A stretch of DNA of 63,323 nt from Candidatus Limnocylindrales bacterium (GTDB taxonomy: Bacteria; Chloroflexota; Limnocylindria; Limnocylindrales; CSP1-4). Both the position numbers and the translations under genes were made by a program. How positions within the stretch are numbered: the stretch's first letter is position 1; the number at the start of each line of letters is the position of its first letter. The stretch covers positions 1 to 63,323 of the forward strand of contig JBBQLI010000003.1 of the NCBI GenBank assembly GCA_038327765.1, in the 5' to 3' direction. This document shows, in pieces, positions 1-63,323 of this stretch. The notes under the pieces were generated by a model that worked only from the letters and a program-made list of their open reading frames with translations, made no database searches and was not told the origin of the DNA.

Positions 1-35
1 ACGTCGGATCTCGATGACTGGCCTACCCACGTCGG

Positions 36-764
36 TCAGCCGACTGGAACTCGGCCGGGCGCGAGACTCCCGTCCGGTGCTCGTTCGTCGCGCCACACGA
101 GGACTACCACGGCGAAGGCCCACAGCGTGACCAAGAGCGACGTGGCGAAGAACAAGGTCTCAGCAGCCTGGACCTCCCCGGTATTCGCGATCTGTAGCAG
201 GGCCACGACCGCCGAACCGACGCCCGAGGCGACCGCGACCCAGCCGAGCCACGCCGGGAACTGCCCGCTGGCGACAACGGCTCCGCCGAAGCAGGCGAAG
301 GCCACACCGAACAGGACCAGGATGGCCATGCTCCAGATCGCGAAACCGGCCACCTGAACGGCCCCTGCGAGTGCAAGCACAGTGGCCGCATCCGATGTCG
401 ACGCGGCGGCCCACTGGAGGGCAAGGGGCTTGAGCGCGAAGCCGTCGATCGAGGTGCTGACGCTGGCGAGGGCACCCCCGACCAGCGCGGCTGCGATCCC
501 GATGCGCGCGAGCGGCCCGCCGGGTCCGTCATCGAGCAGTCTGGCCAGACCGACGAGACCCCCGACCACGAGCAGGATCGCCACGAGGATCGTCAGGTGG
601 ATAGCCACCCAGGCCTCGTTTCCGGCTATCGCCTGGAGCTTCGAGGTCATGGACACCGCGACATGCGGATGGAGCGCGTTCCCGACGGCGCCGATCACGG
701 CGCCAGCCATGAGCAGGACGGCCGTGAGGCGCTGGGAGTTGCGCTGGACCGACGGCGACGACAT
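36..764 (-). CDS. Hypothetical polytopic membrane protein
   Basis: 242-aa ORF made almost entirely of Ala/Val/Leu/Gly-rich hydrophobic segments (LTAVLLMAGAVIGAVGNALHP, WVAIHLTILVAILLVVGGLVGLA). Strong G/C at codon position 3. Divergent from a MarR gene. No family recognised by eye. Confidence 0.6.
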   Translation of the reverse strand: MSSPSVQRNSQRLTAVLLMAGAVIGAVGNALHPHVAVSMTSKLQAIAGNEAWVAIHLTILVAILLVVGGLVGLARLLDDGPGGPLARIGIAAALVGGALASVSTSIDGFALKPLALQWAAASTSDAATVLALAGAVQVAGFAIWSMAILVLFGVAFACFGGAVVASGQFPAWLGWVAVASGVGSAVVALLQIANTGEVQAAETLFFATSLLVTLWAFAVVVLVWRDERAPDGSLAPGRVPVG

Positions 765-841
765 TCGACGATCTCCTCGACTTCATGCGTTCCAACTTCG
801 TTAGGTTACCGAAGCTTAGGCGACCTTACTATACTGTTTGC

Positions 842-1336
842 ATGAACACAAGCCAACAACGCCTCCCGGTCGGCCAGCTGCTGGGGTTGATGCTGCGTCG
901 CTTCCGGGCCGATCTCTTCGACTGGGGCCAGGAGGCCGGCTACGCGAACCTCCGGCATACCCACCTCCAGGTGTTCGGAAACATCGACTGGACGGGTACC
1001 CGCTTGACCGATCTGGCTGCGCGCGCCGGGATGACCCGGCCGTCGATGCTCGAGCTCGTTGATGAGCTCGTGAAGGCCGGCTATCTCGAGCGGCGCCCTG
1101 ACGAACGTGACGGTCGCGCAAAGCTGATCTGCCTGACCCGAGAAGGCCGGCGCGTCGTTGCGCAGGCGCTCCGGGCCGTGCGTGAGATCGAGCGGGTCTA
1201 TGCGGAGGAGGTCGGGGCGGCCCGCTTCGAGGAGGCGTGCATGACCCTTCAGCAACTGCTTCGGCTCCGATCGACCTCTTTGCCGGGCGATCCGGCGTCA
1301 TCGAGTCGGCACGTGGCCCACACCGAAGACCCCTGA
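842..1336 (+). CDS. MarR-family transcriptional regulator
   Basis: Winged-helix MarR pattern: TRLTDLAARAGMTRPSMLELVDELVKAGYLERRPDERDGRAKLICLTREGRRV. The ATG at 842 (MNTSQQRL) is preferred to the ORF-track start at 785 because it follows an unusually AT-rich stretch with a TATACT box. The start remains uncertain. Confidence 0.82.
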   Translation: MNTSQQRLPVGQLLGLMLRRFRADLFDWGQEAGYANLRHTHLQVFGNIDWTGTRLTDLAARAGMTRPSMLELVDELVKAGYLERRPDERDGRAKLICLTREGRRVVAQALRAVREIERVYAEEVGAARFEEACMTLQQLLRLRSTSLPGDPASSSRHVAHTEDP

Positions 1337-1492
1337 TATCGAGCGCAGAGCTGCCTCAAAGCGCAAGGATTCGCTCAGCCATCACTTCCGGCCGAGCTCG
1401 CGCCCGCTATCCCCATCGCACGCGAGACAGCGAAGTCGCGATACGGCCAGGAGCGGACTGATGAAGCGCATCGGTTTCCGCGACGTCGGCGC

Positions 1493-1532
1493 GCGGGAAG
1501 CCGGCGCGACAGTCGGCGCGCCGGCTTCCCGC
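1493..1532. terminator. Perfect 16-bp inverted repeat (hairpin) between convergent genes; candidate bidirectional terminator
   Basis: GCGGGAAGCCGGCGCG (1493-1508), an 8-nt loop, then CGCGCCGGCTTCCCGC (1517-1532). It lies between the MarR stop (1336) and the anti-sigma stop (1548). No U-tract is present, which is common in high-GC genomes. Confidence 0.45.
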
Positions 1533-1547
1533 AAGTCGCCAGGGCCG

Positions 1548-2585
1548 CTACGGCGAGGCGGTCACCTTGATCGATGCCACCATCTGATGGAGCGCCACCT
1601 GGTCTGCCGCGTGGCGGGTCGGGTTCGGAGCGACGCCACCCAACTCGTAGGGCGATGTCTCGGGGAAGTCCGTCGTCCGGATGACAAGGAGCGTCCCGTT
1701 GACATCGAGGATCCTGAATTGGACCTTGTACGCCGTCTTGTCCGTAGAGGCGGAGTAGGCGAGTGGGTAGGCATCGACGACCCCGGACTGCTTCGTCGTC
1801 CAGATAGTTGCACCCGGGCAATGGGCCAACGTGACGCTTGACGTCAGCTCGACCAGCTGACCGCTGTAGCCGCTGACCACGATCGGCGTGGGCGCCGCGA
1901 CCCTGAAACCGGGCCACGCACGCATGGCGTTCACGAGCCCGTCGACCGTCGATGTAGTCACAGGATCAAGGGTCCCCTTCTTTGGATCGCACGGATCCTT
2001 GGAGACGGCACCGACCGTCATGAACATCAGACCCCAGCCGGAGCCGGACGCGGCGTCCGGGCGGTCGACGAGCACGCCCTCGAAGTCGCTCGCCGGCTCC
2101 CATTGGGACCAACCAGCCGGCACCTCCAGCGTGATCTGGCCGGGCCAGACCGACGAACTCAAGCCGTACCTACCAGGCTTGAGACACTGCGCCGTATCGA
2201 GGGGGCAGGTCACCACGGGCGCGCTACTCAGGGAGGCCAGCGAGGGCGTTGGTGTGGGCTCGGGTGTAGGCGTCGGCGTCGGCGTCGGCGATGCCGTTGC
2301 CGGGACCGAGCCGACCACCGGACTGACGCGTCCGTTGTTGACGAATGCCGCGCCGACGACGACGGCAGCCACCACGACGGCAGCCACCAATCCCCATCGA
2401 GCGCGAGTCGAAGCTCGTGTGATCATGTCAAGCATCCTTTCCGTCGACCGGGCAGGACGAACCTGTCCGGTCCGAGGCAGGCTGGCATGGATCGCGTCGA
2501 TGACGCGATCGGGGAGCGGCGTCACTCCGTCGAACGATTCGAGGTAGTCCTCCAATCGACCGATGAAGTCGTCGTCCTTGTTCAT
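1548..2585 (-). CDS. Membrane-anchored putative anti-sigma factor with a Pro/Thr linker and an extracytoplasmic domain
   Basis: Its ATG overlaps the stop of the upstream ECF sigma gene (ATGA at 2582-2585). It has a short cytoplasmic N-terminus, one TM segment (WGLVAAVVVAAVVVGAAFV), a PTPTPTPTPEPTPTP linker and a ~230-aa C-terminal domain. There is no zinc-finger HxxxCxxC motif. Confidence 0.65.
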   Translation of the reverse strand: MNKDDDFIGRLEDYLESFDGVTPLPDRVIDAIHASLPRTGQVRPARSTERMLDMITRASTRARWGLVAAVVVAAVVVGAAFVNNGRVSPVVGSVPATASPTPTPTPTPEPTPTPSLASLSSAPVVTCPLDTAQCLKPGRYGLSSSVWPGQITLEVPAGWSQWEPASDFEGVLVDRPDAASGSGWGLMFMTVGAVSKDPCDPKKGTLDPVTTSTVDGLVNAMRAWPGFRVAAPTPIVVSGYSGQLVELTSSVTLAHCPGATIWTTKQSGVVDAYPLAYSASTDKTAYKVQFRILDVNGTLLVIRTTDFPETSPYELGGVAPNPTRHAADQVALHQMVASIKVTASP

Positions 2586-3130
2586 GCCGTGCCCGCGTTC
2601 CTTTCCAGACGCGCTTCGGCCTCGAAGGCCTCGCGCAGGTATTTCAGTGCGTAGTGCAGGCGGGAGCGGACCGTGCCGATGGGCGTCCCCATCGCGGCGG
2701 CCGCTTCCGCTGGAGAGAGTCCGACGTAGTGAACGAGGACGACCACGGTCCGGTGCTCGACGCCGAGCCGCCGGAAGGCCTGATCGAGCAGCTGGCGCGT
2801 CGACACGCCCGCCGTCGGATCCGAGTCACCCGGTGCATCGAATTCGAGCAGCCGGAGGTTGCCGCGATGACGTCGCTCACGGCGCGCTTCGGCGTGACAC
2901 GCATTCACGAGAAGCCGGTAGGCCCACGCTTCGAACCGGTCCGGGTCCTTGAGCCGGGGCAGGCCCTGCCATGCGTCGAGCAATGCCCGTTGCGTGGCGT
3001 CCTCGGCCAGGTACGGGTCGCGCAGGATCCGACGCGCGACCGAATGGAGGTGGTCGCCCACGCGTTCGACCAAGGCGTCGAACGCCGCCTCATCGCCGTG
3101 CATCGCTTGCTCGACGAGGATCCGCTCCAT
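2582..3130 (-). CDS. ECF (sigma-70 family group 4) RNA polymerase sigma factor
   Basis: Region 2 pattern: DEAAFDALVERVGDHLHSVARRILRDPYLAEDATQRALLDAWQGLPRLKDPDRFEAWAYRLLVNAC. Region 4 HTH: VVVLVHYVGLSPAEAAAAMGTPIGTVRSRLHYALKYLR. Confidence 0.9.
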   Translation of the reverse strand: MERILVEQAMHGDEAAFDALVERVGDHLHSVARRILRDPYLAEDATQRALLDAWQGLPRLKDPDRFEAWAYRLLVNACHAEARRERRHRGNLRLLEFDAPGDSDPTAGVSTRQLLDQAFRRLGVEHRTVVVLVHYVGLSPAEAAAAMGTPIGTVRSRLHYALKYLREAFEAEARLERNAGTA

Positions 3131-3572
3131 CTCTCACCCCTGGCCCGACCTGTCCGTTTGGCCGGTTCGCCGAGTATGAGTCGGCGTTCATCGGAATCAT
3201 TCAATCTGCGATCACCGAGATCGGCGCGTTCGGGCTCCGGTGAGAGGGCGAGCGACCGTCTCGCCAGTGGGTCCTCCGAGAGGTTCGCCTCGATGATCAC
3301 CGGCCCACGTGCCTCAAGCGGCACGAATCCTGGGGCGGTCGCCTCGGCATGGTGAAGCTCGTCCTCCGGCGGACCCGCTGATGGTCCGGCTCCTAATGCA
3401 TTCGGCCGTCTGGCTTGATCGACAGGCCCTTGGTGCATCGCTGCGCCACATCAAGGCGGCGGCACCCTTTGCATCGCCCGGAGGGCGTCGTATCGTCCAC
3501 GGTATCGCGATGGTTCCAGTCGGGCCGCCATGGGGTTCCCCGAGCCCGGCGCACACGGTGGAGGCACGGACG

Positions 3573-4418
3573 ATGCATGCTCCAATCCGCCCGCGCAGCT
3601 CGCGCACGGCCCTCGCCGCACTCCTGGCGGCGGTCGCCCTGCTCGTCGCGACCGTGGGTCCGGCGGCAGCGCTCCCACCCGGCCCGCCCGTCGTCCCGGC
3701 GCTGACAGGGTTCGTCACCGACGCCTGCACCGGGCGGCCGATCCTCAGCGGCCTCGACGTGTCGGTCGTTGGTCCCGACGGCGGGATCCTGAAGCCGCCC
3801 AACCCGAACCGGCGTGGCCTGTTCAGCTTCCCGTCACTCGCGCCCGGTGCCTACCAGCTCCTCGTGTCCGCCCCCGGTTACGGCGCCCTCGGCGGCGACC
3901 CTGTCACCGGCGGCTCGCCCGGGGTCATGGTCACCCAGCCACCCGGCCCGCCCACCCTGCCGGCTGGCCAGAGTCTCTCGATCGGTCTGGTCCTCCGCAT
4001 CGGGCTGGCCCCGCTGGTCACCCCTGGCACCTGCAAGCCGCCCAACCCGAACCTGCCGTCCTTCGCCGGGCGGGGCGTCGACGCCGCTACCGGGCGCGGC
4101 CTGGCCGGGCTTGTCGTCGAGATGGCCCCCCTCGTCATCGACCCGACGACCGGAGCGCTACCCCCAGGTCCGCCGATCCTGCCGGCCTTCAGTCCGCTGT
4201 TCGGGTTCTTCGTCTTTCCGGACCTGGCGCCAGGCGACTACCTGTTCAGCGCATCGTCGCTCCGCCACACCAGCCTCGGTGCCGACCCGACCAAGCCACC
4301 AAACCCGAACGGCCCCGGGATCCTGGTGACCCTGCCCCCAGGTCCGCCGACCCTGCCGGCCGGCCAGAGCGTCAACGAAGGGCTGGTCATCTCCGTCTCC
4401 CTGCCCGCGGTGCAGTAG
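3573..4418 (+). CDS. Secreted repeat protein with carboxypeptidase-regulatory-like beta-sandwich repeats
   Basis: The ATG at 3573 lies 8 nt after GGAGG (3560-3564). Signal peptide: MHAPIRPRSSRTALAALLAAVALLVATVGPAAA. Internal repeats: KPPNPN three times, PPGPPTLPAGQS twice, and G(F/R)V(T/D)DA(C/A)TGR-type strands. Confidence 0.72.
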   Translation: MHAPIRPRSSRTALAALLAAVALLVATVGPAAALPPGPPVVPALTGFVTDACTGRPILSGLDVSVVGPDGGILKPPNPNRRGLFSFPSLAPGAYQLLVSAPGYGALGGDPVTGGSPGVMVTQPPGPPTLPAGQSLSIGLVLRIGLAPLVTPGTCKPPNPNLPSFAGRGVDAATGRGLAGLVVEMAPLVIDPTTGALPPGPPILPAFSPLFGFFVFPDLAPGDYLFSASSLRHTSLGADPTKPPNPNGPGILVTLPPGPPTLPAGQSVNEGLVISVSLPAVQ

Positions 4419-4764
4419 AGGGCCGGCGGGGATGGCAGGATCGGCGAACGCCAGCCAGGCCGGGACTGTCACGCTGGCCATTCCTGCCCGGCCTGCTCGG
4501 TGGATGGGTCGTGGATGGCTACCCCTCCCACGCCGACTGATCTGTCGAACCGGAGCGGGGCAGGTCTCATCCCCTCAACGGTGAGTGCCGTCCTCCTCGA
4601 GGCGGGGACACGCGAGGCTCATCCTCGACGCCCTCACGATTGACTCTCGCAAAGTGCCAGCGTAGGCTGCCGCCAATCGGTGAGGTCAACGACGGCGGCG
4701 GCGGAGCGCCGAGCCAGGACCATCGACATGACCTGGACCTGCTCCTCGAAGGAGAGGGCTGCAC

Positions 4765-7700
4765 ATGTGGGTCTGGGGGCGGTTCCCGGTCGGCGTGGCG
4801 TCTATCGTCGTCATCGTCGCCCTGCTTCTCGCCGCCTGCAGCCCGACTCCCGCCCCCACACCTAGCCCAAGCCGTGGCCCGAGCACCCCGCCAGCCTCGC
4901 CCTCGCCCTCGCCGTCGGCCTCGACCCCAGCCCCGGCTTCGGGAGATCTGGCCCTCGAGGCCTGCGATGTCACCGGCTACGTTCCCTGCGAGCACCAGGC
5001 AGTCCGGCTTTCCCTGCCGATCGCCGGTACTGGTGCGGCCCTGACCTATTCGAGCGAATGGGCCGCCGGTCGCAAGGATCGCCAGGGCTGGGATGCCTCG
5101 GCCATCGGTCTTGGGGGCTGGTCGCTGGATATCCTGCAGCGATACGATCCGAAGGCCGGGGTGCTGCTCTCCGGCGACGGGTCGTGGCGGTTCGCGAAGG
5201 GCGTGACCCTGCCCTCGGGCGAGCACGCGGTGCCGACCTACGACGGCCTGATGGCCTACGTGTTCGACTCGAATGGGCGCCACGTGCGCACCGTCGATGC
5301 ACTCCTTGGTGTGACCCTGATCACGTTCTCCTACGACGCGGCCGGCCGGCTCTCCGGGGCAGACGGGACGCTGGCGAGCGCGCCGATCCACCTCGTCGTC
5401 GAGCGCGAGGCTGACGGGACGCTCGCCGGCCTCGTCGGGCTCGACGGGGCCCGGACGTCGCTCTTCCTCGGCAGCGACGGCCTTCTCGGCGGGATCCAGG
5501 ATCCGGCGGGCCGCACTACCGTCCTCGAATACGGGTCCGGCGGCCTTGTCACCAACTACGACGACGCGACAGGAGGTGTGACGGCGTACGGGTATGACGA
5601 CGCCGGTCGTCTGGTCTCCGCGAAGGACCCCGACGGCGTCACGGTGACGACGACCCGCACCACGACCGCCGATATGACCGAGGTCAAGTCGACCACGACC
5701 CTCGGCCGCTCGGTCGCCTACCGTGCGGAGCGAACGGGCGCCGGAGTGATCCGATCCTATGTGGCGCCCGATGGAACCCGGACGACCGTGTCCTCCGATC
5801 CATCTGGGCGGTACGCGGTCGCGCTTCCCGATGGGACGACGATCGCGCTAGGTTCGCAGGCCGACCCGCGCTGGGGGATGGACGCTCCGATCGCGACGCC
5901 GGTGGACCAGACGCGGCCGGATGGCGTCGTCCGGCACACGACCACCGCCATCACTGCGACGACCTCGGCCACCGACCCGCTCGCCGTCAGCGCCTGGTCC
6001 CGTACCGACATCATCGCTGGCGGGACATGGAACCAGATGGTGGACCCCGCCACGCGAACGATCACGTGGGCCGACCCTGCCAGCCGGAAGACCACCCAGA
6101 CGTACGACGCGTCCGGTCGGATGGTCTCGCAGACCAGGCCGGGACAGCCCAGCCTTGCGTTCGTCTACGACGGACACGGCCGGCTTGCCACGAGAACCTT
6201 GGGGAGCGGCGCTGCCACCGCCACGACCACCTTCACCTACGGAACAGACGGCACCCTGACCATCACGGGTCCCGACCAGCTCGTCCAGCATCTGACGGCC
6301 GACTCCGTCGGACAGATCGTCCGCCGGACAGCTGCGGACGGCTCGACGGTCCTGTCCGCGTATGACGGGCTTGGGCGGCTCGTGCGCGTGGCACCCGCTG
6401 GCCAGCCATCCACCACCATCGGCTATAGCGCCGCCGGACGGCAGACCGGGTTCCTGCCTCCGACCATCGGCGCCGATGGCTCCTACGAGGTGCGAACGTA
6501 CGACACGGACGGGAGGTTGGCGGCCATCGCGGGACCTGGTCAGCGCTCGATCGCGTATACGCGCGACGCGGCTGGCCGCATCACCGGCTGGACCTTCGAC
6601 CAGGGCACGGCCACGGCCGTCTACGATCCGACCACAGGACTTGTCGTGAAGACCGCTGCGCCTGGTGGGATCGACACGCTGGTCTCGTACGTGGGCGGGA
6701 TCCGGGTCGGTCGCAACGTGTCCGGCCCGGTCGTCGGCGCGGTGGCCGTGAGCCTCGACCCGTTCGGCCGGATGGCCGGCGTGTCGGTCGATGGGGCGCC
6801 GCCGATCGGCTACACGTACGACACGGTCGGCTACCTCACGAGCGTGGGGGACGTCTCCCTGCAACGCGACCCGGCGAGCGGTCAAGTCGCGGGAGCATCC
6901 CTTGGCACTGGGCGGACCACACGCGAGTACGACGCCCAGGGGCGACCGACGCACATCGTCACAGCCGCGAACGGTTCGTCGGCCATGCTCGACGCTCGCT
7001 ATGCGTACGACCTGCGCGGGCGCGTCACGAGCGTGACCGAGGTGCGCGGCGGCGGCAAACCGACGAACACGACCTACGCATACGACGATGCGGGGCGTCT
7101 GGCCGAGGTCTCCGTGAACGGGATCTCTGTCGAGCGCGACGGCTACGACGCGGCCGGTAACCGCGTTTCCGTGAAGACCTCCTCCGGTACGCTCAAGGCC
7201 ACGTACGACGACCGCGACCGGTTGCTCTCCTGGGGGGCGGCCAGGTACGTCTCTCGGCCGGACGGGCAGCTCGCGAGCGTGGCCGCCGGGGACGCCAACA
7301 CCCGCTTCACGTTCGACGACTTCGGAGTCCTGCGAGCGGTAGCCCTCCCGGACGGGCGGCGGATCGAGTACTTCGTTGACGCGGGGGGCGCGCGGATCGG
7401 GAAGAGGATCGACGGCACGCTCGTGGCGGGCTATCTCTACCGGCCCGACGGTGCCCTTGCGGCGCAGACCGACGGCAGCGGCGCCGTGGTCGCGCGCTTC
7501 GGCTATGACGATGCCGGGCGGCTCACGCTCGTCGAGCGCGGGGGCACGCGCTACCAGGTGGTCACCGATCGCCTCAGCAGTCCGCTCCTCGTCATCGACG
7601 CGGGTACTGGCGCCGTGGCTGAGGCCATCACCTACGATGCTTGGGGCCAAGTCACCTCCGATACGAACCCGGGCTTCATCCCGATCGGTTTCGCCGGCGG

Positions 7701-9576
7701 GCTGCGCGATGCGGATACGGGTCTGGTCAGGTTCGGGGCGCGCGAATACGACCCGCGAACCGGCCGCTGGACCGGGCCCGACCCGATTCAGTACGCCGGC
7801 GCAGACTCGGTCCTCTACCGATACGTGGCGAATGATCCGGTCAACGGGACTGACCCGACGGGTCTCGCCTCATACGCGCACCAGCCGCCGGAATTCACGC
7901 CACCTCCGAGGGACGGAGGTCGATCGCATTTTCCGAGGTTGGGTAGCAAGGATCCCGAGGGCTCGAACCCGACACCGACCGGCGGCGAATGCTCGAACGA
8001 CGGCTCCGGCTGCAACCGCGGCGCTCATGCGCAGCCGCCGGATGATCCCGGCCCTGGGACCGGCCCCGGCCTCCCGCCACCGCCACGTGGCAGTGCACCC
8101 TTCACGTGCTTCGGGGTATGCAAGATGCCGGACGGCACAACCTGCTACGGGTACTGCCACAGCGGCGAACCACACGAACGGTCCGGTGACGGCGTCCCAT
8201 TCGAGTTCCAGGCGGCCGGCGAGTTCCAGATGGTCGCCTCGCCAGACCGGAGTGTCGTCATCCAGGCCCGCCTGGAACCGTACGGCACCTCGAACCGCGT
8301 GACGCTTGGCACCGCGGTCGCGGCTTCGGTGGCCGGCGATCGCGTGGCGGTCTATGCGAGCGACAAGGTGCCGCTTGCGATCGCGGGCAAGCCGGATACC
8401 CGACCCGATCTCTCGGTGCGCCTGCCGCATGGTGGGATCGTGGAGCGCCATGGCCCGGTCGTCACGATCTCATGGCCCGGCGGCAGCCAGCTCACCGTCT
8501 CGCGTGCCGGAAGCCACCTTGACTTCTCATTCGACCCGGATGCAGCAACAGCGCCGACACTCCGCGGCCTGCTCGGCAGTGCTGACGGCAACCCGACGAA
8601 CGATTTCACGACACGTGACGGCACCGTGATCGCCCACGACGATCCGGCGTTCGCCACGAAGGTCTATGACCTGTTCGGGGCAAGCTGGCGGATCACGCAG
8701 TCCGAGTCGCTCTTCGACTACGGGCCGGGCCAGAGCACGGCCACGTACACCAAGCCGGCGATCCCCACGGCACCGGCGACGATCGATGCGCTCGATACGA
8801 CGGCGCGCGGCAACGCGGAGACGCTCTGCCGCGCGATGGGCGTGAGCCTCGAACCCGTCCTGACCGACTGCATCCTTGATGTGGGGCTCACGGGCGACTC
8901 GTCATATGCGGCGTCCGCCGCCGCGGTCCAGGTGTCCACCACACGGGCCGCCGCCGAGCCCCCGGGCGCGGCAGCCGGGGCGTCCACGTTCGACCAGAAG
9001 GTCAGCGGCACGATCACGAAGCCTTCGCAGGTCGACAAGACGACCTTCACCGCGAAGGCCGGCGATGTGGTCTACCTCCGCGCCCAGGGAGTCTGCGTGC
9101 CGGGTCTGCAGTGGCAGCTCGTCGCTCCGTCCGGCACCCACCTCGGCCTCGACTACCTCTGCCGCGACCTGGGCCGCTTCGTGCTCCCGGACGCGGGCAC
9201 GTACACGGTCGAGGTCAACTGGGACCAGACGACGACCGGAGGGTATGCGTTCGAGATCATCGGTGCGCCCGTCGAGCGCATCGCGGCCTACAGGGTCGGC
9301 CAGACCATCAGCGATACGACGACCCGGATCGGCGAGTGGCACCGCTACACGTTCACGGCAAAGGCCGGCGATGTCGTGGTCCTCGACGGCCTGGGCGCCT
9401 GCGTCGACGGGCTGCTGTGGCGGCTCGTCGGCCCAGCTGGCAACATCATCCTGGGCCACTCGTGCGACGACCTGGGCCGGGTCGTGCTCCCCGACGGGGG
9501 CACCTACGGGGTCGAGGTCTATTCCGACGGCACCGCTACAGGGGCCTACGCATTCCAGGTCCGCGCCGGCCCGTGA
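4765..9576 (+). CDS. Lipoprotein-anchored RHS/YD-repeat protein with a vWD-like plus 2x PPC-like C-terminal region
   Basis: Lipobox VALLLAAC followed by a Pro/Thr/Ser linker. There are dozens of YD repeats (YDAAGRL, YDDAGRLV, YDASGRM, YDGHGRL, YDTDGRL and others). RHS core: RFGAREYDPRTGRWTGPDPIQY...NDPVNGTDPTGL, ending at aa 1034 (nt 7866). This is followed by 569 aa containing GEPH (aa 1134-1137, vWD GDPH-like) and two ~70-aa repeats (TFTAKAGDVV...GGYAFEI / GAYAFQV). Confidence 0.9.
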   Translation: MWVWGRFPVGVASIVVIVALLLAACSPTPAPTPSPSRGPSTPPASPSPSPSASTPAPASGDLALEACDVTGYVPCEHQAVRLSLPIAGTGAALTYSSEWAAGRKDRQGWDASAIGLGGWSLDILQRYDPKAGVLLSGDGSWRFAKGVTLPSGEHAVPTYDGLMAYVFDSNGRHVRTVDALLGVTLITFSYDAAGRLSGADGTLASAPIHLVVEREADGTLAGLVGLDGARTSLFLGSDGLLGGIQDPAGRTTVLEYGSGGLVTNYDDATGGVTAYGYDDAGRLVSAKDPDGVTVTTTRTTTADMTEVKSTTTLGRSVAYRAERTGAGVIRSYVAPDGTRTTVSSDPSGRYAVALPDGTTIALGSQADPRWGMDAPIATPVDQTRPDGVVRHTTTAITATTSATDPLAVSAWSRTDIIAGGTWNQMVDPATRTITWADPASRKTTQTYDASGRMVSQTRPGQPSLAFVYDGHGRLATRTLGSGAATATTTFTYGTDGTLTITGPDQLVQHLTADSVGQIVRRTAADGSTVLSAYDGLGRLVRVAPAGQPSTTIGYSAAGRQTGFLPPTIGADGSYEVRTYDTDGRLAAIAGPGQRSIAYTRDAAGRITGWTFDQGTATAVYDPTTGLVVKTAAPGGIDTLVSYVGGIRVGRNVSGPVVGAVAVSLDPFGRMAGVSVDGAPPIGYTYDTVGYLTSVGDVSLQRDPASGQVAGASLGTGRTTREYDAQGRPTHIVTAANGSSAMLDARYAYDLRGRVTSVTEVRGGGKPTNTTYAYDDAGRLAEVSVNGISVERDGYDAAGNRVSVKTSSGTLKATYDDRDRLLSWGAARYVSRPDGQLASVAAGDANTRFTFDDFGVLRAVALPDGRRIEYFVDAGGARIGKRIDGTLVAGYLYRPDGALAAQTDGSGAVVARFGYDDAGRLTLVERGGTRYQVVTDRLSSPLLVIDAGTGAVAEAITYDAWGQVTSDTNPGFIPIGFAGGLRDADTGLVRFGAREYDPRTGRWTGPDPIQYAGADSVLYRYVANDPVNGTDPTGLASYAHQPPEFTPPPRDGGRSHFPRLGSKDPEGSNPTPTGGECSNDGSGCNRGAHAQPPDDPGPGTGPGLPPPPRGSAPFTCFGVCKMPDGTTCYGYCHSGEPHERSGDGVPFEFQAAGEFQMVASPDRSVVIQARLEPYGTSNRVTLGTAVAASVAGDRVAVYASDKVPLAIAGKPDTRPDLSVRLPHGGIVERHGPVVTISWPGGSQLTVSRAGSHLDFSFDPDAATAPTLRGLLGSADGNPTNDFTTRDGTVIAHDDPAFATKVYDLFGASWRITQSESLFDYGPGQSTATYTKPAIPTAPATIDALDTTARGNAETLCRAMGVSLEPVLTDCILDVGLTGDSSYAASAAAVQVSTTRAAAEPPGAAAGASTFDQKVSGTITKPSQVDKTTFTAKAGDVVYLRAQGVCVPGLQWQLVAPSGTHLGLDYLCRDLGRFVLPDAGTYTVEVNWDQTTTGGYAFEIIGAPVERIAAYRVGQTISDTTTRIGEWHRYTFTAKAGDVVVLDGLGACVDGLLWRLVGPAGNIILGHSCDDLGRVVLPDGGTYGVEVYSDGTATGAYAFQVRAGP

Positions 9577-9620
9577 GCTGACCGACCGAGCGCGACGGCC
9601 GTTGCCGAGAAGGACCGGGA

Positions 9621-10253
9621 TCAGAGGCGAGCCAGGATCGCCTTCGCTAGGTCGATCACGCTCTGCTGTAGAACACCCGCGTCGAGCGTGTCCTTGTTCT
9701 TCACGCCGATCGTCAGCATCCCCCCGGGAACCTGGACGTGGAACGTACCCAGGCTGGCCGCGTAATAGGCCTCGGCACCGAGGCCATCCACCTGTGTGAC
9801 GGCGTCGCCGATCGACGCCTTGATCGCTGCATACGTGACGTACTTGGCATCGAAGAACACGCGGATGCCCACCGGGCTGTCGCCCGGGCCGCCCGCCTTG
9901 ACCTTGCCAGACACGTCGAACGTACACACCCCGTATTGCCCCGCCTGGCCGTCCGTGGACGAGCCGCCGAAGGCGGCTTCAACGTCGGCCTTCGTCGCCA
10001 CCGAGCACGAGTCCGCTGGGTTTCCGGCCGTGTTTGAGGATGCGCCTGCGCTCGACGGGGCCTTCGATGGCGCCGCGCTCGTTGCGGCGCCCGTGGACGC
10101 GGCACTGGAGGCAGCAGGCGCGGGAACGCTCCCGCCGGTACAGGCCGCGAGAACGGTCACGAGGACCAGTGCGCCGGCGAGTCCGCGGCGCCCGGTCAGG
10201 CCGGCGAATGGAGCGCCGCCTGGATCGGAGCTTTTCAGCGAAAGCAGACGCAT
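9621..10253 (-). CDS. Secreted lipoprotein, function unknown
   Basis: Lipobox LVTVLAAC followed by an Ala/Ser/Pro linker and a ~130-aa globular domain. It is convergent with the RHS gene, with a 44-bp gap. Confidence 0.72.
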   Translation of the reverse strand: MRLLSLKSSDPGGAPFAGLTGRRGLAGALVLVTVLAACTGGSVPAPAASSAASTGAATSAAPSKAPSSAGASSNTAGNPADSCSVATKADVEAAFGGSSTDGQAGQYGVCTFDVSGKVKAGGPGDSPVGIRVFFDAKYVTYAAIKASIGDAVTQVDGLGAEAYYAASLGTFHVQVPGGMLTIGVKNKDTLDAGVLQQSVIDLAKAILARL

Positions 10254-10439
10254 GACGGTCCCCCTGAGAGTGCGGATGGCCGGAATGGGACCCGAGCATA
10301 TACCCCGCTCATCGCTCTGGTGGGGCCCGATGTGATCGTCCTGGGCGCGTCGATCGCCGCTCCTTCTTGACCACGGAGCGCATGCTGCGTCTCGTCCGGC
10401 CGACCGAGTCCGGCGGCCGCGGAGAACCTGGAGGGACGC

Positions 10440-10637
10440 GTGTCATACGGAGGACCGCCGGGTCCGCTTGGACCGGAATTCGAGGCTCTGGCCGAGCAGA
10501 AGGAACGTGAGCGCGACGCCGAGCGCACGAAGGTCGCGCTCGAAGCCCAGCGGCACGCTGCATCGACCGGCGTCGTGACGCGGTTCGGTCGGATGCTTCG
10601 ACAGTGGCTCGGCATCGGACGCGATCGCACGCAGTGA
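10440..10637 (+). CDS. Small hypothetical protein (65 codons) translationally coupled to the ABC ATPase
   Basis: GTG start 4 nt after GGAGGG (10430-10435). Its TGA stop overlaps the in-frame GTG at 10634 of the ABC ATPase gene (GTGA). Codon position 3 is mostly G/C. The sequence is charged and helical-looking (EFEALAEQKERERDAERTKVALEAQRH). No family recognised. Confidence 0.45.
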   Translation: MSYGGPPGPLGPEFEALAEQKERERDAERTKVALEAQRHAASTGVVTRFGRMLRQWLGIGRDRTQ

Positions 10638-11584
10638 CGCTGCCGCGCTCGGCGCTCTCGGTCAGCCACCTGTCCAAGCGTTTTGGTGATCGCCTGGCGT
10701 TCGACGATGTCTCATTCGAGGTTGGATCCGGCGAAGTCTTCGGGTTCCTTGGCCCCAATGGCGCCGGCAAGACGACCATGGTCCGGACGCTCGGGACACT
10801 GCTGGCACCATCGGCCGGTTCTGCGCGGGTGGCCGGCCTGGACCTCAGTCCAGCCAACGGCGTGGCGATCCGTCAGCGGATCTCGATCATGCCCGAAGCC
10901 CCCGGCCTCTACCTCCGTCTCAGCGTGACCGAGAACCTCGAGTGCTTCGCAGGTCTGTACGAGCTGGCCGATGTCGACGGGCGGATCTCGCGTGCGCTGG
11001 CCGCCGTGAATCTCAGCGCTCGCGCCAAGGACGCGTGCGGCACGTTGTCGAAGGGCCTCCGGCAGCGTGTCAGCCTCGCAAGGGCCCTCCTCAACGACCC
11101 CGAAGTCCTGTTTCTCGATGAGCCGACCGCGGGCCTCGATCCGGTCGCCGCGCGCGACGTCCACGAGCTGATCGATGTCCTCCGCCAGCGCGGGGTCACC
11201 GTCTTCCTGACGACCCATCGTCTCGAGGAGGCGGAACGGCTGTGCGACCGGGTCGCGCTGCTGAACACGACGCTCCGGGCGATCGGCCGGCCCGAGGACC
11301 TCCGCCAGAAGCTCTTCCCGAACGGTCTGACGGTGAGAACGATCGCCCCGCTCGGCGATCCTGACCGGGTCTTCGGACATCTCCCGGGAGTCGAAAGCTG
11401 GCGGCTCGACCCTGCCGGCACCTACGTCCTCACGGTCTCCGACGCAGCTGTCGCCGCGCCCGCGGTCACCAGGGCGCTGGTGGCTGCGAAGGCTGATGTC
11501 CTCTCGATCGGCGAGGCACAGCACACGCTCGAGGATGTGTACCTGGAGCTGATCGACGAAGACGTGGAGGCTCGTCCGACGTGA
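10634..11584 (+). CDS. ABC transporter ATP-binding protein (ABC-2 exporter type)
   Basis: Walker A GPNGAGKTT, signature LSKGLRQRV, Walker B VLFLDEPTAGLD and H-loop TTHRLEE. The start is placed at the GTG at 10634 because of the GTGA overlap with the upstream small ORF. The ORF-track start is 10604. Confidence 0.9.
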   Translation: MTLPRSALSVSHLSKRFGDRLAFDDVSFEVGSGEVFGFLGPNGAGKTTMVRTLGTLLAPSAGSARVAGLDLSPANGVAIRQRISIMPEAPGLYLRLSVTENLECFAGLYELADVDGRISRALAAVNLSARAKDACGTLSKGLRQRVSLARALLNDPEVLFLDEPTAGLDPVAARDVHELIDVLRQRGVTVFLTTHRLEEAERLCDRVALLNTTLRAIGRPEDLRQKLFPNGLTVRTIAPLGDPDRVFGHLPGVESWRLDPAGTYVLTVSDAAVAAPAVTRALVAAKADVLSIGEAQHTLEDVYLELIDEDVEARPT

Positions 11585-12303
11585 GACTGAGCACGACGCG
11601 TACCCGGGCCATGTTCGTCAAGGAGCTTCGCGAGTACCGGAGCAACCGATCGATCATCGCGACGATGGCGGTGATCCCGCTGGTCTTCGTGATCAACCCG
11701 CTGATCCAGATCTTCGCCCTGCCCGAGTCGGCGTCCGGCGGTCTGTCCCATGTGCATGTCCTCGTCTACATGCTGGGTATCCCCGCGGTGGTTCCGGCGA
11801 TCGTCGCCGCATACTCGGTCGTCGGCGAACGGTCGCAAGGCAGCCTCGAGCCAGTGCTCATCACCCCGATCCCGCGCGACGAGCTGCTCCTGGCCAAGGC
11901 CCTGGCCGCGCTCGTCCCCTCGCTTGCCGTCTCATACGTGATGTTCGGCGCGGTCGTCGCGAGTGTCGATCTGTTCGCCGCGCCAGGTATCGCGGCCGCC
12001 ATCGCACGTGGTCCGGACCTCCTTGCCCAGGTGATCTTCACGCCACTGATCGCGGGTTGGTCGATCTGGGTCGGGATCGCCATCTCGACACGGGCGAGCG
12101 AGGTCCGCGTCGCCCAGCAGCTGGGGACGCTGGCCAGCGTCCCGTCCGCGATCGTTGCTGCGCTCGTCGCCTACGACGTGATCCACGCGACATTCGGTCT
12201 GGCGTTGGGCTTCGCAGCCCTGTTGGTCATCCTCAATGTGGCGGGCTGGCGGGTCACCTCAGCCCTGTTCGATCGCGAGAGGCTCGTCTCCGGGGCCAGG
12301 TGA
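11581..12303 (+). CDS. ABC-2 type transporter permease
   Basis: GTGA overlap with the ATPase stop. About six hydrophobic helices, with a typical ABC-2 N-terminus (FVKELREYRSNRSIIATMAVIPLVFV). Confidence 0.82.
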   Translation: MRLSTTRTRAMFVKELREYRSNRSIIATMAVIPLVFVINPLIQIFALPESASGGLSHVHVLVYMLGIPAVVPAIVAAYSVVGERSQGSLEPVLITPIPRDELLLAKALAALVPSLAVSYVMFGAVVASVDLFAAPGIAAAIARGPDLLAQVIFTPLIAGWSIWVGIAISTRASEVRVAQQLGTLASVPSAIVAALVAYDVIHATFGLALGFAALLVILNVAGWRVTSALFDRERLVSGAR

Positions 12304-12423
12304 TGCCGCTCGGTCTCGGGGCCGGAGTAGGGGACGTCATGGATCGTCACCGCGCTTGCGGGATGGCGCATGTGGGATCCGGCGAAGCGCCGATATTCAA
12401 GCGTCGGCCCGAGCATGCCGGGA

Positions 12424-14454
12424 TCAAGCCTCCGGCGCAGCCGCCGCGATGCGTGCGGAGAGCAATGCTTCGAGTGCTTCACGGGCGCTGGGAGCTGAGA
12501 ACACCGTGAGGCGGTCCCCACTCCTGAGGATGACATCGCCCCGCGGGACGATCAGGCGGTCGCCACGACCGATCGCCACGAGGACCGTATCCCTCGGCCA
12601 CTCGGCGTCCGCGACCGAGGCGCCAGCGAGTCTGGATGCCGGACCGATCTCCGCCTCAAGCAACGTGCCGCTCGAACCGATGGAGCGGACCTGACGGACG
12701 TCGGCCGCAAGCGCACGGCGATATGCGGCCGTGATGTCGCGGATGGACAGGATGCCTGCCAGGCGGCCATCGGCCACGACGGGCGCCCACGAACGATGAC
12801 CATCGCCCAGGGCCGCCAGGGCGTCATCGAGGGCGTCGTCCGCCGAAACGACGAGCGGATCGAGGTCCAGATCGCCGACGAGCAAGCCCTGATCCGCATC
12901 GACAAGGGACGCCAGGTCGACACTGCCGCGAACGGATCCGTCCATGGCCACCACGGGCCCGCCCGGAACATCGCGGGCCACGAGTCTTGAGCGCGCCTCG
13001 GCGACACGGTCGCCGGGCGAGATGATCACGCGTGGCACTCGTGCCGCATCGCCGGCCGGGATCGCGGCCATGAGCGGAAGCGCGAATCGAAACCGCTGCG
13101 CGGGCGATTCGGCGCGGCTCCGGATCTGCGCGGTATAGATCGACCGATCGCCGACGACCAGTGTGGCCAGGCCGATCGCGAGCATCGCCGGGCCCAGCAT
13201 CGACAGGCTGTCGGTCATCTCGGCCACCATCAGCATCACAGCCAACGGCGCGTGCGCCACGCTTCCGAACAGCGCCATCATCGCGACGATCACGAACGGC
13301 GACGGATCGACGGGCATGGCCGGTGCGATGGGTTCAAGGAGACGCCAGATCCCGGCGCCCAGCAGACCGCCGATGACCATGCCCGGACCGAAGATGCCCC
13401 CTGAGCCCCCGGAACCGATCGACAGGGATGTTGCGAGGATCTTCGCGAACGGGAGGACGAGGACCACCCAGAGCGGCAGGCCGAGCAGCGTGGTTCGATC
13501 GAGACCTGCCTGGACCCATCCATATCCCGTCCCCAGGACACCCGGCAGGGCAAGACCGAGACAACCGACCGCGAGTCCGGCGATCGCCGGATGCACGACG
13601 CGCGGGAGCGGCCAGCGGCCGATCCAGGCAGTGAAGCCGTAGAACGAGCCGATGTAGAGCCGACCGACGATGCCAGCGGCGAGACCGATCAGGGCGTAGT
13701 AGACGAGTTGGCGCGCGTCAGTGAAACCCGCGCTGGCGACGCGTCCGAAGATCGGGGCGAACCCGACGATGGCGCCGAAGATCGAAAACGCCACGATCGA
13801 CGCCACGAATGCCGGAACGAGCGCTTCGGACTCGACGTCCTCCCGGTAGGGGATCTCGGCAGCGAGGACTGCCCCGCCGAGAGGAGCGCGAAAGATCGCC
13901 CCGATCCCGGCGCCCATCCCGCAGGCGACGGCGATGCGCGCGTCGCGCGCGTCCAGATCGAGAAGCCTTGCCAGGAACGACCCGAATCCGGCTCCGATCT
14001 GGGCCGTCGGGCCCTCGCGGCCGCCTGAGCCGCCCGATCCGATGGTGATCGCCGACGCGACGAGCTTGACCAGCGGGATCCGCGCCCGGATCCGGCGCGC
14101 GCCATGGTGATAGGCGGCGATGGCCGCGTCGGTGCCGTGACCTTCGGCCTCCGGTGCAAGTCGGAAGACGATGATCCCCGAGATGAGCCCCCCGAGTCCG
14201 ACGACGAGCGGGATCACCCACGGTCGAGCCGCGTCGGTGATCGGCTGTGCGCCCTCGCCCATGGGCGACGCTGGGGTGAAACCGGCGAGGACGCCAAGGA
14301 AGGTCCGTGTCGCCAGGTCGAGAGCCACGAAGAAGAGGGCCGCTCCCAGTCCGCTGATCAATCCGATGGCCGCGCCGAGTACGACCCATTTGCGCAAGTA
14401 CGCCGACGTTCGGATCCGCTGGCGGACGGCGCGCAGGAGTGAGTCCGGACTCAC
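12424..14454 (-). CDS. ClC-family chloride channel/antiporter with C-terminal CBS pair and RCK_C (TrkA-C) domain
   Basis: ClC motifs GSGGSGGREGPTAQIG and GSGGSGGIFGPGM. The C-terminus has CBS-like repeats and a TrkA-C-like segment (LEAEIGPASRLAGASVADAEWPRDTVLVAIGRGDRLIVPRGDVILRSGDRLTVF). The GTG start overlaps the MarR stop (GTGA). Confidence 0.9.
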   Translation of the reverse strand: MSPDSLLRAVRQRIRTSAYLRKWVVLGAAIGLISGLGAALFFVALDLATRTFLGVLAGFTPASPMGEGAQPITDAARPWVIPLVVGLGGLISGIIVFRLAPEAEGHGTDAAIAAYHHGARRIRARIPLVKLVASAITIGSGGSGGREGPTAQIGAGFGSFLARLLDLDARDARIAVACGMGAGIGAIFRAPLGGAVLAAEIPYREDVESEALVPAFVASIVAFSIFGAIVGFAPIFGRVASAGFTDARQLVYYALIGLAAGIVGRLYIGSFYGFTAWIGRWPLPRVVHPAIAGLAVGCLGLALPGVLGTGYGWVQAGLDRTTLLGLPLWVVLVLPFAKILATSLSIGSGGSGGIFGPGMVIGGLLGAGIWRLLEPIAPAMPVDPSPFVIVAMMALFGSVAHAPLAVMLMVAEMTDSLSMLGPAMLAIGLATLVVGDRSIYTAQIRSRAESPAQRFRFALPLMAAIPAGDAARVPRVIISPGDRVAEARSRLVARDVPGGPVVAMDGSVRGSVDLASLVDADQGLLVGDLDLDPLVVSADDALDDALAALGDGHRSWAPVVADGRLAGILSIRDITAAYRRALAADVRQVRSIGSSGTLLEAEIGPASRLAGASVADAEWPRDTVLVAIGRGDRLIVPRGDVILRSGDRLTVFSAPSAREALEALLSARIAAAAPEA

Positions 14455-14876
14455 GAGACGGCCTCGAACGATCGTGCCAGTCTCTCGATCACCCTGACTT
14501 CGTCCGTCGCGAGTGATGCCGTGCCAAGGACTCGAGCCAGCTCGCGCGATCGGTGCTCCAGCACGCGACCGCGGAGTGCACGACCCGACGCGCTCAGTCG
14601 AATGTGGCTGACTCTGCCATCAACGGTGTCCTTTGTCGTTTCGACCAGTCCACGGCCACGTAGTCGTGAAACGACCCGACTCGCGGGCGACGCGTTCGAT
14701 CCCATGCGAGACGCGATATCCCCGACCGTGGCCCCCTCATCGCGCTCCCCGAGCAGCATGAGGACCCGCCACTGAACGAACGTGAGGTCCGCACCGGCGT
14801 TCGTGATCGCGCGTTGCGTGATCGCCACCGCACCAAGGACCACGCGCTCCAAGGCATCGATGTGCGGTTGGGTCAC
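14451..14876 (-). CDS. MarR-family transcriptional regulator, first gene of the MarR-ClC operon
   Basis: MarR winged helix: QWRVLMLLGERDEGATVGDIASRMGSNASPASRVVSRLRGRGLVETTKDTVDGRVSHIRLSASGRAL. Confidence 0.85.
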   Translation of the reverse strand: MTQPHIDALERVVLGAVAITQRAITNAGADLTFVQWRVLMLLGERDEGATVGDIASRMGSNASPASRVVSRLRGRGLVETTKDTVDGRVSHIRLSASGRALRGRVLEHRSRELARVLGTASLATDEVRVIERLARSFEAVS

Positions 14877-14887
14877 CGGTGCATCGT

Positions 14888-14940
14888 ACCAGAATCATGT
14901 TCCAGTCAGAACATGTGTGCGCGTCGGGTGAACTTCTGGT
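14888..14940. promoter_or_regulatory. Nested inverted repeats in the divergent MarR/MarR intergenic region; candidate MarR operator
   Basis: Outer arms: ACCAGAA (14888-14894) and TTCTGGT (14934-14940). Inner perfect palindrome: CATGTTC (14896-14902), 6 nt, GAACATG (14909-14915). The site lies between the two divergent MarR genes. Confidence 0.35.
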
Positions 14941-15049
14941 CACCTGAGGCATTCGCGCAACGGGCGGTGCCGGGCGATACCATCGGCAGCGTCCATCTAG
15001 ACGGGTGTGCGGCCGACCGTCGATCGTCAAGCTGCGGGGAGAGCGTCTC

Positions 15050-15532
15050 GTGCACGGTCGCAACCAGGTGATCCCGACGCGTGGTCTGTCCACGCCGGAC
15101 CTCGAGGTCGCCGCCCTCGATGCCCTCGAATCGCTGGCATTCGGGATGGTCGCCATCACCTCTCGGGCGATCGAGGCAGGGACCAAGCGTGGCGAGCTCA
15201 CTTTCCAGCAGTGGCGTGTCCTGGTCGTGCTGGGCGCGGCGGGAGAAGGGATGCGCGTCAGGGATCTCGCTGCCCGCATCGCCGCCTCGGGACCTTCCAC
15301 GAGCCGCATCGTCCGACGACTCCAGACACGCTCTCTGCTCGAGACGACGGTCGACCCTGGGGACGGGCGAGCCGTCCTGGTCCGGCTGTCGGGAGGAGGC
15401 GCTTCGTTGCGGGAGCGGATCGTCCAGCGTCGCCGCGCATTGATCCAGGAGACCATCGCGAGCCACGAGACATCGCCAGCGGCGATCAGCGAACTGAGCG
15501 AACTTGCCGCACTGCTCGCCCGCTGGATCTGA
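15050..15532 (+). CDS. MarR-family transcriptional regulator
   Basis: MarR pattern: FQQWRVLVVLGAAGEGMRVRDLAARIAASGPSTSRIVRRLQTRSLLETTVDPGDGRAVLVRLSGGG. The GTG at 15050 follows GGGGAGAG (15036-15043). The alternative start is the ORF-track 15005. Confidence 0.8.
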   Translation: MHGRNQVIPTRGLSTPDLEVAALDALESLAFGMVAITSRAIEAGTKRGELTFQQWRVLVVLGAAGEGMRVRDLAARIAASGPSTSRIVRRLQTRSLLETTVDPGDGRAVLVRLSGGGASLRERIVQRRRALIQETIASHETSPAAISELSELAALLARWI

Positions 15533-15537
15533 TCCGA

Positions 15538-15864
15538 TCAGGGTTTCGGCGTTTTCTTCGGTTTCGGCGTCTTCGTAGGCTTCGGCGAGGCTGTCGGCTT
15601 CGGCGAGGCTGTCGGCGTCGGTCGAGCGGTCGGCGTCGGTCGAGCGGTCGGACCCGCGCCACCGGAGAGGCCACTCAGCGTGTCGGACACGTTGCTGAGC
15701 GCGTTCGTGATCGCACCGCCGGCAACCAGCAGGCCGCCGATCGCCATGGTGGCGATGAGCGCCAGGATGATCGCGTATTCAGCGAGGGACTGGCCGACCG
15801 GCCCGCAGCCACGTCTCGACGAGGTGCGGGTACCAGATAGATGTTGCATGACATGTATCTTCAT
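15538..15864 (-). CDS. Flp/Fap-type pilin-like protein with a ~40-aa Pro/Thr/Lys-rich C-terminal extension
   Basis: Only the last 108 codons of the 449-aa ORF-track entry look real. They contain the Flp motif G/QSLAEYAIILALIATMAIGGLLV, then TARPTPTARPTPTASPKPTASPKPTKTPKPKKTPKP. The ATG at 15864 is preceded by a G-rich box. The rest of the long ORF is antisense to the lipoprotein gene at 16000-16893. Confidence 0.6.
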   Translation of the reverse strand: MKIHVMQHLSGTRTSSRRGCGPVGQSLAEYAIILALIATMAIGGLLVAGGAITNALSNVSDTLSGLSGGAGPTARPTPTARPTPTASPKPTASPKPTKTPKPKKTPKP

Positions 15865-15999
15865 ATTCGCCCCAAACCTCTCGCCATAGCCCGAAGGTCC
15901 TGGCCCGCTGGCTGCCGTACGCGCGTCTGTCCGCCCGTGGCCGACATTGCAATCACCGATGCCGCATGTGACGATGCGGCCACTCCCAGAGGATCCGAC

Positions 16000-16893
16000 A
16001 TGCAGCGTCGCTCCAGTTCGCCGCGGGTACCGCACGGGTCGCGGCTCGTCCTCGCGATCCTCTTCTGCACTGTCGTCGCGGCCTGCAATGCTTCGTCGGG
16101 GCCGACCACTTCCGGCCAGCCCGCGACCGGGGCGGCGACGGACGACCTGACCGACTCCGCGGCCCCCTCGAGCAGCGCCACTCCCAGCGTCTGGCATGGA
16201 ACGATCACGTTCCATGCCGTCATCGACCAGTCGAAGGACGACTCGTCGACCAGTGGTCAGGGCACCTTCCAGGAGACCACGGTCTCGCACGCGGTGACCA
16301 AGACCGACGTGACCGATACGTTCACGGTCGGCGGCCACGATCCCGATGACATCACGTTCGGCATCGGATCCGTGACACTCTCGGGCACGGTCGCCAATCA
16401 GGGGACGACGCTCGAGCGAGCGGTCTTCGACACGGACAAGCACAACGCGCTCGGCTGCCACTTCACGGACGAGGTCGGGACCGAGACCAGCGGTTCCTGG
16501 TCGGGCGCCGCGACCGCGCCGGGCGAGATCAGGTTCGCGGACGACGGCACGTACACGATCACGATCGCGGCCGGTGGCGACGCGGTCACCGGAGAGGCCC
16601 CTGCGTCGCCGCTGCTGCCGAAGCGGCTGTGGGAAACGACGACCATCATCGCGGGGGCAGCCCGCGACTGCCCCGGGCCGGGCACGGAGCAGAACGCCAC
16701 AGACGGCCCGATCGTCCAGTGGGCATCGAGCATGCTCGGCGGCTCCGACTCGATCCAGGGCACGCTGGACCTCAGCAACCCGGGCTCGGTGCTGGACGGC
16801 TCGGCGACGTTCCACCCGACCCTTCCAGATGGCACGGTCACGGTGACCTGGCATCTCGTCCACGACGGGGCCATCGTCCTGCCGCACAGCTGA
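16000..16893 (+). CDS. Secreted lipoprotein, function unknown
   Basis: The ATG at 16000 lies 7 nt after AGAGGA. Lipobox ILFCTVVAAC. Thr/Ser/Asp-rich, beta-strand-looking sequence. Confidence 0.72.
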   Translation: MQRRSSSPRVPHGSRLVLAILFCTVVAACNASSGPTTSGQPATGAATDDLTDSAAPSSSATPSVWHGTITFHAVIDQSKDDSSTSGQGTFQETTVSHAVTKTDVTDTFTVGGHDPDDITFGIGSVTLSGTVANQGTTLERAVFDTDKHNALGCHFTDEVGTETSGSWSGAATAPGEIRFADDGTYTITIAAGGDAVTGEAPASPLLPKRLWETTTIIAGAARDCPGPGTEQNATDGPIVQWASSMLGGSDSIQGTLDLSNPGSVLDGSATFHPTLPDGTVTVTWHLVHDGAIVLPHS

Positions 16894-16988
16894 CCTGGCG
16901 GTCCGCCCCGAAGCCTTCGGGACCTTCGGCCCTTGCCGTCAGCGAGCCCGCCACGCAGCCTTGGGCCGAACCCGCAAGGAGTCCCTTG

Positions 16989-17522
16989 ATGCGCGCACTC
17001 GTCGTCTACGAATCCATGTATGGCAATACCCACACCATCGCCGACAGCATCGCGACCGGTCTACGGTCCGCGGGTGAGGTCCGGGTGATCCCCGTCGCTG
17101 AGGCGACCGCTGAGCTGATGGCCTGGGCCGACCTGGTGGTCGTCGGAGGCCCGACCCACGTCCATGGCATGACCCGAGCGACGTCTCGTCGCGGCGCTGT
17201 CGAAGCCGCGGCCAAGCCTGACAGCAGAGTGACGCTCGACCCGGATGCGCAGGGGGCCGGACTCCGGGACTGGCTCGCGGCGCTCGGTCAGGCCAAGGGC
17301 AAGGAGGCCGCCGCGTTCGACACCCGAGTCAGCGGCCCGGCGCTCCTTACCGGGCGGGCGTCGAGCGGCATCGCCTCGGAGCTGCGTCACCACGGCTTTA
17401 CGCTTGTGGTCGAGCCGGAGAGCTTCCTGGTCGACCGGGACAACGCGCTTGTCGTCGATGAGCCGGATCGAGCCATCCGCTGGGGCGAACGAGTCGCCGC
17501 ACGTCTGACCGTGGCCGTCTGA
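16989..17522 (+). CDS. Flavodoxin-like domain protein
   Basis: The ATG at 16989 lies 7 nt after AAGGAG (16976-16981). Flavodoxin-type N-terminus: MRALVVYESMYGNTHTIADSIATGL...DLVVVGGPTH. Confidence 0.8.
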   Translation: MRALVVYESMYGNTHTIADSIATGLRSAGEVRVIPVAEATAELMAWADLVVVGGPTHVHGMTRATSRRGAVEAAAKPDSRVTLDPDAQGAGLRDWLAALGQAKGKEAAAFDTRVSGPALLTGRASSGIASELRHHGFTLVVEPESFLVDRDNALVVDEPDRAIRWGERVAARLTVAV

Positions 17523-17531
17523 CCGTCCCTG

Positions 17532-18281
17532 CTACGGGGCGGTCACCTGCGTTCCATGCGGATCGAGCAGCTGGTCGATCCGGCCCTGGACGAGGTCCAC
17601 GGTCGCGATCCATTCCGTGCTGTCGACATCGAGCGGCACCTGCGCCCACGTCTGGCTGATCTGCGCGTGGACACCCGTCGCCGGGTCCACCGTTTCGGCG
17701 GTGACGAAGACGGGCGTGATCCGGCCGATCGTCGCGCCACGGCCCAGGAGGGCGCTCGTCCGCGGGTCGGCCTTGACCAGCGTGATCGCCTTCGCGCTGA
17801 GCTCGGCTGAGAGCTGTGGCCCCTGGTAGACCTTCGTGACCGCCCGATTCCGAAGATCGACGTTGACCGTCACCGCCTGTCCATGGGTACCGGTGACGAC
17901 CACGGTCGCCACGTCGTCCACGACGCTCGTGACTGTCGCGATGGAGACGTCTCCGCGCAGGATCGCCGTCACCTGCGGGTCGTTGCGTGCCAGGTCCGCC
18001 GCCTGTGTCGTACTCAGCTGGCCGGGCAGCACGGTCTGGACGACCACGACGGCGACGAGCGCCAGCGTCACGGCGGCCGCAACGACGAACGCGGGCCGAG
18101 CCCGCCCTCGCCGCGCCGTCGAGCCGGCCGGCAGCCGCTGCCCGCGGGTCGCCACCTCGGCGCTGATCCGGGGCCACAGGTCGGTGGTCTCGGGGATGGC
18201 CTGGACCGCGATGGTCGCGAGCGTCTGACCAAGGATCTGCTCATGCATGTCGGTGGCTCCTGGCTTCGAATCCATCGTCAT
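17532..18281 (-). CDS. Membrane-anchored putative anti-sigma factor
   Basis: The ATG at 18281 overlaps the stop of the ECF sigma gene (ATGA). It has a single TM segment (PAFVVAAAVTLALVAVVVVQTV) followed by an extracytoplasmic domain. Confidence 0.68.
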   Translation of the reverse strand: MTMDSKPGATDMHEQILGQTLATIAVQAIPETTDLWPRISAEVATRGQRLPAGSTARRGRARPAFVVAAAVTLALVAVVVVQTVLPGQLSTTQAADLARNDPQVTAILRGDVSIATVTSVVDDVATVVVTGTHGQAVTVNVDLRNRAVTKVYQGPQLSAELSAKAITLVKADPRTSALLGRGATIGRITPVFVTAETVDPATGVHAQISQTWAQVPLDVDSTEWIATVDLVQGRIDQLLDPHGTQVTAP

Positions 18282-18835
18282 TCCGCCTGGGCACCGAGCC
18301 ATGCCCGGAGCTTGGCCCGTGCCGCAAAGAGCCGCCAGCGCACGGTCGCCGACGGCGTGTCGAGCTTGTCTGCGATCTCTGCGTCGCTCAAGCCCACGAA
18401 ATAGCGCAGGACCACGGCCGCCCGTTGCCGGGCGGGCAACCGACCGAGCATCGCCCACACGGCCGTCGCGTCTTCGGCCTGCTCGAACAGTGCTTCGGGT
18501 CCGGCCGCGGGGTCGATGAGGATCGTCGCCGGGCCGCCCTCTTCGACGTCGCGGTCGAGCGAGTCCGTTCGCCGGCCACGCTGGACGGCCTTGATCGCGT
18601 CGTTGGCGACACTCCGCAGGAACCACGGCCCGAAGGCCGCGTTCGAGTCGAACTGGGCGACTCTCTCATACGCCCGGATGAATGCCGACTGGGTGATGTC
18701 CTCGGCAAGGGCTCGGTCGCGGACGATGAGGTAGGCCGTCCGGATCGCCTGGAGCTGATAGGCGTCGACCAGGGCCGCAAGGCCGCCGATGTCGCCGTCC
18801 TTCAGTCTCGCGATCGAAGCGCGTTCGACGCTCAC
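18278..18835 (-). CDS. ECF RNA polymerase sigma factor
   Basis: Region 2: LAALVDAYQLQAIRTAYLIVRDRALAEDITQSAFIRAYERVAQFDSNAAFGPWFLRSVANDAI. Region 4: AVVLRYFVGLSDAEIADKLDTPSATVRWRLFAARAKLR. Confidence 0.9.
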   Translation of the reverse strand: MSVERASIARLKDGDIGGLAALVDAYQLQAIRTAYLIVRDRALAEDITQSAFIRAYERVAQFDSNAAFGPWFLRSVANDAIKAVQRGRRTDSLDRDVEEGGPATILIDPAAGPEALFEQAEDATAVWAMLGRLPARQRAAVVLRYFVGLSDAEIADKLDTPSATVRWRLFAARAKLRAWLGAQAE

Positions 18836-18947
18836 CGGACCTCCATGGATGTGGCGCTCGTGCCGGGCGCCTACCCGTACTATCCGCGAGGGAGGCAGGA
18901 TGTTTGATGGACGTCCCCGCCCGACGCGAGGACGCTAGGATGCCGCC

Positions 18948-19460
18948 ATGCGCATCCGTATCGCCTTTGCCACGCTCTTTGTCGTCCTCGTCGCCGCATG
19001 CAGCGGTGGGCCTGGAGCCACCCCGAACCCATCCCTCGCCGGCGCGGCCGTGACCCCGAAGCCTGCCGCGAGCGGCGCGCCGGCCGGCGGCGCAGTCGAT
19101 TGTGTCGCGATCAAGGCCGCCGCGGTGAAACTGCTGGATATCCAGCTTCTTGCCCAGCTGACCACGCCGGACGCCGTCGCATCCATCAAGGCGAAGTCGA
19201 CCGGCAACCTGGACCCCGACACGTTCCTCGGGGCGATGCACACGCTGCACGCGCTAGACCGTTATGCCGGGCCGCTGGGCGATCCCAAGGCCGCCATCGA
19301 CTTCTACGAGACGGCCGGCCAGGCCGCGAAGGTGTTGTTCGCCACCGATCCGATGACCCAGGCGGCGATCGATACCTACAACAAGAACGTCGGCCCGATC
19401 AGCGACTTCCTCGGCCACCAGGTCGCGATCTCCGGAGGGATGAGCTCGGCCGGCTGCTGA
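18948..19460 (+). CDS. Secreted lipoprotein, function unknown
   Basis: Lipobox FVVLVAAC followed by a helical-looking ~140-aa domain. Confidence 0.72.
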   Translation: MRIRIAFATLFVVLVAACSGGPGATPNPSLAGAAVTPKPAASGAPAGGAVDCVAIKAAAVKLLDIQLLAQLTTPDAVASIKAKSTGNLDPDTFLGAMHTLHALDRYAGPLGDPKAAIDFYETAGQAAKVLFATDPMTQAAIDTYNKNVGPISDFLGHQVAISGGMSSAGC

Positions 19461-19550
19461 GGGACCGCGCTGGCGAATGTCCAGCAAGAACGGACCCGGC
19501 GCGAATGGACGCGTCCGGCCGGCCGAATGTCGCGTTGCGACGATCAGCTT

Positions 19551-19979
19551 TCAGAGCCTCGGATTCACATCCGGATGCTGGATGGCCACGAGATCGAGGC
19601 CATCGATGCCCGTGAAGTCGTCTGGGTTGCAGGTGAACAGGGGCAGATCGTTGGCGATGGCGATCGCCGCGATCATCGCATCGAACGCCCGGGCCGACGT
19701 CTTGCGACCCGCACGCCGGAGCGAAGCGGCCACCTGACCGAACGCCCGGGCCGCATCCGCGTCGAAGGGCAATGGGTCGAAGTCGGCCTCGGCTTGCTGG
19801 AGATGGGCGAGTCGAGCTGCACGTTCGACATCGGTCGTGGCGACGAGCGGTCCGACCGACAGTTCGGCGAGGGTGACCGCCGAGATGAACGGCGCGTCCG
19901 GCAGCGCATCAGGGTCGTGCAGGCGCGGCAGCAGCAGGATCGTGCTCGTGTCGAGCAGGCCGGTGGCTCGTGCCGTCAC
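19551..19979 (-). CDS. vapC: PIN-domain ribonuclease toxin VapC
   Basis: PIN acidic residues in context (GLLDTSTIL..., ...FDAMIAAIAIANDLPLFTCNPDDF). The GTG start overlaps the antitoxin stop (GTGA). Confidence 0.88.
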   Translation of the reverse strand: MTARATGLLDTSTILLLPRLHDPDALPDAPFISAVTLAELSVGPLVATTDVERAARLAHLQQAEADFDPLPFDADAARAFGQVAASLRRAGRKTSARAFDAMIAAIAIANDLPLFTCNPDDFTGIDGLDLVAIQHPDVNPRL

Positions 19980-20212
19980 AGATGCGGGTCGACGACGTCG
20001 TCGATGTCTCGACGAAGTCGTTCAGCATCGATGATCGGGAGTCGCCGCCAGCGTCGCAGGAGGACCGCCGCGCTGAGCGGGGCGGATGGATAGGGACGCA
20101 GGTCTGCCACTGGCCGGCCGTCGCGCGTCACTGTCAGACGTTCGCCAGCCGCGACACGATCCACCACCTGGCCCCCGTGATTGCGCAACTCCCGGATCGT
20201 CACCTCACGCAT
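19976..20212 (-). CDS. vapB: Phd/YefM-type antitoxin (VapB)
   Basis: MREVTIRELRNHGGQVVDRVAAGERLTVTRDGRPVADLRP is the typical Phd/YefM N-terminus. It lies immediately upstream of, and overlaps, vapC. Confidence 0.85.
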   Translation of the reverse strand: MREVTIRELRNHGGQVVDRVAAGERLTVTRDGRPVADLRPYPSAPLSAAVLLRRWRRLPIIDAERLRRDIDDVVDPHL

Positions 20213-20253
20213 GGCATCACCGTATCACGCGTGATACATGGATGTCGAGACCA

Positions 20254-21216
20254 TCACAGGTGGATCGTGGTCCCGCAGGTGGCATCGCCAGCCACGTGGA
20301 CCGTCTTCACTGTCTCGCCAGCCTTCGGCGCGTCGCTGACGTCGCCGGCGACCGTGACGCCGCCGGCGGTCAGCGTGGCGACACCGGCTCCCTTGGCCGT
20401 GTAGAAGACGCCCTCCGCGGCGATCTCCACCGCCAGCTGCAGCGATCCGCTCGATGCGGTCACGAAGACCAGGACCGGCGTCGAGCCGGCCATGCCGAGG
20501 CCGTTGACGCCGACGAACGTCCCCGAGCTCGTGATCGTGCAGGTGACCTTGACATCCGTGAGCGGTCCGGCGAGCGGCCCATACGGCGAGGTGCCGGTGA
20601 GCACGATGGTCGACGTGCCCTGCGTCTGGTCGCCGCAATCGATCGTGCCGGAGATGGCGCTGACCGCCCCGAGATCGCCGACGACGGAGCCAGCTGCCGT
20701 CGTCTCCTTGACCGGGGAGTCGAGCGTGGCGCCGGTGGCACCATCGAAGCCGCTGACCCCGGTGCCGCTGAAGGTTCGCAGATGCAGCGTCGTGCCCGAC
20801 GACGAAGCGAGCCGAACCTCCACGAAGTCCGCGCGCAGGAAGGCCACGACCTGCGTTCCGTTCGTGGCTGCATGGCCGAGAAAGAAGATCTGGGGGCCAT
20901 CGAGGGACGGTCGACCGCAGATGATCTCCGTGGTGGTGACGGCGCCGGTCACGCCGCCCGTGCCGACCAGCGCGAACGTGGCCGTCGCCGGGCCTTTGCT
21001 CCGGGCCGGGGTGGCGGCCGGGGACGCCGTGGGCACGACGCTCGCTGAGCTCGTCGGGGTGGGGGTGTCGGATCCCGCAGATGCCGCGGCCGCCGACGGA
21101 GTCTGGGTCGAGGTGGTCGTGCCTGATCCACCACACGCGGCGACCAGCAGGCCGACCACGATCACGGCGGACCACCGGGCCAGGTGGCCGATCGGACCAG
21201 GACGAGCCGGATGCAT
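20254..21216 (-). CDS. Secreted lipoprotein with Ser/Thr/Pro linker and a Gly/Thr-rich beta domain
   Basis: The C-terminal 320 codons of the 665-aa ORF-track entry. Signal/lipobox: WSAVIVVGLLVAAC. The upstream part of the long ORF is antisense to the gene at 21358-22473. The start could instead be at 21243. Confidence 0.68.
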   Translation of the reverse strand: MHPARPGPIGHLARWSAVIVVGLLVAACGGSGTTTSTQTPSAAAASAGSDTPTPTSSASVVPTASPAATPARSKGPATATFALVGTGGVTGAVTTTEIICGRPSLDGPQIFFLGHAATNGTQVVAFLRADFVEVRLASSSGTTLHLRTFSGTGVSGFDGATGATLDSPVKETTAAGSVVGDLGAVSAISGTIDCGDQTQGTSTIVLTGTSPYGPLAGPLTDVKVTCTITSSGTFVGVNGLGMAGSTPVLVFVTASSGSLQLAVEIAAEGVFYTAKGAGVATLTAGGVTVAGDVSDAPKAGETVKTVHVAGDATCGTTIHL

Positions 21217-21357
21217 GCTTGAACTCCTTCGGGTGATCCTCATCGTCTCCGCGAGGGTGCGCAGCGCATCGTGCGCCATCGGCATCAAACCAGCCACGCC
21301 CCATTCCTCGGACTCGATGCTTTCGACCGGGTCGAGATCCGCGCACACTAGACCCCG

Positions 21358-22473
21358 ATGGAGGGGTTGCGAGGATCTCTGAGCGGTCCGGGCTGGCGGA
21401 TGGTGCGCGATCTCGTGCTGCCGATCGTCGCCCTTCGGCTGGTCATGCTGGCGTTCGGCTGGCTGGCGGTCACGGTCTTCGCCCCGGGGACGGCGGGGCA
21501 GGGGTTCCTCGGGATCTGGGACCACTGGGACGGTCCGCACTTCCTCGAAGTCGCCGCGACCGGGTACGGACCACCGACCGACCCGGCTCGCATCGTCCTG
21601 TTCCCGCTCTACCCACTGGCGATCCGACTCGGCAGCTTCGTGTTCGAGCCGCTGGTGGCCGCGATGGCGATCTCCCTGGCGTCGACGGTCGCGGCGGCGA
21701 TCGGGCTCTACCGTCTCGTTCGGCTCGACGGACCGGAGCGTCTGGCCCGGATGTCGGTGGTCGCGATGGTCGCGTTCCCGACGGCCTATGCGTTCGTGGC
21801 CCCGTACTCCGAGGCGATCTTCCTGGCCCTGACGGTGTGGGCGTTCGTCGCGATGCGCCGAGGTGACCCGCGACTCGCGGGCATCCTTGCCGGCCTCGCG
21901 GCTCTCTCGCGCATCCAGGGCGTCTTCCTGCTCCCCGCGCTCGGGGTCGAATACCTGCTGCTGCGCCGCCGGCTCGATCGCGACGCGCTCTGGCTCCTGC
22001 TGCCGGGGGTCGGGTTCGCGATCTACCTCGCGATCAACCAGGTCACGTTCGGTGACCCGTTCGCGTTCGTCGCGGCCCAGGAGAAGTGGTTCCACGTCCA
22101 CAACACGTTCCCGTGGGTCGCGCTGTCGCCGCTGATCGGCAAGACCGTGGCCGGTCCGTTCAGTGAATCGTGGGTGACCGTCTATCTGGCACCGCTCGTG
22201 GGGCTCGTCCTGCTGGCCCTGGTGACGGGTTGGACGATCCTCAGCAAGCACGCCCGGCCGTCGTATGCGGTCTACACCGCCATCAGCCTGATCGCATTCG
22301 CATCGCTCAACTGGCCGATCAGCGTGCCGCGCTACGTGCTGGGTGTCTTCCCGATGTTCATCGCCCTCGGATCGTCATTCAGGTCGCCCCTTGGGCAGGT
22401 CGCCCTGATGGCGAGCGTGCTGCTGCTGGCCGTCTTCACCACGCTATTTGTCATGGGCCACTGGGCGTTCTGA
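21358..22473 (+). CDS. Polytopic membrane protein, GT-C-fold glycosyl/mannosyltransferase-like (PIG-V/DUF2029-like)
   Basis: At least 9 hydrophobic helices. N-terminal loop motif WDHWDGPHFLEVAATGY followed by FPLYPL, as seen in PIG-V-type mannosyltransferases. Family assignment is from memory only. Confidence 0.62.
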   Translation: MEGLRGSLSGPGWRMVRDLVLPIVALRLVMLAFGWLAVTVFAPGTAGQGFLGIWDHWDGPHFLEVAATGYGPPTDPARIVLFPLYPLAIRLGSFVFEPLVAAMAISLASTVAAAIGLYRLVRLDGPERLARMSVVAMVAFPTAYAFVAPYSEAIFLALTVWAFVAMRRGDPRLAGILAGLAALSRIQGVFLLPALGVEYLLLRRRLDRDALWLLLPGVGFAIYLAINQVTFGDPFAFVAAQEKWFHVHNTFPWVALSPLIGKTVAGPFSESWVTVYLAPLVGLVLLALVTGWTILSKHARPSYAVYTAISLIAFASLNWPISVPRYVLGVFPMFIALGSSFRSPLGQVALMASVLLLAVFTTLFVMGHWAF

Positions 22474-22543
22474 ACTCGAAACAGGCCCGCTCCTCGCACG
22501 CCTCTAACCAACGGCGCGGGCGCACGGGATTACGCTCGGCAGC

Positions 22544-23839
22544 ATGTCCGACAACGGGAGGTCCGCGAGTGACGGATCACCATCCGTCGATGCGGCCGAC
22601 TCGCTGGACGCCGACCCGCAGGACGCGATGGGACGGCCTTCGCATCTCCCGCGGTCCTCGCGTCTCGCGCGGTCCGACCTGGCATTCAGCCTCGTTGTCT
22701 TCTTCGGCTACGCGCTGATCCCATTCCTCGCGATCGTCACGAGGCACACGGGTGCGGACCGGATGATGGTCCTCGCCCAGCAGGTGCTCCAGGGTCACCT
22801 CGACTCCCCGACGTTCGCGGGCACGGTCGACTCGGTCGAACGCTCCGGGCGGTACTACATCGCGGTCGGGCCGCTCCAGGTCGCGCCATATCTGCCGTTC
22901 GCCCTGGTCCATCTGTTCCAGAACCTGGCGCGCTACCTCGTGTCATTCCTGCCCGGCGTCGCGGCCGCCCTCCTGGCCCTCCCGCTGGCTCGGGCATATG
23001 GGGCTCGTGGCGCGGCCGCGTATTGGGTGGCGGCATTCAGCGCGTTCGGGACGTTGCTTCTCTTCGTCCCGGTGTTCGGGAACTTCTACTGGCTCGCCCA
23101 CGCAGAATCGTTCCTCGCCCTCACCGTGATGCTGCTCGAATGGGCGGGGCGCCGGCGGCCGCCCGTCCTCGGGATCCTGTTCGGACTCTCGTTCCTGGCA
23201 CGGCCGACGACGATCCTCGCAGCGCTGCCGTTCGCCGTCGCCCTGGCGTGGCGCAAACGGGACGCCCTTCGTCGGCTCGTGGCGCTGGGCGTGCCGATCG
23301 GGGTCGCGGGACTCATCTATGCGGCGTTCGACTGGGCACGCTTCGGCAGCCCGATCGAGAGTGGCTATGCCATCTCGCTGCTCCACAACCCGTCACTCAT
23401 CGCTCGCCGGGCCGGTGGCATCTTCTCGATCGGCCAGATCGCGGAGAACATCCGGCTGGCATTCGTCCAGCTGCCGACCATCCGCCGGGCGTTTCCCTTC
23501 GTCATCCCGAGTGCGTATGGCCAGTCGATGCTCCTGGTGTCGCCCGGGCTCCTGATCAGCCTTCGGGCTGGCTTCCGCGACCCCGCCGCGCGGATGTTGT
23601 GGGCGGCGGCGGGCCTGGTCGCGATCCCGATCTTCCTCTACTACGGAGGCGGCTACGTCCAGTACGGCTTCCGCTACTCGCTCGACTTCACGCCGTTCCT
23701 GGTCGCCCTGACGGCCATGGCGACGAGGCAGCGATTCGGGCGGCTTGAGCGCACGCTGTTCGCGCTGAGCATCCTGTTCGTGGCCGTCGGCGTCATCTGG
23801 TATGGCGCCGCGCATCTGGCGCAGTCAGGCGCCGGATGA
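22544..23839 (+). CDS. Polytopic membrane protein, GT-C-fold (ArnT/PMT-like) glycosyltransferase candidate
   Basis: 431 aa with at least 10 hydrophobic helices and periplasmic-loop Arg/Asp residues. Adjacent to, and on the same strand as, the previous GT-C-like gene. Family not firmly recognisable. Confidence 0.55.
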   Translation: MSDNGRSASDGSPSVDAADSLDADPQDAMGRPSHLPRSSRLARSDLAFSLVVFFGYALIPFLAIVTRHTGADRMMVLAQQVLQGHLDSPTFAGTVDSVERSGRYYIAVGPLQVAPYLPFALVHLFQNLARYLVSFLPGVAAALLALPLARAYGARGAAAYWVAAFSAFGTLLLFVPVFGNFYWLAHAESFLALTVMLLEWAGRRRPPVLGILFGLSFLARPTTILAALPFAVALAWRKRDALRRLVALGVPIGVAGLIYAAFDWARFGSPIESGYAISLLHNPSLIARRAGGIFSIGQIAENIRLAFVQLPTIRRAFPFVIPSAYGQSMLLVSPGLLISLRAGFRDPAARMLWAAAGLVAIPIFLYYGGGYVQYGFRYSLDFTPFLVALTAMATRQRFGRLERTLFALSILFVAVGVIWYGAAHLAQSGAG

Positions 23840-24490
23840 GCTCGGCAGCAGGTAGAGCAGGACCAGGCCGATGATCACGGCAAGCCCGAAGATCGGGTTC
23901 ACCAGCGCGAGCACGAACGCCAGCAGGTAGCCGGGCGGTCCCAGGCGGTAGCTGCGGGTGATCGAAGCGATGGCCGCCGGGTCCGCGTCGGCGCGCAGGA
24001 GCTGGCCTCCGTGTCGACGGGCCACGAACCACAGGGCGTTGAAGCCGAGGGCGATCGCGACGAAGGTGGCGCAGTAGACGAGGACGCCGATCTGCTCCGT
24101 CGGTCCGCCAAGGGTCCCGGCGAGGAGTGCCGTCGGAAACGGCACGAACCCCACCACGACCAGGAGCGCGAGGTTCCCGATGATCAGCCCGTGGTCGACC
24201 GCCGCGACGTAGCGCATCAGGTTGTGGTGGTTGGCCCACATGATCCCGACCGTCACGAAGCTCAGGAGATAGCCGAGATAACTCGGCCACAGCTGGCCGA
24301 GTGCCCGTACCAACGCGTCCGGCGTCGCGACCTCTGGCCCCGACGGTACCCGGATATCCAGCACGAGGAGGGTGATCGCGATCGCGAACACCCCGTCGCT
24401 GAAGGCCTCCAGTCGTTCTGGCGACCGGCTTCGCCGGGCGCGCCGTTGCTCGGCTGCAGAGCTGGGACTCTCGTGCGTCGTCACGACCAT
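23825..24490 (-). CDS. TMEM175-family (DUF1211) potassium channel homologue
   Basis: Signature RLEAFSDGVFAIAITLLVLDI at the start of helix 1; six TM helices. Confidence 0.85.
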   Translation of the reverse strand: MVVTTHESPSSAAEQRRARRSRSPERLEAFSDGVFAIAITLLVLDIRVPSGPEVATPDALVRALGQLWPSYLGYLLSFVTVGIMWANHHNLMRYVAAVDHGLIIGNLALLVVVGFVPFPTALLAGTLGGPTEQIGVLVYCATFVAIALGFNALWFVARRHGGQLLRADADPAAIASITRSYRLGPPGYLLAFVLALVNPIFGLAVIIGLVLLYLLPSSSGA

Positions 24491-24522
24491 CGCCGGATTA
24501 TCGCGCGCGGCGGCCGAGATCC

Positions 24523-26268
24523 GTGACGCGGAACGGGTATCGTGCCCATATGGGGAAGGGGCAGCACCTCAGGACGGGCGCACCGCCATCACGCTGGCAG
24601 GCGACGCCGCTGCACGGAGCGCCACCGCCGACCCGATCGCGTCGACCGTGGGTCGCCGTCGCGGCCGTCGGCGTGATCGTGGTGGTCTCGGCGATCGCGT
24701 TGTCGATCTTCGGCTTGCCCGTCGGGACCCACGAAGGTCCGAGCCCCAGCCCGCTGGCGGTCGCCTCGCCATCCGTCGCGGCGTCCGGCACCGGGGCCAG
24801 CCCGTCGGTCTCCGGCAGCGGCGCGCCCTCGGCGTCGGCCGCGCCGTCGGCCATCGTGATCGGCGCGGTACCGATCGTGCCGGTCGCGGACTATCGCTCG
24901 GCGATCATCTCCACGAGTTCGAAGCAGGTGGCGGCCGTGGTCCACGGAACGGACCGTCACTGGGTCGCACTCGAACTCGTGGCCAGCGAGGTGGACCCGA
25001 TCCTGAAGACCCTGGGCACCACGCGCGCGACGGTCGGGAAGCGTCTGATCGTCGCGCCCGACGCAGCCACGCTCATGGCCGACCTCGCGAAGCACCGCGA
25101 CCGTCTGGCCTTCCTCCGCGCCGACGCGATGGGTCCCGGCGTTCGCGCGCTCGGGTGGGGAACCAAGGCCCTGTTCGGTGCCCATCGGCTCAAGGCGCTG
25201 TCCGCCTGGCCACTTGCGGCGCAACTCCCGATGCCGGCCGCCGCCGCCTACGACCCGAAGACCACGTGGACGCTCTTCGCGGGCGGTGACCTCGGACTGG
25301 ATCGCTCGTATGCGGCCGTGGTCAAGCTCCAGCACAAGGGCATCGACTACCCGTTCGACGGCGGGACCGCGCGCGTGGCGGGCCTGACCTGCTGCTCGCC
25401 GTTCGGCTGGAAGGTCCCGACGATCGTCTCCACCGGTCACAAGGGCGCGATGCGGGACCTGATCACCTCGGCCGACCTGGCGCTGGCGAACATGGAGGAA
25501 TCGGCGCCGAACAAGTTCACCTTCCATGAGCACGGGACGGTCTTCACCGGCGATCCGGCGCTCCTGGCCGGGATCGCCCGAGCCGGGATCGACGTGGCGT
25601 CGGTCGCCTCCACCCATATCGGTGACGGCGGCAAGGCCGGCATCCTGCAGACCATGGCCAGCCTCAAGAAGGCCGGGATCGTGCCGTTCGGTGCCGGGAA
25701 GGACCTGGCGGCCGCGCGCCAGCCGGCGGTCTTCACCGAGGGCGGCGTCAAGGTGGCGATCCTCGGGTATGACGGGATCTCGTATCGGTACTACGGGGCG
25801 ACACCCACCACCATCGGCGATGCGCCGCTGAAGTCGGCGTACTTCAAGGCCGACATCAAGGCGGCCCGTGCAGCCGGGGCCGACGTCGTGATCGTCTTCC
25901 CGCACTGGGGGATCGAGTACACGAGTGGCCCCTCGGCGCTCCAGCAGCGTCTGGGCCGCGCGATGATCGATGCCGGTGCCGACATGGTGATCGGCAACCA
26001 TCCGCACTGGGCGCAGGCGATGGAGGTCTACAAAGGCAGGCCGATCTGGTACTCGCTGGGCAACTTCACCTTCGACCAGAGCTGGTCGGAGCCCACCCTC
26101 GAGGGGATCACCCTGGAGCTCACGTTCCGCGGCAAGAGCCTGGTCCAGGCGTGGATGAACCCGCACATCCTCATCAAGGCGGTGCAGCCCAACCTGATGG
26201 ACATCGCCGGCGACGGTCAGCGGGTCCTCCGCCCGATCTACACGGCGTCGAAGCTGCTTCCCTGGTAA
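24523..26268 (+). CDS. CapA-family (PGA_cap, metallophosphatase-fold) protein with an N-terminal TM anchor
   Basis: TM segment WVAVAAVGVIVVVSAIALSIF followed by a Ser/Pro linker. CapA motifs: FAGGDLGLDR, ANMEESAP, PHWGIEYT and GNHPHWAQAMEVYKGRPIWYSLGNF. Confidence 0.85.
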   Translation: MTRNGYRAHMGKGQHLRTGAPPSRWQATPLHGAPPPTRSRRPWVAVAAVGVIVVVSAIALSIFGLPVGTHEGPSPSPLAVASPSVAASGTGASPSVSGSGAPSASAAPSAIVIGAVPIVPVADYRSAIISTSSKQVAAVVHGTDRHWVALELVASEVDPILKTLGTTRATVGKRLIVAPDAATLMADLAKHRDRLAFLRADAMGPGVRALGWGTKALFGAHRLKALSAWPLAAQLPMPAAAAYDPKTTWTLFAGGDLGLDRSYAAVVKLQHKGIDYPFDGGTARVAGLTCCSPFGWKVPTIVSTGHKGAMRDLITSADLALANMEESAPNKFTFHEHGTVFTGDPALLAGIARAGIDVASVASTHIGDGGKAGILQTMASLKKAGIVPFGAGKDLAAARQPAVFTEGGVKVAILGYDGISYRYYGATPTTIGDAPLKSAYFKADIKAARAAGADVVIVFPHWGIEYTSGPSALQQRLGRAMIDAGADMVIGNHPHWAQAMEVYKGRPIWYSLGNFTFDQSWSEPTLEGITLELTFRGKSLVQAWMNPHILIKAVQPNLMDIAGDGQRVLRPIYTASKLLPW

Positions 26269-26299
26269 GGCCCCTGGGCGAGGCGAGTGGCCGCCGTCC

Positions 26300-28183
26300 T
26301 CAGCGCGGGCGTTCGAGGCGGACGGGGAGCTGCTGACCGCGAATCCGCGTCCCGCGCAGCGCATCGGCCACGGCGCCTGCGACCGCTGCCTGGACATCGA
26401 CGAGGGCGAAGTCGTCGAAGATCTGGATCGCGCCGACCACCGAACCTGGCACGCCCGCCTCGTTCGCGATCGCCCCGACGAGATCGCTGGGTCGGATCCC
26501 GGCACGCCGTCCGCCGCCCACCCACAGCTGGACCCAGCCGCCGTCCGGCACCGACGGGTGGGGCGGCCCGGGCTGTCGAGGACCCTGCGGGAACGGCGGC
26601 GCTGGGGCACGACCCGGGCTGGCCGCGTTGCCGCCCGGGCCGAACGGTCGCCCAGCCGGACCCGCGCCCTGGCTGAAGCCCGCCCTGCCGGGAGGTCCGG
26701 CAGCGGGACGTCCCCGGATCGTCGGCCCGCCTCGAGGGCCGGGCTGGGTCCGCGGCACGTTCGACGGCTCGTTGAGGAACGCAGGCGCCAGTTCCACCTG
26801 ATCCTGTTCGCTGACCTGGGCGCCCTCGATGAGGGAGACCGCCGCCAGGGCGATGTCCACGAGGTCGAACTCCTCGGTCAGCGGCTCGACTACGCCACGC
26901 ATATCGTCGTGGCCGCCGGCCAGGAGGGCCTCGCGAAGGTTGGCACGCAGGATCTCCACCCGCCGCTCGCGCAGGTCGGCGACGGTCGGGAGCCGTTCGA
27001 TGCGCAGTTTCGTGTGCATCGCCGCCTCGATATTGCGCAGGAGGCGGTGCTCGCGCGGCTCGACCAGCGTGATCGCCACGCCTTCGCGACCCGCCCGGCC
27101 CGTGCGCCCGATCCGGTGGACGTACTGGTCGGGGTCCGACGGGACGTCGTAGTTGACGACGTGGCTCACGTGGTCGATATCGAGACCGCGTGCGGCGACA
27201 TCGGTGGCCACGAGGACGTCCAGCGAACCATCGCGGAATCGTCCCATCATCCGGTCGCGGGCCTCCTGGATCAGGCCGCCGTGCAGCGCGCCGGCATCGT
27301 GGCCGCGACCGCTCAGGGCTTCGGCGAGGTCGTCGACCTCACCACGCGTCCGGGCGAAGATCAGGGCGGAGGTCGGGTCCTCGACGTCCAGGATCCGGCA
27401 GAGTGCCGCGAGCTTGTCCGGGCGACGCACGACATACGCCGTTTGGCGGACACGCGCCACGCCATCGCGCGTCTCACGTTCGGCGTGGACCTGCACCTTG
27501 GCCGGTTCACGCAGGTGCCGCTTCGCGATCTTCGCGATCGATGGCGAGATCGTGGCCGAGAACAGCGCTGTCTGGCGCGTGGTCGGCGTGGCGGCAAGGA
27601 TCGCGTCGAGGTCTTCGGCGAAGCCCATGTCCAGCATCTCGTCAGCCTCGTCGAGGACGACCACGCCGACGTCGGAGAGATCGAGCGTGCCGCGCTTGAG
27701 GTGGTCCACGGCACGTCCCGGGGTCGCGACCACCACGTCCACCCCGCGACTCAGCCCGCGCAGTTGCTGGTGGATCGGCTGGCCTCCATAGACCGGGACC
27801 ACCCGAACCCCGAGCGCCTTGCCGTACGTATGGAACGCCTCCGCGACCTGAATCGCGAGCTCCCGTGTCGGCACCACCACCAGCGCGGAGGGCCGGTTCG
27901 GGCCGGCGCGCCCGCCGTCGAGGTGGGCGAGGATCGGGAGAGCGAATGCGGCGGTCTTGCCGGTCCCCGTGGGGGCCTCGGCAAGCACGTCGCGTCCGGC
28001 GAGGAGCAGCGGGATCGCCTCGCGCTGGATAGGCGTCGGCTCCTCGTAGCCGAGTGCGGCGAGGGTCGTCAGCAGCGGCTCGCCGACGCCGAGACCCGCG
28101 AACCCGTCCGCCTGCGGCACAGGTTCGGGCATCGCTTCGTGGTTCGCGGCGACCTCTGGCGGCGGAGCTGTCTTTTTGGCCAT
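26300..28183 (-). CDS. DEAD-box ATP-dependent RNA helicase with a C-terminal DbpA-type RNA-binding domain
   Basis: Q motif (GYEEPTPIQ), motif I AEAPTGTGKT, motif II VLDEADEM, SAT, and motif VI HRIGRTGRAG. The C-terminus WVQLWVGGGRRAGIRPSDLVGAIANEAGV... is DbpA-like. Confidence 0.92.
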   Translation of the reverse strand: MAKKTAPPPEVAANHEAMPEPVPQADGFAGLGVGEPLLTTLAALGYEEPTPIQREAIPLLLAGRDVLAEAPTGTGKTAAFALPILAHLDGGRAGPNRPSALVVVPTRELAIQVAEAFHTYGKALGVRVVPVYGGQPIHQQLRGLSRGVDVVVATPGRAVDHLKRGTLDLSDVGVVVLDEADEMLDMGFAEDLDAILAATPTTRQTALFSATISPSIAKIAKRHLREPAKVQVHAERETRDGVARVRQTAYVVRRPDKLAALCRILDVEDPTSALIFARTRGEVDDLAEALSGRGHDAGALHGGLIQEARDRMMGRFRDGSLDVLVATDVAARGLDIDHVSHVVNYDVPSDPDQYVHRIGRTGRAGREGVAITLVEPREHRLLRNIEAAMHTKLRIERLPTVADLRERRVEILRANLREALLAGGHDDMRGVVEPLTEEFDLVDIALAAVSLIEGAQVSEQDQVELAPAFLNEPSNVPRTQPGPRGGPTIRGRPAAGPPGRAGFSQGAGPAGRPFGPGGNAASPGRAPAPPFPQGPRQPGPPHPSVPDGGWVQLWVGGGRRAGIRPSDLVGAIANEAGVPGSVVGAIQIFDDFALVDVQAAVAGAVADALRGTRIRGQQLPVRLERPR

Positions 28184-28227
28184 GTCGATAGTGTGACCGC
28201 GTCGGGCGTTTGCCTCCCGACGTTCGT

Positions 28228-28818
28228 CTACAGCTTGCCCACCGCGATGGCGCCGAGCTTCGCCATGATGACCTTCGAGGTGTCATCCACCGGATCCAGC
28301 GACAGGACGAACGTTCGACCGCCGAGGTCCACCCACAGCGACTGCAGGCCGGAGGCCGGGTTCCAGTACGCGGCCTTGCCGCCGACGGTCAGTTCGTCGC
28401 CGCCGGCGAACGTGCCTTTGATCGTGTCGAGCGACGCGTCCTGGATCGCAGCGATCAGCTGGCCCTTGCCGTCGTTCACCTTCGCGCCGCCGACGCGCCA
28501 GGTGCACTGACCATAGTCGTCGGGCACGCCCTCGCCATAGGCAGCGCCCGTCTCGCTGGTGAGGACGGCCGCCGTGAAGAGCTTGCACAAGTCCGCGCCG
28601 GTCAGCGTCGACCCGGCGCTCGCCGGCGCGGAGGGGCTGGGAGCGGCGCTCGGGGATGCGCTGGCCGCGGAGCCATCACTGGCGGCCGCGGTGGACGCTG
28701 CGGGCGTCGCCGGCGTCGTGCTCGTGACGGCGCCAGTCGCGGGCGCGGCCGTGCCACTGCAGCCGACGAGCGCGAACAGGGCGATGGCCGCCAGGGCGGT
28801 CAGTCTCGGGGTGGGCAC
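28228..28818 (-). CDS. Secreted lipoprotein (DUF3558-like), function unknown
   Basis: The GTG at 28818 follows GAAAGG. Signal/lipobox: PTPRLTALAAIALFALVGC, then an Ala/Ser/Thr linker. The ORF-track start at 29031 is unlikely because there is no signal peptide there. Confidence 0.68.
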   Translation of the reverse strand: MPTPRLTALAAIALFALVGCSGTAAPATGAVTSTTPATPAASTAAASDGSAASASPSAAPSPSAPASAGSTLTGADLCKLFTAAVLTSETGAAYGEGVPDDYGQCTWRVGGAKVNDGKGQLIAAIQDASLDTIKGTFAGGDELTVGGKAAYWNPASGLQSLWVDLGGRTFVLSLDPVDDTSKVIMAKLGAIAVGKL

Positions 28819-28947
28819 GGACAACACCTTTCGGGTCGACCGGGCGGTGGGCTGTCCGGTCGGTTCGAGGACGCTGCTGGCGTCGTAGCCGCGAGGGTAG
28901 CAGCCGCCTGTCAGTCCATCGGCGTGCGGATGGGTGACTGAGGTCCC

Positions 28948-29346
28948 ATGGACGGTGTCGGTATGGGGGCTGATGCTCCGGGTATGCGCACTCCCGCACC
29001 CAAGGGATCGATGGCGCGTCCCGTCGTTCATGCGATCCCAACCCGCTTTGCCGCGATCCTTGCGATCGTCACTGCGGCCCAGCTTCTGGACCTCGCGACG
29101 TTCATCCCGGCCGTGGCACGTGTCGGGATCGGCGCGGAGAGCAACCCGCTCGCGCGCACGCTCTACCTGTCGGCCGGCCCGATCGGTCCGGCGGCGCTCA
29201 AGGCCGCCACCATCGCGATCCTGCTGCTAGCCCTCCTGCGCGTGGTCCGACGCTTCCCGAGCTACGCGATCCCATCCGGTGCGTTCATGGCGGGGATCGC
29301 CCTCTTCGGGGCCGCGTCGAACCTGCTGTTCGGGGTCTTCCGTTAG
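28948..29346 (+). CDS. Small membrane protein (3-4 TM helices), function unknown
   Basis: Hydrophobic helices: FAAILAIVTAAQLLDLATFI, AALKAATIAILLLALL, AFMAGIALFGAASNLLFGVF. Alternative starts at 28984 and 29011. The 3' end overlaps the convergent flp gene by 4 nt. Confidence 0.55.
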   Translation: MDGVGMGADAPGMRTPAPKGSMARPVVHAIPTRFAAILAIVTAAQLLDLATFIPAVARVGIGAESNPLARTLYLSAGPIGPAALKAATIAILLLALLRVVRRFPSYAIPSGAFMAGIALFGAASNLLFGVFR

Positions 29347-29507
29347 ATCGAGTCGCCCACCGTGCTCAGGATGGTGCTGACCTGGCCACCCAGGTACAGC
29401 AGGCTGAGGATGGCGACGATGGCGATCAGGGCGAGGATCAGCGCGTACTCGGCGAGGCCCTGGCCGTCGTCGTCGCGAAGCAGCAGCTTCGTCAGGATCT
29501 GAAGCAT
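29343..29507 (-). CDS. flp: Flp-family type IVb pilin
   Basis: 54 aa: MLQILTKLLLRDDDG/QGLAEYALILALIAIVAILSLLYLGGQVSTILSTVGDSI. This has the canonical Flp G/xxxxEY processing motif and hydrophobic core. AAGGA lies 9 nt upstream of the ATG at 29507. Confidence 0.8.
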   Translation of the reverse strand: MLQILTKLLLRDDDGQGLAEYALILALIAIVAILSLLYLGGQVSTILSTVGDSI

Positions 29508-29665
29508 GAGATAAGTCCTTCTGCCCGGCCTCGTGCCGTTCGATCGGACGATGATCGGCGCTCCCACAAGGCATGGGCCAGAAGTACTACCACACGCCAG
29601 TCGGAATACCTAGGCCCCGCGTGCCCGCACGCACCGCTTTGGGCCCGAAGGCCGGGGCTCCCTGA

Positions 29666-30838
29666 TCAGTGCCCGGTCCCACGACGGCGGTCGCTGACGC
29701 CATGCATGCGTGCGGTGAAGGTCGGCAGGCCGGGGCTGAGCGCCTCGCTGACGGGGTCGCGCACGTCGTCGTGCCAGCCGATCCGGACCACCCGCAGGTC
29801 GAACCGACGGGCAGTCGTCTGGACGATGCCACGCACGATCCCTCGGGCAGTCGTATAGCCCGCCCGCTGCACCAGCGAGATCAGGGTGGCATCGAATCCG
29901 CCGCCGACATAGGCCATCGAATCCGGCGCGACGCCCACGTGGGCCGCGATGATTCCGCGGACCCGGGTGATCTCGCTCCACATCACCGCGGACGAGGCTG
30001 GTGCGTGGCCACGGATGCCGGCCAGCTGGACGTGATGCACGTCGTGGGCGCCGATCCCGTTGCCGGCGCGGGCCAGCTGCACGACCTGGGGCCACGTGAT
30101 GGACCCCGAGCGGATGGCGTCGAGCGTCAGGTAGAACTCGGCGACCATCCCACGAGCCTGGAGCGCCGGCAGGACCGTCCGTGCCCATGAACTCGATCCG
30201 TCGTCGAACGTGAGGATCACGGGGCGGGCCGGCAGGGGCGTGCCGTGGTCCCAGTGCGCCGCAAGATCGCCCGGGAGGATCGTGCTGTAGCCGTGGCTCG
30301 CCAGCCAGTCCAACTGCGCGCTGAAGGCGGCCGGCAGGTCGTCGTAGGTCAGGAAGGCGCGCTGGCGCTGCTTCGTCCACGTCGCGAAGTCATGCGGGAC
30401 GGCCTGGACCCGATGGAAATACAGGATCGGGATGGCGCCGGATGGGATCCTGGGCAGCGTGGCGGCCGGGGTGCCGGGCGGCGCGGTCGGCGTCACGGTC
30501 GGCGGCGCAGTCGGCATCACGGTCGGCGGACCGGGGATGAGGCTCGGGATCGCGGCTGCGATGATCCGCGGCGATGCACTCGGCGAGGCGGGACGGGCGA
30601 CCGACCGGTGCTGGATGGGGATCGTCGCGGCGGCGCCGGCCTGGCCAGACGACGCACACCCGGCAACGCAGGCGACAACGGCGACGATGGCGAGCAGCCT
30701 GGTCGAGACGCACTGACGCGATCGGATCGTGGTGGCCTTCCTGTGGCAGGAGTCGCTCTTGTCGGGAGGGTTCAGCGCCTGACGACGCTCGGCACCCCTC
30801 GTGGGTTCGACGCTCGGCGCCACCGCCCTGCGACGCAT
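29666..30838 (-). CDS. Polysaccharide deacetylase (NodB/CE4-like) lipoprotein
   Basis: Lipobox VVACVAGC followed by a Pro/Thr linker. CE4-like motifs: VILTFDDGSSS and IGAHDVHHVQL. Confidence 0.82.
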   Translation of the reverse strand: MRRRAVAPSVEPTRGAERRQALNPPDKSDSCHRKATTIRSRQCVSTRLLAIVAVVACVAGCASSGQAGAAATIPIQHRSVARPASPSASPRIIAAAIPSLIPGPPTVMPTAPPTVTPTAPPGTPAATLPRIPSGAIPILYFHRVQAVPHDFATWTKQRQRAFLTYDDLPAAFSAQLDWLASHGYSTILPGDLAAHWDHGTPLPARPVILTFDDGSSSWARTVLPALQARGMVAEFYLTLDAIRSGSITWPQVVQLARAGNGIGAHDVHHVQLAGIRGHAPASSAVMWSEITRVRGIIAAHVGVAPDSMAYVGGGFDATLISLVQRAGYTTARGIVRGIVQTTARRFDLRVVRIGWHDDVRDPVSEALSPGLPTFTARMHGVSDRRRGTGH

Positions 30839-30936
30839 CCTGCGCGCCGCAGATCATCGGGGTATGTGCGGACGGTGCACGTCAGCACCGCACCACCCCG
30901 CTCTCGAGCACTCCAGGCGGGGATACCCTAGCGGCG

Positions 30937-31839
30937 ATGGCAGCCCCGGCGTTCACGACCTTGGGTATCCCGATCGACTCGGTGGGGTTGGGTCGTGCCG
31001 ATCGGCACGGCACCGAGCTCTCGCCAGGCGCATTGCGCGTGGCCGGACTCGGCCGGCTTGGCTGGGCCGACGCTGGCGACCTCGACGTCCGGATCCCGGA
31101 CCACGAGCGCGACCCGGTCACCGGTCTGATCGGCATCGACGGGGTCCTCTCGACCACCAGCGCGGTCCGGACCGCCACCTCCGATCTGATCGGGCGCGGC
31201 GAGCGACCGTTCTTGCTGGGTGGGTGCTGCACGCTGCTCAGCGGTGCGCTGGCCGGGGCGCGCGACGCCCTCGGCTCGGTGAGTCTCGTCTATGTCGACG
31301 GCCATCTCGACTTCTACGACGGTCGGACGTCGCCGACGGGTGAGGCCGCGGACATGCCGATCGCCGTCATCCTCGGTGATGGACCCTCGCCCTGGGTCGA
31401 CCGGGTCGCGCCGGTCCCGGTGACACCGGCGGCCGGCATCGCGATCCTCGGGTACCACGACCCCGAGGAACTGGCGGATCTCGCCGAGGCGCTGGCCAGG
31501 AACCGGGGCGCGGGCCTGTTCGATGCCGATGTGGGCGCCATCCGCCGGTCAGGACCGGCGGCGGTCGGTGCCGCCGCACTCGCGCACGTCCGCCGGACGT
31601 CGAACGACGTGTGGCTCCACATCGACCTCGATGTCCTCGACCAGGATGTCTTTCCGGCCACGGACTACCTGATGTCGGGCGGCCTCGGCTGGGATGAGCT
31701 CGTCGACATGCTCAGCCCGGTCGCGGCGTCCGAACAGCTCGTCGGCTGGTCGCTCTCTTGCTACAACCCCGAGAAGGATCCGGGTGGTACGGACGCGCTC
31801 GCCATCCTCAGCGCGATGGAGCGGCTGTTCCCCAGCTGA
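30937..31839 (+). CDS. Arginase/agmatinase/formiminoglutamase-family metallohydrolase
   Basis: Ureohydrolase motifs: VYVDGHLDFYD, LHIDLDVLD and SLSCYNPEKD. The ATG at 30937 is chosen as the first Met before the conserved core. Confidence 0.82.
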   Translation: MAAPAFTTLGIPIDSVGLGRADRHGTELSPGALRVAGLGRLGWADAGDLDVRIPDHERDPVTGLIGIDGVLSTTSAVRTATSDLIGRGERPFLLGGCCTLLSGALAGARDALGSVSLVYVDGHLDFYDGRTSPTGEAADMPIAVILGDGPSPWVDRVAPVPVTPAAGIAILGYHDPEELADLAEALARNRGAGLFDADVGAIRRSGPAAVGAAALAHVRRTSNDVWLHIDLDVLDQDVFPATDYLMSGGLGWDELVDMLSPVAASEQLVGWSLSCYNPEKDPGGTDALAILSAMERLFPS

Positions 31840-31848
31840 GCTCCCGGC

Positions 31849-32886
31849 TCAGCCGGGGTTGTCGATCGTGATCCAGTCGATCTGGATGTCCTCGCTCCCG
31901 GACGTTCCGGATGGGCACGAGGACTGGCACTCCTGCTGGAGCACGACCCGCTTGAACGTGTCGGGCAGCGTGCTCGAGGATCCGTTGTAGGTCCAGACCG
32001 GGGTATCCATGTTGTCGATATAGGCCTTGGCGACGTGGTTCAGTCGCTGGAACCGGATCGTGTGCCACTGCGAGAGGTCCACGCCGAGGCGGTGGTCGAT
32101 CTGCCTGTTGGACGACGAGTAGTGCAGGAACGTGTAGCAGCTACTGGTCGAATCGGACTCGCACCAGTCTTCCTCGCCGCCGCTCGGCCACGAGGTGGTG
32201 GTGGGCCAGCGCATCGGGATGATGAAATGGCTGGCCGCGCCACTGCGGACGACGCGGAACCGGACCGTGACGCGCTGGTCGACCCCGCCATACGCGTTGT
32301 TCACCATCAGGCCGCCCGAGTACCAGCCCGTGCCGCAGTGCGAGCTGTCGTGGCTGAGCTTGAGGTGGAGGATCCCGCCGCTGACGATATCGTGCGACGG
32401 GATGGCGCAGTTCTTCGGCCCCGAGCCGTACGGCCCGTTGTAGCGGAACCAGTGGTTGAGGTCGCTGCTGGAGCTGAAGTCGTCGTTCAGGATGTTCCGC
32501 CAGCCCGCCGTCGGCTTGGGCGTGGGATGCGGCGTCGGCTTGGGGGTCGGCTTGGGGGTCGGCTTGGGCGTGGGATGCGGCGTGGGCTTGGGGGTCGGCC
32601 GCGTGGTCGGATGCGGCGTCGGGCCTGCCACCGGGCGAGGCGTCGTCGCCGGCTTCGTCTTCACGCTTGACTTCACGTTCGACTGCGGCTTCTTGGTGGG
32701 CCTGGGTGTGTGCGACGGCCCGGGCAGCCCAGTCGCCGTCGACGGATCCGGTGGCGACGACGTCGGACTCGCCTGCAAGAGCGCGATCGGCTTCCCGGAG
32801 GGGTCGATGGGCGTGCGCGCGTTCATGCACCCGCTGAGGATCGTCGGGACCAACACCGCCAGGACGGCTGCTCGCTGCCAGCGCAT
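31849..32886 (-). CDS. Secreted GH16-like (concanavalin-fold glycan hydrolase) lipoprotein with a PTPKP linker
   Basis: Lipobox PTILSGC followed by a (PTPKP/PTPHP)n linker. GH16-like active-site context: [11 protein letters not shown] (ExDxxE). It is a paralogue of the adjacent gene. Confidence 0.7.
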
Positions 32887-32889
32887 CGT

Positions 32890-33780
32890 CTACCTCCGAT
32901 CGTCGATCGTGAGCCAGGCGATCTGGATGTCTTCGGTGCCGCTCGTGCCTGACGGGCAGGAGGATTGGCACTCCTGCTGCAGGACCACACGCTTGAACGT
33001 GTCGGGCAGCGTCGCGGACGAACCGCGATAGACCCAGACGGGCCTCGTCATGTTGTCGACGAAGACCTTGACCACGTGGCTATAGCGCTGGACACGGATC
33101 GTGTGCCACGCCGCAAGGTTGTAGGCGTGCGCCTTGTAGACCTGCTTGTTCGACGATCCGTAATGGAGGAACGAGTAGCAGTTGCGGAGCGTGTCGGTCT
33201 CGCAGTAGTCCTCCTCGCCGCCCTTCGGCCAGGACGTCGTGGTGGGCCAGCGCATCGGGATGATGAAGTGGCTCGCCGCTCCGTGGCGGACCACCCGGAA
33301 GCGGATCGTGATCCGCTGATCGACGGCACCGTACTTCGGGCCGATCATCACACCGCCCGTGTACCAGCCAGCGCCGCAGCGACCGCTGGAGCGGTAGCGC
33401 ATCACCAGATGGAGCGAACCGCCGCTCGCGTACACATTCGCGGGCGAGGCGCAGTTGTGCGGCCCCGACCCATACGGACCGTCATAGCGCCCCCAATGAC
33501 CGGGGACCACGTTGCTGTTGAAATTGTCGGCGATCACGCGACGCCAGACCGATGGGCGCTTCCTGACGGCCGCAGTCGAGCTGCTGGTGGGATGCGCGAC
33601 CACGAGGCTCGTCATGGTGGTCCGGCCGATCGCCGCGCCGACCGGTGCGCCGCCGACGATCGCGCTGATGGACCGGGCGACCACAGGACCTGGGTCGCTC
33701 GCCATCGCCGGGAACGGGCTCGTCAAGACGGCCGCAACGACGGCCAGGAGGGTGGCCGCGAACTTCCATCGCATGGGCAT
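32890..33780 (-). CDS. Secreted GH16-like protein, tandem paralogue
   Basis: Signal peptide MPMRWKFAATLLAVVAAVLTSPFPAMA. WPKGGEEDYCE motif. The C-terminus [27 protein letters not shown] is nearly identical to that of the neighbour. Confidence 0.7.
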   Translation of the reverse strand: MPMRWKFAATLLAVVAAVLTSPFPAMASDPGPVVARSISAIVGGAPVGAAIGRTTMTSLVVAHPTSSSTAAVRKRPSVWRRVIADNFNSNVVPGHWGRYDGPYGSGPHNCASPANVYASGGSLHLVMRYRSSGRCGAGWYTGGVMIGPKYGAVDQRITIRFRVVRHGAASHFIIPMRWPTTTSWPKGGEEDYCETDTLRNCYSFLHYGSSNKQVYKAHAYNLAAWHTIRVQRYSHVVKVFVDNMTRPVWVYRGSSATLPDTFKRVVLQQECQSSCPSGTSGTEDIQIAWLTIDDRR

Positions 33781-34256
33781 CTCCTTTCAGGGAGGAGCCA
33801 TGGACCCATTGAGACCTGACGGATGCCGGATCCCGAGACCATCGCGTGCGGGCGGACCCGCGGTGTGCTGGGATATCGATCGTGGCGGAACGACCACCGG
33901 GCGACCATGGCCCGGAGGTCTTGGGGGAAGCCGGGAATGAGTCCCGGGTCCGACACGAACGAGGTGCGCCCGGACAGGACCCTGAGGCGGACGAGGTATG
34001 CCCGATCCGGGGTCGCGAGCCGCGCGCTCTGACGGCGCCATGGTCGCATACGAAGGACAGAACGGTGCGGTCTGGTGTGCTTCGGGAGGGTTGCGATGCG
34101 GTAGCGTCGGGCCTGTTTATCCACATTCCGACTGGTTCCGTTGACGCCGCGCACCACCGGTCCGACGCACCAAGGTACGGGCGCCGTCGGGACGAGCGAG
34201 GCAATGACCCCGGCGACACCAGCAGCGACCATACCCAGACGCTGGAGGATCCCGTC

Positions 34257-35891
34257 ATCCGTCGCTTCGTCGATCGTGCGCTGTTGGCGCTGCTGGCCAC
34301 CGGGCTCCTGCTCGTCCCGGCAGCCCCGGTCCGCGCCGCGGACCCGCTCCCCGCCGTGCCCGCCGCATGGCCGTCCGACCACCTCGCTCTCGGTCTGGCC
34401 GACGCGCCCGGGGGAGCCGCGGCGCTGGCGTCCTCAGGCGCGTTCACCTTCCGCTACCAGTACCTGGCCGGCGGCGTGAACACGGGCAATGGCTGGTCGA
34501 CGTGGAATGCGAACGGCCAATTCGTCTCGTCCTACATCGCGGATTCGGCGGCCCACGGGCTCACGCCGGTCTTCCCCTATTACATGCTGCTGCAGTCGAC
34601 CCCTTCGGCTGGTGCGTCGGAGGCGACGCGAGACCTCTCGAACCTCCGGAACACCGCGACGATGGCGGCCTGGTATGCCGACCTGAAGCTGTTCTTCCAG
34701 CGCGCAGCGGGCAGCACGACGGTGGTCCTCCACGTGGAGCCCGACCTGTGGGGCTACATCGAGCAGGCGGCCGGGAGCGGCAACGACGCGGGTTCGATCG
34801 CGGCGTCCGTGGCGAGCTCCGGCGTGGCAGCCCTGGCGGGCCTGCCGGACACTGCGGCCGGGTTCGCGCGCGCCATCGTGCGACTGCGTGACCAGAACGC
34901 CCCCAATGTCCTCCTCGCCTACCACCTGTCCGGCTGGGGGACCAACGTTGACATCGGCCTGGCGAACACACCCGATCCTCAGGTCGACGCGCTGGCGGCG
35001 CGGGCCGCGGCGTTCTACGCGTCACTGGGCGCCGGCTTCGATCTCACCTTCACGGACATCGCTGATCGCGATGCGGCCTTCAAGCAGGCGATCTACGGCG
35101 ATGGCGGCGCTTCGTGGTGGGACGACGCGGATTTCGTCCGCTACGCGCGTTTCATCAAGGGCTACGTCGCGGCCAGCGCTCAGCGTGTGGTGGTGTGGCA
35201 GGTCCCCCTCGGCAACACGAAGATGCGGGCCATGGACGACACCTGGGGTCACTACCAGGACGACCGGGTCCAATGGTTCCTCGACGATCCGGGCGGCACG
35301 CACCTTGCGCTGTGGCGCGACGCCGGTGTGATCGCCCTGTTGTTCGGTGGCGGTGCCGGCGGCACGACGTGCGCCTGCGACGCGATCGGTGATGGCATCA
35401 CGGACCCTCCCGCGATCAACGGGAATAGCCAGGCGTCCCTGTCCGCCGATGACGACGGCGGATTCTTCCGCGACCGCGCCGCCGCCTATCACGATGGCGG
35501 CGGCCTGGATCTCGGTGGTGGCGCGCCACCGCCCTACACCCCGCCCCCGACGGTGGCCCCGTTGTCCTGGGCGCGCTCCGCGACGGTCACGCCAGCGTCC
35601 ACGTCGCGCCGCCACACGGTGACGATCAAGGCGCACATCCGGGCATCGAAGACGACCAGGGCGATCGCCGATATCCGCGTCTACGACCGGAACGGGACAC
35701 GCGTCCTGTGGAAGCGCTACCCGGCGTCCACGTTCAGGGCCGGAGTGAGCCGGCTGTTCCGGCCGACGCTGGCGATCGGCACCGGCCGCCGACTGGGCAG
35801 GTACAAGGTGGTCATCCGCATCTACAGCGCGGATGGCAGGCGTCTGCTCTCGATCATGAACCCGGCTACCTGGTTCCACGTCACGAGCTGA
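34257..35891 (+). CDS. Secreted hypothetical protein (possible glycan-active enzyme), probable non-canonical ATC start
   Basis: A clear signal peptide (I)[29 protein letters not shown] has no in-frame ATG/GTG/TTG within ~180 nt upstream (the nearest, a GTG near 34077, is far upstream). An ATC at 34257 lies 7 nt after a perfect GGAGGA (34244-34249). The catalytic family is not recognisable by eye. Confidence 0.6.
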
Positions 35892-35992
35892 GCCAGCGCC
35901 CGAAACGCGGGACCGGGGAAGATGTCCCGGCCCCACGTGATGAGGCGCGACAGCCCGTCGGCCCCGGGGCCGCGCTGCTAGCATCGCCCGAC

Positions 35993-37654
35993 ATGAGCGA
36001 CCCCCGATACGACACCATCGTCGTCGGCGGCGGTTCGGCCGGATCCGCCCTCGCCAACCGCCTTTCGGCAGTGCCATCGAACCGGGTCCTGGTCCTGGAA
36101 GCCGGTCGATCAGACTGGCGCCTCGACCCGTTCATCCACATGCCGGCCGCGCTGACCTTCCCGATCGGCAGCCGCTTCTATGACTGGAAATACGAATCCG
36201 AGCCCGAGCCGTTCATGAACGACCGGCGCATCTACCACGCACGCGGCAAGGTCCTGGGCGGATCATCCAGCATCAACGGGCAGATCTTCCAGCGCGGCAA
36301 TCCGCTTGACTACGAGCGCTGGGCCGCCGATCCCGGGATGGCGTCGTGGGACTACGCGCATTGCCTGCCGTACTTCAAGAAGATGGAGACGTGTCTCGCC
36401 GCAGCCGCGGATGACCCGTGGCGCGGCCACTCGGGTCCGCTCGTCCTCGAACGCGGCCCGGCGACGAACCCGCTCTTTCGCGCATTCTTCGCCGCGGCCC
36501 AGCAGGCCGGCTACCACCTGACCGACGACGTGAACGGCTACCGTCAGGAGGGCTTCGCGCCGTTCGACCGGAACATCCATCGTGGTCGGAGGTTGAGCGC
36601 GGCCCGTGCGTACCTCCACCCGGTGATGGGGCGCCAGAATCTGACGGTGCGGACCCGGACGTTCGTCACGGGGATCGTGTTCGAGGGTGGCCGGGCGGTC
36701 GGCGTGGAGGTCGCGAAGGGTCGCGGCGCTGTGGAGCGGATCCTGGCCGGCGAGGTGATCCTGGCCGGCGGCGCGATCAACTCCCCGCAGCTGCTGCAAC
36801 TCTCCGGGGTCGGAAAGGCCGCGGACCTGCGGGCCCTTGGCATCCCCGTTGTGCGCGATCTGCCCGGCGTCGGCGATCACCTGCAGGACCACCTCGAGGT
36901 CTATATCCAGTACAAGAGCCTGCAGCCGGTCTCGATGCAGCCGACCGCGGTGCAGAAATGGCGACGGCCGTTCATCGGTGCGCAATGGTTGTTCCTGCGC
37001 AGCGGCCCCGGCGCGACGAACCATTTCGAAGGCGGCGGGTTCGCCCGCAGCAACGATGACGTCGCCTACCCGAACCTCATGTTCCACTTCCTGCCGCTGG
37101 CCATCCGGTATGACGGCACCGCTGGCGCCCCAGGGCATGGCTACCAGGTGCACATCGGGCCGATGTATTCCGACTCGCGCGGGTCGATCCGCCTGACCAG
37201 CACCGATCCTCGGATCCACCCTGCGCTGCGCTTCAACTACCTCTCGACCGACCAGGACCGGCGCGAATGGGTGGAGGCGATCAGGGTTGCGCGGACCATC
37301 CTGGGCCAGGCGGCGTTCGGGCCGTACAACGGCGGCGAAACCTCCCCGGGCCTGTCGGTCGAGACCGATGAGGAGATCCTCGATTGGGTGCGGCGAGACG
37401 CCGAGACCGCGCTCCATCCGTCGTGCACGGCCCGGATGGGGATCGACGACGGCTCCGTCATCGATCCGTTGACGATGCGTGTCCACGGGCTGGACGGGCT
37501 TCGCGTGGTGGATGCCTCCGCGATGCCCTACGTCACGAACGGCAACATCTACGCGCCCGTCATGATGCTCGCCGAGAAGGCCGCCGACCTGATCCTCGGG
37601 AACACGCCGCTCCCCGCGGAGTCCATCCCGTTCTACCGGCACCAGCCGGGCTGA
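35993..37654 (+). CDS. GMC-family FAD oxidoreductase (choline dehydrogenase-like)
   Basis: N-terminus [20 protein letters not shown] (FAD GxGxxG). GMC signatures: [18 protein letters not shown] and [16 protein letters not shown]-terminal HPSCTARMG active-site region. Confidence 0.9.
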
Positions 37655-37706
37655 GCGGGGTTCGAGGGCACTCAGGCCCGGCGACCCCGGCGCGCATGGT
37701 GGCAGC

Positions 37707-39239
37707 CTATCGCGGCCGAGCGAGCGGTTCGCATCCGCCCGCTTCGCGAGGCGTCACCCGCATGACCGTCCGGGTGACGGTCGCCGTCGGCCCGCCGAAG
37801 GCGACGCGCACATCGAGGAATGGCTCGACCGTGAAGGCGGCACGAGTCGCCTCCAGCGCCGAGTCCCTGAGCCGCAGGATGAAGACCGGCCGTTCGCAGA
37901 TCAGCGCCTTGATCCGACGCTCTCGCGTGCCCCAGCCCTCGAAGACGACATTCGTGTCGTCGACGACGAGGATGTCAGGCCGCTGACCAAGGATGAGCTG
38001 GGCATGCCACAAGGGCGTCGAGACGTCCCACTCGGTCAGGACGGCAGCATCCACCGGCAGCGCTGCGAACATCGCCGCGATATACGCCTCGGCTCCGCGG
38101 TCGAGGCTCCGATCCGCCGCGTGCCAGTTGACCCCCCAGAGCCCCGCGGCCATGACCAGCGCGATGCCCGGGACCAGGAGCTGCGCGACCCGTGGCCGGC
38201 GCAGGCCGGGGAGACACGCCAGCCCGCAGGCCAGCCGCTCGAGCGCGAACCCCGCACCGATCGCGAGGATCAGCCAGGGCACCAGCAGGTAGTGGTCGAG
38301 GCGCAGGTAGTTCGCCCACACGTACAGCCCGGTCGACAGGATGGCCACCGCCATCACGCCGAATGCCGGTCGCCGCCAGACGAGCAGCGCGAGACCGACC
38401 AGGCCAAGGAGCGGCATGACCACGGTCGCCTGCGTCACGAGGAGTGTCCAGAGAGCGGGCAGCGACGCGACGAGTTCGCCGGGTCCCGCGGACGTGAAGA
38501 AGTCGAACTGGCCCCGGAACTGAGTCCCGCTGACCAGCCACCACCACGACTCGGCCGTGACCGGATGGTTGTAGGCGAGCGGCGGCGCGTGCGAAGCCGC
38601 GATAGGGATGTAAACGTAGACGGTCAGGCCGAGCAGGACCGCGCCGACGGTCGCCAGGACGACCCTCGGCATCGCCATGATCTGGCGGCGGCCGGTCCAG
38701 GCGACGAACAGGACGATGAACGGAGCCGCGAACAGGATAAGCAGGTGGTTGCCGAGCGCCAGCCCGAGGAGCAGACCACCAAGGACAAGGTCGATCGGGG
38801 CCTTGCGGGTCTCCCAGATCAGCGCGCGATGGATCAGCAGGGAGACCGCCAGGAGGTGGAGAGCGTTGACTTCGGCGACGGTGGCCGACGACCACACCGT
38901 CCCGACCGCTCCCAGCGCGAGCGATGTGGCGAGCGCGAGCGTCGCTCGGACGCCGAGGCGCGTCAGGATCGCGCAGGTCACCGCCACGCTGAGGGCGACG
39001 AAGATCGCGGAGAGCAGGTTCGCCCGGAACGCGAGCGATCCCACCGTGACGAACTGCGCCGCCCATGCCATCAGGATGTACGAGGGATACCCCGTCGGGT
39101 GGGCCACACCGAGGACGTACGGGACGGTCTGCATCTCACCGGAGTCGCCGAACGCGATCCCGGGCAGCAAGGTGATGAGGTATGCCGCGAATGAGGCAAG
39201 ACCGGCGATCACCGGTAGCAGGCGTCCAGGCCATCGCAT
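37707..39239 (-). CDS. DUF2723/TMEM260-like GT-C-fold membrane glycosyltransferase candidate
   Basis: N-terminal motif FGDSGEMQTVPYVLGVAHPTGYPSY is typical of DUF2723. At least 10 TM helices followed by a soluble C-terminal domain. The ATG at 39239 (MRWPGRLLPV) is preferred; the ORF-track start is 39293. Confidence 0.72.
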   Translation of the reverse strand: MRWPGRLLPVIAGLASFAAYLITLLPGIAFGDSGEMQTVPYVLGVAHPTGYPSYILMAWAAQFVTVGSLAFRANLLSAIFVALSVAVTCAILTRLGVRATLALATSLALGAVGTVWSSATVAEVNALHLLAVSLLIHRALIWETRKAPIDLVLGGLLLGLALGNHLLILFAAPFIVLFVAWTGRRQIMAMPRVVLATVGAVLLGLTVYVYIPIAASHAPPLAYNHPVTAESWWWLVSGTQFRGQFDFFTSAGPGELVASLPALWTLLVTQATVVMPLLGLVGLALLVWRRPAFGVMAVAILSTGLYVWANYLRLDHYLLVPWLILAIGAGFALERLACGLACLPGLRRPRVAQLLVPGIALVMAAGLWGVNWHAADRSLDRGAEAYIAAMFAALPVDAAVLTEWDVSTPLWHAQLILGQRPDILVVDDTNVVFEGWGTRERRIKALICERPVFILRLRDSALEATRAAFTVEPFLDVRVAFGGPTATVTRTVMRVTPREAGGCEPLARPR

Positions 39240-39331
39240 GGAGCGCGCGTGGTCAGGGTACGTCGTCACGCTCCACTGACCGGGCAGGCACACGTCACGC
39301 GCCTGTCACCGGTCTCCGCTACCGTGAGCAG

Positions 39332-40891
39332 GTGGTCCCAACGACGACCCTTCCGGCTCGAGGGGGAGGGGACGATCCACTGGTCGCGAGGGCGGGAGGA
39401 CCCTCCCGTCCGCATCCGGACTGGCCGCTGTCCCTCGCCATCACCGTCGGCGTGCTCGCGACGTACTGGACTGCCATCCTGCTGGTCGGACGGGTGGATG
39501 CACTGCAGGCGCCCCCATACGATCTCGCGTTCTTCCAGCAGATCGTCTGGAACGTCGGGCGCGATGGGCGCTGGGTCTCGGACTTTCATCAGGGGTCCTT
39601 CCTGGGACTGCACTTCTCGCTGATCCTCGTGGTCCCAGCGCTGATCGAGCGGCTGCTCTGGTCGGATGTCCGCGTCCTGAGTCTTATCCATGCTGCGACC
39701 GTCGGCGCGTTCGTGCCCGCGACCTTCCTGTTCCTTCGCGCCGGCTTGCGACCGAGCCGCGCGGCCGGACCGATCGCCGCGGCGCTGGCGGTGGGTCTTC
39801 CAGTCTGGGGGGCGATGCAGGATCTGATCCGCTCGGACTTCCACCCCGAGGTCACAGGCGTCGTCCTGGCGCTCTTCGCGGGCTGGGCCGGTCTCACCGG
39901 ACGCCCGCGGGCATGCTGGGCGTTCGCCGTGGTGGCTCTCCTGACCCGCGAGGATCTGGCCTTCGGCATGCTGGTGATCGGGCTGGTGATCGCCATCCGC
40001 GCTCCCCGCCGGATGCGACTGCATGGGCGGGCACTTGTCGGCGTCGCGAGCGCGTGGGGCGTCATCGTCTTCGGTCTCCTCATGCCCCTGCTGCGTGCCG
40101 GCGCTGCAAACGAGACGTCGTCGTACTACGCGTGGCTCGGGGGCGGGCTGAACGTCCTTGCGGCCCCGTTCACCATGACCGGCGCCGTGTTCGCCGCCTT
40201 GACCCGTCCGGCGCCGTGGTTCGTGTTTGCCGGGATGGTCGCGTCACTGGCCGGGCTGCCGCTCCTTCGGCCGCGCTGGGCCGCCGTGGTCATCCCGCCG
40301 CTGGTCGCGCTCCTGTTGTCGCGGAATTCGTTCCAGGCTGCGCTGCTCCTCCAGTACCCCGTGATCCTGATCGTGCCCTTGCTGACCGCGACCCTCTTCG
40401 GCGGCCGGCGAGCCCTGTGGTTCGTTCTGTGGGCGCGACGGAGACGCCGCCGCCGCGCTCACCCCCATCTCCGTCCGGCGATCGTCGCCCTGGTCGGGCT
40501 GTTGGCGATCCCGGCGATCGCGGGCGCCTGGATCCAGGGCTCCCTGCCGCCGTTCGATGGAAGCGATCCAGCGTTTCGAGCCGCCCCTGGCGCCATCGAA
40601 CGGCTCAGGGCCGTGGCCGGGGCCGTGCCCGGATCGGCGATCCTCGTGACGGATGAGGGGCTGGTCGCCCCGCTGGCCGGACGGATCGCGATCCGCAGCC
40701 TGGCATCCGTGCTGGACCCGTCGCCGGATGCGTTCGTGCTGCTCGACCGAAACGCCTGGTCGCCGACCGTTCCCGTCGCTCTCCTCCACGACCGAGTCGA
40801 CAGCAAACTGGCGTCCGGCCTTCGCCCGGTCCTGGCCGACGACGGCCGGTTCGTCCTGTGGGGACCGGAACCAGGTGGTCGGGCACCCTGA
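39332..40891 (+). CDS. DUF2079-like polytopic membrane protein
   Basis: The motif APPYDLAFFQQIVWNVGRDGRWVSDFHQGSFLGLHFSLILV matches my memory of DUF2079. At least 10 TM helices. The GTG at 39332 is tentative; it was chosen to avoid overlap with the divergent gene. Confidence 0.65.
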   Translation: MVPTTTLPARGGGDDPLVARAGGPSRPHPDWPLSLAITVGVLATYWTAILLVGRVDALQAPPYDLAFFQQIVWNVGRDGRWVSDFHQGSFLGLHFSLILVVPALIERLLWSDVRVLSLIHAATVGAFVPATFLFLRAGLRPSRAAGPIAAALAVGLPVWGAMQDLIRSDFHPEVTGVVLALFAGWAGLTGRPRACWAFAVVALLTREDLAFGMLVIGLVIAIRAPRRMRLHGRALVGVASAWGVIVFGLLMPLLRAGAANETSSYYAWLGGGLNVLAAPFTMTGAVFAALTRPAPWFVFAGMVASLAGLPLLRPRWAAVVIPPLVALLLSRNSFQAALLLQYPVILIVPLLTATLFGGRRALWFVLWARRRRRRRAHPHLRPAIVALVGLLAIPAIAGAWIQGSLPPFDGSDPAFRAAPGAIERLRAVAGAVPGSAILVTDEGLVAPLAGRIAIRSLASVLDPSPDAFVLLDRNAWSPTVPVALLHDRVDSKLASGLRPVLADDGRFVLWGPEPGGRAP

Positions 40892-40894
40892 TGG

Positions 40895-42373
40895 TCATCG
40901 ATCGGATGCGCGTTCCTCGGCAGCCGCGGGCGCCAGGTCTTCGCGGAGGATGGCGTCATGATCCGCGAGCCAGGCCGTGAGGTGCGGGGCATAGCGGCCG
41001 TCACTCGCGAGGTCGGTGGCCATGACACGCAGGTCGCCGATGGTGTCGAGGTCCGTCCAGGACGCCAGGTTGGTGACCGTCCAGCCGGCTGAGGCAAGGG
41101 CCCCTTTCGTCGCGAGGAACACCGTCGAGCTGCCCATCGAGACACCGAACGCCGCCCGAAGGCGCCGGGCAAGGTGTGCGCGACGCCGCCGACGGATCGC
41201 TCTCGGCCACCATCGGCCAGCCCCGCGCCAGCGGAGGGCGACCAGGTGGTACCCGCCATCGTCGCTCGGACCCAGAACGGCGCTCGCGCTCTGCCGCGAC
41301 AGGTGGTCAAGGGCTGCCAGGAGATAGGCGGGTGGCAGGGACGGCACATCGCCGGCCACGGCGATGGCGCGATCGGCGCCGCGATCGCAGGCTTCGAGGA
41401 AGACCTCCTCAAGCGCAGCAGCCAGACCCTGCTGGCGTTGGACGACCGGTGCCCAGCGCTCACCGATGATCGCGCTGACCGGGGTCCGGTCGGACGACTC
41501 GGCCAGCATGACGACCGGATCCATCCGGCCGATGGTGGCCGCCTCCAGCAGGTTGGTCGACGAATCCCTGAGGCAGGCCGCCCAGAATCCCGATGTCAGA
41601 TCGGCACCCAGATCCGCCTCCAGACGCGTCTTCGCGTGACCGCTGCGTGGCGCCTTGGCCATCAGGGCGACCACCGGGCGAGGGCGCGTGGCCTGGAGCG
41701 CGACGCGGATCATGGCGTAGGCGGCAAGGATCGAGGCGCGCGGGGAGCCCGACACCTTGCTGGTGCCCCCATGCCGACGCCGAAAGCCGACCGGGACCTC
41801 CCGAACACGCAGCCGGCGATCGGACAGGGCACGAGCGACAAGCTGGACCGTCCAGCCATAGCCGGCCTCGTCGAGCCCGAGCCGCACCAGTGCCTCTGCC
41901 CGGAGCGCCTTGGCGGGTGGAAGGTCGTGCACCCGACGCCCGGTCCGGAGCGACAGGATGAGCGCCACCAATCGGTTGCCCCATCGAGCGTGCCACGGCA
42001 TCGCGCCGCCTTCGACCAGACTGGCGAGTCGGCGGCCCAGGGCCACATCGGCGCCCGCCAGTGAATCCACGAGCGATCTGATCGAGCCCGCGTCGCACGA
42101 GCCGTCTCCATCCAGGAAGGCGACGATGGCGTGTGGGTGGGGGAGCGGATCGACGGCCAGGGCACCGCCCGTCAGACAGGCACGGCCGTATCCGCGGCGT
42201 GGCTCGTCGATGACGATCGCCCCGGCCATGGCCGCTTCAGCGGGTGTCCCATCCGCCGAACCCCCGTCCACGACGAAGACACAGCAGGCTCCAGCTTCAC
42301 GGAGTCCCCGGACGAGCGCTCCGACCGCCTCACGCTCATCGATCACCGGGATGACAGCGGCAAAGGACATCAA
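40895..42373 (-). CDS. Fusion protein: N-terminal GT2 glycosyltransferase plus C-terminal DUF2064 (CofC-like nucleotidyltransferase fold) domain
   Basis: GT2 N-terminus: AAVIPVIDEREAVGALV...VFVVDGGSADGT...DGDGS. The second half, VALMAKAPRSGHAKTRLEADLG...AACLRD...IAVAGDVPSLP, is DUF2064-like. Confidence 0.78.
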   Translation of the reverse strand: MMSFAAVIPVIDEREAVGALVRGLREAGACCVFVVDGGSADGTPAEAAMAGAIVIDEPRRGYGRACLTGGALAVDPLPHPHAIVAFLDGDGSCDAGSIRSLVDSLAGADVALGRRLASLVEGGAMPWHARWGNRLVALILSLRTGRRVHDLPPAKALRAEALVRLGLDEAGYGWTVQLVARALSDRRLRVREVPVGFRRRHGGTSKVSGSPRASILAAYAMIRVALQATRPRPVVALMAKAPRSGHAKTRLEADLGADLTSGFWAACLRDSSTNLLEAATIGRMDPVVMLAESSDRTPVSAIIGERWAPVVQRQQGLAAALEEVFLEACDRGADRAIAVAGDVPSLPPAYLLAALDHLSRQSASAVLGPSDDGGYHLVALRWRGAGRWWPRAIRRRRRAHLARRLRAAFGVSMGSSTVFLATKGALASAGWTVTNLASWTDLDTIGDLRVMATDLASDGRYAPHLTAWLADHDAILREDLAPAAAEERASDR

Positions 42374-42380
42374 CGGACGA

Positions 42381-43421
42381 TCACTGGATCGCGGCTTGTC
42401 CGGCGCGCCGCTCGATCGAGGTCAGCAAGGGCCGGTCGCCGGCACGGTAGCGGGCGGCCATGCCGCGGGCGGCGTCACGGATGGCGTCCTCCGCCGGCAT
42501 GGCGGGGGCCCACCCGAGACCTCGCATCGCACTCGTGTCGAAATCGACCAGGGCGGTATCACCGGGCCACCCGCCACCAGATGGCCCCTGGGAGCGAAAC
42601 GCGAAGTCCACGGACCCGGCCTCGAAGCCGAGCGCATCGACCACGACCTCGGCGACCCGACGGACGCTGACCGTCCCTTCGGGCCCGACGTTGAGGATGG
42701 TCTGACCGGGCTCCGTGACGACGGATGCCGCATGACGCATGCCGGTCACGAGATCGGCCACCGCGACATAGGGCTTTGCCGGCGTCCCGTCGCCAAGGAT
42801 CTCCAGGCGGGCCGGGTCGCGAGCCAGCTTGACCACGAAGTCATGGACGACGCCGTGGTTGGAGCGTGGGCCCACGGTATTGCCGAATCGGAAGGCGAAG
42901 GTGCGCCACCCGTAGAGCTGGGCGAACCCGGACACGATGGCTTCGCCAGCCAGCTTGGCGGCCGCGTAGTGGGATCCAGGGAACAGTGGACCGTCGCCCT
43001 CGGCCACGGGGACCCTTGCCTGTCGGCCATAGACGACGCCTGATGACGCGTACCAGAGCTCCCTCACGGCCAACCGATGCATCGCCTCGCACACGACCTC
43101 GGTCGCCACGATCCCATTGCGAAAGTCCAGGCCAGGGCGATCGAAACCCCCGGCGATGTCCGTTCCCGACGCGAGGTGGATCACTCGATCATGCCCGGCC
43201 ATGGCCCTCCTGACGGTATCCGGATCAGCGCAATCGCCCTCGATGAAGGTCAGCCCGCCCGCCTCGGCGAACCGCTCCGCCCAGTCTGGTTCGGCCGTCG
43301 AGAGGTCATCGAGGACGGTGACCCCGCCCCCGCCGCGCCGCTGGGTGTCAACGAGCTCCCCGCCGATGATGCCGGCGCCACCGGTGACCAGGGTCCGGGC
43401 GGGCGGGAGGGCGACCCTCAT
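42381..43421 (-). CDS. NAD-dependent sugar epimerase/dehydratase (extended SDR)
   Basis: Rossmann motif TLVTGGAGIIGGELV and catalytic YAAAK. The ATG at 43421 overlaps the DoxX stop (ATGA). Confidence 0.88.
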   Translation of the reverse strand: MRVALPPARTLVTGGAGIIGGELVDTQRRGGGGVTVLDDLSTAEPDWAERFAEAGGLTFIEGDCADPDTVRRAMAGHDRVIHLASGTDIAGGFDRPGLDFRNGIVATEVVCEAMHRLAVRELWYASSGVVYGRQARVPVAEGDGPLFPGSHYAAAKLAGEAIVSGFAQLYGWRTFAFRFGNTVGPRSNHGVVHDFVVKLARDPARLEILGDGTPAKPYVAVADLVTGMRHAASVVTEPGQTILNVGPEGTVSVRRVAEVVVDALGFEAGSVDFAFRSQGPSGGGWPGDTALVDFDTSAMRGLGWAPAMPAEDAIRDAARGMAARYRAGDRPLLTSIERRAGQAAIQ

Positions 43422-43975
43422 CCCGGCCAGCGCGCGCGCCTTGCCGCGAACCGGGCATCCAGGCCGTGCCAACGCCCGGCCCGGAATGCCGCGAGACACA
43501 AGAGCGGCAGCCACTCGACCGAATATTCATAGACCCACTTGTCGTTCCAGAGGGTGGCGAACTGGAGGTGGAGGACCATCGCGGCCGCGATGAGCGCGGC
43601 GATCGGTGTCAGGAATCCGATGATCAGCAGGATCCCGACCAGCGTCTCGGTCGCCCCGACGGCGAACCCGAAGGCCCCGAAATTCGGCAGGATGACGTTC
43701 TCGACCAGGGCGCGGTACGGGGCGATCGGGTGATGCTGGGTGACGACCTCGTAGCGCAGGATCGACTCGGCGCTTCGATTCCCGACCGCGTTGATGACGA
43801 ACCCGATCGGGGTATCGGGCCACAGGTTCGGGACGGCCGGCAACACCTTGGCGAGGCCGTTGTGGAGGAAGACGATCCCGAAGAACGCACGCAGTGCGAC
43901 CATCGCCCGTCCGAACCATGGACCCTGGGCGATCGACGTCACGTCGGTCAGCGGTGGTCCCGTCATCGTGCTCAT
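43418..43975 (-). CDS. DoxX-family membrane protein
   Basis: Four TM helices with a DoxX-like pattern (ALRAFFGIVFLHNGLAKV...GATETLVGILLIIGFLTPIAALIAAAMVL). Confidence 0.78.
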   Translation of the reverse strand: MSTMTGPPLTDVTSIAQGPWFGRAMVALRAFFGIVFLHNGLAKVLPAVPNLWPDTPIGFVINAVGNRSAESILRYEVVTQHHPIAPYRALVENVILPNFGAFGFAVGATETLVGILLIIGFLTPIAALIAAAMVLHLQFATLWNDKWVYEYSVEWLPLLCLAAFRAGRWHGLDARFAARRARWPG

Positions 43976-44127
43976 GGAGGGGCCCCTTTTGTTGTTGGCG
44001 CGCCTGCTGCCTGGATGTTGCTTGGTTGTGACCCTAGCGGCGGCCGGTGACGGCGGGATGACACGTCGTCATCGGAATGTCATCGGCATACTGCGCGCAA
44101 CCGTCATCCTGCGGTTCGCGGGATCCG

Positions 44128-44802
44128 ATGATGCGGAGGGCTATGGAGCCGATGGAGACGCACCCGTCCAGCAACGAATGGGACTGGATCTACGCGACAC
44201 GCGAGATGGACGCGGTGGGCTGGTATGAGCCAGACCCGGTGACGTCGCGTGAACTCGTGGCCGAGGCCATGGCACAGGGCAGGCGGAGCATCATCGATAT
44301 CGGTGGCGGCGCCTCGCGACTCGTGGATCACCTCGTCGACCTCGACCTCGACCGGATCGCGGTCCTCGATATCTCCGAAGCCGGGCTGGCGTTCTCGCGG
44401 CATCGGCTGGGCACTCGCGAGCAGGGTGTCGAGTGGATCGTGGGCGATGTTTCGACCGTGGACGACGTCGGGGTGTTCGACATCTGGCACGACCGTGCGG
44501 CGTTCCACTTCCTCCTCGACGAGGCCTCCCGACGACGCTACGTCCGGCTGGCCGAACGAACCGTCCGGGTCGGTGGCGTGGCGATCGTGGCGACGTTCGC
44601 CGACGATGGGCCCGAGCGCTGCAGCGGGATGCCGGTGCTGCGATACACCCCAGGGGAGCTGGCTGCGGAGTGTGGCGATGGGTTCCGGCTGATGGGCAGT
44701 CGACGGTATCTCCATCACACCCCGGCTGGCGTCCCGCAGCGGTTCCAGTACTCCATCCTCGAACGAGTCATGCCAGACGCAGGACCGAGTGCCGGCTCCT
44801 AG
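44128..44802 (+). CDS. Class I SAM-dependent methyltransferase
   Basis: Motif I IIDIGGGASRLVDHL, the post-I acidic residue VLDIS, and motif II/III VFDIWHDRAAFHFL...GGVAIVATF. The start is uncertain (44077 to 44152). Confidence 0.8.
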   Translation: MMRRAMEPMETHPSSNEWDWIYATREMDAVGWYEPDPVTSRELVAEAMAQGRRSIIDIGGGASRLVDHLVDLDLDRIAVLDISEAGLAFSRHRLGTREQGVEWIVGDVSTVDDVGVFDIWHDRAAFHFLLDEASRRRYVRLAERTVRVGGVAIVATFADDGPERCSGMPVLRYTPGELAAECGDGFRLMGSRRYLHHTPAGVPQRFQYSILERVMPDAGPSAGS

Positions 44803-45943
44803 CGCCGCGACCAACTATGGCGGCAGCCGCGCGCTGCCGGTCCATGCCGATGTGGAAGACCCGCAGGCCGACCTTGAGTCAGGGTTGCTGATCCGGATCC
44901 ATCTCGCGCTGCTGGATCTGACGGAAGGCCAGATCCTTCGGGTTTCGAGCCCGGTGCCTGCGGTCGCCGATCAGCTTCGATCGTTCGAAGGGGCAAGCGG
45001 ACACGCGATCCTCTCGGTCATCCCGGATGCCGAGCGGTCCGGGTGGACCTCCTTCTACCTGCGCAAGGGTCGCGCCAGGACCGACTGGTCGGACGCGGCG
45101 AGCGACGACCGCCCGCCCGCCGAGGCCTCCGGCCCCAGCGATGGTCCGTCCATCGAGGCGTTGATGCCGACGCGCCTGTGGATGTACACGAACTACGACT
45201 GCAACCTGGCCTGCGACTACTGCTGCGTCGTCTCGGGTCCGCGCGCCGACCCGCGCCGGCTGCCCGTCGGACGGATCCGCTCGCTGGTCGATGAAGCCGT
45301 GGCATCGGGCATGCGCGAGGTGTTCCTGACGGGCGGTGAACCCACCCTCCGCCCAGACCTCCCCGACCTCATCGAATACGTGACGGACCGCCTCCCGATG
45401 ACCCTCCTGACGAATGCGATGCTGCTGCGTGGCCCGCGCTGGGAACGCCTTCGGCCGCTGGTCGAGGCGGGTCGACCGGTCGCATTCCAGGTCAGCCTCG
45501 ATTCGGCATCGCCCGAGCGTCACGATGCGCACCGCGGGCGTGGCGCGCACGCTGGAGCCCTGGCGGGGATCCGCACGCTCGTGGAGGCCGGGGCACGGGT
45601 TCGTCTGGCCGCTTCCTTGCCGGAGGCGGCCCTGGCCGAGATCCCGGACCTCCATCGCCTGGCCGACACCTTCGCGATCCGCGCCGAGGACCGCATCTTC
45701 CGGCCGATCGCCCTGCGCGGCGCCGCATCGGAGGGCGAGCCGATCCGACCCCAGGATGTCGCGCCCGAACTGACCTGCGACGCGCAGGGCTGGTTCTGGC
45801 ACCCGCTATCGAACGACGCGGACATGCGCCTTGATCTTCCGCCGGACGCGTCGATGGCCGAGGCGCTCGTCGCGGTGCGTCACCGGTTGAGCGAGATGCT
45901 CTCGACGCGATCCGCCAGGCTCGATCGATTCGTCTGCGGCTGA
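44789..45943 (+). CDS. Radical SAM enzyme with an N-terminal Cys-less TusA/SirA-like domain
   Basis: CNLACDYCC (CxxxCxxC) cluster motif and GGEPTL SAM-binding motif. The N-terminal ~100 aa (LLIRIHLALLDLTEGQILRVSSPVPAVADQLRSFEGASGHAILSV...SFYLRKG) resembles TusA but lacks the CPxP cysteine. It overlaps the upstream methyltransferase by 14 nt. Confidence 0.78.
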   Translation: MPAPSAATNYGGSRALPVHADVEDPQADLESGLLIRIHLALLDLTEGQILRVSSPVPAVADQLRSFEGASGHAILSVIPDAERSGWTSFYLRKGRARTDWSDAASDDRPPAEASGPSDGPSIEALMPTRLWMYTNYDCNLACDYCCVVSGPRADPRRLPVGRIRSLVDEAVASGMREVFLTGGEPTLRPDLPDLIEYVTDRLPMTLLTNAMLLRGPRWERLRPLVEAGRPVAFQVSLDSASPERHDAHRGRGAHAGALAGIRTLVEAGARVRLAASLPEAALAEIPDLHRLADTFAIRAEDRIFRPIALRGAASEGEPIRPQDVAPELTCDAQGWFWHPLSNDADMRLDLPPDASMAEALVAVRHRLSEMLSTRSARLDRFVCG

Positions 45944-45981
45944 TGACGTCCGTGGGTGGAGCTGGACTCTCCGGCTGACCG

Positions 45982-47763
45982 TTACGGATCCTGTGACAGG
46001 ATGACCACGCTGTACGGCCCCACCGCGAGGAGTGCGCTCTGCGCCTGGCCATCGAGAGGTTCGCCGTCGGCTTCGGTGTCGAGCGCCTCGTGATCGCCGA
46101 AGTCGGACGCGTAGACCGGGGCATCGCTGTTGAGCCGGACCCGCCAGCGACCGCCAGCCGGGAGACCGATGCGCAGGTCGTCGATCGTCCGATCCGCAAG
46201 ATTCACGATCACGACTACGTCGTCGCCAGGCCCGCCCTCGTGCCAGCGATGGAAGACGAGGATCTTCGCCTCGTCGTCGGCGCGGAGGATGGCCAGACCC
46301 TCGCCGCGCAGACCCCGGCTCAGGCCGTCACCGCCACGACGGAGCGCGATCAAGTCGCGATGCAGGCGGAGGATCCCCTTGTGGGTGCTTGCCTTCGACC
46401 AGTCGAGCGCGACCGTGTCATCGAACCAGCGGTCCTCGAGCAGCTCCTGACCCTGGAAGAGCATCGGGATGCCGGGTGACGTGAGCACGAGCGCGCTCCC
46501 CAGCGTGGCCCGCTTCTTCGCCCACCAGCTGTCGGCGTCACCCGGGGTGATCGCCTCGGGGACGCGGGTGTCGCCGTTGGCGACGTCGTCATGCGACTCG
46601 GTGTAGATGACCCGCGTGAAGGCAGGTCCGCGACCTTCGCCGGAGATCGCGATCACCATCTCGCCGATATCCCGGCCCGCGTCATCGGCTGCGGTGATGG
46701 CCGCGCGCACCCGGTAGATGAACCCGGGATCCCATTGCGCCCCGAACCCGGCGCCGCCGTCTGCGGTCGGCGTGGCGATCGCACCGTCCTCGCGCATGTC
46801 CTCGGCGATGGTCAACTTCCACGGCTGTCGGGCGTGGATCTCGTCGTTCATCCAGGCCATGAGCGACCAGCCATCGGGAAGGGCCTCGGCCATGTTCGAG
46901 GTGTCCCCGTCCGTGGTCCGGATGTAGACCGTGGCATCGAACCGAAGCCCGTCACACCGGAACTCCTCGAGCCAGGTGAGCGCGCTGTCGCGCAGGAACG
47001 TGCGGACCTCGCCGCGACCGTAGTCGGGACGGGTGGCCCCCCACGGGGTCATCGCCCGGTCATCGTTGTAGACGTAAATCCCGCCGCCATCGCCTTCGCT
47101 CCAGCCATCGAACCGCCACAGGTCCAGGTCCGACGGGCCGAGGTGGTTGTAGACGACGTCCACGATGACGGCGATGCCCAGCGCGTGGGCGGCCGTGATG
47201 AACCGTTTGAACGCGTCCGGCCCGCCATAGCCGGACTCGACCGCGAAGAGGTGCGCCGGGTTGTAGCCCCACGAGATGTCGCCCGCGAATTCGAACGGCG
47301 GCATGACCTGGACCGCGCTGATGCCCAGGTCGTGCAGGTACGGCAGCTGGCGGATGGCCCGATCGAAATCGCCGCGACGGTCGCCTTTGGCCGCGAACGT
47401 CCCGACATGGAGTTCGTAGATCACGAGGTCGTCCCAGGACGGCATCTCGAACGACTCGTCGCCCCAGTCGAAGGCGGCGGGATCGTAGACGACTGCGTTG
47501 CCGACCGAGTTGGTCACCTGGCGGGCGTACGGGTCCAGGCGCGACAGGTCGCCCTCCGTCGTTCGGATCGTGTATCGGTACTCCGCTCCCGGCTCCACGT
47601 CGGCGATGTCCGCGGACCACGTGCCATGCGACCCGTCGCCGTCCGGGGCCAGCTCATGCCGGTCGCCGGCCCAGTCGTCGAACGATCCGGTCACGAAGAC
47701 GGCCGTGGCGTGCGGAGCCCAGACCCGGAACGTCGTCCCGCCGCGATACGGCAGGGCGCCCAT
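45982..47763 (-). CDS. GH13 alpha-glucan branching enzyme-like protein (CBM48 + alpha-amylase catalytic domain)
   Basis: CBM48-like N-terminus TTFRVWAPHATAVFVTGSFDDW. GH13 regions VIVDVVYNHLGP, GLRFDAT, IAEDM and YTESHDD. The ATG at 47763 avoids overlap with the upstream gene. Confidence 0.86.
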   Translation of the reverse strand: MGALPYRGGTTFRVWAPHATAVFVTGSFDDWAGDRHELAPDGDGSHGTWSADIADVEPGAEYRYTIRTTEGDLSRLDPYARQVTNSVGNAVVYDPAAFDWGDESFEMPSWDDLVIYELHVGTFAAKGDRRGDFDRAIRQLPYLHDLGISAVQVMPPFEFAGDISWGYNPAHLFAVESGYGGPDAFKRFITAAHALGIAVIVDVVYNHLGPSDLDLWRFDGWSEGDGGGIYVYNDDRAMTPWGATRPDYGRGEVRTFLRDSALTWLEEFRCDGLRFDATVYIRTTDGDTSNMAEALPDGWSLMAWMNDEIHARQPWKLTIAEDMREDGAIATPTADGGAGFGAQWDPGFIYRVRAAITAADDAGRDIGEMVIAISGEGRGPAFTRVIYTESHDDVANGDTRVPEAITPGDADSWWAKKRATLGSALVLTSPGIPMLFQGQELLEDRWFDDTVALDWSKASTHKGILRLHRDLIALRRGGDGLSRGLRGEGLAILRADDEAKILVFHRWHEGGPGDDVVVIVNLADRTIDDLRIGLPAGGRWRVRLNSDAPVYASDFGDHEALDTEADGEPLDGQAQSALLAVGPYSVVILSQDP

Positions 47764-47792
47764 CCCCGCCTGTGCCGACGGAGCCCGGACGG

Positions 47793-48158
47793 TCACTTCG
47801 CAGGCAGGGCGCTGGTGTGTGCGATGGCCCGCCGGATCCACTGGTCGAGTGCCAGGTCATCGTCGACAACGATGGGTGGCAGCACGGCGTAGCCACTCAT
47901 CGGCCGACCAGGCATCGGCTCGAACCGGCCTGCATCCGGAAGCAGCAGCGCCTCGGCCAGGTCTGCGGGCGCCAGCCGGATCACCCACCGATCGGAGAAC
48001 AGGCTGGTCGTGAGGTTCCCGCCGACGAACAGCGCGGGATAGCCGAACATCTGGCGGCGGATTGCCTCCGGGTAGCGCGTCGCCACCTCGTCGAAGCGGG
48101 CGATCAGGGCCACGGGCGATCTGGGCATCGGCGGCATGGGCTGGACTCCTGGCGGCAT
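47793..48158 (-). CDS. TfoX N-terminal-domain-like small protein
   Basis: RQMFGYPALFVGGNLTTSLFSDRWVIRL resembles the TfoX_N core. Start uncertain (48128 to 48158). Confidence 0.55.
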   Translation of the reverse strand: MPPGVQPMPPMPRSPVALIARFDEVATRYPEAIRRQMFGYPALFVGGNLTTSLFSDRWVIRLAPADLAEALLLPDAGRFEPMPGRPMSGYAVLPPIVVDDDLALDQWIRRAIAHTSALPAK

Positions 48159-48226
48159 CGTGTTCGCGGTCGTCGTCGGCTGGCGTAGGCTTCGGGACCA
48201 GCATCCAGCACGGAGGATACCCACGC

Positions 48227-49147
48227 ATGCAGGTCGGGGTCGTCTTGCCCATCTCGCACAAGGACGGGATGACCGATTCCGTGCCCACCTACCCGGAGAT
48301 CCGTGAGGTTGCACTCGCGTCCGAGGCCGCCGGCTTCGATTCCGTGTGGGTCTTCGACCACCTGCTGTTCCGTTTCGACGGCGAGACGACGGGGATCCAC
48401 GAGGCGTGGACGATCCTGACCGCGATCGCCGAAGCGACCCGGCGGGTGAAGCTCGGTTCGATCGTCATGTGCACGGAGTTCCGCAATCCGGGGTTGCTGG
48501 CGAAGATGGCCGCCACGCTCGATCACGTGAGCGATGGGCGGCTCATCCTGGGTCTCGGATGCGGCTGGCACGACCCCGAATACGACGCCTTCGGCTACCC
48601 GACCGATCACAAGGTGGGGCGGTTCGAGGACTCGGTCACGATCATCCACGAGCTTCTGCGGACTGGCCGATCCGACCATCACGGCCCGTTCCATGAGGTC
48701 AGCGATGCCGTCCTGGTCCCGCCGGCTCGGCCCGACATCCCGATCCTGATCGCCGCCAAGCGGCCCCGGATGCTCGAACTTGCGGCCCGCTATGCGGATG
48801 CCTGGAACCTTGCCTGGTTCGGACGGCCGGACGATCGTTTCGCGCGCGTCCGCGGCGAGCTGGAGGACGCGTGCCGGTCCGCCGGTCGCGAACCGGCCTC
48901 GATGGAGATCACGATCGGGGTCACCGTCCGCTACCCGGACCTGGCGCCGCCGCCGGATGCGGGGAGGTCGCAGCCCCAGGACCCGCCGACACCGGCCCTG
49001 ACCGGCAGCGCGCAGGAGGTGGCCGACGGTCTGGCCGCCCATGCGGCCGTCGGCGTGGGGCACGTGATCGCGGTCGTCGAACCATGCACCCCGGCGGCGG
49101 TGGAGCGGTTCGGCGAGGCACTGGCGCTGTTTCGCGCCGGCTCGTGA
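48227..49147 (+). CDS. Luciferase-like (LLM class) flavin/F420-dependent oxidoreductase
   Basis: The ATG lies 9 nt after GGAGGA (48212-48217). LLM pattern: GFDSVWVFDHLLF...LGSIVMCTEFRNPGLLAKMAATLDHVSDGRLILGLGCGW. Confidence 0.86.
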   Translation: MQVGVVLPISHKDGMTDSVPTYPEIREVALASEAAGFDSVWVFDHLLFRFDGETTGIHEAWTILTAIAEATRRVKLGSIVMCTEFRNPGLLAKMAATLDHVSDGRLILGLGCGWHDPEYDAFGYPTDHKVGRFEDSVTIIHELLRTGRSDHHGPFHEVSDAVLVPPARPDIPILIAAKRPRMLELAARYADAWNLAWFGRPDDRFARVRGELEDACRSAGREPASMEITIGVTVRYPDLAPPPDAGRSQPQDPPTPALTGSAQEVADGLAAHAAVGVGHVIAVVEPCTPAAVERFGEALALFRAGS

Positions 49148-49176
49148 CCCGCGCCGGCTTGTGACCCGCGCCGCGG

Positions 49177-50145
49177 TCAGGTGCCTTCGATGCGGCGAGG
49201 CGTGAGCCGCGGACCATAGCGTGGGGCGCGGATGCCGCTCGTCTCCAGCAAGCGGACGACCCGCGCCCGCTCGCCACGCCACGGCTCCAGGAGCTCGAGC
49301 ATCCGGGCGTCGTCAGCACGCGGCTCGCCGGCCAGCGCGTAGGCGACCAGGTTCGGCAGGTGGAAGTCGCCGACGCTCACCGCGTCCGGGTCACCGAACG
49401 CCCTCACGGCGACCTCAGCTGCGGTCCAGGGCCCGATCCCGGGGAGTGCCGTCAATCGAGCGTAGGCCTCGGGCAGTGGCAGCGAGACGGTCTCCTCGAA
49501 CCAGGACGCCCGCATGGCGACCCGCCGGATCAGGTCCGCCCGGCGCTGTTCCACCCCGAACGGATGCCAGACGTAGTAGGGGAGGCGGGCGAGGGCGGCT
49601 GGTTCGGGCGAGAGGCGCAGACGGAACTCCGCGGGTCCGGGCGCGATCGCGCCATGTGCGCGGATGACCGCTCGCCACGCGCGCCGCGCCTCGTCTCCGG
49701 TCACCTTCTGCTCGAGGATGGCGGGCACGAGCGACTCGAGGACGGCCTCCGTGCGGAGTAGCCGGAGACCTGGCGAACGGCGCGCCAGTCCCGTGACCAG
49801 CGGGTGGTGATCGCCGAGGACGAATGGTCCCGCGCCCAGGCCCAGCATCCTCGGGAGGTCGGCCAGGGCCTGATCCGCGCCGGGCCCCCACGCCTCCGCC
49901 TCGATCGACGCGGTGCGCTGCACGATGGCGAGCGTCGCCGGACCATCGAGCGTCCGCGTGGTCCGCCACGCACGGCGATCCGCGAGCCGGAGGGTCGGGT
50001 CCCCGGTCCCGCGAGCGAGCGGCCGGAGCGTCGCGATGAGGTCGAACGGGGCGTCAAGGGTGATCGTCCGGCTGGGCACGGAACGCAGTCTGTCAGGCGG
50101 TTGCAAGGTCGGCACGCATGGCGTGCGAGGGCAGGTCCTGCCCAT
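49177..50145 (-). CDS. HhH-GPD DNA glycosylase (AlkA / 3-methyladenine glycosylase II-like)
   Basis: LPGIGPWTAAEVAVRAFGDPDAVSVGDFHL is the helix-hairpin-helix plus catalytic Asp. The start is either the ATG at 50145 or the GTG at 50079. Confidence 0.78.
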   Translation of the reverse strand: MGRTCPRTPCVPTLQPPDRLRSVPSRTITLDAPFDLIATLRPLARGTGDPTLRLADRRAWRTTRTLDGPATLAIVQRTASIEAEAWGPGADQALADLPRMLGLGAGPFVLGDHHPLVTGLARRSPGLRLLRTEAVLESLVPAILEQKVTGDEARRAWRAVIRAHGAIAPGPAEFRLRLSPEPAALARLPYYVWHPFGVEQRRADLIRRVAMRASWFEETVSLPLPEAYARLTALPGIGPWTAAEVAVRAFGDPDAVSVGDFHLPNLVAYALAGEPRADDARMLELLEPWRGERARVVRLLETSGIRAPRYGPRLTPRRIEGT

Positions 50146-50167
50146 CGATGGTACGTTGGTACCAGAC

Positions 50168-50773
50168 GTGCGACACCTGCGGGTCGTCGCGAACGCGGCG
50201 CTCATCGTCGTGTTCGCCTTGGTCGCCGTCCCTGCTCCGGTCGGTTCACGGGTCCTCAGCCCGTCTGGATCGACGGATGCGGATCCCCTCCAGCTGGCGG
50301 GGATCGCGGCTGCCGTCCGCGGGACGCCGATGACGATCGACCCCCTCGATCCGGGGGCCCGGGCAGCCGGGATCCTGGATCCGGCTTCGACGATGTTCGA
50401 GCCCTCCTCGCGAACTGAGCCTCCCCAGGCTCGGCCGCGCGCTGCCCTGCCGGTGGCTGCGCCCAAGGCCGTCGCGCGGAACCCGTGGCGGTTGGACAGG
50501 AACGTGTCCTGGTACGGGCCCGGGCTGTACGGCAACGGGACCGCTTGCGGTCAGACGCTCACCAAGGGCCTGGTCGGTGTCGCCCACCGGACCTTGCCGT
50601 GCGGCACCCGCCTCCAGTTCCGGAACCCGAAGAATGGTCGGGTCGTGAGCGCGGTCGTCATCGATCGCGGACCGTTCGTGTCCGGCCGCACCTGGGACCT
50701 GTCACACGGCCTGTGCGACAAGCTCGGGCACTGCTTCACCGGTGCGATCCAGTGGCGCTACGCGCCAGGTTGA
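50168..50773 (+). CDS. RlpA-like double-psi beta-barrel (DPBB) lytic transglycosylase-like protein
   Basis: The GTG at 50168 gives a TM/signal segment (HLRVVANAALIVVFALVAVPA). C-terminal DPBB: VSWYGPGLYGNGTACGQTL...GVAHRTLPCGTRLQFRN...VVIDRGPF. Confidence 0.7.
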   Translation: MRHLRVVANAALIVVFALVAVPAPVGSRVLSPSGSTDADPLQLAGIAAAVRGTPMTIDPLDPGARAAGILDPASTMFEPSSRTEPPQARPRAALPVAAPKAVARNPWRLDRNVSWYGPGLYGNGTACGQTLTKGLVGVAHRTLPCGTRLQFRNPKNGRVVSAVVIDRGPFVSGRTWDLSHGLCDKLGHCFTGAIQWRYAPG

Positions 50774-50797
50774 TCCGGCACCATGAACCGGACGGCG

Positions 50798-51940
50798 TCA
50801 GACAGCGGTCCAGCGGACCTCATGGTGGATCGCGTCGGCAGCCACGAAGCGAACCAGGCGTTCGGCCTCCTCGGTGAGTTCGGTCTTGGCCGCGGCTGGC
50901 ACCGGCCCCACGGGGCTCAGCGTCAGCACGGCCTCGCCACGGATCGTCTCGACGGCCCAGGATCCGGCCACGAATCCATCGACCGTGAACATCGGCAGGA
51001 AGTCGCCATTGGCGATGCGGACGACGCGCCCGAAGTGTTCGTCAGCCAGGATCCGCTCGCGCTTGTCGTAGCCGATCACGATGCTGTCCCAGCGTGACAG
51101 GAAGCGGCCAGGGGCGTGTTCCTCGCCGGTCGCCGTCGGCAGGCCGTGGAGGTCGACCAGCTCTCGACCGTCCTGGCCGAGGTACCTGCGGAGGCGGTCA
51201 CCGAACGTCGCGACTGCGGCCCGGACCGACGTGATCCTGGTAGGCCCGAACCACTTGACGATGTCCGCGATCGACGCCGGGCCATACGCCGTCAGGTACC
51301 GCTCGACCGCGAGGCGCAGACCGGCGTCCGGCTCGGGCGCGACCGATCCGGGGAGCCACATGCCCAGGTCGATGTAGCGCGGCTTCGCGAAGGACCCCCA
51401 CGTCCCCGATGGCGGCACGTGGACGAGCCGGCCGGGCGAACTGGCGACCCGGAACGCAACGCCACGGACACCGCCCGGGGCGGATGCGGCAAGACGGTCG
51501 GTGCCGGGGATCGCCGCGAGGAACGTCTCCATCTCCGCGACGGTCCGCGGCTCCGCGGTGAATGCGAGCAGCCGTCGGTGCAGGTCGGCGATGTCGACGC
51601 CGGCGCGACGCGCCGTCGGCTGCCAGTTCGCTGCCCGACCCTGGGACAGCGCGGCATCGAACGCCGGCACGTCTTCGGACGCGACGAGATGCAGCGTTGC
51701 GCGCATGACCGTGCCCTTGATCACCGTGCGGTCTCGGAGGGCGTTCTCGAGTGACCCGATGGTGAAGCCGGCGACGCGCGACCACAGCGCCACGTAGGGA
51801 GCGTTCGGGTGCTGGGCCTGCAGTCCGGCGAGATCACGGACCGCTTCGGCCGTCGAACCCGTCCTGCGTTCGATGAGCGACTGACGAAGCAGCGTGGTCC
51901 GGTTGAGTTGGCGGAGGGTGAGCGTCGGTCCCGCGGTCAT
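50798..51940 (-). CDS. Winged-helix DNA glycosylase, YcaQ/AlkZ (DUF1006/HTH_42) family
   Basis: LRQLNRTTLLRQSLIERR...AVRDLAGLQAQHPNAPYVALWSRV is typical of the family. The ATG at 51940 overlaps the stop of the upstream cupin gene (ATGA). Confidence 0.78.
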   Translation of the reverse strand: MTAGPTLTLRQLNRTTLLRQSLIERRTGSTAEAVRDLAGLQAQHPNAPYVALWSRVAGFTIGSLENALRDRTVIKGTVMRATLHLVASEDVPAFDAALSQGRAANWQPTARRAGVDIADLHRRLLAFTAEPRTVAEMETFLAAIPGTDRLAASAPGGVRGVAFRVASSPGRLVHVPPSGTWGSFAKPRYIDLGMWLPGSVAPEPDAGLRLAVERYLTAYGPASIADIVKWFGPTRITSVRAAVATFGDRLRRYLGQDGRELVDLHGLPTATGEEHAPGRFLSRWDSIVIGYDKRERILADEHFGRVVRIANGDFLPMFTVDGFVAGSWAVETIRGEAVLTLSPVGPVPAAAKTELTEEAERLVRFVAADAIHHEVRWTAV

Positions 51941-52377
51941 CCGGGCGGTGCCTCGGGCGGCTCCCACGCTGGGGGCGCGAGTTCGAACCCGGTGAAGTCG
52001 AAGGCAGGAGCCACGATGCAACCGACCAGCGTCCAGGTACCGAGCGGCCGGGCCGCCTGCCATGCACCAGCCGGCACGACGACCTGCGGGATGTCACCGC
52101 CGACCACGTCTGTCCCAAGCCGGTGGCGCTGCACGGGCCTGTCGCCCTCCATCCAGACCGAGAGCTCGAGCGCCTCTCCGGCCGCGAACTGCCAGACCTC
52201 GGCGGCATCCACGCGGTGCCAGTGCGACCGGTCGCCCGCCGCCAGCAGGTACAGGATCGCGCTGCCCGAGGGGCGCTCATGGTCGAGCACCGGGGCGCGC
52301 CAGGTCTCACGGAACCAGCCTCCCTCGGGGTGGGCGCGGAGACCCAGCGCGGAGATCACCTCACGGGCGTCGCTCAT
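51937..52377 (-). CDS. Cupin-superfamily protein (DUF985-like)
   Basis: L(R/Q)AHPEGGWFRETWR...ILYLLAAGDRSHWHRV...EVWQF is the DUF985 pattern. This is the last 146 codons of a 500-aa ORF-track entry. Confidence 0.78.
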   Translation of the reverse strand: MSDAREVISALGLRAHPEGGWFRETWRAPVLDHERPSGSAILYLLAAGDRSHWHRVDAAEVWQFAAGEALELSVWMEGDRPVQRHRLGTDVVGGDIPQVVVPAGAWQAARPLGTWTLVGCIVAPAFDFTGFELAPPAWEPPEAPPG

Positions 52378-52413
52378 CGGGCGAGGATAGCGCCGGCGGC
52401 GTACGGTATCGGC

Positions 52414-52662
52414 ATGTGCCGCAGCATCAAGACCCTGCGTCGTCCAGGCGAAGACACGACGACCGGTGAACTGGAGGCCGCCGCCCGCCAGTACGTCCGG
52501 AAGATCAGCGGCTTCCGCGAGCCGAGCGTTCGCAACCGCGAGTCGTTCGAGGCCGCCATCGCGGAGATCGCGGCGGCGTCGGCTCATCTGCTCGAACACA
52601 TCGGTGTGGAGATCGAGGAAGGCCCGAACCGCTGGAAGCCGTCTCCGACGGTGCGAACCTAG
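52414..52662 (+). CDS. DUF2277-family small protein
   Basis: MCRSIKTLRRPGEDTTTGELEAAARQYVRKISGF matches the conserved DUF2277 N-terminus as I remember it. Confidence 0.72.
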   Translation: MCRSIKTLRRPGEDTTTGELEAAARQYVRKISGFREPSVRNRESFEAAIAEIAAASAHLLEHIGVEIEEGPNRWKPSPTVRT

Positions 52663-53111
52663 GGTTCGATCGCGCCCCAGGTCGAGATGCGATCCACGGT
52701 GATCGCGATCATCGGACGGGCGTCCAGCGCGTGGCTGGAGTACTGCGCGTATTTCGCACGAAGGGCGTTGACGGCTGGGGCGTGGCCGGCGGCCCTTGGG
52801 GCCACCAGCGCCGCAGTCCCGTGGATCCGCAGCCAGCCGAGCCGGGTCCAGTCCTCCTCCCAGCGGTCGATCAGGACCGAGACAGCCGGTCGCTCGAGGA
52901 TGTCGCGGACACGCGCGAGCGCCAGCGGGTCCCCGACGGCCTTCGGCTTCTCGTCGAGCGGCGACCAGAGCACCGGCCCGTCCGGATCCAGCACGAAGCA
53001 GATCGGCACGAGTCGCGGTCGCCCGGTCGGATCGACCGTTGCCAGCGTGGCTCGCCGCGCATCCGCGATGAATGCCCGCGCCGCCGAACCCAGGATCTCC
53101 CCGCCGTTCAT
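52659..53111 (-). CDS. PPOX-class (pyridoxamine 5'-phosphate oxidase fold) probable F420-dependent enzyme
   Basis: ARRATLATVDPTGRPRLVPICFVLD...WEEDWTRLGWLRIHGTA is the PPOX split-barrel pattern. This is the last 150 codons of a 444-aa ORF-track entry. Confidence 0.72.
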   Translation of the reverse strand: MNGGEILGSAARAFIADARRATLATVDPTGRPRLVPICFVLDPDGPVLWSPLDEKPKAVGDPLALARVRDILERPAVSVLIDRWEEDWTRLGWLRIHGTAALVAPRAAGHAPAVNALRAKYAQYSSHALDARPMIAITVDRISTWGAIEP

Positions 53112-53172
53112 GTCGCCATGATGCCGTGACGCATCGACCTCGTACACTCGGGCGCATGGTCGATGAACGCGC

Positions 53173-54045
53173 ATGCCGGACCTGAACCGCGAGATCGCGC
53201 CGCCGACGAGGCACGTGACGAATCGGCGGATCCTCGCGGTCCGTGGCGATTCCCTCGAGGTGCGTGATGACCGGATCGTCGGCGAGGCGCCGCTGGAGAT
53301 CCGCGCCGCGGGGCCACACCAGCACCCGGTGGCAGTCGCAGTCACGATGCGGACGCCCGGCCACGAGGACGAGCTGGCGGTCGGCTTCCTCTGCACAGAG
53401 GGCCTGATCGACGGGGCCGCGGTGGTCTCCACCAGGCACGGCGACCCGTCAGCGCTCAGCCAGCCCGACGACACGATCGTGGTCAGGCTGTCACGCGCCT
53501 TCGACGATTCGAAGGTGGCCGAACGCCATTTCATCGCGACCGCCTCGTGCGGGATCTGCGGCAAGGCCTCGATCGATGAGGTCGCGTTGCGCATCGACCC
53601 GATCCCCGACGGCCCGGTGGTGAGTCGATCGGTGATCCTGGCCCTGCCCGACCTCCTGCGTACCGCCCAGAAGGCGTTCGACGAGACCGGCGGTCTCCAT
53701 GCGGCCGGTCTGTTCGCTCCCAACGGCGAACTCGTGGTCCTGCGCGAAGACGTCGGGCGACACAACGCGCTCGACAAGGTCATCGGTTCGCAGGTGCTCG
53801 CCGGTGCACTCCCCCTCCACGAACGGATCCTGATGGTGTCTGGCCGGGTCAGCTTCGAGCTCGTGCAGAAGGCCGCCGCGGCCGGGATCCCGATCGTGTG
53901 CGCTGTGTCGGCGCCCTCGGACCTCGCGATCGAGACCGCCGAGCGACTCAACGTGACCCTGGTCGGCTTCCTGCGCGGCACGGGGTTCAACATCTATGCG
54001 CATGACGCCCGGATCGACTTGCGCGACCTTTCCGGCTGGGGCTGA
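53173..54045 (+). CDS. fdhD: Formate dehydrogenase accessory sulfurtransferase FdhD
   Basis: FdhD motifs: EDELAVGFLCTEGLI, the catalytic-loop ASCGICGK, and GRHNALDKVIG. Confidence 0.9.
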   Translation: MPDLNREIAPPTRHVTNRRILAVRGDSLEVRDDRIVGEAPLEIRAAGPHQHPVAVAVTMRTPGHEDELAVGFLCTEGLIDGAAVVSTRHGDPSALSQPDDTIVVRLSRAFDDSKVAERHFIATASCGICGKASIDEVALRIDPIPDGPVVSRSVILALPDLLRTAQKAFDETGGLHAAGLFAPNGELVVLREDVGRHNALDKVIGSQVLAGALPLHERILMVSGRVSFELVQKAAAAGIPIVCAVSAPSDLAIETAERLNVTLVGFLRGTGFNIYAHDARIDLRDLSGWG

Positions 54046-54070
54046 GCGCGGCGGACGCGCGGCCGCCGCG

Positions 54071-54172
54071 CCGCCGCGTGGGGGACTCACGGCGGACGCG
54101 TGGGGGACTCGCGGGGGGGGGACCTCGCGAGAGACGACCCCGGTTCGTCGTATGCGGAGTCCAAGGAGTCCC
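54071..54172. ncRNA. Candidate structured RNA or terminator cluster in a 345-bp non-coding gap (repeat-rich, G5/C5 loops)
   Basis: CGCGTGGGGGACTC occurs twice (54075-54088 and 54097-54110). GGAGTCC, its partial reverse complement, occurs twice (54156-54162 and 54165-54171). This allows nested helices around a hairpin, ACGAC (54134-54138) / GTCGT (54147-54151). The local hairpin at 54071-54095 has a C.A mismatch on + but a G.U pair on -. Confidence 0.25.
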
Positions 54173-54390
54173 GCTGACGCCGAGATCACCGATCCGTGCG
54201 CGGTCTGCCGACGCTCGCTGACCGCTTCGGGCGGTATCGAAGGACATCGCTCGGATACCACGACCCTCTGTCGTGGCTCGCACGATCCTGGTCGCCGCGA
54301 GCCGACGTGGCGACCACGCGCTTGCTCGGCCGCGGACCTAGCTGTGGTCTCCACCCGCGTTGTTTACAACGGCCGAGGGTGAGAGCCCAC

Positions 54391-54978
54391 CTAGCCGCCG
54401 ATGAGGTGGAGCCCCTCGGCGATGAGGATCGCCCCGAAGATCACGAACGTGACCGCGGCGCCGTAACGGATCGCCCGCTCGGGCAGGCGTGAGCCGAGCA
54501 GCTTGCCGACCGCGATCGCGATCCCGTCCGCGACCACCATCCCCGCCGTCGAGCCCAGCCATGTCGGGAACGCGGCCTCGCGCGTCGCCAGGGTGATCGT
54601 GGCCAGCATCGTCTTGTCGCCAAGCTCCGCGAGGAAGAACGCGGTACCGACCGCCAGGATGATCGACCCCTGCGTCTGGGTCGGCTTGCCGGCCTCGTCC
54701 TCGTCGAGCGAATCGCCGTGTAGCGTCCACGCCGCGAACACGAAGAACGCGATGCCCGCCACGATCGCGATCGCGTCGCGCGGCAGGGTCACGGCCACCG
54801 TCGCGCCCACGATCACCGAACCCAGGTGGACCAGCGCGGTCGCGACGGAGATCCCGATCAGCACATCGAGCGCGCGATACCGCGTCGCGAAGGCAAGAGC
54901 CATGAGCTGGCTCTTGTCGCCGAGCTCGGCGACGAAGATCACCCCGAAACTGAGCAGGAACGCATCCATGGCGGGCAA
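54391..54978 (-). CDS. UPF0016 / GDT1 (TMEM165) family cation transporter
   Basis: Two copies of the E-x-G-D-(K/R)-(T/S) signature (AELGDKSQL and AELGDKTML); six TM helices. Confidence 0.88.
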   Translation of the reverse strand: MPAMDAFLLSFGVIFVAELGDKSQLMALAFATRYRALDVLIGISVATALVHLGSVIVGATVAVTLPRDAIAIVAGIAFFVFAAWTLHGDSLDEDEAGKPTQTQGSIILAVGTAFFLAELGDKTMLATITLATREAAFPTWLGSTAGMVVADGIAIAVGKLLGSRLPERAIRYGAAVTFVIFGAILIAEGLHLIGG

Positions 54979-54993
54979 GCCGATCGTTTCGCC

Positions 54994-55350
54994 TCAGAAG
55001 AGGCGGCCACCATCCGGGACGGGCCGCTCGGGGCGGACCAGCACCACGGCGCCGTCCGCGTCTGGGAACCCCAGCGTCAGCACCTCGGAGATGACCGTGG
55101 CGATCTGGCGCGGCGGAAAGTTGATCACGGCCGCGACCTGTCGGCCGATGAGCGCGTCGGGCGAGTAGTGGACGGTGATCTGCGCCGAACTGCGCTTCAC
55201 CCCAAGCTCCGGGCCGAAATCGATCTCGAGACGGATCGCCGGCCTGCGCGCCCCCTTGAGCGGTTCGGCCGCCACGATCGTCCCCACCCGGATATCGACA
55301 CGTTCGAAGTCGTCGATCCCGATCACGGGTCGACCGCCCGCGTCGCTCAT
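54994..55350 (-). CDS. csaA: tRNA-binding (EMAP/Trbp111-fold) protein CsaA
   Basis: FERVDIRVGTIVAAEPL...LEIDFGPELGVKRSSAQIT...LIGRQVAAVINFPPRQI is the CsaA pattern. The ATG at 55350 overlaps the upstream stop (ATGA). Confidence 0.84.
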   Translation of the reverse strand: MSDAGGRPVIGIDDFERVDIRVGTIVAAEPLKGARRPAIRLEIDFGPELGVKRSSAQITVHYSPDALIGRQVAAVINFPPRQIATVISEVLTLGFPDADGAVVLVRPERPVPDGGRLF

Positions 55351-56408
55351 CGGCGTGGCTTCGGTGGTCGCTCGTTGACGAATTCGAAGCCGAAGCGCCC
55401 CTTGATGCAGAGATGGCCTTCGGTCACGGATGAGTCGAGTGGCGATGTGACCTTGAGGATCTTCTCGTCCTGGACGTGAAGCTCCACGGCGCAGCCCACA
55501 CCGCAATACGGGCAGATGGTCTCGGTCACCGTCTGCTGGGACGGATCCCACGTGCCGGCGGCGCGCATGTCGTACTCGGGCTTGGCCATCAGGGCACCCG
55601 TCGGACAGACCCCGATGCAGTTGCCGCAGTAGACGCAGGCACTCTCCGGCAGCGGGACGGCCTGTTCGGTGGAGATCCGGGCGTCGAACCCGCGCCCCGC
55701 GACCGCGATCGCGAAGGTGTTCTGGGCGTCCTCACCGCAGGCTTCGACGCACTTGTAGCAGAGGATGCAGCGCGAGTAGTCGCGGACGTAGAGGTTGTTG
55801 TCGACCTTGGTCGGCTGGGCGACGGTGGCCGCCGCCGCATCGCCACCGGGTGCGTGATGGTGACCCGCCTCGTTCGCATCCCGTTCGCCGGCCGCTGCCG
55901 GCTGAGCCGGCGGTCCGTAGCGTGTCGGATCGGCGCCGTAGCGCTGGGCGTATGCCGCCACGGAACCATCCGGCACTGCCGCACCCGCGAGCGAGATGTC
56001 CACCGACGAACCGAGGAATTCCAGGACCATCTTGCGCGACGTCCGAACGCGCTCCGAATCGGCCTGGACGTCCATCCCTGCTTCCACGGGCCGCGAGCAG
56101 GCCGGGACCAGGACACGCGATCCCGTGACTTCCACCACGCACACGCGGCAGACGTTCACTGGCGTCAGGTTCTCGGCGTAGCACAGGGTCGGGGTGTCGA
56201 TGCCCTGCTGTCGGCATGCACCGAGGATCGTCGTCCCTGCGGGGACGGTCACGGTCTCGCCGTCGATGGTGAGGGCGATCTGGGGTGGCGCCTCGACGAC
56301 CGGCGCGGCTGGCGCTCGCGATGCCCGTGCCGGCGGATCAAGCAGGATCGACGAGAGCGGCGGCGACACGGTCTCGTCGAATCGCGCGGGGCCAGGATCG
56401 TGGGTCAC
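55347..56408 (-). CDS. Formate dehydrogenase alpha, N-terminal Fe-S half only (2Fe-2S, 2x 4Fe-4S and Mo-bisPGD-type 4Fe-4S domains)
   Basis: LTIDGETVTVPAGTTILGACRQQGIDTPTLCY...CRVCVVEV (2Fe-2S). CILCYKCVEAC and CVYCGNCIGVCP (4Fe-4S). ICPYCGVGCAVEL...GHLCIKGRFGFEFV (MopB N-terminal cluster). It then stops after NERPPKPRR. The GTG at 56408 overlaps the NuoEF-like stop (GTGA). Confidence 0.85.
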   Translation of the reverse strand: MTHDPGPARFDETVSPPLSSILLDPPARASRAPAAPVVEAPPQIALTIDGETVTVPAGTTILGACRQQGIDTPTLCYAENLTPVNVCRVCVVEVTGSRVLVPACSRPVEAGMDVQADSERVRTSRKMVLEFLGSSVDISLAGAAVPDGSVAAYAQRYGADPTRYGPPAQPAAAGERDANEAGHHHAPGGDAAAATVAQPTKVDNNLYVRDYSRCILCYKCVEACGEDAQNTFAIAVAGRGFDARISTEQAVPLPESACVYCGNCIGVCPTGALMAKPEYDMRAAGTWDPSQQTVTETICPYCGVGCAVELHVQDEKILKVTSPLDSSVTEGHLCIKGRFGFEFVNERPPKPRR

Positions 56409-58255
56409 AGGGTCACCAGCTCGGGCTGTCGGAGCGCGGATTCGATGGCCGACGAGGCCGTCTGGCCCAGACCGCAGATCGAGGCGTCGCGCATCACCTG
56501 GCCGATCTCCCGGAGGAGCGCCAATTCCTCGTCCCGCGGCCGGACGCGTGAACCTGCCGCCATGCGTGCCATCAGTTCTTCCTGGCGGACCGTCCCCACC
56601 CGGCACGGGACGCACTGCCCGCAGGACTCATCGCGGAAGAACTGCGCGATCCGGCGCAAGGTCCCGACCAGATCCGCGGTCTCGTCGAAGACCATGATCA
56701 CGCCCGAACCGAGGGTCGCGCCGGTCGCACGGGTCGCTTCCATCGTGAGCGGCATGTCGAGCGCATCCGGTCCGACGAACACGCCCGCGGCACCACCGAG
56801 CAGCACGGCCTTGAGGGCACGGCCACCCGCGATGCCGCCGGCCATCTCGATCAGCTCGCCCAGAGTGGCACCGAAATCCACCTCGTACGTGCCCGGTCGT
56901 TCGACATTGCCGGACAGGCAGAAGAGTTTCGGCCCCGTCGAACCCTCGGTACCGATCCGGGCGAAGGCGTCGCCACCCATCGTCATCAGCAACGGCACGT
57001 TGACCAGCGTTTCGATGTTGTTGACGACGGTCGGCTTGCCGAACAGCCCCTTCTCGACCGGGAATGGCGGCTTGTTGCGCGGCTCGCCGCGCTTGCCCTC
57101 GATCGACTCGAAGAGCGCCGTCTCCTCGCCGCAGATATAGGCGCCCGCCCCGCGGCGAAGCTCGATATCGAAGGCGAAGTCCGAACCGGCGATGGCTGGG
57201 CCGAGCATCCCGGTCGCGCGGGCTGCAACCAGCGCCGCGGTGATGCGCATCTCGGCCTCGGGGTACTCGCCGCGCAGGTAGATGAACCCCATCGAGGATC
57301 CTGTCGCAAACGCGGCGATCGTCATCGCTTCGACGATGGCGAACGGGTCGCCCTCGATCAGGACCCGATCCTTGAAGGTCCCGGGCTCGGATTCGTCGGC
57401 GTTGCAGATGACGTAATGCGGCTGCGCGGTCTGGGCCGCGACGGCCGCCCACTTGCGACCCGTCGGGAAGGCCGCTCCGCCACGGCCCTGCAGCTTCGAC
57501 GCGCTGACTTCAGCGAGGACTGCCTCCGGGCCGATCTCGAGGGCACGGGTCAAGCCTGCGTAGCCGCCATGCGCGCGGTACTCGTCGATCGAGCCCGGGT
57601 CGACGACGCCGATGCGACCCAGCAGGCGCAGGCCCGCTTGCCGTTGCTGGCGGATCGGCTCGGAGGCTCGTGGCACGCCGCCGCCGCTCTCGAGTCGCGC
57701 CACGACCCCGGCTGCATCGACCGGCGCGATGGTCACGGTCGTTGGCCGCTCCCCGGCCGACGTGATCATCGCGGCCGGCGCCAGCTCGCACAGGCCCAGG
57801 CAGGGAGAGCGCAGCCAGGTCGTTCGGCCTTCTCCATCGGGCGTCCCAGCGATACCGCGGGCGCGTTCGAGGTCCTCGCAGATACGCTCCGCGCCAGCGA
57901 GCCGGCAGGCGATGTCGTCGCAGACGTGCGCGACGACCGGTGGTCGTGGCTTCGTTGCGTACAGGGCATAGAACGTGGCCACGCCATACGCCTCGGCAGG
58001 TGGCACGGCCAGGCGCTTGGAGATGTAGTTGAGTGCCGGCTGGCTGATCCAGCCGATCCGGGACTGGACCGCATGCAGCGCGGGCAGCAGCTGCGAGCGT
58101 CGTGCCCGGATGGCGTGCCCACCCTCGGCGGCGTGCCCATCGGTAGCGCTATCGCGTCGACCGCCGACCCAGCCGGACTCGGGCTGACCGAGGACCGCGT
58201 CCACCGCGGCCCGTTCGGCCGTTGATGCAAGCGGCCCGATGACGTGCAGATCCAT
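56405..58255 (-). CDS. NuoE-NuoF-like fusion: NAD(H)-binding FMN/Fe-S diaphorase subunit of formate dehydrogenase
   Basis: NuoE-like 2Fe-2S: VCDDIACRL...SPCLGLCELAP. NuoF motifs: GRGGAAFPTGRKW, ICNADESEPGTFKDR and ESCGQCVPCRVG. The start is the ATG at 58255 or the GTG at 58294. Confidence 0.88.
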   Translation of the reverse strand: MDLHVIGPLASTAERAAVDAVLGQPESGWVGGRRDSATDGHAAEGGHAIRARRSQLLPALHAVQSRIGWISQPALNYISKRLAVPPAEAYGVATFYALYATKPRPPVVAHVCDDIACRLAGAERICEDLERARGIAGTPDGEGRTTWLRSPCLGLCELAPAAMITSAGERPTTVTIAPVDAAGVVARLESGGGVPRASEPIRQQRQAGLRLLGRIGVVDPGSIDEYRAHGGYAGLTRALEIGPEAVLAEVSASKLQGRGGAAFPTGRKWAAVAAQTAQPHYVICNADESEPGTFKDRVLIEGDPFAIVEAMTIAAFATGSSMGFIYLRGEYPEAEMRITAALVAARATGMLGPAIAGSDFAFDIELRRGAGAYICGEETALFESIEGKRGEPRNKPPFPVEKGLFGKPTVVNNIETLVNVPLLMTMGGDAFARIGTEGSTGPKLFCLSGNVERPGTYEVDFGATLGELIEMAGGIAGGRALKAVLLGGAAGVFVGPDALDMPLTMEATRATGATLGSGVIMVFDETADLVGTLRRIAQFFRDESCGQCVPCRVGTVRQEELMARMAAGSRVRPRDEELALLREIGQVMRDASICGLGQTASSAIESALRQPELVTL

Positions 58256-58320
58256 GGTCACCGAGTGTAGCGACGCGGTGACCGAGCCGGGCACATCGTC
58301 CCGGGGCGGCGCGGTGGAAG

Positions 58321-58340
58321 CGTGTGCTACCGTGTGCTAC
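58321..58340 (+). promoter_or_regulatory. Perfect tandem 10-bp direct repeat abutting the vapB start; candidate antitoxin operator
   Basis: CGTGTGCTAC CGTGTGCTAC lies immediately 5' of the ATG at 58341, in the divergent region between the diaphorase gene and vapB. Confidence 0.3.
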
Positions 58341-58649
58341 ATGAGCGAAATGGCGCACCGGCCGGCGCGCGTCGGGGTACGCGAGCTACGCCAGAACCTC
58401 AGCGTCTACCTGGAGCGCGTCAAGGCGGGTGAGACGCTCGAGGTGACCGACCACGGGCAGCCCGTCGCGCGCCTGGATCCGATCCCTGTGGAACCGATGT
58501 CGATCATCGACCAGATGATCGCGGATGGTCGCGCGACGGCAGCCACCTTCGACCACCGGCTCATCCCGCCGCCGCTGCCGAACCCTGACCCCGACGGGCC
58601 TACGCTCACCGAGATCCTGCTCCAGATGCGCGACGAGGATGACCGGTGA
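58341..58649 (+). CDS. vapB: Phd/YefM-type antitoxin (VapB)
   Basis: RVGVRELRQNLSVYLERVKAGETLEVTDHGQPVARLDP is the typical antitoxin N-terminus. Its stop overlaps the vapC GTG (GTGA). Confidence 0.8.
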   Translation: MSEMAHRPARVGVRELRQNLSVYLERVKAGETLEVTDHGQPVARLDPIPVEPMSIIDQMIADGRATAATFDHRLIPPPLPNPDPDGPTLTEILLQMRDEDDR

Positions 58650-59035
58650 AACTGGCCTACGTCGATTCGTCGGCGCTCGCGAAACTCATCCTTGACGAAG
58701 CCGATGCCAGCGCGATGCGTCGCTGGTATGTCGAGGCAGAGCAGGTCGCGTGCAGCGTCGTGGGCACCATCGAAACCCGGCGAGCGGTCGCCCGAAAGGT
58801 CGACGCTCCTGATCGTGTGGATCTGATCCTTCGTTCGGTGATCCGGCTCGACATCGACGCCGGCATCGCCAGGGTCGCGGCTGCGCTGCCGCCGTTGGCT
58901 CTGCGGACGCTTGATGCGATCCATCTCGCGTCGGCGCTTACATTGATCAGCGAACTCGACGCATTCGTGACCTATGACGACCGGCTCGCTGCCGCGGCGC
59001 GAACCGTCGGTCTCCCGGTCATCCGGCCGGCCTGA
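58646..59035 (+). CDS. vapC: PIN-domain toxin VapC
   Basis: MKLAYVDSSALAKLIL...TLDAIHLASAL...DAFVTYDDRL contains the PIN acidic residues. Confidence 0.85.
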   Translation: MKLAYVDSSALAKLILDEADASAMRRWYVEAEQVACSVVGTIETRRAVARKVDAPDRVDLILRSVIRLDIDAGIARVAAALPPLALRTLDAIHLASALTLISELDAFVTYDDRLAAAARTVGLPVIRPA

Positions 59036-59037
59036 CC

Positions 59038-59445
59038 ATGCCGACCGATGCCGAGCGAGCGATCGAGCTGTTCGAGATCGCGGGCGATCACGATTCGGCC
59101 GGCCGCGAGACCGATGCCGAAGGCCCGTATCGGGAGGCGATCGCACTCGGGCTGCCGCCGGACCTTGACGTGCGCGCCCATATCCAGCTCGCCAGCACGC
59201 TGCGCAATCTCGAACGGTTCGACGAGGCGGTCGCGATCCTGCGCGAGGTCACGGCGGCTCACCCGGAGCACCGCGCCGCACGGATGTTCCTCTCGCTGGC
59301 GCTGGTCAGCGACGGGCAGGGCGCCGCGGCCGTGCACGAATTGCTTGACGTGCTTCTGACGAACCCCGGACCGCCCGAGCGCTATGCGCGGTCCCTGCGC
59401 TGGTACGCCGACGACCTCGTCGGCAAGGTGTCGGGGGAGGACTAG
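59038..59445 (+). CDS. Small tetratricopeptide-repeat protein
   Basis: TPR-like helices: AERAIELFEIAGDHDSAGRETDAEGPYREAIALG and ASTLRNLERFDEAVAILREVTAAHPEH. Confidence 0.62.
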   Translation: MPTDAERAIELFEIAGDHDSAGRETDAEGPYREAIALGLPPDLDVRAHIQLASTLRNLERFDEAVAILREVTAAHPEHRAARMFLSLALVSDGQGAAAVHELLDVLLTNPGPPERYARSLRWYADDLVGKVSGED

Positions 59446-59762
59446 GCGCCGGGCGCCCGATAGGTCGGGTGCAGCTTGACTGCGTCGTCGATGTCCTCGG
59501 CCGTCAGGAGCACGACCGTACTGATCGAGACGCTCCCAGCGGCGCCGGTGGTGGCCGCGAGGGCTGCCGCAGCCGCCTGGCTCGGCAGGTCCGCGAGGAC
59601 GTAGAAATCGTCCGTGCCGAACGCCCAGTACATCTCGTCGACGTGCCCACCAAGGCTCTTGGCGAGCGCATCGACCGCCTTGCGTCGACCGGTGCCGCCG
59701 TCCTTCAGGACGCCCTGGATACCGGCCTGGGTATACGAACCGTGGAACAGGTACTTCGCCAT
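59442..59762 (-). CDS. GYD-domain protein
   Basis: MAKYLFHGSYTQAGIQGVLKDGGTGRRKAVDALAKSLGGHVDEMYWAFGTDDFYVLADLP is the GYD-family pattern. Confidence 0.8.
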   Translation of the reverse strand: MAKYLFHGSYTQAGIQGVLKDGGTGRRKAVDALAKSLGGHVDEMYWAFGTDDFYVLADLPSQAAAAALAATTGAAGSVSISTVVLLTAEDIDDAVKLHPTYRAPGA

Positions 59763-59858
59763 CGCGCGCGCCTCCAATGGGTGTCGGGATCGACCGCTGG
59801 CACGCATCGTGGCACTGACCTGCGCCGCCGACAAGGACGTTGCGGAACTGACATCGGG

Positions 59859-61772
59859 TCAGGTCGTGAGGGGCTCCCCGAGCTTCTCGATACGGATGGC
59901 CGTGGCTTTGAATTCGGCCGTGCCGGACTTCGGGTCGGTGGCGTCGATCGTGAGCAGATTGACGGCCACCTCGTCCTGGAAGTGCATCGTCATGAAGGTC
60001 AATCCGGGCCGCAGTGACGGATCGGTCCGGACCCCGACCTCCACCTGCCCGCGCCGCGACACGACCCGGACGACCTCGCCCTCGGCCAGAGCGAACCGCG
60101 CGACATCCTCGGGCGACATGTCCAGCGACTCGCCGCGGCGCAGCGGGGAGGTGTAGCCGGCGGTCTGGACGCCCGTGTTGTACGAGTCGAGCCGACGGCC
60201 CGTGGTGAGCCGGATCGGGAAGTCCGCATCGAGCTTGTCGACGGGCGGGTCGTGGTCGACCGGCACGAACGGCACACGGTTGCCGGGCAGCGGGTCTTCC
60301 CACAGCCGGCTGTGCAGGTACAGCTCGCCCGGGTGGGTCTCGTCCCAGCATGGCCACTGGAGACCGCCCTCGTTCGCGAGGCGCGCGTAGCTCATCCCGG
60401 CATGGACCGGGGACAGGCGCCGGACCTCGTTCCAGACCGTCTCCGGATCCGGCTCGCCCCACGCCCCGCCCATCCGGTTGGCCAGCTCGAAGATGATCGC
60501 GAGATCGTCGCGGGCGCCGTCCGGCGGAGCGACGGCCTTGCGGACGCGTTGGACCCGTCGCTCTGAGTTGGTGACGGTGCCCTCGCTCTCGGCCCAGGCC
60601 GCCGTGGCCGGGAAGACGACGTCGGCGAGCTCCGCGGTCTTCGTCAGGAACAGATCCTGGACCACCAGGAAGTCGAGGCCCTGCAGCAGGTGGATCGCCT
60701 TCTTCTGGTCCGCCTCCGACTGGACCGGGTTCTCGCCGATGCAATAGACCGCGGTCAGGTCGCCGCGCTCCATCGCCTCGAACATCCCGGATAGGTGCCA
60801 GCCGCGCTTGGGCGGGACGGTCACACCCCATTCAGCATCGAAGCGGGCGCGGATCGCATCGTTCTCGACGTGCTGGAACCCGACGAGCCGATCGGGGAGG
60901 GCGCCCATGTCGCCGCCACCCTGGACGTTGTTCTGGCCCCGGAGCGGATTGACGCCACTCCCATAGCGACCGATATGTCCGGTGAGCAGGACCAGCGAGA
61001 TGAGCGCCAGGACGTTGTCGACCGCGTTGTGGTGCTCGGTGATGCCAAGGGTCCAGCAGATCATCGCGCGCGGAGCTGTCGCGAACGCATGGGCGAGGTC
61101 GCGGATCGCCGCGGCGGGCACCCCGGTCTCGCGCTCCGCGTATTCGAGGGTGTACGACTCGACCTTGGTCTTGTACGCCTCGAACCCCTCGGTCGAGTGC
61201 TCGATGAATGCCTTGTGGTGGAGGTCGGCCGCGATGATCTCGCGCGCCATCGCGTTGGCCAGGGCGATGTCGGAGCCGACATCGAGACCCAGCCAGCCAT
61301 CGGCCCATTCCGCGGACGAGGTCCGGCGCGGGTCGATCGCGTAGAGCTTCGCGCCCTTGTTGACGGCCTTGAGGACGCGATGGAAGAAGATCGGATGTGT
61401 CTCACGGGCATTGCTGCCCCAGAGGACGATCAGATCGGTGTCCTCGACCTCACGGTATGAACTTGTGCCACCACCGGCACCGAACACGGTCGCCAGACCG
61501 GCGACACTCGGGGCGTGTCAGGTGCGGTTGCAGCTGTCGATGTTGTTGCTGCCCAGGATCGTCCGGCTGAACTTCTGTGCCGCGAAGTTGACCTCGTTGG
61601 TCGCCTTGCTGCAGCTGAAGGTGCCGAAGGTCGTCGGGCCGTGGGCGGCCTTCGCCGCCCGGAACCCGGCGACCGTTCGATCGAGCGCCTCGTCCCAGGT
61701 CGCGGGACGCAGCTCGCCGTCCTTCGTGTCGCGCACGAGAGGCTGGGTCAGTCGCATGTAGGGTTTCGCCAC
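59859..61772 (-). CDS. fdhA: Formate dehydrogenase alpha, catalytic Mo/W-bisPGD half, selenocysteine-containing (TGA at 61518-61520 read as Sec)
   Basis: ORFs 61518-61772 and 59859-61487 are in the same frame. The joined product reads ...GSNNIDSCNRT-U-HAPSVAGLATVFGAGGG..., parallel to E. coli FdhF ...CCARV-U-HGPSVAGL. Other MopB motifs are present (NPLRGQNNVQGGGDMGALP; GENPVQSEAD). It has its own GTG start at 61772, 7 nt after AGGAGG (61780-61785). Confidence 0.85.
61489..61505 (-). other. Bacterial SECIS-like hairpin downstream of the fdhA UGA
   Basis: On the minus strand: UGA, 12 nt, then GUCGCC-GGUCU-GGCGAC (6-bp stem). GGU CUG occupies codons +7/+8 after UGA, the same offset as the GGUCUG apical loop of the E. 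coli fdhF SECIS. Confidence 0.6.
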
Positions 61773-61829
61773 TCGATGGCCTCCTGCGAAAGCGATGACC
61801 CGTCGAGTGTACCGCTCCCTAGCGTCGCC

Positions 61830-62954
61830 CTAGCGCACGGCCTCGCGGACTGCGTCGATGACCTGGTCGAGCTGGTCCTCGAGTCCCAGCCACAGGGGCA
61901 GCCGGACGAGCCGCTCGCTCAGGTCGTCGGTCCGCGCCATGTCGCCGACCGCCCGGCCGGCCGATCGCCCGAACGGCGACGAATGGAGCGGCACGTAATG
62001 GAACACCGGATGGATGTCGCGCGCCTTGAGGCGCTCGATGAACGCGCTCCGCGCCTCGAGGCTCTCGAGCAACAGGTAGTAGAGATGGCCGTTGTGGACG
62101 ACGTCGTCGGGGATGATCGGCCGCCGGACGCGCCCGGTCGCCTCGAGGTCGGCGAACGCGGCGTGGTACCGCTCCCACATCTCGAGCCGCCGGCGCGTGA
62201 TGGCCTCCGCCTGCTCGAGCTGGGCCCACAGGAACGCCGCCACGACCTCGCCCGGCAGGTACGACGACCCGAGGTCGACCCACGTGTACTTGTCGACCTG
62301 GCCGCGGAAGAACTGGCTGCGGTTCGTGCCCTTCTCCCAGATGATCTCGGCGCGCTCGACGAAGCGCGGGTCGTCGAGCAGCAGCGCGCCGCCCTCACCG
62401 GAGATGATGTTCTTCGTCTCGTGGAACGACAGGGCGGCCATGTGCCCGATGCCGCCGAGCGGCCGACCGCGATAGGTCGACATGAGGCCCTGCGCCGCAT
62501 CCTCGATGACGAGGAGCTCGTGGCGCGCGGCGAGGTCCATGATCGTGTCCATCTCGGACGCGACACCGGCGTAGTGGACGGGCACGATCGCCCGGGTCCG
62601 TGGCGTGATGGCCGCCTCGAGCCGCGTCTCGTCGATGTTCAGGGTGTCCGGACGGATGTCGACGAAGACGGGCGTCGCGCCGCGCAACGCAAAGGCGTTC
62701 GCCGTCGACACGAACGTGAACGAGGGCATGATGACCTCGTCGCCCGGTCCGACGCCGCTGAGGATGGCCGCGATCTCGAGCGCGCCGGTGCACGAGTGCG
62801 TGAGCAGGGCCTTGTCGATCCCGAGGCGCGCCTCGAGCCAGGCACAGCACGCCTTCGAGAACTGACCGTTGCCCGCGAGATGGCCGTTGGCATGTGCCTG
62901 TTCGATGTACCCGAGCTCGTTGCCGGTGAGGTACGGCTTGTTGAACGGGATCAC
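61830..62954 (-). CDS. DegT/DnrJ/EryC1/WecE-type PLP-dependent sugar aminotransferase (dTDP-4-amino-4,6-dideoxyhexose type)
   Basis: IPFNKPYLTGNELGYIEQA..., SCTGALEIAA, PSFTFVSTANAF and the FHETKNI lysine motif. The GTG at 62954 overlaps the upstream stop (GTGA). The ORF-track N-terminal extension is Arg/Pro-rich and implausible. Confidence 0.86.
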   Translation of the reverse strand: MIPFNKPYLTGNELGYIEQAHANGHLAGNGQFSKACCAWLEARLGIDKALLTHSCTGALEIAAILSGVGPGDEVIMPSFTFVSTANAFALRGATPVFVDIRPDTLNIDETRLEAAITPRTRAIVPVHYAGVASEMDTIMDLAARHELLVIEDAAQGLMSTYRGRPLGGIGHMAALSFHETKNIISGEGGALLLDDPRFVERAEIIWEKGTNRSQFFRGQVDKYTWVDLGSSYLPGEVVAAFLWAQLEQAEAITRRRLEMWERYHAAFADLEATGRVRRPIIPDDVVHNGHLYYLLLESLEARSAFIERLKARDIHPVFHYVPLHSSPFGRSAGRAVGDMARTDDLSERLVRLPLWLGLEDQLDQVIDAVREAVR

Positions 62955-63323
62955 GTGTCGGCCTCGGCGGGTTCGCGCTTGCGGCCGACCAGCAGGCGCG
63001 AGCCGCCGGCAGGCAGGGACACCCCGCGCTCGATCAGCCGGCGCTCCAGGCCCATGACGGCGCCGAGCACGGCATTCACCGCACGGGGCTGCCGGAGGTC
63101 GGCGATCGCGTCGAACGTGGCGTCGTCCTCGCGGCCGCGCATCCGCAGGCGCGAGGCGACCAGCATCGGCAGGAGCAGCGACACGAACGAGGTCGTGCGC
63201 AGGATCTCGAAGCCGGCCGCCTCGACCCGGGAGACCAGACCGCGGGCCGTGTACCGACGGACATGGTGCGCGTGCGTGTCCTGGGCACTCCACAGGGAGG
63301 GATGCTGCGGCACGCTCACGAGC
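62951..63323 (-). CDS. C-terminal part of a SAM-dependent methyltransferase-like protein (5' end outside the window)
   Basis: The open frame runs to the window edge. HVRRYTARGLVSRVEAAGFEILRTTSF resembles the C-terminal part of class I methyltransferases found in sugar-modification clusters. Confidence 0.6.
   Translation of the reverse strand, partial: LVSVPQHPSLWSAQDTHAHHVRRYTARGLVSRVEAAGFEILRTTSFVSLLLPMLVASRLRMRGREDDATFDAIADLRQPRAVNAVLGAVMGLERRLIERGVSLPAGGSRLLVGRKREPAEADT

Follow-up and report, generated by a model that had tools for sequence, protein, structure and literature searches.

A predicted self-cleaving YD-shell lipoprotein with a vWD-C8-PPC tail belongs to a large conserved bacterial family

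RHS/YD cages are regarded as housings for small toxins that can be exchanged, and the teneurins are the celebrated case of animals having made an adhesion receptor out of one. The solved shell closest to the protein reported here is that of BiTLP, a bacterial teneurin-like protein (TLP) from Bacillus inaquosorum (PDB 9ifo), for which cleavage was demonstrated; its cavity is ~44,000 Å3, and typical CTDs are ~15 kDa (Raoelijaona et al. 2026, PMC13018210). The von Willebrand type D (vWD) domain has a short bacterial record, as a myxobacterial zincin-SAA-vWD protein was named its “first bacterial example” only in 2025. Our literature search found no report of RHS/YD proteins combined with vWD. We analyzed such a protein, encoded in a 63,323-nucleotide stretch of DNA (the window) from a Candidatus Limnocylindrales bacterium (assembly GCA_038327765.1, contig JBBQLI010000003.1).

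The ORF at 4765-9576 (+), with the Shine-Dalgarno-like sequence GGAGAGGG immediately 5′ of its ATG, encodes a 1603-aa RHS/YD-shell lipoprotein with a vWD-C8-PPCx2 tail; all features of the gene given below lie on the same strand. A signal peptide (4765-4839), whose lipobox reads L-A-A-C with Cys25 as the predicted lipidation site, bears out the Sec/lipoprotein signal noted in a preliminary description of this DNA and is conserved in most relatives, with lipobox-type N-termini in the majority of 49. It is followed by a Pro/Ser/Thr-rich stalk (aa 26-60; 4840-4944) and by an N-terminal cap and YD/RHS beta-cocoon shell (aa 61-956; 4945-7632), which are supported by Pfam, AF2, and Foldseek. The cap is conserved (LALEACDxxGYVPCEHQ) and contains Cys67 and Cys75. 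Apart from the lipobox residue, the protein has 14 cysteines, arranged as seven close pairs, and none lies in the shell. No second RHS or vWD copy was found within the window, and searches for tRNAs and Rfam families gave no matches. The local DNA is 69% GC.

Profile searches identified the cage as a YD shell of the teneurin type, since TEN_YD-shell (PF25023) scored 91 bits, alongside 12 matches to RHS_repeat (PF05593; 145 bits) and 126 bits for TIGR01643. The Rhs-associated core domain (aa 957-1034; 7633-7866) matched TIGR03696 with 73 bits (cut-off 32.5) and ends in NDPVNGTDPTGL (aa 1023-1034), which closes with DPTGL, so the core end and the 569-aa tail that follows it (nt 7867-9573) are as first described. 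The AF2 model of the shell (pLDDT mostly >90, pTM 0.81) matches Rhs, TLP, and teneurin cocoons; confidence was low in the linker that follows and also in the final core residues. The best Foldseek match of the predicted shell was 9ifo (E = 5.6e-73, TM 0.70, 29% identity), with teneurins at TM 0.61-0.70 and the T6SS Rhs proteins RhsA, Tse15, Tse5, and RhsP at TM 0.37-0.54.

The core domain also contains an intact autoprotease triad, consisting of R993 (nt 7741-7743), D1006 (7780-7782), and D1030 (7852-7854). These three residues are invariant among 50 family members, and their 13/24 spacing is the same as that of R2103/D2116/D2140 in BiTLP. Because the triad is invariant, cleavage at DPTGL, after L1034, is probable, in contrast to teneurins. 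In the same Pfam run that detected TTR_TEN1-4, FN-plug, and TEN_NHL in the TLP relatives P0180 and P0181, we found no TTR, FN-plug, or NHL domain in our protein, as aa 61-345 matched only RHS_repeat and TEN_YD-shell. Thus, the earlier suggestion that the layout is closer to teneurins than to bacterial polymorphic toxins holds for the shell, which is nearest to 9ifo and the teneurins and ahead of the T6SS Rhs proteins, but not for the invariant triad or for the missing TTR, FN-plug, and NHL domains.

The tail starts with a Gly/Pro-rich linker (aa 1035-1129; 7867-8151; pLDDT <50). Its first ~94-95 residues are predicted to be disordered, and across the family the linker spans 58-149 aa with 18% Gly, 17% Pro, and 5% Cys. 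It contains Cys1076 and Cys1083 as well as the first part of a C-x3-C-x7-C-x3-C knot, the four cysteines of which (1115, 1119, 1127, and 1131; nt 8107-8157) are nearly invariant in the family. A vWD beta-sandwich follows (~aa 1130-1290; 8152-8634), as judged by profile and fold matches. When searched as a single sequence, the domain scored 19.9-22.0 bits against PF00094, slightly below the cut-off of 22.9, while relatives scored 41-51 bits, above the Pfam cut-off. A family profile matched the vWD domains of FCGBP (E = 7.6e-46), and the AF2 model of the tail (pLDDT >90) matched the VWF, MUC2, and MUC5AC D assemblies (E ~1e-11) over ~290 columns. Taken together, the scores of relatives, the family profile, and the predicted fold make the vWD assignment secure.

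The ~290-column alignment to D3 assemblies covers not only vWD but also C8. We assigned a C8-like/RGM_C-like helical module to ~aa 1291-1395 (8635-8949) from the helices of the model and the D3 alignments; in relatives, this part gave RGM_C matches. Its Cys1355-Cys1369 pair is invariant at both positions. Neither TIL nor E modules were found after it, and PPC-like repeats occupy that place, so there is no full vWD-C8-TIL-E assembly. At the position of the GDPH self-cleavage motif of vWD, the protein has GEPH (aa 1134-1137; 8164-8175). In 50 members, this position is GDPH in 20, GEPH in 17, GDTH in eight, SDPH in three, and GDIH and GDVH in one each; the consensus is GDPH, the His is invariant, and the Asp-Pro bond is retained in 23 and absent in 27. 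In FCGBP, substituting GDPH with GAPH abolishes cleavage. The GD/PH self-cleavage that is typical of vWD has probably been lost in our GEPH-bearing protein. As the vWD sandwich contains no Cys, no disulfide could bridge the GD/PH site.

The protein ends with two PPC/collagen-binding-domain-like beta-sandwich repeats (aa 1408-1502, 8986-9270; aa 1510-1603, 9292-9573), and its C terminus coincides with the end of the second. The repeats are 53% identical to each other (E = 1e-30). Their likeness to PPC/CBD domains is weak in sequence (16 bits against PF04151, cut-off 25.9; E = 0.03 for the profile against collagenase CBD 5sv5), although PF04151 appears in the precomputed annotation of some relatives. 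It is supported by the predicted tandem beta-sandwich fold, as Foldseek matched the model (pLDDT >90) to the ColG tandem collagen-binding domain s3a-s3b (5iku; E = 8e-10). Family proteins always finish at the last repeat, and repeat number, which ranges from 1 to 5, is the sole source of variation in tail length. The same repeat forms arrays of 10-21 copies in giant proteins of 2000-7500 aa. The preliminary description had proposed this tail from the letters of the DNA. Its Pro/Gly-rich, Cys-containing linker was recovered by disorder prediction and family composition, and its vWD-like domain with GEPH at exactly the position given. Its two tandem PPC-like repeats are real, but measure ~95 aa each instead of ~70, and it had missed the C8-like module between vWD and repeats.

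We scanned genomes with a 14-sequence alignment. The family comprises at least 70 sequence clusters, mainly from Chloroflexota (Limnocylindria) and Dormibacterota but spread over several phyla, with hosts that are mostly uncultured Chloroflexota of soil and peat. Column identity averages 40%, and dozens of shell residues are invariant. Members share one architecture: SPII signal, P/S/T stalk, cap, ~900-aa YD cocoon, Rhs core, linker, vWD-C8-like module, and 1-5 PPC/CBD-like repeats. In the survey of homologues that had been suggested earlier, the vWD tail (530-990 aa) was present in all full-length relatives with a shell identity of 42% or more. The next-nearest sequence relatives are TLP-type TTR/FN-plug/NHL/YD proteins, with shells 34-39% identical and tails of just 38-181 aa. 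The protein is not an isolated oddity but belongs to a large conserved family.

Shell and tail diverge in parallel. Across ~30 genomes, paired shell/tail identities included 69.7/71.2, 74.5/70.9, 48.9/52.6, and 38/30%, and this comparison revealed no identity breakpoint after DPxGL and no variable tip. Since the two identities move in step, there is no polymorphic tip; the comparison shows that the two parts have evolved together as a single unit. Pfam and NCBIfam searches of the tail found no toxin domain, only vWD and weak PPC matches, and the 700-990-aa tails of relatives contained extra repeat copies but no hidden toxin domains. The vWD-C8-PPC module is also fused to secreted peptidases (M91 and M48), lectin, LCCL, BNR, and other domains.

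We determined whether an immunity gene could accompany the tail. The next gene (9621-10253) is convergent, on the opposite strand, and encodes a DUF3558 lipoprotein. This protein was considered as an immunity candidate and rejected as a conserved partner, although it is still of interest as a lead, as clear homologues adjoin in only three of ~32 loci (L008, L022, and the window itself), with differing strands; other DUF3558 matches were weak and of low complexity. An ORF-level comparison of 32 loci revealed that downstream genes are unrelated and vary in strand, size, and family, with about half on the opposite strand; examples are a histidine kinase, enzymes resembling LeuC or luciferase, and regulators. 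Given this heterogeneity, there is no conserved downstream immunity gene in these loci. The only recurrent neighbours are regulators: LAL-type LuxR at nine loci and ECF sigma at five. As a positive control, we examined three TLP-type relatives. A small overlapping downstream gene was found in L084 and none was called in the other two, and this recovery in one of three weakens the neighbourhood evidence on immunity. The earlier claims of an opposite-strand neighbour, no toxin, and no immunity pair thus stand, the first by its coordinates and the others within the scope of these searches.

The size of the tail bears on where it sits. The whole tail (59.0 kDa) needs at least 71,000 Å3 and its folded part ~60,000 Å3. 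As this exceeds the cavity of the homologous BiTLP, we infer from the volume comparison that the folded tail would lie outside the shell. In addition, the paired cysteines, fusions to secreted proteins, giant repeat arrays, and conserved lipoprotein signals suggest an extracellular binding role. We therefore lean, with some reserve, toward a model in which the protein cleaves itself, is tethered to the surface, and uses its cage to present a binding module, as a member of a non-polymorphic family rather than part of a toxin-immunity system. In this model, the protein would be exported by Sec and lipidated, and the shell would fold outside, at the membrane surface. The Rhs aspartyl protease would cut after L1034, and no more than the beginning of the flexible linker could remain inside the cage. 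The 49-kDa folded vWD-C8-PPC module would lie outside, like teneurin C-terminal domains, and could bind or adhere to a polymer or to the surface of another cell, whether it is retained by the cage or shed from it. A stronger version, which we put forward tentatively and think possible but doubtful, is that bacteria evolved a non-toxin, teneurin-style YD cage that is lipid anchored and self-cleaving, that encloses just the first part of a flexible linker, and that displays on the cell surface, or controllably sheds, a D-assembly-like adhesion module composed of vWD-C8 and 1-5 CBD-like repeats.

Among Rhs proteins, an intact autoprotease marks toxins that release a cargo rather than scaffolds, and this counts against a displayed adhesin. 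The protein could still be a toxin-delivery Rhs in which the cleaved vWD-C8-PPC tail is released as an effector, for example one acting on eukaryotic grazers, fungi, or the surfaces of foreign cells, paralleling the TcC cargoes of Tc toxins. If the target were missing from the producer, an immunity protein would be unneeded. Such a role would fit the invariant triad, the toxic CTD of BiTLP, the nearest solved relative, and the fusion of the same vWD module to effector-type M91 peptidases in actinomycetes, although in those fusions the likely effector is the enzyme and not vWD. Aravind and co-workers assigned vWD in bacteria to predatory toxin proteins, where it serves as an adhesion part. Since no catalytic or pore-forming domain was detected, the tail folds are those of binding modules, the tail exceeds encapsulation size, and varying repeat number is typical of adhesins, we consider a released effector unlikely.

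Two other explanations are less probable still. The cargo could be the Gly/Pro/Cys-rich segment between the DPxGL and GD/PH cuts, with vWD-PPC merely an external handle or targeting module; where both sites are intact, a ~100-aa Cys-knotted peptide would be excised. At ~9.6 kDa, the linker is small enough for the cavity, the four cysteines ahead of GDPH are nearly invariant, and 23 of 50 members have Asp-Pro at the vWD site. However, our protein has GEPH, the other 27 lack Asp-Pro, the FCGBP change to GAPH stops cleavage, and outside the knot the linker is of low complexity, ranges in length from 58 to 149 aa, and is not conserved, making this explanation very unlikely. The gene could instead be a decaying or domesticated relic of an old Rhs toxin gene that lost its tip by fusion to a downstream vWD gene, leaving a functionless shell. 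Although the GDPH motif is eroding within the clade and one MAG has the gene of the closest relative broken into two ORFs, the full-length architecture is retained in at least 70 clusters from several phyla, with 40% mean column identity, dozens of invariant shell residues, and intact catalytic triad, Cys pairs, and lipobox. As these features indicate strong purifying selection on both halves, a relic is the least credible of these explanations.

Under the displayed-module model, the family would retain a cage predicted to be self-cleaving and would have swapped the toxin/immunity pair for a large co-evolving vWD-C8-PPC module. If the module is indeed external, the cage already serves bacteria as a scaffold at their surface, a role for Rhs autoproteolysis beyond toxin release becomes testable, and the family offers a tractable bacterial model for vWD/GDPH biochemistry. 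If the teneurin-style reading is true, the family would show in extant organisms the step from “toxin cage to adhesion receptor” postulated for teneurin origins, as well as a previously unreported context for the vWD fold. For annotation, the warning is that a protein labelled “RHS repeat-associated core domain-containing protein” need not be a toxin.

Compared to known systems, the protein combines features of several. With Rhs/YD toxins (T6SS Rhs effectors, B. subtilis WapA, and Tc toxin TcB-TcC), it shares the RHS repeats, core, DPxGL autoprotease, and cocoon. Unlike these toxins, it lacks a PAAR, VgrG, or LXG trafficking domain, no variable tip, toxin domain, or conserved immunity gene was found, and its tail is about four times the typical cargo size. 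The R/D/D autoprotease geometry and the Sec or lipoprotein-type surface targeting are common to the protein and the TLPs, whereas TTR, FN-plug, and NHL are found only in the latter. TLP CTDs are short (~15 kDa; 38-181 aa in our set), diverse, encapsulated, toxic, and paired with immunity genes. In contrast, the tails of our family are 530-990 aa, conserved, and made of binding folds, and have no conserved partner gene.

Metazoan teneurins have a similar YD shell fold (TM 0.61-0.70), large folded domains after the shell, and a function without a polymorphic toxin tip, as does our protein; the teneurin domains lie outside and serve adhesion. They differ in that teneurins have lost the DPxG motif and are uncleaved there (PMC13018210), while the triad is invariant in our family. 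Moreover, teneurins are membrane proteins of type II that combine EGF, TTR, FN-plug, and NHL domains and end in an ABD/Tox-GHH tail, while ours is a lipoprotein with a vWD/C8/PPC tail. The tail shares the vWD beta-sandwich and C8-like helical module with animal vWD/D assemblies (VWF, MUC2, MUC5AC, FCGBP, and RGM), and FCGBP also has Cys 4-5 residues ahead of the motif at the GDPH position. Our protein differs from these in lacking TIL/E, in the single disulfide of its C8-like part, in its Cys-free vWD sandwich, in its GEPH, and in its bacterial context. The same C-terminal module occurs in secreted VWD proteins of actinomycetes (Peptidase_M91-vWD-C8-PPCx2, for example in Micromonospora) and in a Gemmatimonadota M48 fusion. 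They are 30-37% identical to ours over ~470 aa, a stretch that takes in the Cys knot and GDPH position together with the C8-like part and two PPC-like repeats. In these proteins, however, the N-terminal partner is a small metallopeptidase instead of a YD shell, and GDPH is almost always canonical.

The window protein (1603 aa) is encoded on the forward strand by an ORF at 4765-9576, which has a GC3 of 0.84 (window GC, 69%) and a GGAGAGGG motif immediately upstream of its ATG. Pfam and NCBIfam gave 12 RHS repeat matches (145 bits) and a TEN_YD-shell match (91 bits), and the Rhs-associated core (aa 957-1034), which ends in NDPVNGTDPTGL, scored 73 bits against a cut-off of 32.5. The protein genuinely belongs to the RHS/YD core family. 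Its N terminus, MWVWGRFPVGVASIVVIVALLLAAC, is a lipoprotein signal with lipobox LAAC and Cys25, as an earlier preliminary description had proposed, followed by a Pro/Ser/Thr-rich stalk; lipobox-type N termini are the rule in the family. That description was also exact on the end of the core, the length of the tail that follows (569 aa) and the position of a GEPH motif (nt 8164-8175).

An AF2 model of the shell (aa 61-1260, 50 homologues; pTM 0.81) revealed a confident cocoon, with aa 1021-1147 disordered. In Foldseek, the top match was BiTLP, a bacterial teneurin-like protein (TLP) from Bacillus inaquosorum (PDB 9ifo; E = 5.6e-73, TM 0.70, 29% identity), followed by metazoan teneurins (TM 0.61-0.70), T6SS Rhs effectors (0.37-0.54) and Tc toxins. 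The BiTLP autoprotease triad consists of R2103, D2116 and D2140 and cuts after L2144, and mammalian teneurins lack the motif (PMC13018210). In the window protein, R993, D1006 and D1030 make up the triad at the same 13/24 spacing, and all three residues are invariant in 50/50 aligned family members. Since the triad is intact, identically spaced and invariant, we infer that cleavage after L1034 has been retained and is under selection.

The tail was modelled with 40 homologues as input (mean pLDDT 80.6). Residues 1-94 are disordered, while nearly all of residues 100-569 have pLDDT >90 and form, in order, a beta-sandwich, a five-helix module and two beta-sandwiches. Foldseek against the PDB matched this model to the D assemblies of VWF, MUC2, MUC5AC and FCGBP (E ~1e-11, ~290 columns covering vWD and C8) and to the tandem collagen-binding domains s3a-s3b of ColG (5iku; E = 8e-10). 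The window protein alone scores 19.9-22.0 bits for PF00094, just below the cut-off of 22.9; its relatives reach vWD scores of 41-51 bits and also touch RGM_C. A 14-sequence family profile matched FCGBP (E = 7.6e-46, six stretches) and a collagenase CBD (E = 0.03). Thus, fold and sequence agree on the vWD-like domain that the preliminary description had recognized. The two C-terminal PPC-like repeats (aa 1408-1502 and 1510-1603; 53% identity to each other, E = 1e-30) are tandem as described, but each spans ~95 rather than ~70 aa. Pfam and NCBIfam detected no toxin family in the tail, and the extended tails of relatives carry no Pfam domain other than the known tail ones, in keeping with the earlier claim that a toxin domain is missing. 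The 14 non-lipobox cysteines fall into seven close pairs (67/75, 1076/1083, 1115/1119, 1127/1131, 1355/1369, 1444/1466 and 1546/1567), none in the shell, a pattern that fits an oxidised, extracellular protein.

GDPH is near-universal in the broader vWD family. Among 50 members of the RHS-linked clade, GDPH occurs in 20, GEPH in 17 (including the window protein, confirming the reported substitution), GDTH in 8, SDPH in 3, and GDIH and GDVH in 1 each; the His is invariant. In FCGBP, cleavage of the Asp-Pro bond proceeds via an Asp anhydride, is abolished by changing GDPH to GAPH, and occurs at a site spanned by a disulfide (PMC8267560). Because the window protein has GEPH and no Cys between aa 1132 and 1354, and other variants occur in the clade, GD/PH cleavage has probably been lost here and is probably dispensable within the clade. 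Actinomycete vWD proteins (P0025, P0028, P0033 and others; loci L053, L067, L069, L079 and L081) join Peptidase_M91, an NleD-like effector domain, to a module of the same kind (Cys-knot/GDPH-vWD/C8/PPCx2) and strictly keep GDPH; in a Gemmatimonadota fusion, M48 replaces M91.

We compared the volume of the tail with that of a shell cavity. The whole tail (59.0 kDa) needs at least 71,000 A3 and its folded part (49.4 kDa) ~60,000 A3. The BiTLP cavity is ~44,000 A3, and the mean TLP C-terminal domain (CTD) is ~15 kDa, a limit its authors ascribe to the cavity (PMC13018210). The YD-repeat shell of the window protein (~880 residues) is about the size of the BiTLP shell. Tails of relatives reach 990 aa, and the disordered linker at the start of the tail is 58-149 aa long across the family. 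As the tail exceeds a BiTLP-type cavity, at most this linker would be enclosed, and the folded tail would lie outside.

A tail search recovered 95 relatives, the majority with PF00094. Their N-terminal partners include RHS shells, Peptidase_M91 (Micromonospora, Streptomyces and others), M48, C-type lectin, LCCL and BNR. When genomes were scanned, ~30 species-representative ones carried the RHS-vWD architecture. They are mostly Chloroflexota (Candidatus Limnocylindrales and "Chloroflexia" MAGs); the remainder comprise Dormibacterota, a single cyanobacterium and some members of Actinomycetota and Acidobacteriota. With shell plus vWD as query, we obtained ~70 full-length clusters (1550-2007 aa). 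This survey of homologues, which the preliminary description had suggested, showed that all full-length proteins with at least 42% shell identity to the window protein carry a vWD tail of 530-990 aa. The next-nearest shells (34-39% identity) belong to bacterial TLPs with TTR, FN-plug and NHL, and their tails are just 38-181 aa. Tail length varies solely through the number of ~95-aa repeats (2 in 35 proteins, 3 in 25, 4 in 9, 5 in 2 and 1 in 2), and the last repeat always ends the protein. A recombination breakpoint after DPxGL is a signature of polymorphic toxins. Shell and tail identities track locus by locus (69.7/71.2, 68.3/71.6, 74.5/70.9, 48.9/52.6, 50.2/47.8, 38.2/30.5 and 35.0/35.2%), and thus the family has no such breakpoint. 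Judged by these identities, shell and tail co-evolve.

Database entries for relatives bear the name "RHS repeat-associated core domain-containing protein" or else "VWD domain-containing protein". In one Limnocylindrales MAG, paralogous genes (L009 6740-11659 and L025 6770-11608; their products share 50% and 74% identity with the window protein) lie ~13 kb apart on opposite strands of contig JBEKMM010000014.1; two copies are likewise present in further MAGs (L006/L028 and L018/L045). The closest genomic relative, L001 (tail 78% identical), is called as two genes (2-1624 and 1668-3812) at a contig start, a split due to a frameshift, pseudogene or assembly error. A more distant form of the architecture is encoded in a cultured cyanobacterial strain, Anabaenopsis tanganyikae CS-531 (L071 343-7251), whose 2302-aa ORF has an Rhs core (DPxGL at ~aa 1255), a vWD (NDPH) and an additional long C-terminal region.

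The RHS-vWD gene is followed directly by a gene for a DUF3558 lipoprotein in convergent orientation (9621-10253, minus strand), the opposite-strand neighbour noted previously, with an ABC transporter beyond it. Upstream is a small secreted CarboxypepD_reg protein (ORF listed from 3309 to 4418, plus strand) with two CarboxypepD_reg-like domains and PPGPP/KPPNPN repeats. Its true start is likely Met89 (nt 3573; gene 3573-4418), which a signal peptide follows, and it is 83% identical to the product of L001 5275-6120, 1.4 kb downstream of the closest RHS-vWD relative. Further upstream and divergent are an ECF sigma factor gene and an overlapping 345-aa ORF (2582-3130 and 1548-2585, minus strand); the latter has no Pfam match and is a probable anti-sigma factor. 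We found no tRNA genes or Rfam families above threshold in the whole window (1-63323).

In a comparison of 32 loci, the gene immediately downstream varied in strand (about half opposite), size and family; its products include a hybrid histidine kinase, a LeuC-like protein, a luciferase-like oxidoreductase, a LuxR regulator, an ECF sigma factor and TetR. Among neighbours, regulators alone recur (LAL-type LuxR at 9 loci and ECF sigma at 5), suggesting dedicated regulation. ECF sigma homologues occur at L003, L010, L014 and L072, and large AAA_16-TPR-GerE regulators of the LAL-type LuxR class at L006, L014, L020, L021, L023, L025 and others. We rejected the DUF3558 lipoprotein as a conserved partner, as such genes adjoin the RHS-vWD gene at too few loci (3/~32, though above our expectation). 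The other two such genes, L008 2159-2830 and L022 11320-11928 (plus strand), occur in distant relatives, on the same strand as the RHS-vWD gene and 10 and 126 nt downstream of it. These unrelated neighbours favour the earlier statement that an immunity pair is absent. However, in a positive control of three TLP-type relatives, a small overlapping downstream gene was recovered at just one, making the neighbourhood argument supportive rather than conclusive. A toxin-immunity system is argued against more strongly by the tail, which is not polymorphic.

With the architecture, its conservation in the family, shell-tail co-evolution, the lack of a toxin domain or conserved immunity gene, and the intact triad established, we lean somewhat towards a model in which a surface cage displays or sheds a vWD-C8-PPC binding module. 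The protein would be exported by Sec/SPII and lipid-anchored on the envelope, which in Chloroflexota is probably monoderm. The cocoon would fold and cut after L1034, the start of the linker would stay lodged within the shell, and the vWD-C8-PPC module would be displayed outside or shed. A binding role is supported by the binding-fold families in the tail, the fusion of the module to secreted hydrolases and lectins, and the presence of the same repeat in giant arrays. A search with this repeat yielded 5560 representatives at E <= 1e-3; proteins of 2000-7500 aa with 10-21 copies (P0217, P0224, P0226, P0228 and others) are probably giant adhesins. Adhesion is likewise the function that Aravind and co-workers suggested for the vWD domains they describe as the first from bacteria (PMC12419801).

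The cleavage after L1034 would also suit a tail that is a released effector with no need for an immunity protein, a reading we consider unlikely given a tail in which no toxin family was detected. Excision of the linker as peptide cargo, although this segment is the one that could be enclosed, is improbable, as GD/PH cleavage beyond it is probably lost. That loss could also be read as decay, yet a relic gene is the least probable alternative for a family with an invariant triad.

Among the papers searched, none joined RHS/YD proteins with vWD. The cage with a displayed binding module that we favour would make this family a concrete bacterial case of non-toxin YD cage use, and raises the puzzle of why such a module needs an invariant self-cleaving site. 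Compared with known systems, the window protein has neither the variable tip, toxin domain and immunity gene nor the cargo size of polymorphic toxin systems. It lacks the TTR, FN-plug, NHL and short CTD of TLPs, and the TIL and E modules and GDPH of a complete D assembly. The teneurin-like layout put forward in the preliminary description holds for the shell, which resembles metazoan teneurins (TM 0.61-0.70), but not for the protease motif, which teneurins have lost and the window protein has kept.

Follow-up and report, generated by a model that had tools for sequence, protein, structure and literature searches.

What does the gene cluster between positions 37707 and 45943 of the window (the whole 63,323-nucleotide stretch analysed here) make, and do its genes belong together at all? 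Open reading frames and domain searches placed seven genes at the coordinates given by a preliminary description. On the minus strand lies a DUF2723/TMEM260-like GT-C membrane glycosyltransferase gene (37707–39239; PF11028, E = 1.9e-21), whose ORF reaches 39293 and whose probable start is ATG 39239, as judged from a 508-aa homologue in locus L086. A DUF2079 membrane protein is encoded on the plus strand (39452–40891; PF09852, E = 7.7e-28) within an ORF at 39182–40891; the start near 39452 is that of the called product P0243 (479 aa) and agrees with the alignment. Three minus-strand genes encode a small DoxX/DoxD-family membrane protein (43418–43975; PF07681/PF04173), an extended SDR (GalE-like) NAD-dependent sugar epimerase (42381–43421; PF01370, E = 1e-38; ORF 42381–43514) and a GT2-DUF2064 fusion (40895–42373; PF00535 at residues 7–161, PF09837 at residues 277–381). 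Two plus-strand genes encode a class I SAM-dependent methyltransferase (44152–44802; PF08241/PF13649, 216 aa; ORF 44077–44802) and a radical SAM enzyme (44789–45943; PF04055). The tight junctions described earlier are all present: the DoxX stop and epimerase start share ATGA (TCAT at 43418–43421, read on the minus strand), 7 bp (42374–42380) separate the epimerase stop from the TTG at which the fusion gene begins, or 10 bp if the in-frame ATG 3 nt further on is used, and the methyltransferase gene shares 14 nt (44789–44802) with the radical SAM gene.

Six of these genes form a real unit, conserved in sediment and soil Chloroflexota. The methyltransferase, radical SAM enzyme, DoxX protein, SDR epimerase, DUF2079 protein and GT2-DUF2064 fusion make up this core, which was recovered in nine further metagenomic loci. 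All six genes occur together in the window and in L003, L004, L086, L087, L088, L089 and L090; at L005 the methyltransferase alone is missing. The neighbours of the unit vary from locus to locus, which indicates that it is maintained as such. At L088 the genes all run in one direction as a single operon, in which four of the five junctions are 4-nt overlaps. Members are also joined by gene fusion: P0078 is a GT2-DUF2064-methyltransferase triple fusion, with a C-terminal domain 74% identical to the window methyltransferase, and P0283 (L090) fuses the epimerase to DUF2079. Across loci, GT2 and DUF2064 are fused in either order and elsewhere are separate but adjacent. That the genes are unrelated and merely neighbours by chance finds favour in their mixed orientations in the window and in nothing more; a set kept together amid differing flanking genes, the L088 operon, two independent fusions and an operator common to the genes (below) all speak against it. 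Synteny and fusions together already refute chance adjacency, the probability of which we regard as negligible. Our neighbourhood comparison across genomes thus bears out the functional adjacency previously suggested, with the set syntenic in many loci, and the proposed association of a GT2/DUF2064 pair with a methyltransferase and a radical SAM enzyme is genuine and occurs widely. The DUF2723 protein, which has about 12 hydrophobic segments, had been counted as a cluster member and has to be set apart from the conserved unit: besides the window, a homologue adjoins the unit only at L086, and among the related loci scanned the gene is absent from L003, L004, L005, L087 and L088. It is an accessory GT-C outside the conserved core.

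The genes also appear to share regulation. The repeat GTCATCGG noted earlier occurs at 44068–44075 and 44079–44086, alongside an inverted repeat of GATGAC (44057–44062) opposite GTCATC (44068–44073), and these promoter repeats are meaningful in that they are conserved in orthologous promoters. The methyltransferase aligns with homologues and with the fused form from Met26 onward only, and called homologues are 213–220 aa long; its most likely start is ATG 44152, which places the repeats in intergenic DNA. The GTCATCGG repeat is included in a conserved putative operator with an 11-bp period, GTCAY-N6-GTCAY, which precedes each of the cluster's transcription units. One putative copy, GTCACGCGCCTGTCAC (39294–39309, plus strand), lies between the divergent DUF2723 and DUF2079 genes, with similar sites upstream of DUF2079 at L003 and L087. 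A second, GTCATCCCGCCGTCAC (44047–44062, minus strand), faces the DoxX operon, and further copies, GTCATCGGAATGTCAT plus a third half-site, CCGTCATC (44102–44109), face the methyltransferase and radical SAM genes (44068–44108, plus strand). The divergent operator pair also occurs at L003, L086 and L087, and the methyltransferase-side operator is conserved in seven loci. This layout fits an OmpR/PhoB-family response regulator.

The fusion protein suggests what the unit might do. Its GT2 half resembles a polyprenyl-phosphate sugar synthase, matching the NCBIfam profiles AglJ (89 bits), dolichyl-phosphate hexose transferase and PpgS, and the DPMS and ArnC profiles across the whole domain. The DUF2064 half looks like a CofC/MobA-type nucleotidyltransferase (matches to PDB 3CGX and to CofC and MobA-like families), and FLDGDGS (DxD) and AKAPxxGxxKTRL are invariant in the alignment. 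NCBIfam names TIGR04282 and TIGR04283 as arsenosugar-associated, and the preliminary description had followed this lead. A true arsenosugar or arsenolipid pathway would have an ArsM-like methyltransferase acting on arsenite, an ArsS-like radical SAM enzyme, and transferases yielding arsenosugar conjugates. Consistent with this, the DUF2064 half matches TIGR04282, ‘arsenosugar biosynthesis glycosyltransferase’, at E = 3e-26, a 41%-identical fusion carries that name in NCBI annotation, and the methyltransferase-radical SAM pair parallels ArsM-ArsS. All three diagnostic profiles nevertheless score under their cutoffs, so neither half of the fusion qualifies as a family member (TIGR04282, 92 vs 134 bits; TIGR04283, 27 vs 182 bits), and the same profile comparison led us to reject an ArsS identity for the radical SAM enzyme (TIGR04167, 46 vs 300 bits). 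ArsM has several catalytic cysteines, whereas the methyltransferase has two, one of which is retained in the homologue compared. A scan of flanking genes in the window and related loci revealed no ars genes, and the GT-C and polyprenyl-phosphate logic points to an envelope glycan. We consider arsenosugar synthesis highly improbable here.

That logic draws on the DUF2079 protein, for which an AlphaFold2 model (pLDDT 89, pTM 0.90) gave top PDB fold matches that are all GT-C enzymes, with ArnT first, followed by STT3, AftA, PglB, ALG9 and PimE. Asp24, in a YDLAFFQQ motif right after the first transmembrane helix, is invariant in the alignment. DUF2079 is thus predicted from its modelled fold to be a GT-C glycosyltransferase using a lipid-phosphate-sugar donor. 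The DoxX protein has several hydrophobic segments and, speculatively, might flip the lipid-linked sugar across the membrane or act as a redox partner.

The radical SAM enzyme resembles the Rv1681/MoeX family, matching NF049973 with 280 bits against a cutoff of 380 (E = 1.4e-83). A single CxxxCxxC cluster motif is evident, and the alignment shows a conserved N-terminal domain, about 100 aa long and free of cysteine. The former ‘TusA-like’ label for this domain finds no backing in the sequence, as a PDB profile search gave no TusA or SirA and no cysteine is conserved; a predicted beta-alpha-beta-alpha-beta-beta topology is its sole feature compatible with TusA. Fold neighbours of the predicted model are BlsE, SkfB, DesII, MoaA, viperin and AbmM. 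To our knowledge, no reaction has been assigned to any Rv1681-family enzyme, nor a function to the Rv1679-Rv1680-Rv1681 cassette in any organism. The best NCBIfam match after Rv1681 is the mycofactocin maturase (71 bits), and the curators’ labels for TIGR04283 (‘mftF-like’) and TIGR04282 (‘cofC-like’), together with SPASM-type radical SAM enzymes in related cassettes, would suit a glycosylated, methylated small molecule or cofactor of mycofactocin or F420 logic, without envelope modification, in which an MftC-like radical SAM enzyme, an MftF-like GT2, a CofC-like DUF2064 and the methyltransferase took part. Such a product is improbable, given the GT-C kept beside GT2/DUF2064 at 62 of 85 loci, with its active site outside the cytoplasm, the dense packing of the six genes (gaps of at most 10 bp inside each transcription unit) and an Rv1681-like enzyme in which NCBIfam profiles and alignment found no SPASM domain.

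The 85 loci carrying GT2+DUF2064 place the window in a wider series of cassettes. The GT-C is GT87 or DUF2079, DoxX adjoins GT2/DUF2064 in 61 loci, and among the 20 loci with 4 kb or more on each side 17 carry a radical SAM gene; more distant cassettes retain DoxX, a GT-C and a radical SAM enzyme of one kind or another. This last module is interchangeable and comes in three versions: a methyltransferase with a SPASM-type enzyme, the Rv1679 ACAD, Rv1680 SBP-like and Rv1681 trio, and the methyltransferase with Rv1681-like enzyme of the window, where no ACAD or SBP-like gene was found and the methyltransferase stands in for them. At L001, L002, L005, L060, L071 and L079 the complete trio sits next to DoxX-GT2-DUF2064-GT-C. 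Seven distant cassettes contain PNP_UDP-family phosphorylases. At L091 the DUF2064-GT2 gene shares its final 4 nt with an MTAP-/methylthioinosine-phosphorylase-like gene (TIGR01694, 223 bits; NF006599, 218.6 bits vs a cutoff of 223), after which comes a gene for an amidohydrolase similar to deaminases of 5'-deoxyadenosine and methylthioadenosine (MTA). These phosphorylases and the L091 gene pair suggest a nucleoside origin for the sugar.

The product had been thought not predictable, which is not wholly so, as the cluster follows a lipid-linked pentofuranose logic. In general outline, a lipid-linked, extracytoplasmic glycosylation pathway is probable. The DUF2064 domain, from its fold and motifs, would activate a sugar-1-phosphate with a nucleotide, and the fused GT2, from its similarity to DPMS, ArnC and AglJ, would move the sugar onto polyprenyl phosphate. 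The epimerase (TGGAGIIG and YAAAK motifs) would invert a single centre of the sugar, perhaps once it is lipid-linked, a step suggested by the epimerase-DUF2079 fusion and the ORF13 precedent. The lipid-linked sugar would then cross the membrane, with DoxX a speculative candidate flippase, and, outside the cytoplasm, DUF2079 would pass it on to an acceptor in the envelope. In the source genome a second acceptor may be the target of the accessory DUF2723 GT-C. The methyltransferase and Rv1681-like enzyme may supply or tailor the sugar precursor. Of these two roles tailoring is favoured, since BlsE, DesII, viperin and MoaA, the nearest solved relatives, abstract hydrogen from nucleotide-linked substrates and do not adenosylate. 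Were MTA the precursor, both enzymes would be unnecessary.

We propose, by analogy with methylthioxylose (MTX), which M. tuberculosis forms from MTA, and with arsenosugars, which arise from the ArsS product, that the sugar itself is a 5-deoxy-5-substituted pentofuranose originating from a 5'-substituted 5'-deoxyadenosine; with this added, the whole proposal is tentative and falls somewhat short of an even chance. A rather unlikely alternative keeps the same lipid-linked GT-C pathway and takes a conventional NDP-sugar (hexose or uronic acid) in place of any adenosine-derived precursor, with the radical SAM enzyme dehydrating, decarboxylating, epimerising or deoxygenating it, as in DesII, BlsE and viperin, and the methyltransferase O- or C-methylating it. 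No phosphorylase or nucleosidase was found in the window cluster, among polyprenyl-phosphate synthases the GT2 half comes closest to those of hexose type, and the epimerase, with GalE its best NCBIfam match, could be an ordinary UDP-hexose 4-epimerase; all three count against an adenosine-derived sugar and for a conventional one, as does the use of nucleotide-linked sugars or nucleotides by the nearest solved radical SAM relatives (AbmM included). A conventional sugar, however, leaves unexplained the recurrent MTAP-/PNP-type phosphorylases and the 5'-deoxyadenosine deaminase-like gene, and a CofC-like DUF2064 would be an odd choice for a standard sugar-1-phosphate nucleotidyltransferase. Both described contexts of these families also begin from 5'-substituted adenosines (PMC11127046, PMC13598754).

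Among known systems, the closest described analogue of the adenosine-derived reading appears to be the MTX pathway of mycobacteria, not one specific to arsenic. We take Rv0539 to be a GT2-family protein, Rv0540 a DUF2064 protein, Rv0541c a DUF2079 protein, Rv0536 a GalE-like epimerase and Rv0535 an MTA phosphorylase; if these assignments are true, four MTX gene families match the window. In M. tuberculosis MTX caps lipoarabinomannan and derives from the adenosine metabolite MTA, with the sugar synthase Rv0539 (MtxS) producing decaprenyl-phosphate-MTX and the GT-C Rv0541c (MtxT) transferring MTX (PMC12088412, PMC8780516, PMC11127046); the initial donor is 5'-methylthioadenosine (PMC11127046). 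Both systems would thus have a synthase that makes a polyprenyl-phosphate modified pentofuranose and a GT-C that transfers it outside the cytoplasm, the window counterpart being read from its genes. Unlike the MTX pathway, the window unit has GT2 and DUF2064 fused, includes an obligatory methyltransferase, Rv1681-like enzyme and DoxX, lacks a phosphorylase and belongs to a Chloroflexota bacterium without lipoarabinomannan.

Three-component pentofuranose side-chain systems (Citrobacter youngae O1/O2; GT136), GtrA/GtrB/Gtr* and ArnC/ArnT likewise combine a lipid-phosphate-sugar synthase, a small membrane flippase and a GT-C, and in the pentofuranose systems an auxiliary GalE-like SDR turns undecaprenyl-phosphate-ribofuranose into the xylofuranose form (PMC11127046). 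The window differs in its synthase, a GT2 with a nucleotidyltransferase domain rather than a PRPP-dependent UbiA-type enzyme, in its GT-C (DUF2079, not GT136) and candidate flippase (DoxX, not MATE, GtrA or SMR), and in adding a radical SAM enzyme and methyltransferase. ArsS/TIGR04282/TIGR04283 cassettes, in which ArsS adenosylates DMAs(III) to 5'-deoxy-5'-dimethylarsinoyladenosine (PMC13598754), similarly associate a CofC-like DUF2064 and a GT2 with a radical SAM enzyme and methyltransferase, whereas the window proteins fall under all three NCBIfam cutoffs, the radical SAM enzyme is of another family, and GT-C, DoxX and epimerase are added. With Rv1679 (fadE16)-Rv1680-Rv1681 (moeX) (NF049984, NF049985, NF049973) the window shares the radical SAM core but not a score above cutoff, the N-terminal domain or the ACAD and SBP-like genes. 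Taken together, the unit most likely assembles an unusual sugar, probably of adenosine origin, on a lipid carrier and links it to the envelope of the cell, comparable to MTX capping.

Six of the genes at window positions 37707–45943, encoding a methyltransferase, a radical SAM protein, DoxX, an SDR epimerase, a DUF2079 protein and a GT2-DUF2064 fusion, form a conserved unit under a common operator. All seven open reading frames (ORFs) of the preliminary description were present with the domains it had assigned. These are a DUF2723/TMEM260-like protein of the GT-C membrane glycosyltransferase fold (ORF 37707–39293, −), DUF2079 (ORF 39182–40891, +), GT2 and DUF2064 as a single 492-aa protein (40895–42373, −), an extended SDR epimerase (42381–43421, −), DoxX (43418–43975, −), a class I methyltransferase and the radical SAM protein (44789–45943, +). 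Judged from sequence, three gene starts appear to need moving: the methyltransferase to 44152, as its homologues and a fused version align from Met26 onward only, DUF2079 to near 39452, and DUF2723 probably to 39239 (compare the homologue in locus L086). The tight coupling reported earlier was also found, with an ATGA junction between DoxX and the epimerase, a 7-bp gap to the fusion gene and a 14-nt overlap between the methyltransferase and radical SAM genes. DUF2079 and the fusion gene are convergent with ends 3 bp apart (40891–40895), leaving no space for a terminator. The cluster is flanked by an alpha-amylase-family enzyme with a CBM48 domain (GlgX/TreZ-like, 45982–47841, −) and a GMC oxidoreductase (35708–37654, +), neither of which is kept beside it in other loci. 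The window has a G+C content of ~69%, its nearest relatives are annotated as Chloroflexota, Limnocylindria or Limnocylindrales groups, and its DNA was recovered almost whole in one sediment metagenome run.

Close homologues of the fusion protein (55–72% identity) were followed back to their contigs and the gene neighbourhoods compared. All six genes were found together in seven other loci (L003, L004, L086, L087, L088, L089 and L090) with differing flanking genes, so that the synteny proposed as a check does hold, and five of the six, without the methyltransferase, were found in L005. In L088 all six genes run in one direction as a single operon, and at four of its five junctions the stop and start overlap by 4 nt. 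Two gene fusions were also detected: protein P0078 joins GT2, DUF2064 and a methyltransferase, the final domain being 74% identical to the window methyltransferase, and P0283 joins the epimerase to DUF2079. Chance adjacency was therefore rejected, given the same six genes amid varied flanks, the single operon of L088 and the two fusions. As a rough measure of co-occurrence, contigs common to the best 120 homologues per query were counted; the fusion gene is joined by the radical SAM gene on 23 contigs, by DUF2079 on 45 and by both on 15. Outside the window, a DUF2723 gene goes with the set in L086 alone, hence it is accessory. One apparent gene in L004 (7316–8671, −) was discarded as the antisense shadow of an epimerase.

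The repeat GTCATCGG, previously seen twice at 44068–44086 in the divergent promoter region, is present in both copies and belongs to a conserved GTCAY-N6-GTCAY operator of 11-bp period. The GATGAC/GTCATC inverted repeat is likewise present and reflects two operator copies that adjoin in opposite orientations. Where the layout is divergent (window, L003, L086, L087), copies on the two strands point different ways, one toward the DoxX operon and the other toward the methyltransferase and radical SAM genes. The co-directional operons (L088, L004, L090) carry tandem copies upstream of the methyltransferase, with an additional copy upstream of DoxX in L004 and L090. Further copies lie upstream of DUF2079 (window 39294, L003, L087) and of an Rv1679-like gene in L005. 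Exact matches number 24 in the 916 kb of the window and loci, approximately 20 of them at these promoter positions. A copy (GTCACGAAATCGTCAT) also occurs within the GT2-DUF2064-methyltransferase fusion gene of L089 (4353–4368), ~84 nt before the methyltransferase domain, and could be a relic of a pre-fusion promoter or an internal promoter. Pho boxes have the same direct-repeat layout as the operator. An operator of the OmpR/PhoB family (MtrA- or PhoP-type) might have this layout, as MtrA sites are described as two 5–6-nt direct repeats with 5 nt between (PMC5650626), but the half-site sequence differs from that of MtrA. No conserved regulator gene was found near the cluster. A scan of window 37000–46500 against Rfam (E up to 1) gave no match, hence no evidence for a riboswitch in the divergent region.

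The fusion protein had been linked to the paired families TIGR04282 and TIGR04283, both named “arsenosugar biosynthesis glycosyltransferase” after ArsS cassettes. Neither half qualifies as a member: the DUF2064 half scores 92.2 bits against a TIGR04282 cutoff of 134 (E = 3.3e-26, residues 236–381), and the GT2 half 27.4 bits against a TIGR04283 cutoff of 182, with only the first ~100 residues covered. A distant fused relative in L015 passes TIGR04282 with 153 bits. The DUF2064 half exceeds the gathering threshold of PF09837 (58.5 versus 25.8 bits) and retains the AKAPxxGxxKTRL motif; its family profile matches PDB entry 3CGX (E = 1.6e-27) and, more weakly, CofC and MobA-like nucleotidyltransferases. 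The GT2 half (PF00535, 45.7 bits) has an invariant FLDGDGS (DxD) motif, and its profile matches DPMS (5MLZ, query positions 3–212) and ArnC across the whole domain. Its nearest NCBIfam families are AglJ, dolichyl-phosphate hexose transferase, PpgS and ArnC, all of which place a sugar on polyprenyl phosphate. A DxD GT-A domain and full-domain similarity thus make the GT2 half a putative polyprenyl-phosphate sugar synthase of the DPMS/GtrB/ArnC type.

DUF2079 scores 98.2 bits against PF09852 (gathering threshold 28.2). It had no sequence match in the PDB, and NCBIfam holds no family matching DUF2079 or DUF2723. An AlphaFold2 model (pLDDT 89, pTM 0.90) recovered nearly all GT-C proteins among its top 25 PDB fold matches, with ArnT first (E = 3.6e-06, TM-score 0.50), followed by STT3, AftA, AglB, PglB, DPY19, ALG9, EmbC and PimE. 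Asp24 is invariant within a conserved YDLAFFQQ motif directly after the first transmembrane helix. The modelled ArnT/STT3/PglB-type fold, together with this acidic residue close to the first membrane helix, places DUF2079 in the GT-C superfamily. A literature search on DUF2064, DUF2079, PF09837 and TIGR04282 found nothing useful. The epimerase is an extended SDR with the NAD-binding TGxxGxxG (TGGAGIIG) and catalytic YxxxK (YAAAK) motifs, scoring 133.6 bits against PF01370 and falling under all NCBIfam equivalog cutoffs. PDB relatives of the methyltransferase are weak only, all uncharacterised Methanosarcina methyltransferases.

Comparison of the radical SAM protein with ArsS (TIGR04167) gave 46.1 bits against 300 and covered the radical SAM core only, hence it is not an ArsS. 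Its best family match is that of Rv1681 (MoeX; NF049973), at 280.5 bits below the cutoff of 380, spanning model positions 66–325 of 326 and leaving the N-terminal 121 residues of the window protein unmatched; we treat it as a probable sister subfamily. The protein has one evident CxxxCxxC motif and no SPASM domain. Its N-terminal ~100 residues form a conserved domain without cysteine, predicted to fold as beta-alpha-beta-alpha-beta-beta. This domain had been called TusA-like, but a profile of 14 such domains brought up neither TusA nor SirA from the PDB (E up to 10), and the domain lacks a conserved cysteine like that of the TusA CPxP motif, being compatible in predicted topology only. The TusA relationship was dropped for want of a profile match. 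Fold neighbours of the core include BlsE, SkfB, DesII, MoaA, viperin and AbmM, many of which work on nucleotides or nucleotide sugars. The only role for Rv1681/MoeX found in the literature was as a diagnostic antigen, and tblastn found no match within the window to the Rv1679-family acyl-CoA dehydrogenase or the Rv1680-family SBP-like gene.

Beyond the six-gene unit, searching genome contigs with the fusion protein gave two loci, both Dormibacterota, and a metagenome scan gave 80 further loci, with GT2 and DUF2064 fused in some and neighbours in others, their fusion proteins 28–48% identical to that of the window. Within 7 kb in the 85 loci L001–L085, a GT-C gene occurs in 62 (DUF2079 or, more often, GT87-family, PF09594) and DoxX in 61; in the 20 loci whose flanks extend 4 kb or more both ways, GT-C is present in 16, DoxX in 16 and a radical SAM gene in 17. 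The radical SAM partner differs. In many loci a SPASM-type enzyme is accompanied by a 277-aa methyltransferase, and six (L001, L002, L005, L060, L071, L079) carry the trio of Rv1679-family acyl-CoA dehydrogenase, Rv1680-family SBP-like protein and Rv1681-family radical SAM enzyme, defined in NCBIfam from M. tuberculosis, whereas the window group has a methyltransferase and an Rv1681-like enzyme. Among 1.84 billion cluster representatives searched, 142 clusters matched (E up to 1e-30), which take in reverse-order DUF2064-GT2 fusions and GT2-DUF2064-GT2 proteins; two of them likewise adjoin GT-C and radical SAM genes. Dehalococcoidia and Chloroflexota are represented among the cluster-member names, with no actinobacteria. 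One putative glycosylation module, of DoxX, GT2, DUF2064 and GT-C, is thus repeatedly joined to different radical SAM modules.

Several of these cassettes have features of their own. In four acidobacteria-like cassettes with TonB-type outer-membrane genes nearby, GT2 and DUF2064 share a frame with a single TAA stop between (L008:10706, L009:10697, L010:4589, L019:10706). Selenocysteine read-through was dropped here because the stop is TAA, hence the two are separate adjacent genes and not a fusion. Conserved in distant cassettes is a secreted ~246-aa protein with a signal peptide, encoded immediately downstream of the GT87 GT-C (L015:11841–12581, with homologues in about 31–34 loci). It has no Pfam or NCBIfam match and may be an acceptor or periplasmic partner. 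In two loci from one sample, a rhodanese-domain gene lies directly upstream of the methyltransferase and radical SAM genes (L004:4410–4850, L090:194–652). This arrangement echoes the pairing of DoxX with the rhodanese SseA in M. tuberculosis, and may hint at sulfur chemistry. The Dormibacterota loci L001 and L002 (e.g. L002:3940–5025 and 7741–8238) hold two radical SAM genes, SPASM-type and Rv1681-like, and an AhpD/CMD-family protein with weak likeness to TIGR04169, “arsenosugar-associated peroxidase-like” (30 bits against 120).

In the six-gene unit, the DUF2064 half would activate a sugar-1-phosphate, the GT2 half would make the lipid-linked sugar and DUF2079 would transfer that sugar outside the cytoplasm, with the epimerase presumably acting in the same pathway. 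A flipping of the lipid-linked donor by DoxX is speculative. The identity of the sugar as a 5-deoxy-5-substituted pentofuranose is also a speculative point, as is the view that its nucleoside precursor comes from the methyltransferase and radical SAM enzyme, instead of these two tailoring a conventional sugar. PNP_UDP-family phosphorylases occur in seven distant cassettes. In the reverse-order DUF2064-GT2 cassette of L091, a gene resembling 5'-methylthioadenosine (MTA) phosphorylase (MTAP) shares 4 nt with the end of DUF2064-GT2; it scores 223 bits with TIGR01694 and 218.6 bits with the methylthioinosine phosphorylase model (cutoff 223), and the next gene is an amidohydrolase like the deaminases of 5'-deoxyadenosine and MTA. 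From their families, these two enzymes would turn 5'-substituted adenosines into 5-substituted ribose-1-phosphates, plausible substrates of a CofC-like nucleotidyltransferase. Other genes of this cassette (L091:458–3268), a further variant of the sugar-forming module, encode an ADP-ribosylglycohydrolase, a second methyltransferase and, possibly in truncated form, a protein like a B12-binding radical SAM methylase. Against the nucleoside-precursor version stand the absence of a phosphorylase from the window cluster, the nearest solved relatives of the radical SAM enzyme, which are hydrogen-abstracting tailoring enzymes, and the fact that MTA would have no need of a radical SAM enzyme or of a methyltransferase.

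Taken as a whole, the nucleoside-precursor reading is a tentative one that we hold to be rather improbable in its full extent. GT2, DUF2064, DoxX and GT-C cassettes would be a widespread, undescribed means of decorating the envelope with adenosine-derived sugars. A swappable radical SAM module would yield a 5'-modified 5'-deoxyadenosine, from which a sugar-1-phosphate would be made. DUF2064 would activate this with a nucleotide, GT2 would load the sugar on polyprenyl phosphate, and after flipping by DoxX a GT-C would transfer it. Methylthioxylose (MTX) capping of M. tuberculosis lipoarabinomannan and arsenosugar synthesis would be special cases, and Rv1679–Rv1681 (MoeX) another sugar-forming module. 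The cluster is worth following up since the comparison assigns roles open to testing to DUF2064, DUF2079, DoxX (here) and Rv1681/MoeX radical SAM enzymes, four families without experimentally established function. The comparison also sets the M. tuberculosis Rv1679–Rv1681 cassette in a glycosylation context, and the common operator marks the cluster as a regulon, providing a handle on its regulator and inducing signal.

Both known contexts of DUF2064 and GT2, MTX and arsenosugars, could follow a single precursor logic. An arsenic-specific pathway was rejected for the window cluster. For the M. tuberculosis MTX genes, we take Rv0535 to be an MTA phosphorylase, Rv0536 a GalE-like epimerase, Rv0540 a DUF2064 protein and Rv0541c a DUF2079 protein. 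The product of ArsS is 5'-deoxy-5'-dimethylarsinoyladenosine (PMC13598754), and the initial donor of the MTX pathway is MTA (PMC11127046). The synthase MtxS (Rv0539) forms decaprenyl-phosphate-MTX, which the GT-C MtxT (Rv0541c) transfers (PMC12088412, PMC8780516, PMC11127046). A Citrobacter GalE-like SDR converts lipid-linked ribofuranose to xylofuranose (PMC11127046), and is therefore a precedent for the epimerase and its fusion to a GT-C. Whether MTX-type modification occurs outside lipoarabinomannan assembly was described as unclear in a paper on pentofuranose glycosylation (PMC11127046); the cassettes suggest that uncultured phyla of soil and sediment commonly use MTX-type logic. The cluster appears to encode a lipid-linked, GT-C-dependent glycosylation, for which MTX capping is the nearest described system.

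Follow-up and report, generated by a model that had tools for sequence, protein, structure and literature searches.

The window analyzed here, a 63,323-nucleotide stretch of DNA taken whole, encodes the α subunit of a formate dehydrogenase (FDH) as two separate proteins. The question raised by this locus is whether the arrangement is that of a natural enzyme or of a gene in the course of being broken up. A preliminary description had left open both a natural two-piece, permuted Sec-FDH and a snapshot of operon rearrangement around a toxin-antitoxin (TA) insertion. The features of the locus are collected in Table 1.

Table 1. Positions, strands and basis of assignment of the features at the FDH locus.
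Feature	Position in window	Strand	Basis or remark
FdhD, formate dehydrogenase accessory sulfurtransferase	53173..54045	+	PF02634; NCBIfam NF001943
CsaA-like tRNA-binding-domain gene	54994..55350	-	Pfam, NCBIfam
Fe-S half of FDH α	55347..56408	-	Pfam, FdsA alignment, invariant Cys
NuoE-NuoF fusion, NAD(H)/FMN diaphorase subunit	56405..58294	-	PF01257, PF01512, PF10531, PF10589; NCBIfam NuoF, NuoE; PDB
VapB, Phd/YefM antitoxin	58342..58649	+	PF02604
VapC, PIN-domain toxin	58646..59035	+	PF01850
TPR_5 gene	59038..59445	+	PF12688; opposite strand, after vapC
GYD-domain gene	59442..59762	-	PF08734; directly downstream of catalytic half
Catalytic Mo/W-bisPGD half of FDH α (Mo half)	59859..61772	-	PF00384, PF01568, TIGR01591, PDB matches
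SECIS-like hairpin GUCGCC-GGUCU-GGCGAC	61489..61505	-	starts 12 nt after UGA
In-frame TGA, Sec codon at metal-ligand position	61518..61520	-	motif CNRT-U-HAPSVAGL; relatives
AGGAGG ribosome-binding site	61780..61785	-	read from sequence

The Fe-S half is a protein of 353 aa in which Pfam finds Fer2_4, two ferredoxin-type Fer4 motifs and Molybdop_Fe4S4, and no Molybdopterin domain. Its last ~55 residues are the FS0 [4Fe-4S] domain with the Cys-x-Lys relay, and it ends ...GHLCIKGRFGFEFVNERPPKPRR, followed by a TGA stop. The FS0 motif (C299, C302, C306, C334) is located on the Fe-S protein and not on the Mo half. Sixteen Cys residues are invariant among 80 family members and correspond to one [2Fe-2S] and three [4Fe-4S] sites. 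The protein lacks the motif for the His-ligated cluster seen in FdsA and NuoG, and a conserved family-specific GERD...GHHH insert is found where that cluster would be. The Mo half (637 codons including Sec) contains only the Molybdopterin (PF00384, 7e-70) and Molydop_binding (PF01568, 7e-25) domains by Pfam, and no Fe-S domain.

The two proteins jointly cover positions 1-672 of the NCBIfam model TIGR01591. Positions 1-51 align with residues 297-347 of the Fe-S half (54.9 bits) and positions 52-672 with residues 6-628 of the Mo half. Rhodobacter capsulatus FdsA (6TG9_A) is partitioned in the same manner, with residues 5-304 on the Fe-S half and 308-932 on the Mo half. In one-piece enzymes, the segment equivalent to the catalytic protein starts exactly where the Fe-S protein stops. 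The split had been placed at the Fe-S/Mo-bisPGD junction from the letters of the DNA, and the alignments confirm it at the coordinates of Table 1. By this measure the split is clean, with the halves tiling both TIGR01591 and FdsA without loss or overlap. Across the locus, domain E-values lie between 1e-19 and 1e-70, so chance matches are of no concern. Stand-alone proteins of the Fe-S-half type (about 290-390 aa) form more than 240 clusters, and among the matches listed for the Fe-S half, representatives of at least about 770 aa, the length of a one-piece α, are no more than 46% identical. The representative list consists mostly of fragments and gives no clean tree. An AlphaFold2 model of the Fe-S half alone (41-sequence alignment) had a mean pLDDT of 54 and a pTM of 0.44, too poor for a fold search.

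The motifs CNRT-U-HAPSVAGL and NPLRGQNNVQG of the Mo half, which hold the U-H and RGQ signatures, align to FdhF and FdsA; the classes of Sec/Cys-His and conserved Arg (RGQ or RGH) motifs follow PMC8808070. The best PDB sequence matches are of the FdhF/FdhH type (E = 1e-132 to 1e-138), and the Mo half also matches TIGR03129. The reading frame starts at a GTG with AGGAGG (61785-61780) located 7 nt ahead, just as the preliminary description had it. TGA occupies the active-site position in every one of 57 related loci, and the dN/dS of 0.13-0.23 in the Mo half downstream of the TGA shows that this part of the reading frame is maintained. The 6-bp stem of the SECIS-like hairpin is 100% paired across 45 distinct sequences, with compensatory changes in two pairs, and the GGUCU loop is invariant. 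A candidate lower stem (CCGAG...TTCGG) was rejected owing to a variable column without covariation. An Rfam scan of the whole window gave no match, including to curated SECIS or tRNA-Sec models, and ARAGORN found no tRNA in the window. The 63-kb window holds neither sel genes nor tRNA-Sec, so that conservation is the basis on which Sec decoding is inferred for this genome. In about 20 relatives, tRNA-Sec, selA, selB and selD adjoin the operon.

The gene next to the Fe-S half encodes a 629-aa NuoE-NuoF fusion (NuoF-family match, 3.8e-136). The GTG start of the Fe-S half and the nuoEF stop overlap as GTGA, the coupling reported at the outset. A C-terminal ferredoxin extension was not found on NuoEF by Pfam; the protein stops 6 residues past the NADH_4Fe-4S domain. 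This ending right behind the 4Fe-4S domain indicates that the subunit is not of the bifurcating HydB type, which has a C-terminal 2x[4Fe-4S] domain. FdhD scores 271.8 bits against NF001943, above the cutoff of 269, and adjoins the operon in most related loci. The ATG of the CsaA-like gene overlaps the stop codon of the Fe-S half as ATGA, and none of the 80 related loci was found to carry this gene. Insertions unique to the window lie at both ends of the cluster, with DegT upstream and CsaA and GDT1 downstream.

In 61 of 80 related loci, the Mo half is followed on the same strand by NuoEF and then by the Fe-S half; their record titles name Chloroflexota/Limnocylindria, Actinomycetota, Acidobacteriota, Planctomycetota and others. 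A compact three-gene operon with spacers of 4-224 bp is present in 33 of the 61. The Fe-S ORFs of relatives stop 0-43 aa past the F(V/T)(N/Q) motif, with the aberrant L020 and L026 as exceptions, and the Mo ORFs start 4-6 aa ahead of RLTxPLVR with no Fe4S4 motif upstream. Purifying selection on each of the three genes is indicated by dN/dS values of 0.12-0.25. In five loci the Fe-S gene, whether or not accompanied by NuoEF, has no Mo half within 8-10 kb, which means that the coupling is not absolute. On the L040 contig the split form is accompanied by a fused Sec-FdhA of canonical type, which makes the split proteins a paralogous family in their own right. When cultured carriers were sought with a planctomycete Fe-S homologue as the query, only metagenome- or MAG-derived proteins were among the matches listed. 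A split, reordered FDH is the normal layout of a family widespread in soil bacteria of several phyla, and the order Mo half (α-1), NuoEF (β), Fe-S half (α-2) is probably the ancestral compact operon of this multi-phylum family. Such an order would be expected if an operon of fused fdhA and nuoEF had been duplicated and had undergone deletion. The synteny comparison had been set beforehand as a possible refutation, and relatives do encode the Fe-S and MGD modules separately in this order. The arrangement is thus ordinary for the clade, and the remaining interest is the family-wide architecture itself.

The GYD, TPR, VapBC and diaphorase genes described as separating the halves are all present. 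NuoEF belongs with the two halves to a conserved compact operon, so the diaphorase gene is an operon member and not an interruption. Only the GYD, TPR and VapBC genes wedged between the pieces are lineage-specific. The GYD gene recurs between the Mo half and nuoEF in 7 related loci, and a TPR_5 homologue is at the same place in L002. The vapB and vapC genes overlap by 4 nt in a type II toxin-antitoxin layout and are a predicted pair; vapB is divergent from nuoEF across about 50-90 bp, a layout shared with L017. VapBC occupies this spacer in at least 8 Limnocylindria loci; VapC homologues are counted there in 9 loci, among them L008, L011, L012, L016, L017 (vapB only), L021, L023 and L062. The synonymous divergence of VapBC (dS 1.0-2.0) equals or exceeds that of the FDH genes on either side. 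By its divergence VapBC is old at this position, and the Mo half/nuoEF spacer in Limnocylindria is a variable insertion hot spot. A foreign origin of the inserts was considered from composition and set aside as undiagnostic, the GC content dipping only slightly to 0.65 at vapC. A scan for sigma-70 promoter and terminator consensus sequences across 55.0-62.2 kb found nothing above shuffled background. Owing to the GYD, TPR and old VapBC genes in the α-1/β spacer, the enzyme is probably made from two transcription units in this genome, and in Limnocylindria one of these may be controlled from the same divergent region of about 50-90 bp as vapBC.

The locus is proposed, with a probability of roughly 0.85, to encode a cytoplasmic NAD(P)+-linked Sec Mo/W-bisPGD formate dehydrogenase of three polypeptides in the ancestral α-1/β/α-2 order, with FS0 provided in trans. 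In this proposal α-1 would be the catalytic protein, with Sec85-His, an RGQ motif and the two pterin-binding domains but no Fe-S cluster. The β subunit would be the NuoE-NuoF fusion with [2Fe-2S], FMN and [4Fe-4S] sites, and α-2 the NuoG-N-terminus-like Fe-S protein that ends in the FS0 domain and Cys-x-Lys relay. The FS0 domain of α-2 would dock on α-1 and complete its domain I, and FdhD would supply the sulfido ligand. Gene content, split point, synteny, the Sec codon with its hairpin and purifying selection are established by the sequence comparisons; we infer that this assembly takes place in trans, that NAD+ is the acceptor and that catalysis runs in the direction of formate oxidation. 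Formate electrons would pass from the Mo/W-pterin to FS0, then through a pair of [4Fe-4S] clusters, the [2Fe-2S] lying beside them, and on through the [4Fe-4S] of NuoF to FMN and, last, NAD+. To our knowledge, FS0 and Cys-x-Lys form the N-terminus of the catalytic polypeptide in every characterized FDH.

Several other readings of the locus were weighed. In a recently rearranged or decaying operon, a one-piece fdhA would have been broken and shuffled by TA and other insertions, leaving one or both halves as non-functional remnants. The opposite-strand VapBC and TPR genes between the halves and the window-unique insertions of DegT, CsaA and GDT1 fit this scenario, but insert-free compact operons with the same split point and order exist in several phyla, the purifying selection extends to both halves, and VapBC is both recurrent and at least as diverged as its neighbors. 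Decay is therefore highly improbable and already largely refuted; the gene order that had suggested a rearrangement snapshot is that of a conserved operon. A chimeric join that placed the catalytic half upstream of the Fe-S half must be considered because the window is a single metagenome-type contig and just one contig is on record for its Fe-S protein. The same order in 61 independent assemblies, on contigs of up to 2 Mb, makes such an artefact exceedingly improbable, and the individual junctions recur as well: Mo half-GYD in L004, VapB diverging from nuoEF in L017, and Mo half-vapC in L008, L016 and L021. The natural two-piece, permuted Sec-FDH of the preliminary description is the version that is supported, with intact cistrons and a split point, order and TGA that recur in dozens of independent assemblies from several phyla.

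The halves could also belong to different enzymes, NuoEF and the Fe-S protein forming an independent NADH-linked module for another partner while the Mo protein uses a different electron acceptor. We regard this as very unlikely. The five Fe-S-gene loci with no nearby Mo half and the up to 7 kb between the two units in Limnocylindria are in its favor, but the Mo protein would then be left with no Fe-S cluster as its electron exit, and the Molybdop_Fe4S4 domain of the Fe-S protein is not known to act apart from a Mo-bisPGD subunit. The exact tiling of FDH models and the 33 compact operons likewise point to one enzyme. A different substrate (e.g., of the nitrate or formyl-methanofuran type) or an electron-bifurcating complex in place of a simple formate:NAD+ oxidoreductase is suggested by a TIGR01591 score of the Mo half under the cutoff (629.6 versus 666.25 bits), by its matches to the NasC (1e-118) and NasA (1e-108) models, and by best NuoF-like PDB matches that are subunits of bifurcating enzymes. 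The shortfall may come from the first 51 model positions, which are carried by the Fe-S half; the Mo half has both Sec-His and RGQ, FdhD is linked in most loci, and the NuoF end is not that of HydB-type subunits. Either variant is accordingly given very little weight, and the enzyme is likely, as judged from its sequence, an NAD-linked FDH like Fdh1AB or FdsABG.

Methylorubrum extorquens Fdh1AB (MeFDH1; PDB 7VW6, 7E5Z), identified by sequence matches, is likewise a cytoplasmic NAD+-linked metal FDH, in which NuoE- and NuoF-type modules are fused in β. There α is a single chain of ~990 aa with a Cys-W site, whereas here it consists of two polypeptides whose genes flank that of β, and the ligand is Sec. 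The review PMC13397495 gives MeFDH1 α one [2Fe-2S] and three [4Fe-4S] clusters, the complement deduced here from the 16 invariant Cys. The FdsABG(D) system of R. capsulatus and Cupriavidus necator (PDB 6TG9, 6TGA), of which FdsD is a part, has the same NuoE-, NuoF- and NuoG-like modules, Mo-bisPGD and an FdhD-type maturation factor. FdsA is in one piece with Cys, in contrast to the two-piece Sec α described here; it has an extra His-ligated [4Fe-4S] motif (HPLDCxxCxxxGxC) where the present protein reads SSVDISLAG..., and FdsG and FdsB are separate proteins whereas NuoE and NuoF are fused here. Escherichia coli FdhH (1AA6) and FdhF of the Thermoanaerobacter kivui HDCR (7QV7) share the Sec/Cys-His active site and fold of the Mo half. 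These enzymes carry their own N-terminal FS0 (CxxCxxxC...CxK; residues 1 to ~60), and the Mo half begins at the equivalent of residue 61. A precedent for dividing a Mo/W-bisPGD catalytic unit naturally between two polypeptides is the FwdB/FwdD formylmethanofuran dehydrogenase, which unlike the present enzyme is split at the C-terminal domain IV and keeps FS0 on the catalytic chain. HylABC-FdhF2 of Gottschalkia acidurici resembles the present system in that its NuoG-like Fe-S protein is encoded apart from the catalytic subunit of the FDH and operates together with subunits like NuoE and NuoF; FdhF2, unlike the Mo half, retains an FS0 domain, and bifurcation has been proposed for that complex. 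In the literature consulted, no FDH was found described as having FS0 on a different chain from the catalytic module or its genes in this order. The mycobacterial Sec-FDH of PMC13449736 is of the FdoG type.

A tentative proposal, given somewhat less than an even chance, is that the family is an undescribed multi-phylum class of metal-FDH in which the Mo-proximal [4Fe-4S] and Lys relay are contributed in trans by the diaphorase-side Fe-S subunit, a split that may allow separate making, maturation and regulation of the Sec/Mo subunit. If true, a natural FDH would show that the Mo-bisPGD core and the first electron-transfer cluster can sit on different chains. A catalytic module without FS0 bears on the engineering of modular CO2 reductases and on the origin of NuoG from an Fe-S protein and an FDH-like protein. 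Neither half passes the curated FDH model, the Mo half scoring under its cutoff, and annotation labels the Fe-S half '2Fe-2S cluster-binding protein', 'HndD' or 'YjgC'; formate oxidation may for this reason be under-called in abundant soil lineages, possibly including Limnocylindria, Acidobacteriota, Actinomycetota and Planctomycetota. The operon adjoins selABCD in relatives and is probably the main reason that these aerobic soil bacteria keep the Sec machinery.

The two halves of the formate dehydrogenase (FDH) alpha subunit in the window are a catalytic Mo/W-bisPGD protein (the Mo half) and an Fe-S protein (the Fe-S half), with the diaphorase, a NuoE-NuoF fusion (NuoEF), encoded between them. 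The 672-position NCBIfam Fdh-alpha model, TIGR01591, is divided between these proteins, with positions 1-51 on residues 297-347 of the Fe-S protein and positions 52-672 on residues 6-628 of the Mo protein. R. capsulatus FdsA (6TG9_A, 958 aa) is partitioned in the same way, its residues 5-304 aligning with the Fe-S protein and 308-932 with the Mo protein. Together the two halves neither lose nor duplicate a segment. The break point lies between the Mo-proximal [4Fe-4S] cluster domain (FS0), located at the N-terminus of the catalytic chain in one-piece FDHs, and the first pterin-binding domain. The fourth FS0 cysteine is accompanied by the CxK motif (LCIKG), which here is on the Fe-S protein; in E. 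coli FdhH the lysine of this motif is the relay between the pterin and the cluster. The expression signals claimed in the preliminary description were all located: an AGGAGG 7 nt ahead of the GTG start of the Mo half, a nuoEF stop that overlaps the Fe-S gene start as GTGA, and an Fe-S half ending in ...GHLCIKGRFGFEFVNERPPKPRR-TGA. A consensus scan around the FDH locus detected no promoters or terminators.

Features of the split FDH locus and cluster ligands of the Fe-S protein
Feature	Position	Strand	Remarks
AGGAGG	61785-61780
Mo half	61772..59859	-	637 codons; Molybdopterin PF00384 (7e-70) and Molydop_binding PF01568; Fe-S domain absent
In-frame TGA of Mo half	61520-61518		within CNRT-U-HAPSVAGL
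GYD-domain gene	59762..59442	-
TPR_5 gene	59038-59445	+	opposite strand to FDH genes
VapC, PIN-domain	58646-59035	+	opposite strand to FDH genes
VapB, Phd/YefM	58342-58649	+	opposite strand to FDH genes
NuoE-NuoF fusion	58294..56405	-	629 aa
Fe-S protein	56408..55347	-	353 aa; Fer2_4, two ferredoxin-type 4Fe-4S motifs, Molybdop_Fe4S4 (PF04879, 1.5e-19)
FdhD	53173-54045	+	near FDH genes; above NCBIfam cutoff
[2Fe-2S] site	C76, C87, C90, C104		Fe-S protein residues
Two [4Fe-4S] sites	C214/217/220/224 and C258/261/264/268		Fe-S protein residues
FS0	C299/302/306/334		Fe-S protein residues

Two genes at 54391-55350 separate the Fe-S gene from fdhD: one for a CsaA-like tRNA-binding-domain protein, whose ATG start overlaps the Fe-S gene stop as ATGA, and, after it, one for a GDT1-family cation transporter. 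No counterpart of either was found in the 80 related loci described below. Elsewhere, the window encodes a ~1600-aa protein with RHS repeats and a YD-shell that is possibly a polymorphic toxin (4732-9576, plus strand) and two ECF sigma factors (2582-3133 and 18278-18934, both minus strand). The remainder is ordinary chromosomal sequence that includes genes for glycosyltransferases, PGA_cap, a GMC oxidoreductase, a glycogen-branching-type amylase, a luciferase-like monooxygenase and an AlkZ-like glycosylase.

A protein search was seeded with the Fe-S half and the matches were inspected for length, domains and name. They are stand-alone proteins of ~330-390 aa, with one 485-aa exception, and all those listed have the identical domain set and lack the Molybdopterin domain. 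At least 120 clusters are at least 78% identical to the Fe-S half, and the named ones are Candidatus Limnocylindrales or Chloroflexota. A second search with a planctomycete homologue as the query returned at least 120 further stand-alone proteins of 287-392 aa; the matches listed included no cultured carrier. Proteins of one-piece alpha length (~770-1400 aa) are all at most 46% identical to the Fe-S half among the listed representatives clustered at 50% identity.

Scanning GTDB with a single genome for each species provided 80 loci with 10-kb flanks, and all window proteins were mapped onto them by tblastn. The order Mo half, NuoEF, Fe-S half on one strand is present in 61/80 loci. The upstream sequence is too short to judge the presence of the Mo half in 14 others, and five (L026, L028, L055, L066 and L080) have 8-10 kb of upstream sequence and no Mo half. 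In L066 the Fe-S gene has neither NuoEF nor the Mo half within 10 kb, and in the other four the Fe-S gene is accompanied by nuoEF, with no Mo half in the 8 kb upstream. The Fe-S ORF stops 0-43 residues past an F(V/T)(N/Q) motif except in L020 and L026, which look like assembly errors. The Mo ORF starts 4-6 residues ahead of RLTxPLVR, and in the related loci the sequence upstream of these starts is unconserved and contains no cysteine motif. The order in relatives, which the preliminary description had named as a test, shows separate halves arranged as here, and the layout in the window is the usual one for its clade.

The spacer between the Mo half and nuoEF is just 4-224 bp in 33 loci, titled Actinomycetota, Acidobacteriota, Isosphaeraceae, Gemmata, Vulcanimicrobiota, Thermomicrobiaceae and some Limnocylindrales (for example L005, 44 bp, and L042, 6 bp), these taxon labels being those of MAG records, some of which are probably mislabelled bins. 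In several Actinomycetota loci fdhD is immediately 5' of the Mo half. The spacer is 0.6-7 kb in 28 loci, nearly all titled Chloroflexota, Chloroflexia or Limnocylindria; one of them, L002, is titled Saccharimonadales. Its contents differ between genomes and include GYD (7 loci), VapBC (8-9 loci), a protein of unknown function, an antiporter-like membrane protein and, judged by eye, glyoxalase-like, SRPBCC-like and methyltransferase genes. The spacer is an insertion hot spot. The halves had been described as interrupted by foreign genes; this holds for the GYD, TPR and VapBC genes as occupants of a variable spacer, but nuoEF belongs to the conserved order. There is no marked anomaly in GC content to signal foreign origin. 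The GYD gene is on the operon strand between the Mo half and nuoEF in eight genomes (the window, L004, L008, L011, L013, L023, L031 and L062), adjoining the Mo half in some and nuoEF in others; rather than random cargo, it may be an accessory gene specific to the clade. At 58322-58340, just ahead of the vapB ATG (58342), GTGTGCTAC-C-GTGTGCTAC forms a tandem direct repeat in the ~50-90 bp region shared divergently by vapB and nuoEF. This repeat is a possible VapBC operator, with a potential influence on nuoEF and Fe-S gene transcription as well.

The preliminary description offered rearrangement around a toxin-antitoxin insertion as one origin of the gene order. VapBC homologues occur in the same place and orientation in L008, L011, L016, L017, L021, L023 and L062, with dN/dS of 0.15-0.38. 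At 0.8-2.0 relative to the window, their dS is as large as the 0.9-1.1 measured for the flanking Fe-S and NuoEF genes, and the pair is therefore an old resident and not a fresh insertion, which argues against that reading. Simple fission would place the Fe-S half immediately 5' of the Mo half, which is not the order observed. One hypothesis is that a fused fdhA-nuoEF operon was duplicated in tandem, with the first copy then losing its 5' part and the second its 3' part, which would leave Mo half, nuoEF and Fe-S half. A fused order is seen in L040 (9517-14528, minus strand), where a canonical Sec-FdhA with Fe-S part, Mo part and TGA is followed by separate nuoE and nuoF. The same contig also holds a split operon, and because the two architectures coexist the split form is a separate paralogous family.

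The metal-ligand codon is TGA in all 57 loci where it is readable. Twelve nucleotides 3' of the TGA is a hairpin, GUCGYC-GGUCU-GRCGRC, whose stem has standard pairs in 270/270 cells across 45 distinct sequences, compared to 16-80% of cells in slid controls. Two stem pairs have compensatory changes (C-G to G-C and C-G to U-A), and the GGUCU loop is invariant in nucleotides despite covering synonymous sites. The coding sequence 3' of the TGA has a dN/dS of 0.13-0.23. The 84 codons 5' of the UGA (61521-61772) have a dS of 0.14-0.21 versus 0.61-0.63 for the rest of the gene in comparisons with L004 and L005, and synonymous divergence is also lower versus L008 and L016; this small sample hints at RNA-level constraint. 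ARAGORN located tRNA-Sec upstream of the Mo half, within a few kb of it, in 13/60 loci. In relatives selA and selB adjoin tRNA-Sec, with selD on its other side. About 20 have selB, selA and tRNA-Sec in one direction and selD in the other directly 5' of the Mo half (L004:410-4752; in L005, selB 942-2738, selA 2738-4105, tRNA-Sec 4129-4227, selD 4268-5296 and the Mo half from 6167). The 63-kb window contains no sel genes or tRNA-Sec, so that its Sec decoding is an inference. The region upstream of the Mo half (61830-63323) instead contains a DegT/DnrJ-type aminotransferase gene, and the contig ends 1.5 kb further on. The same region has a C-terminal fragment that is methyltransferase-like by eye, with no Pfam match. 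Both are absent from the flanks of relatives.

All 16 cluster cysteines of the Fe-S half are conserved without exception in 80 family members. Where FdsA and NuoG have the His-ligated cluster motif HPLDCxxCxxxGxC, the split family has SSVDISLAG... throughout. A conserved insert, YGADPxR(Y/F)G...GERD...GHHH, follows this degenerate motif at residues 157-185 (55854-55940); H184 is found in 99% of the 80 sequences and only L055 is missing the insert, which could bind a metal or serve as a docking surface. Among characterised enzymes MeFDH1 (Fdh1AB) and FdsABG(D) are closest, and the catalytic core of the Mo half is nearest in sequence to FdhF/FdhH-type subunits. M. extorquens Fdh1A is reported to have one [2Fe-2S] and three [4Fe-4S] clusters (PMC13397495), the same complement as that predicted for the Fe-S half. 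The diaphorase is a NuoE-NuoF fusion like Fdh1B, and it ends directly after the NuoF 4Fe-4S domain and so is without the extra ferredoxin domain of bifurcating HydB-type subunits. The sequence evidence best supports assignment as an Fdh1AB/FdsABG-type formate:NAD(P)+ oxidoreductase. In this model the Sec/Mo subunit, which has no cluster of its own, would receive the C-terminal FS0 domain of the Fe-S subunit; we infer this interaction in trans, as well as the electron acceptor and the direction of the reaction in the cell. An AF2 model of just the Fe-S half was poor (mean pLDDT 54).

FwdB/FwdD offers a precedent for dividing a Mo/W-bisPGD catalytic unit, but at the opposite end of the chain. 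In HylA-FdhF2 the NuoG-like subunit is separate, and FdhF2 retains its own FS0. The literature covered, which included a 2022 FDH phylogeny and a 2026 review, yielded no FDH that has FS0 on a chain of its own or shares this gene order, an absence of evidence from incomplete coverage. The split architecture of this clade appears to be undescribed, and it is very common in soil metagenomes.
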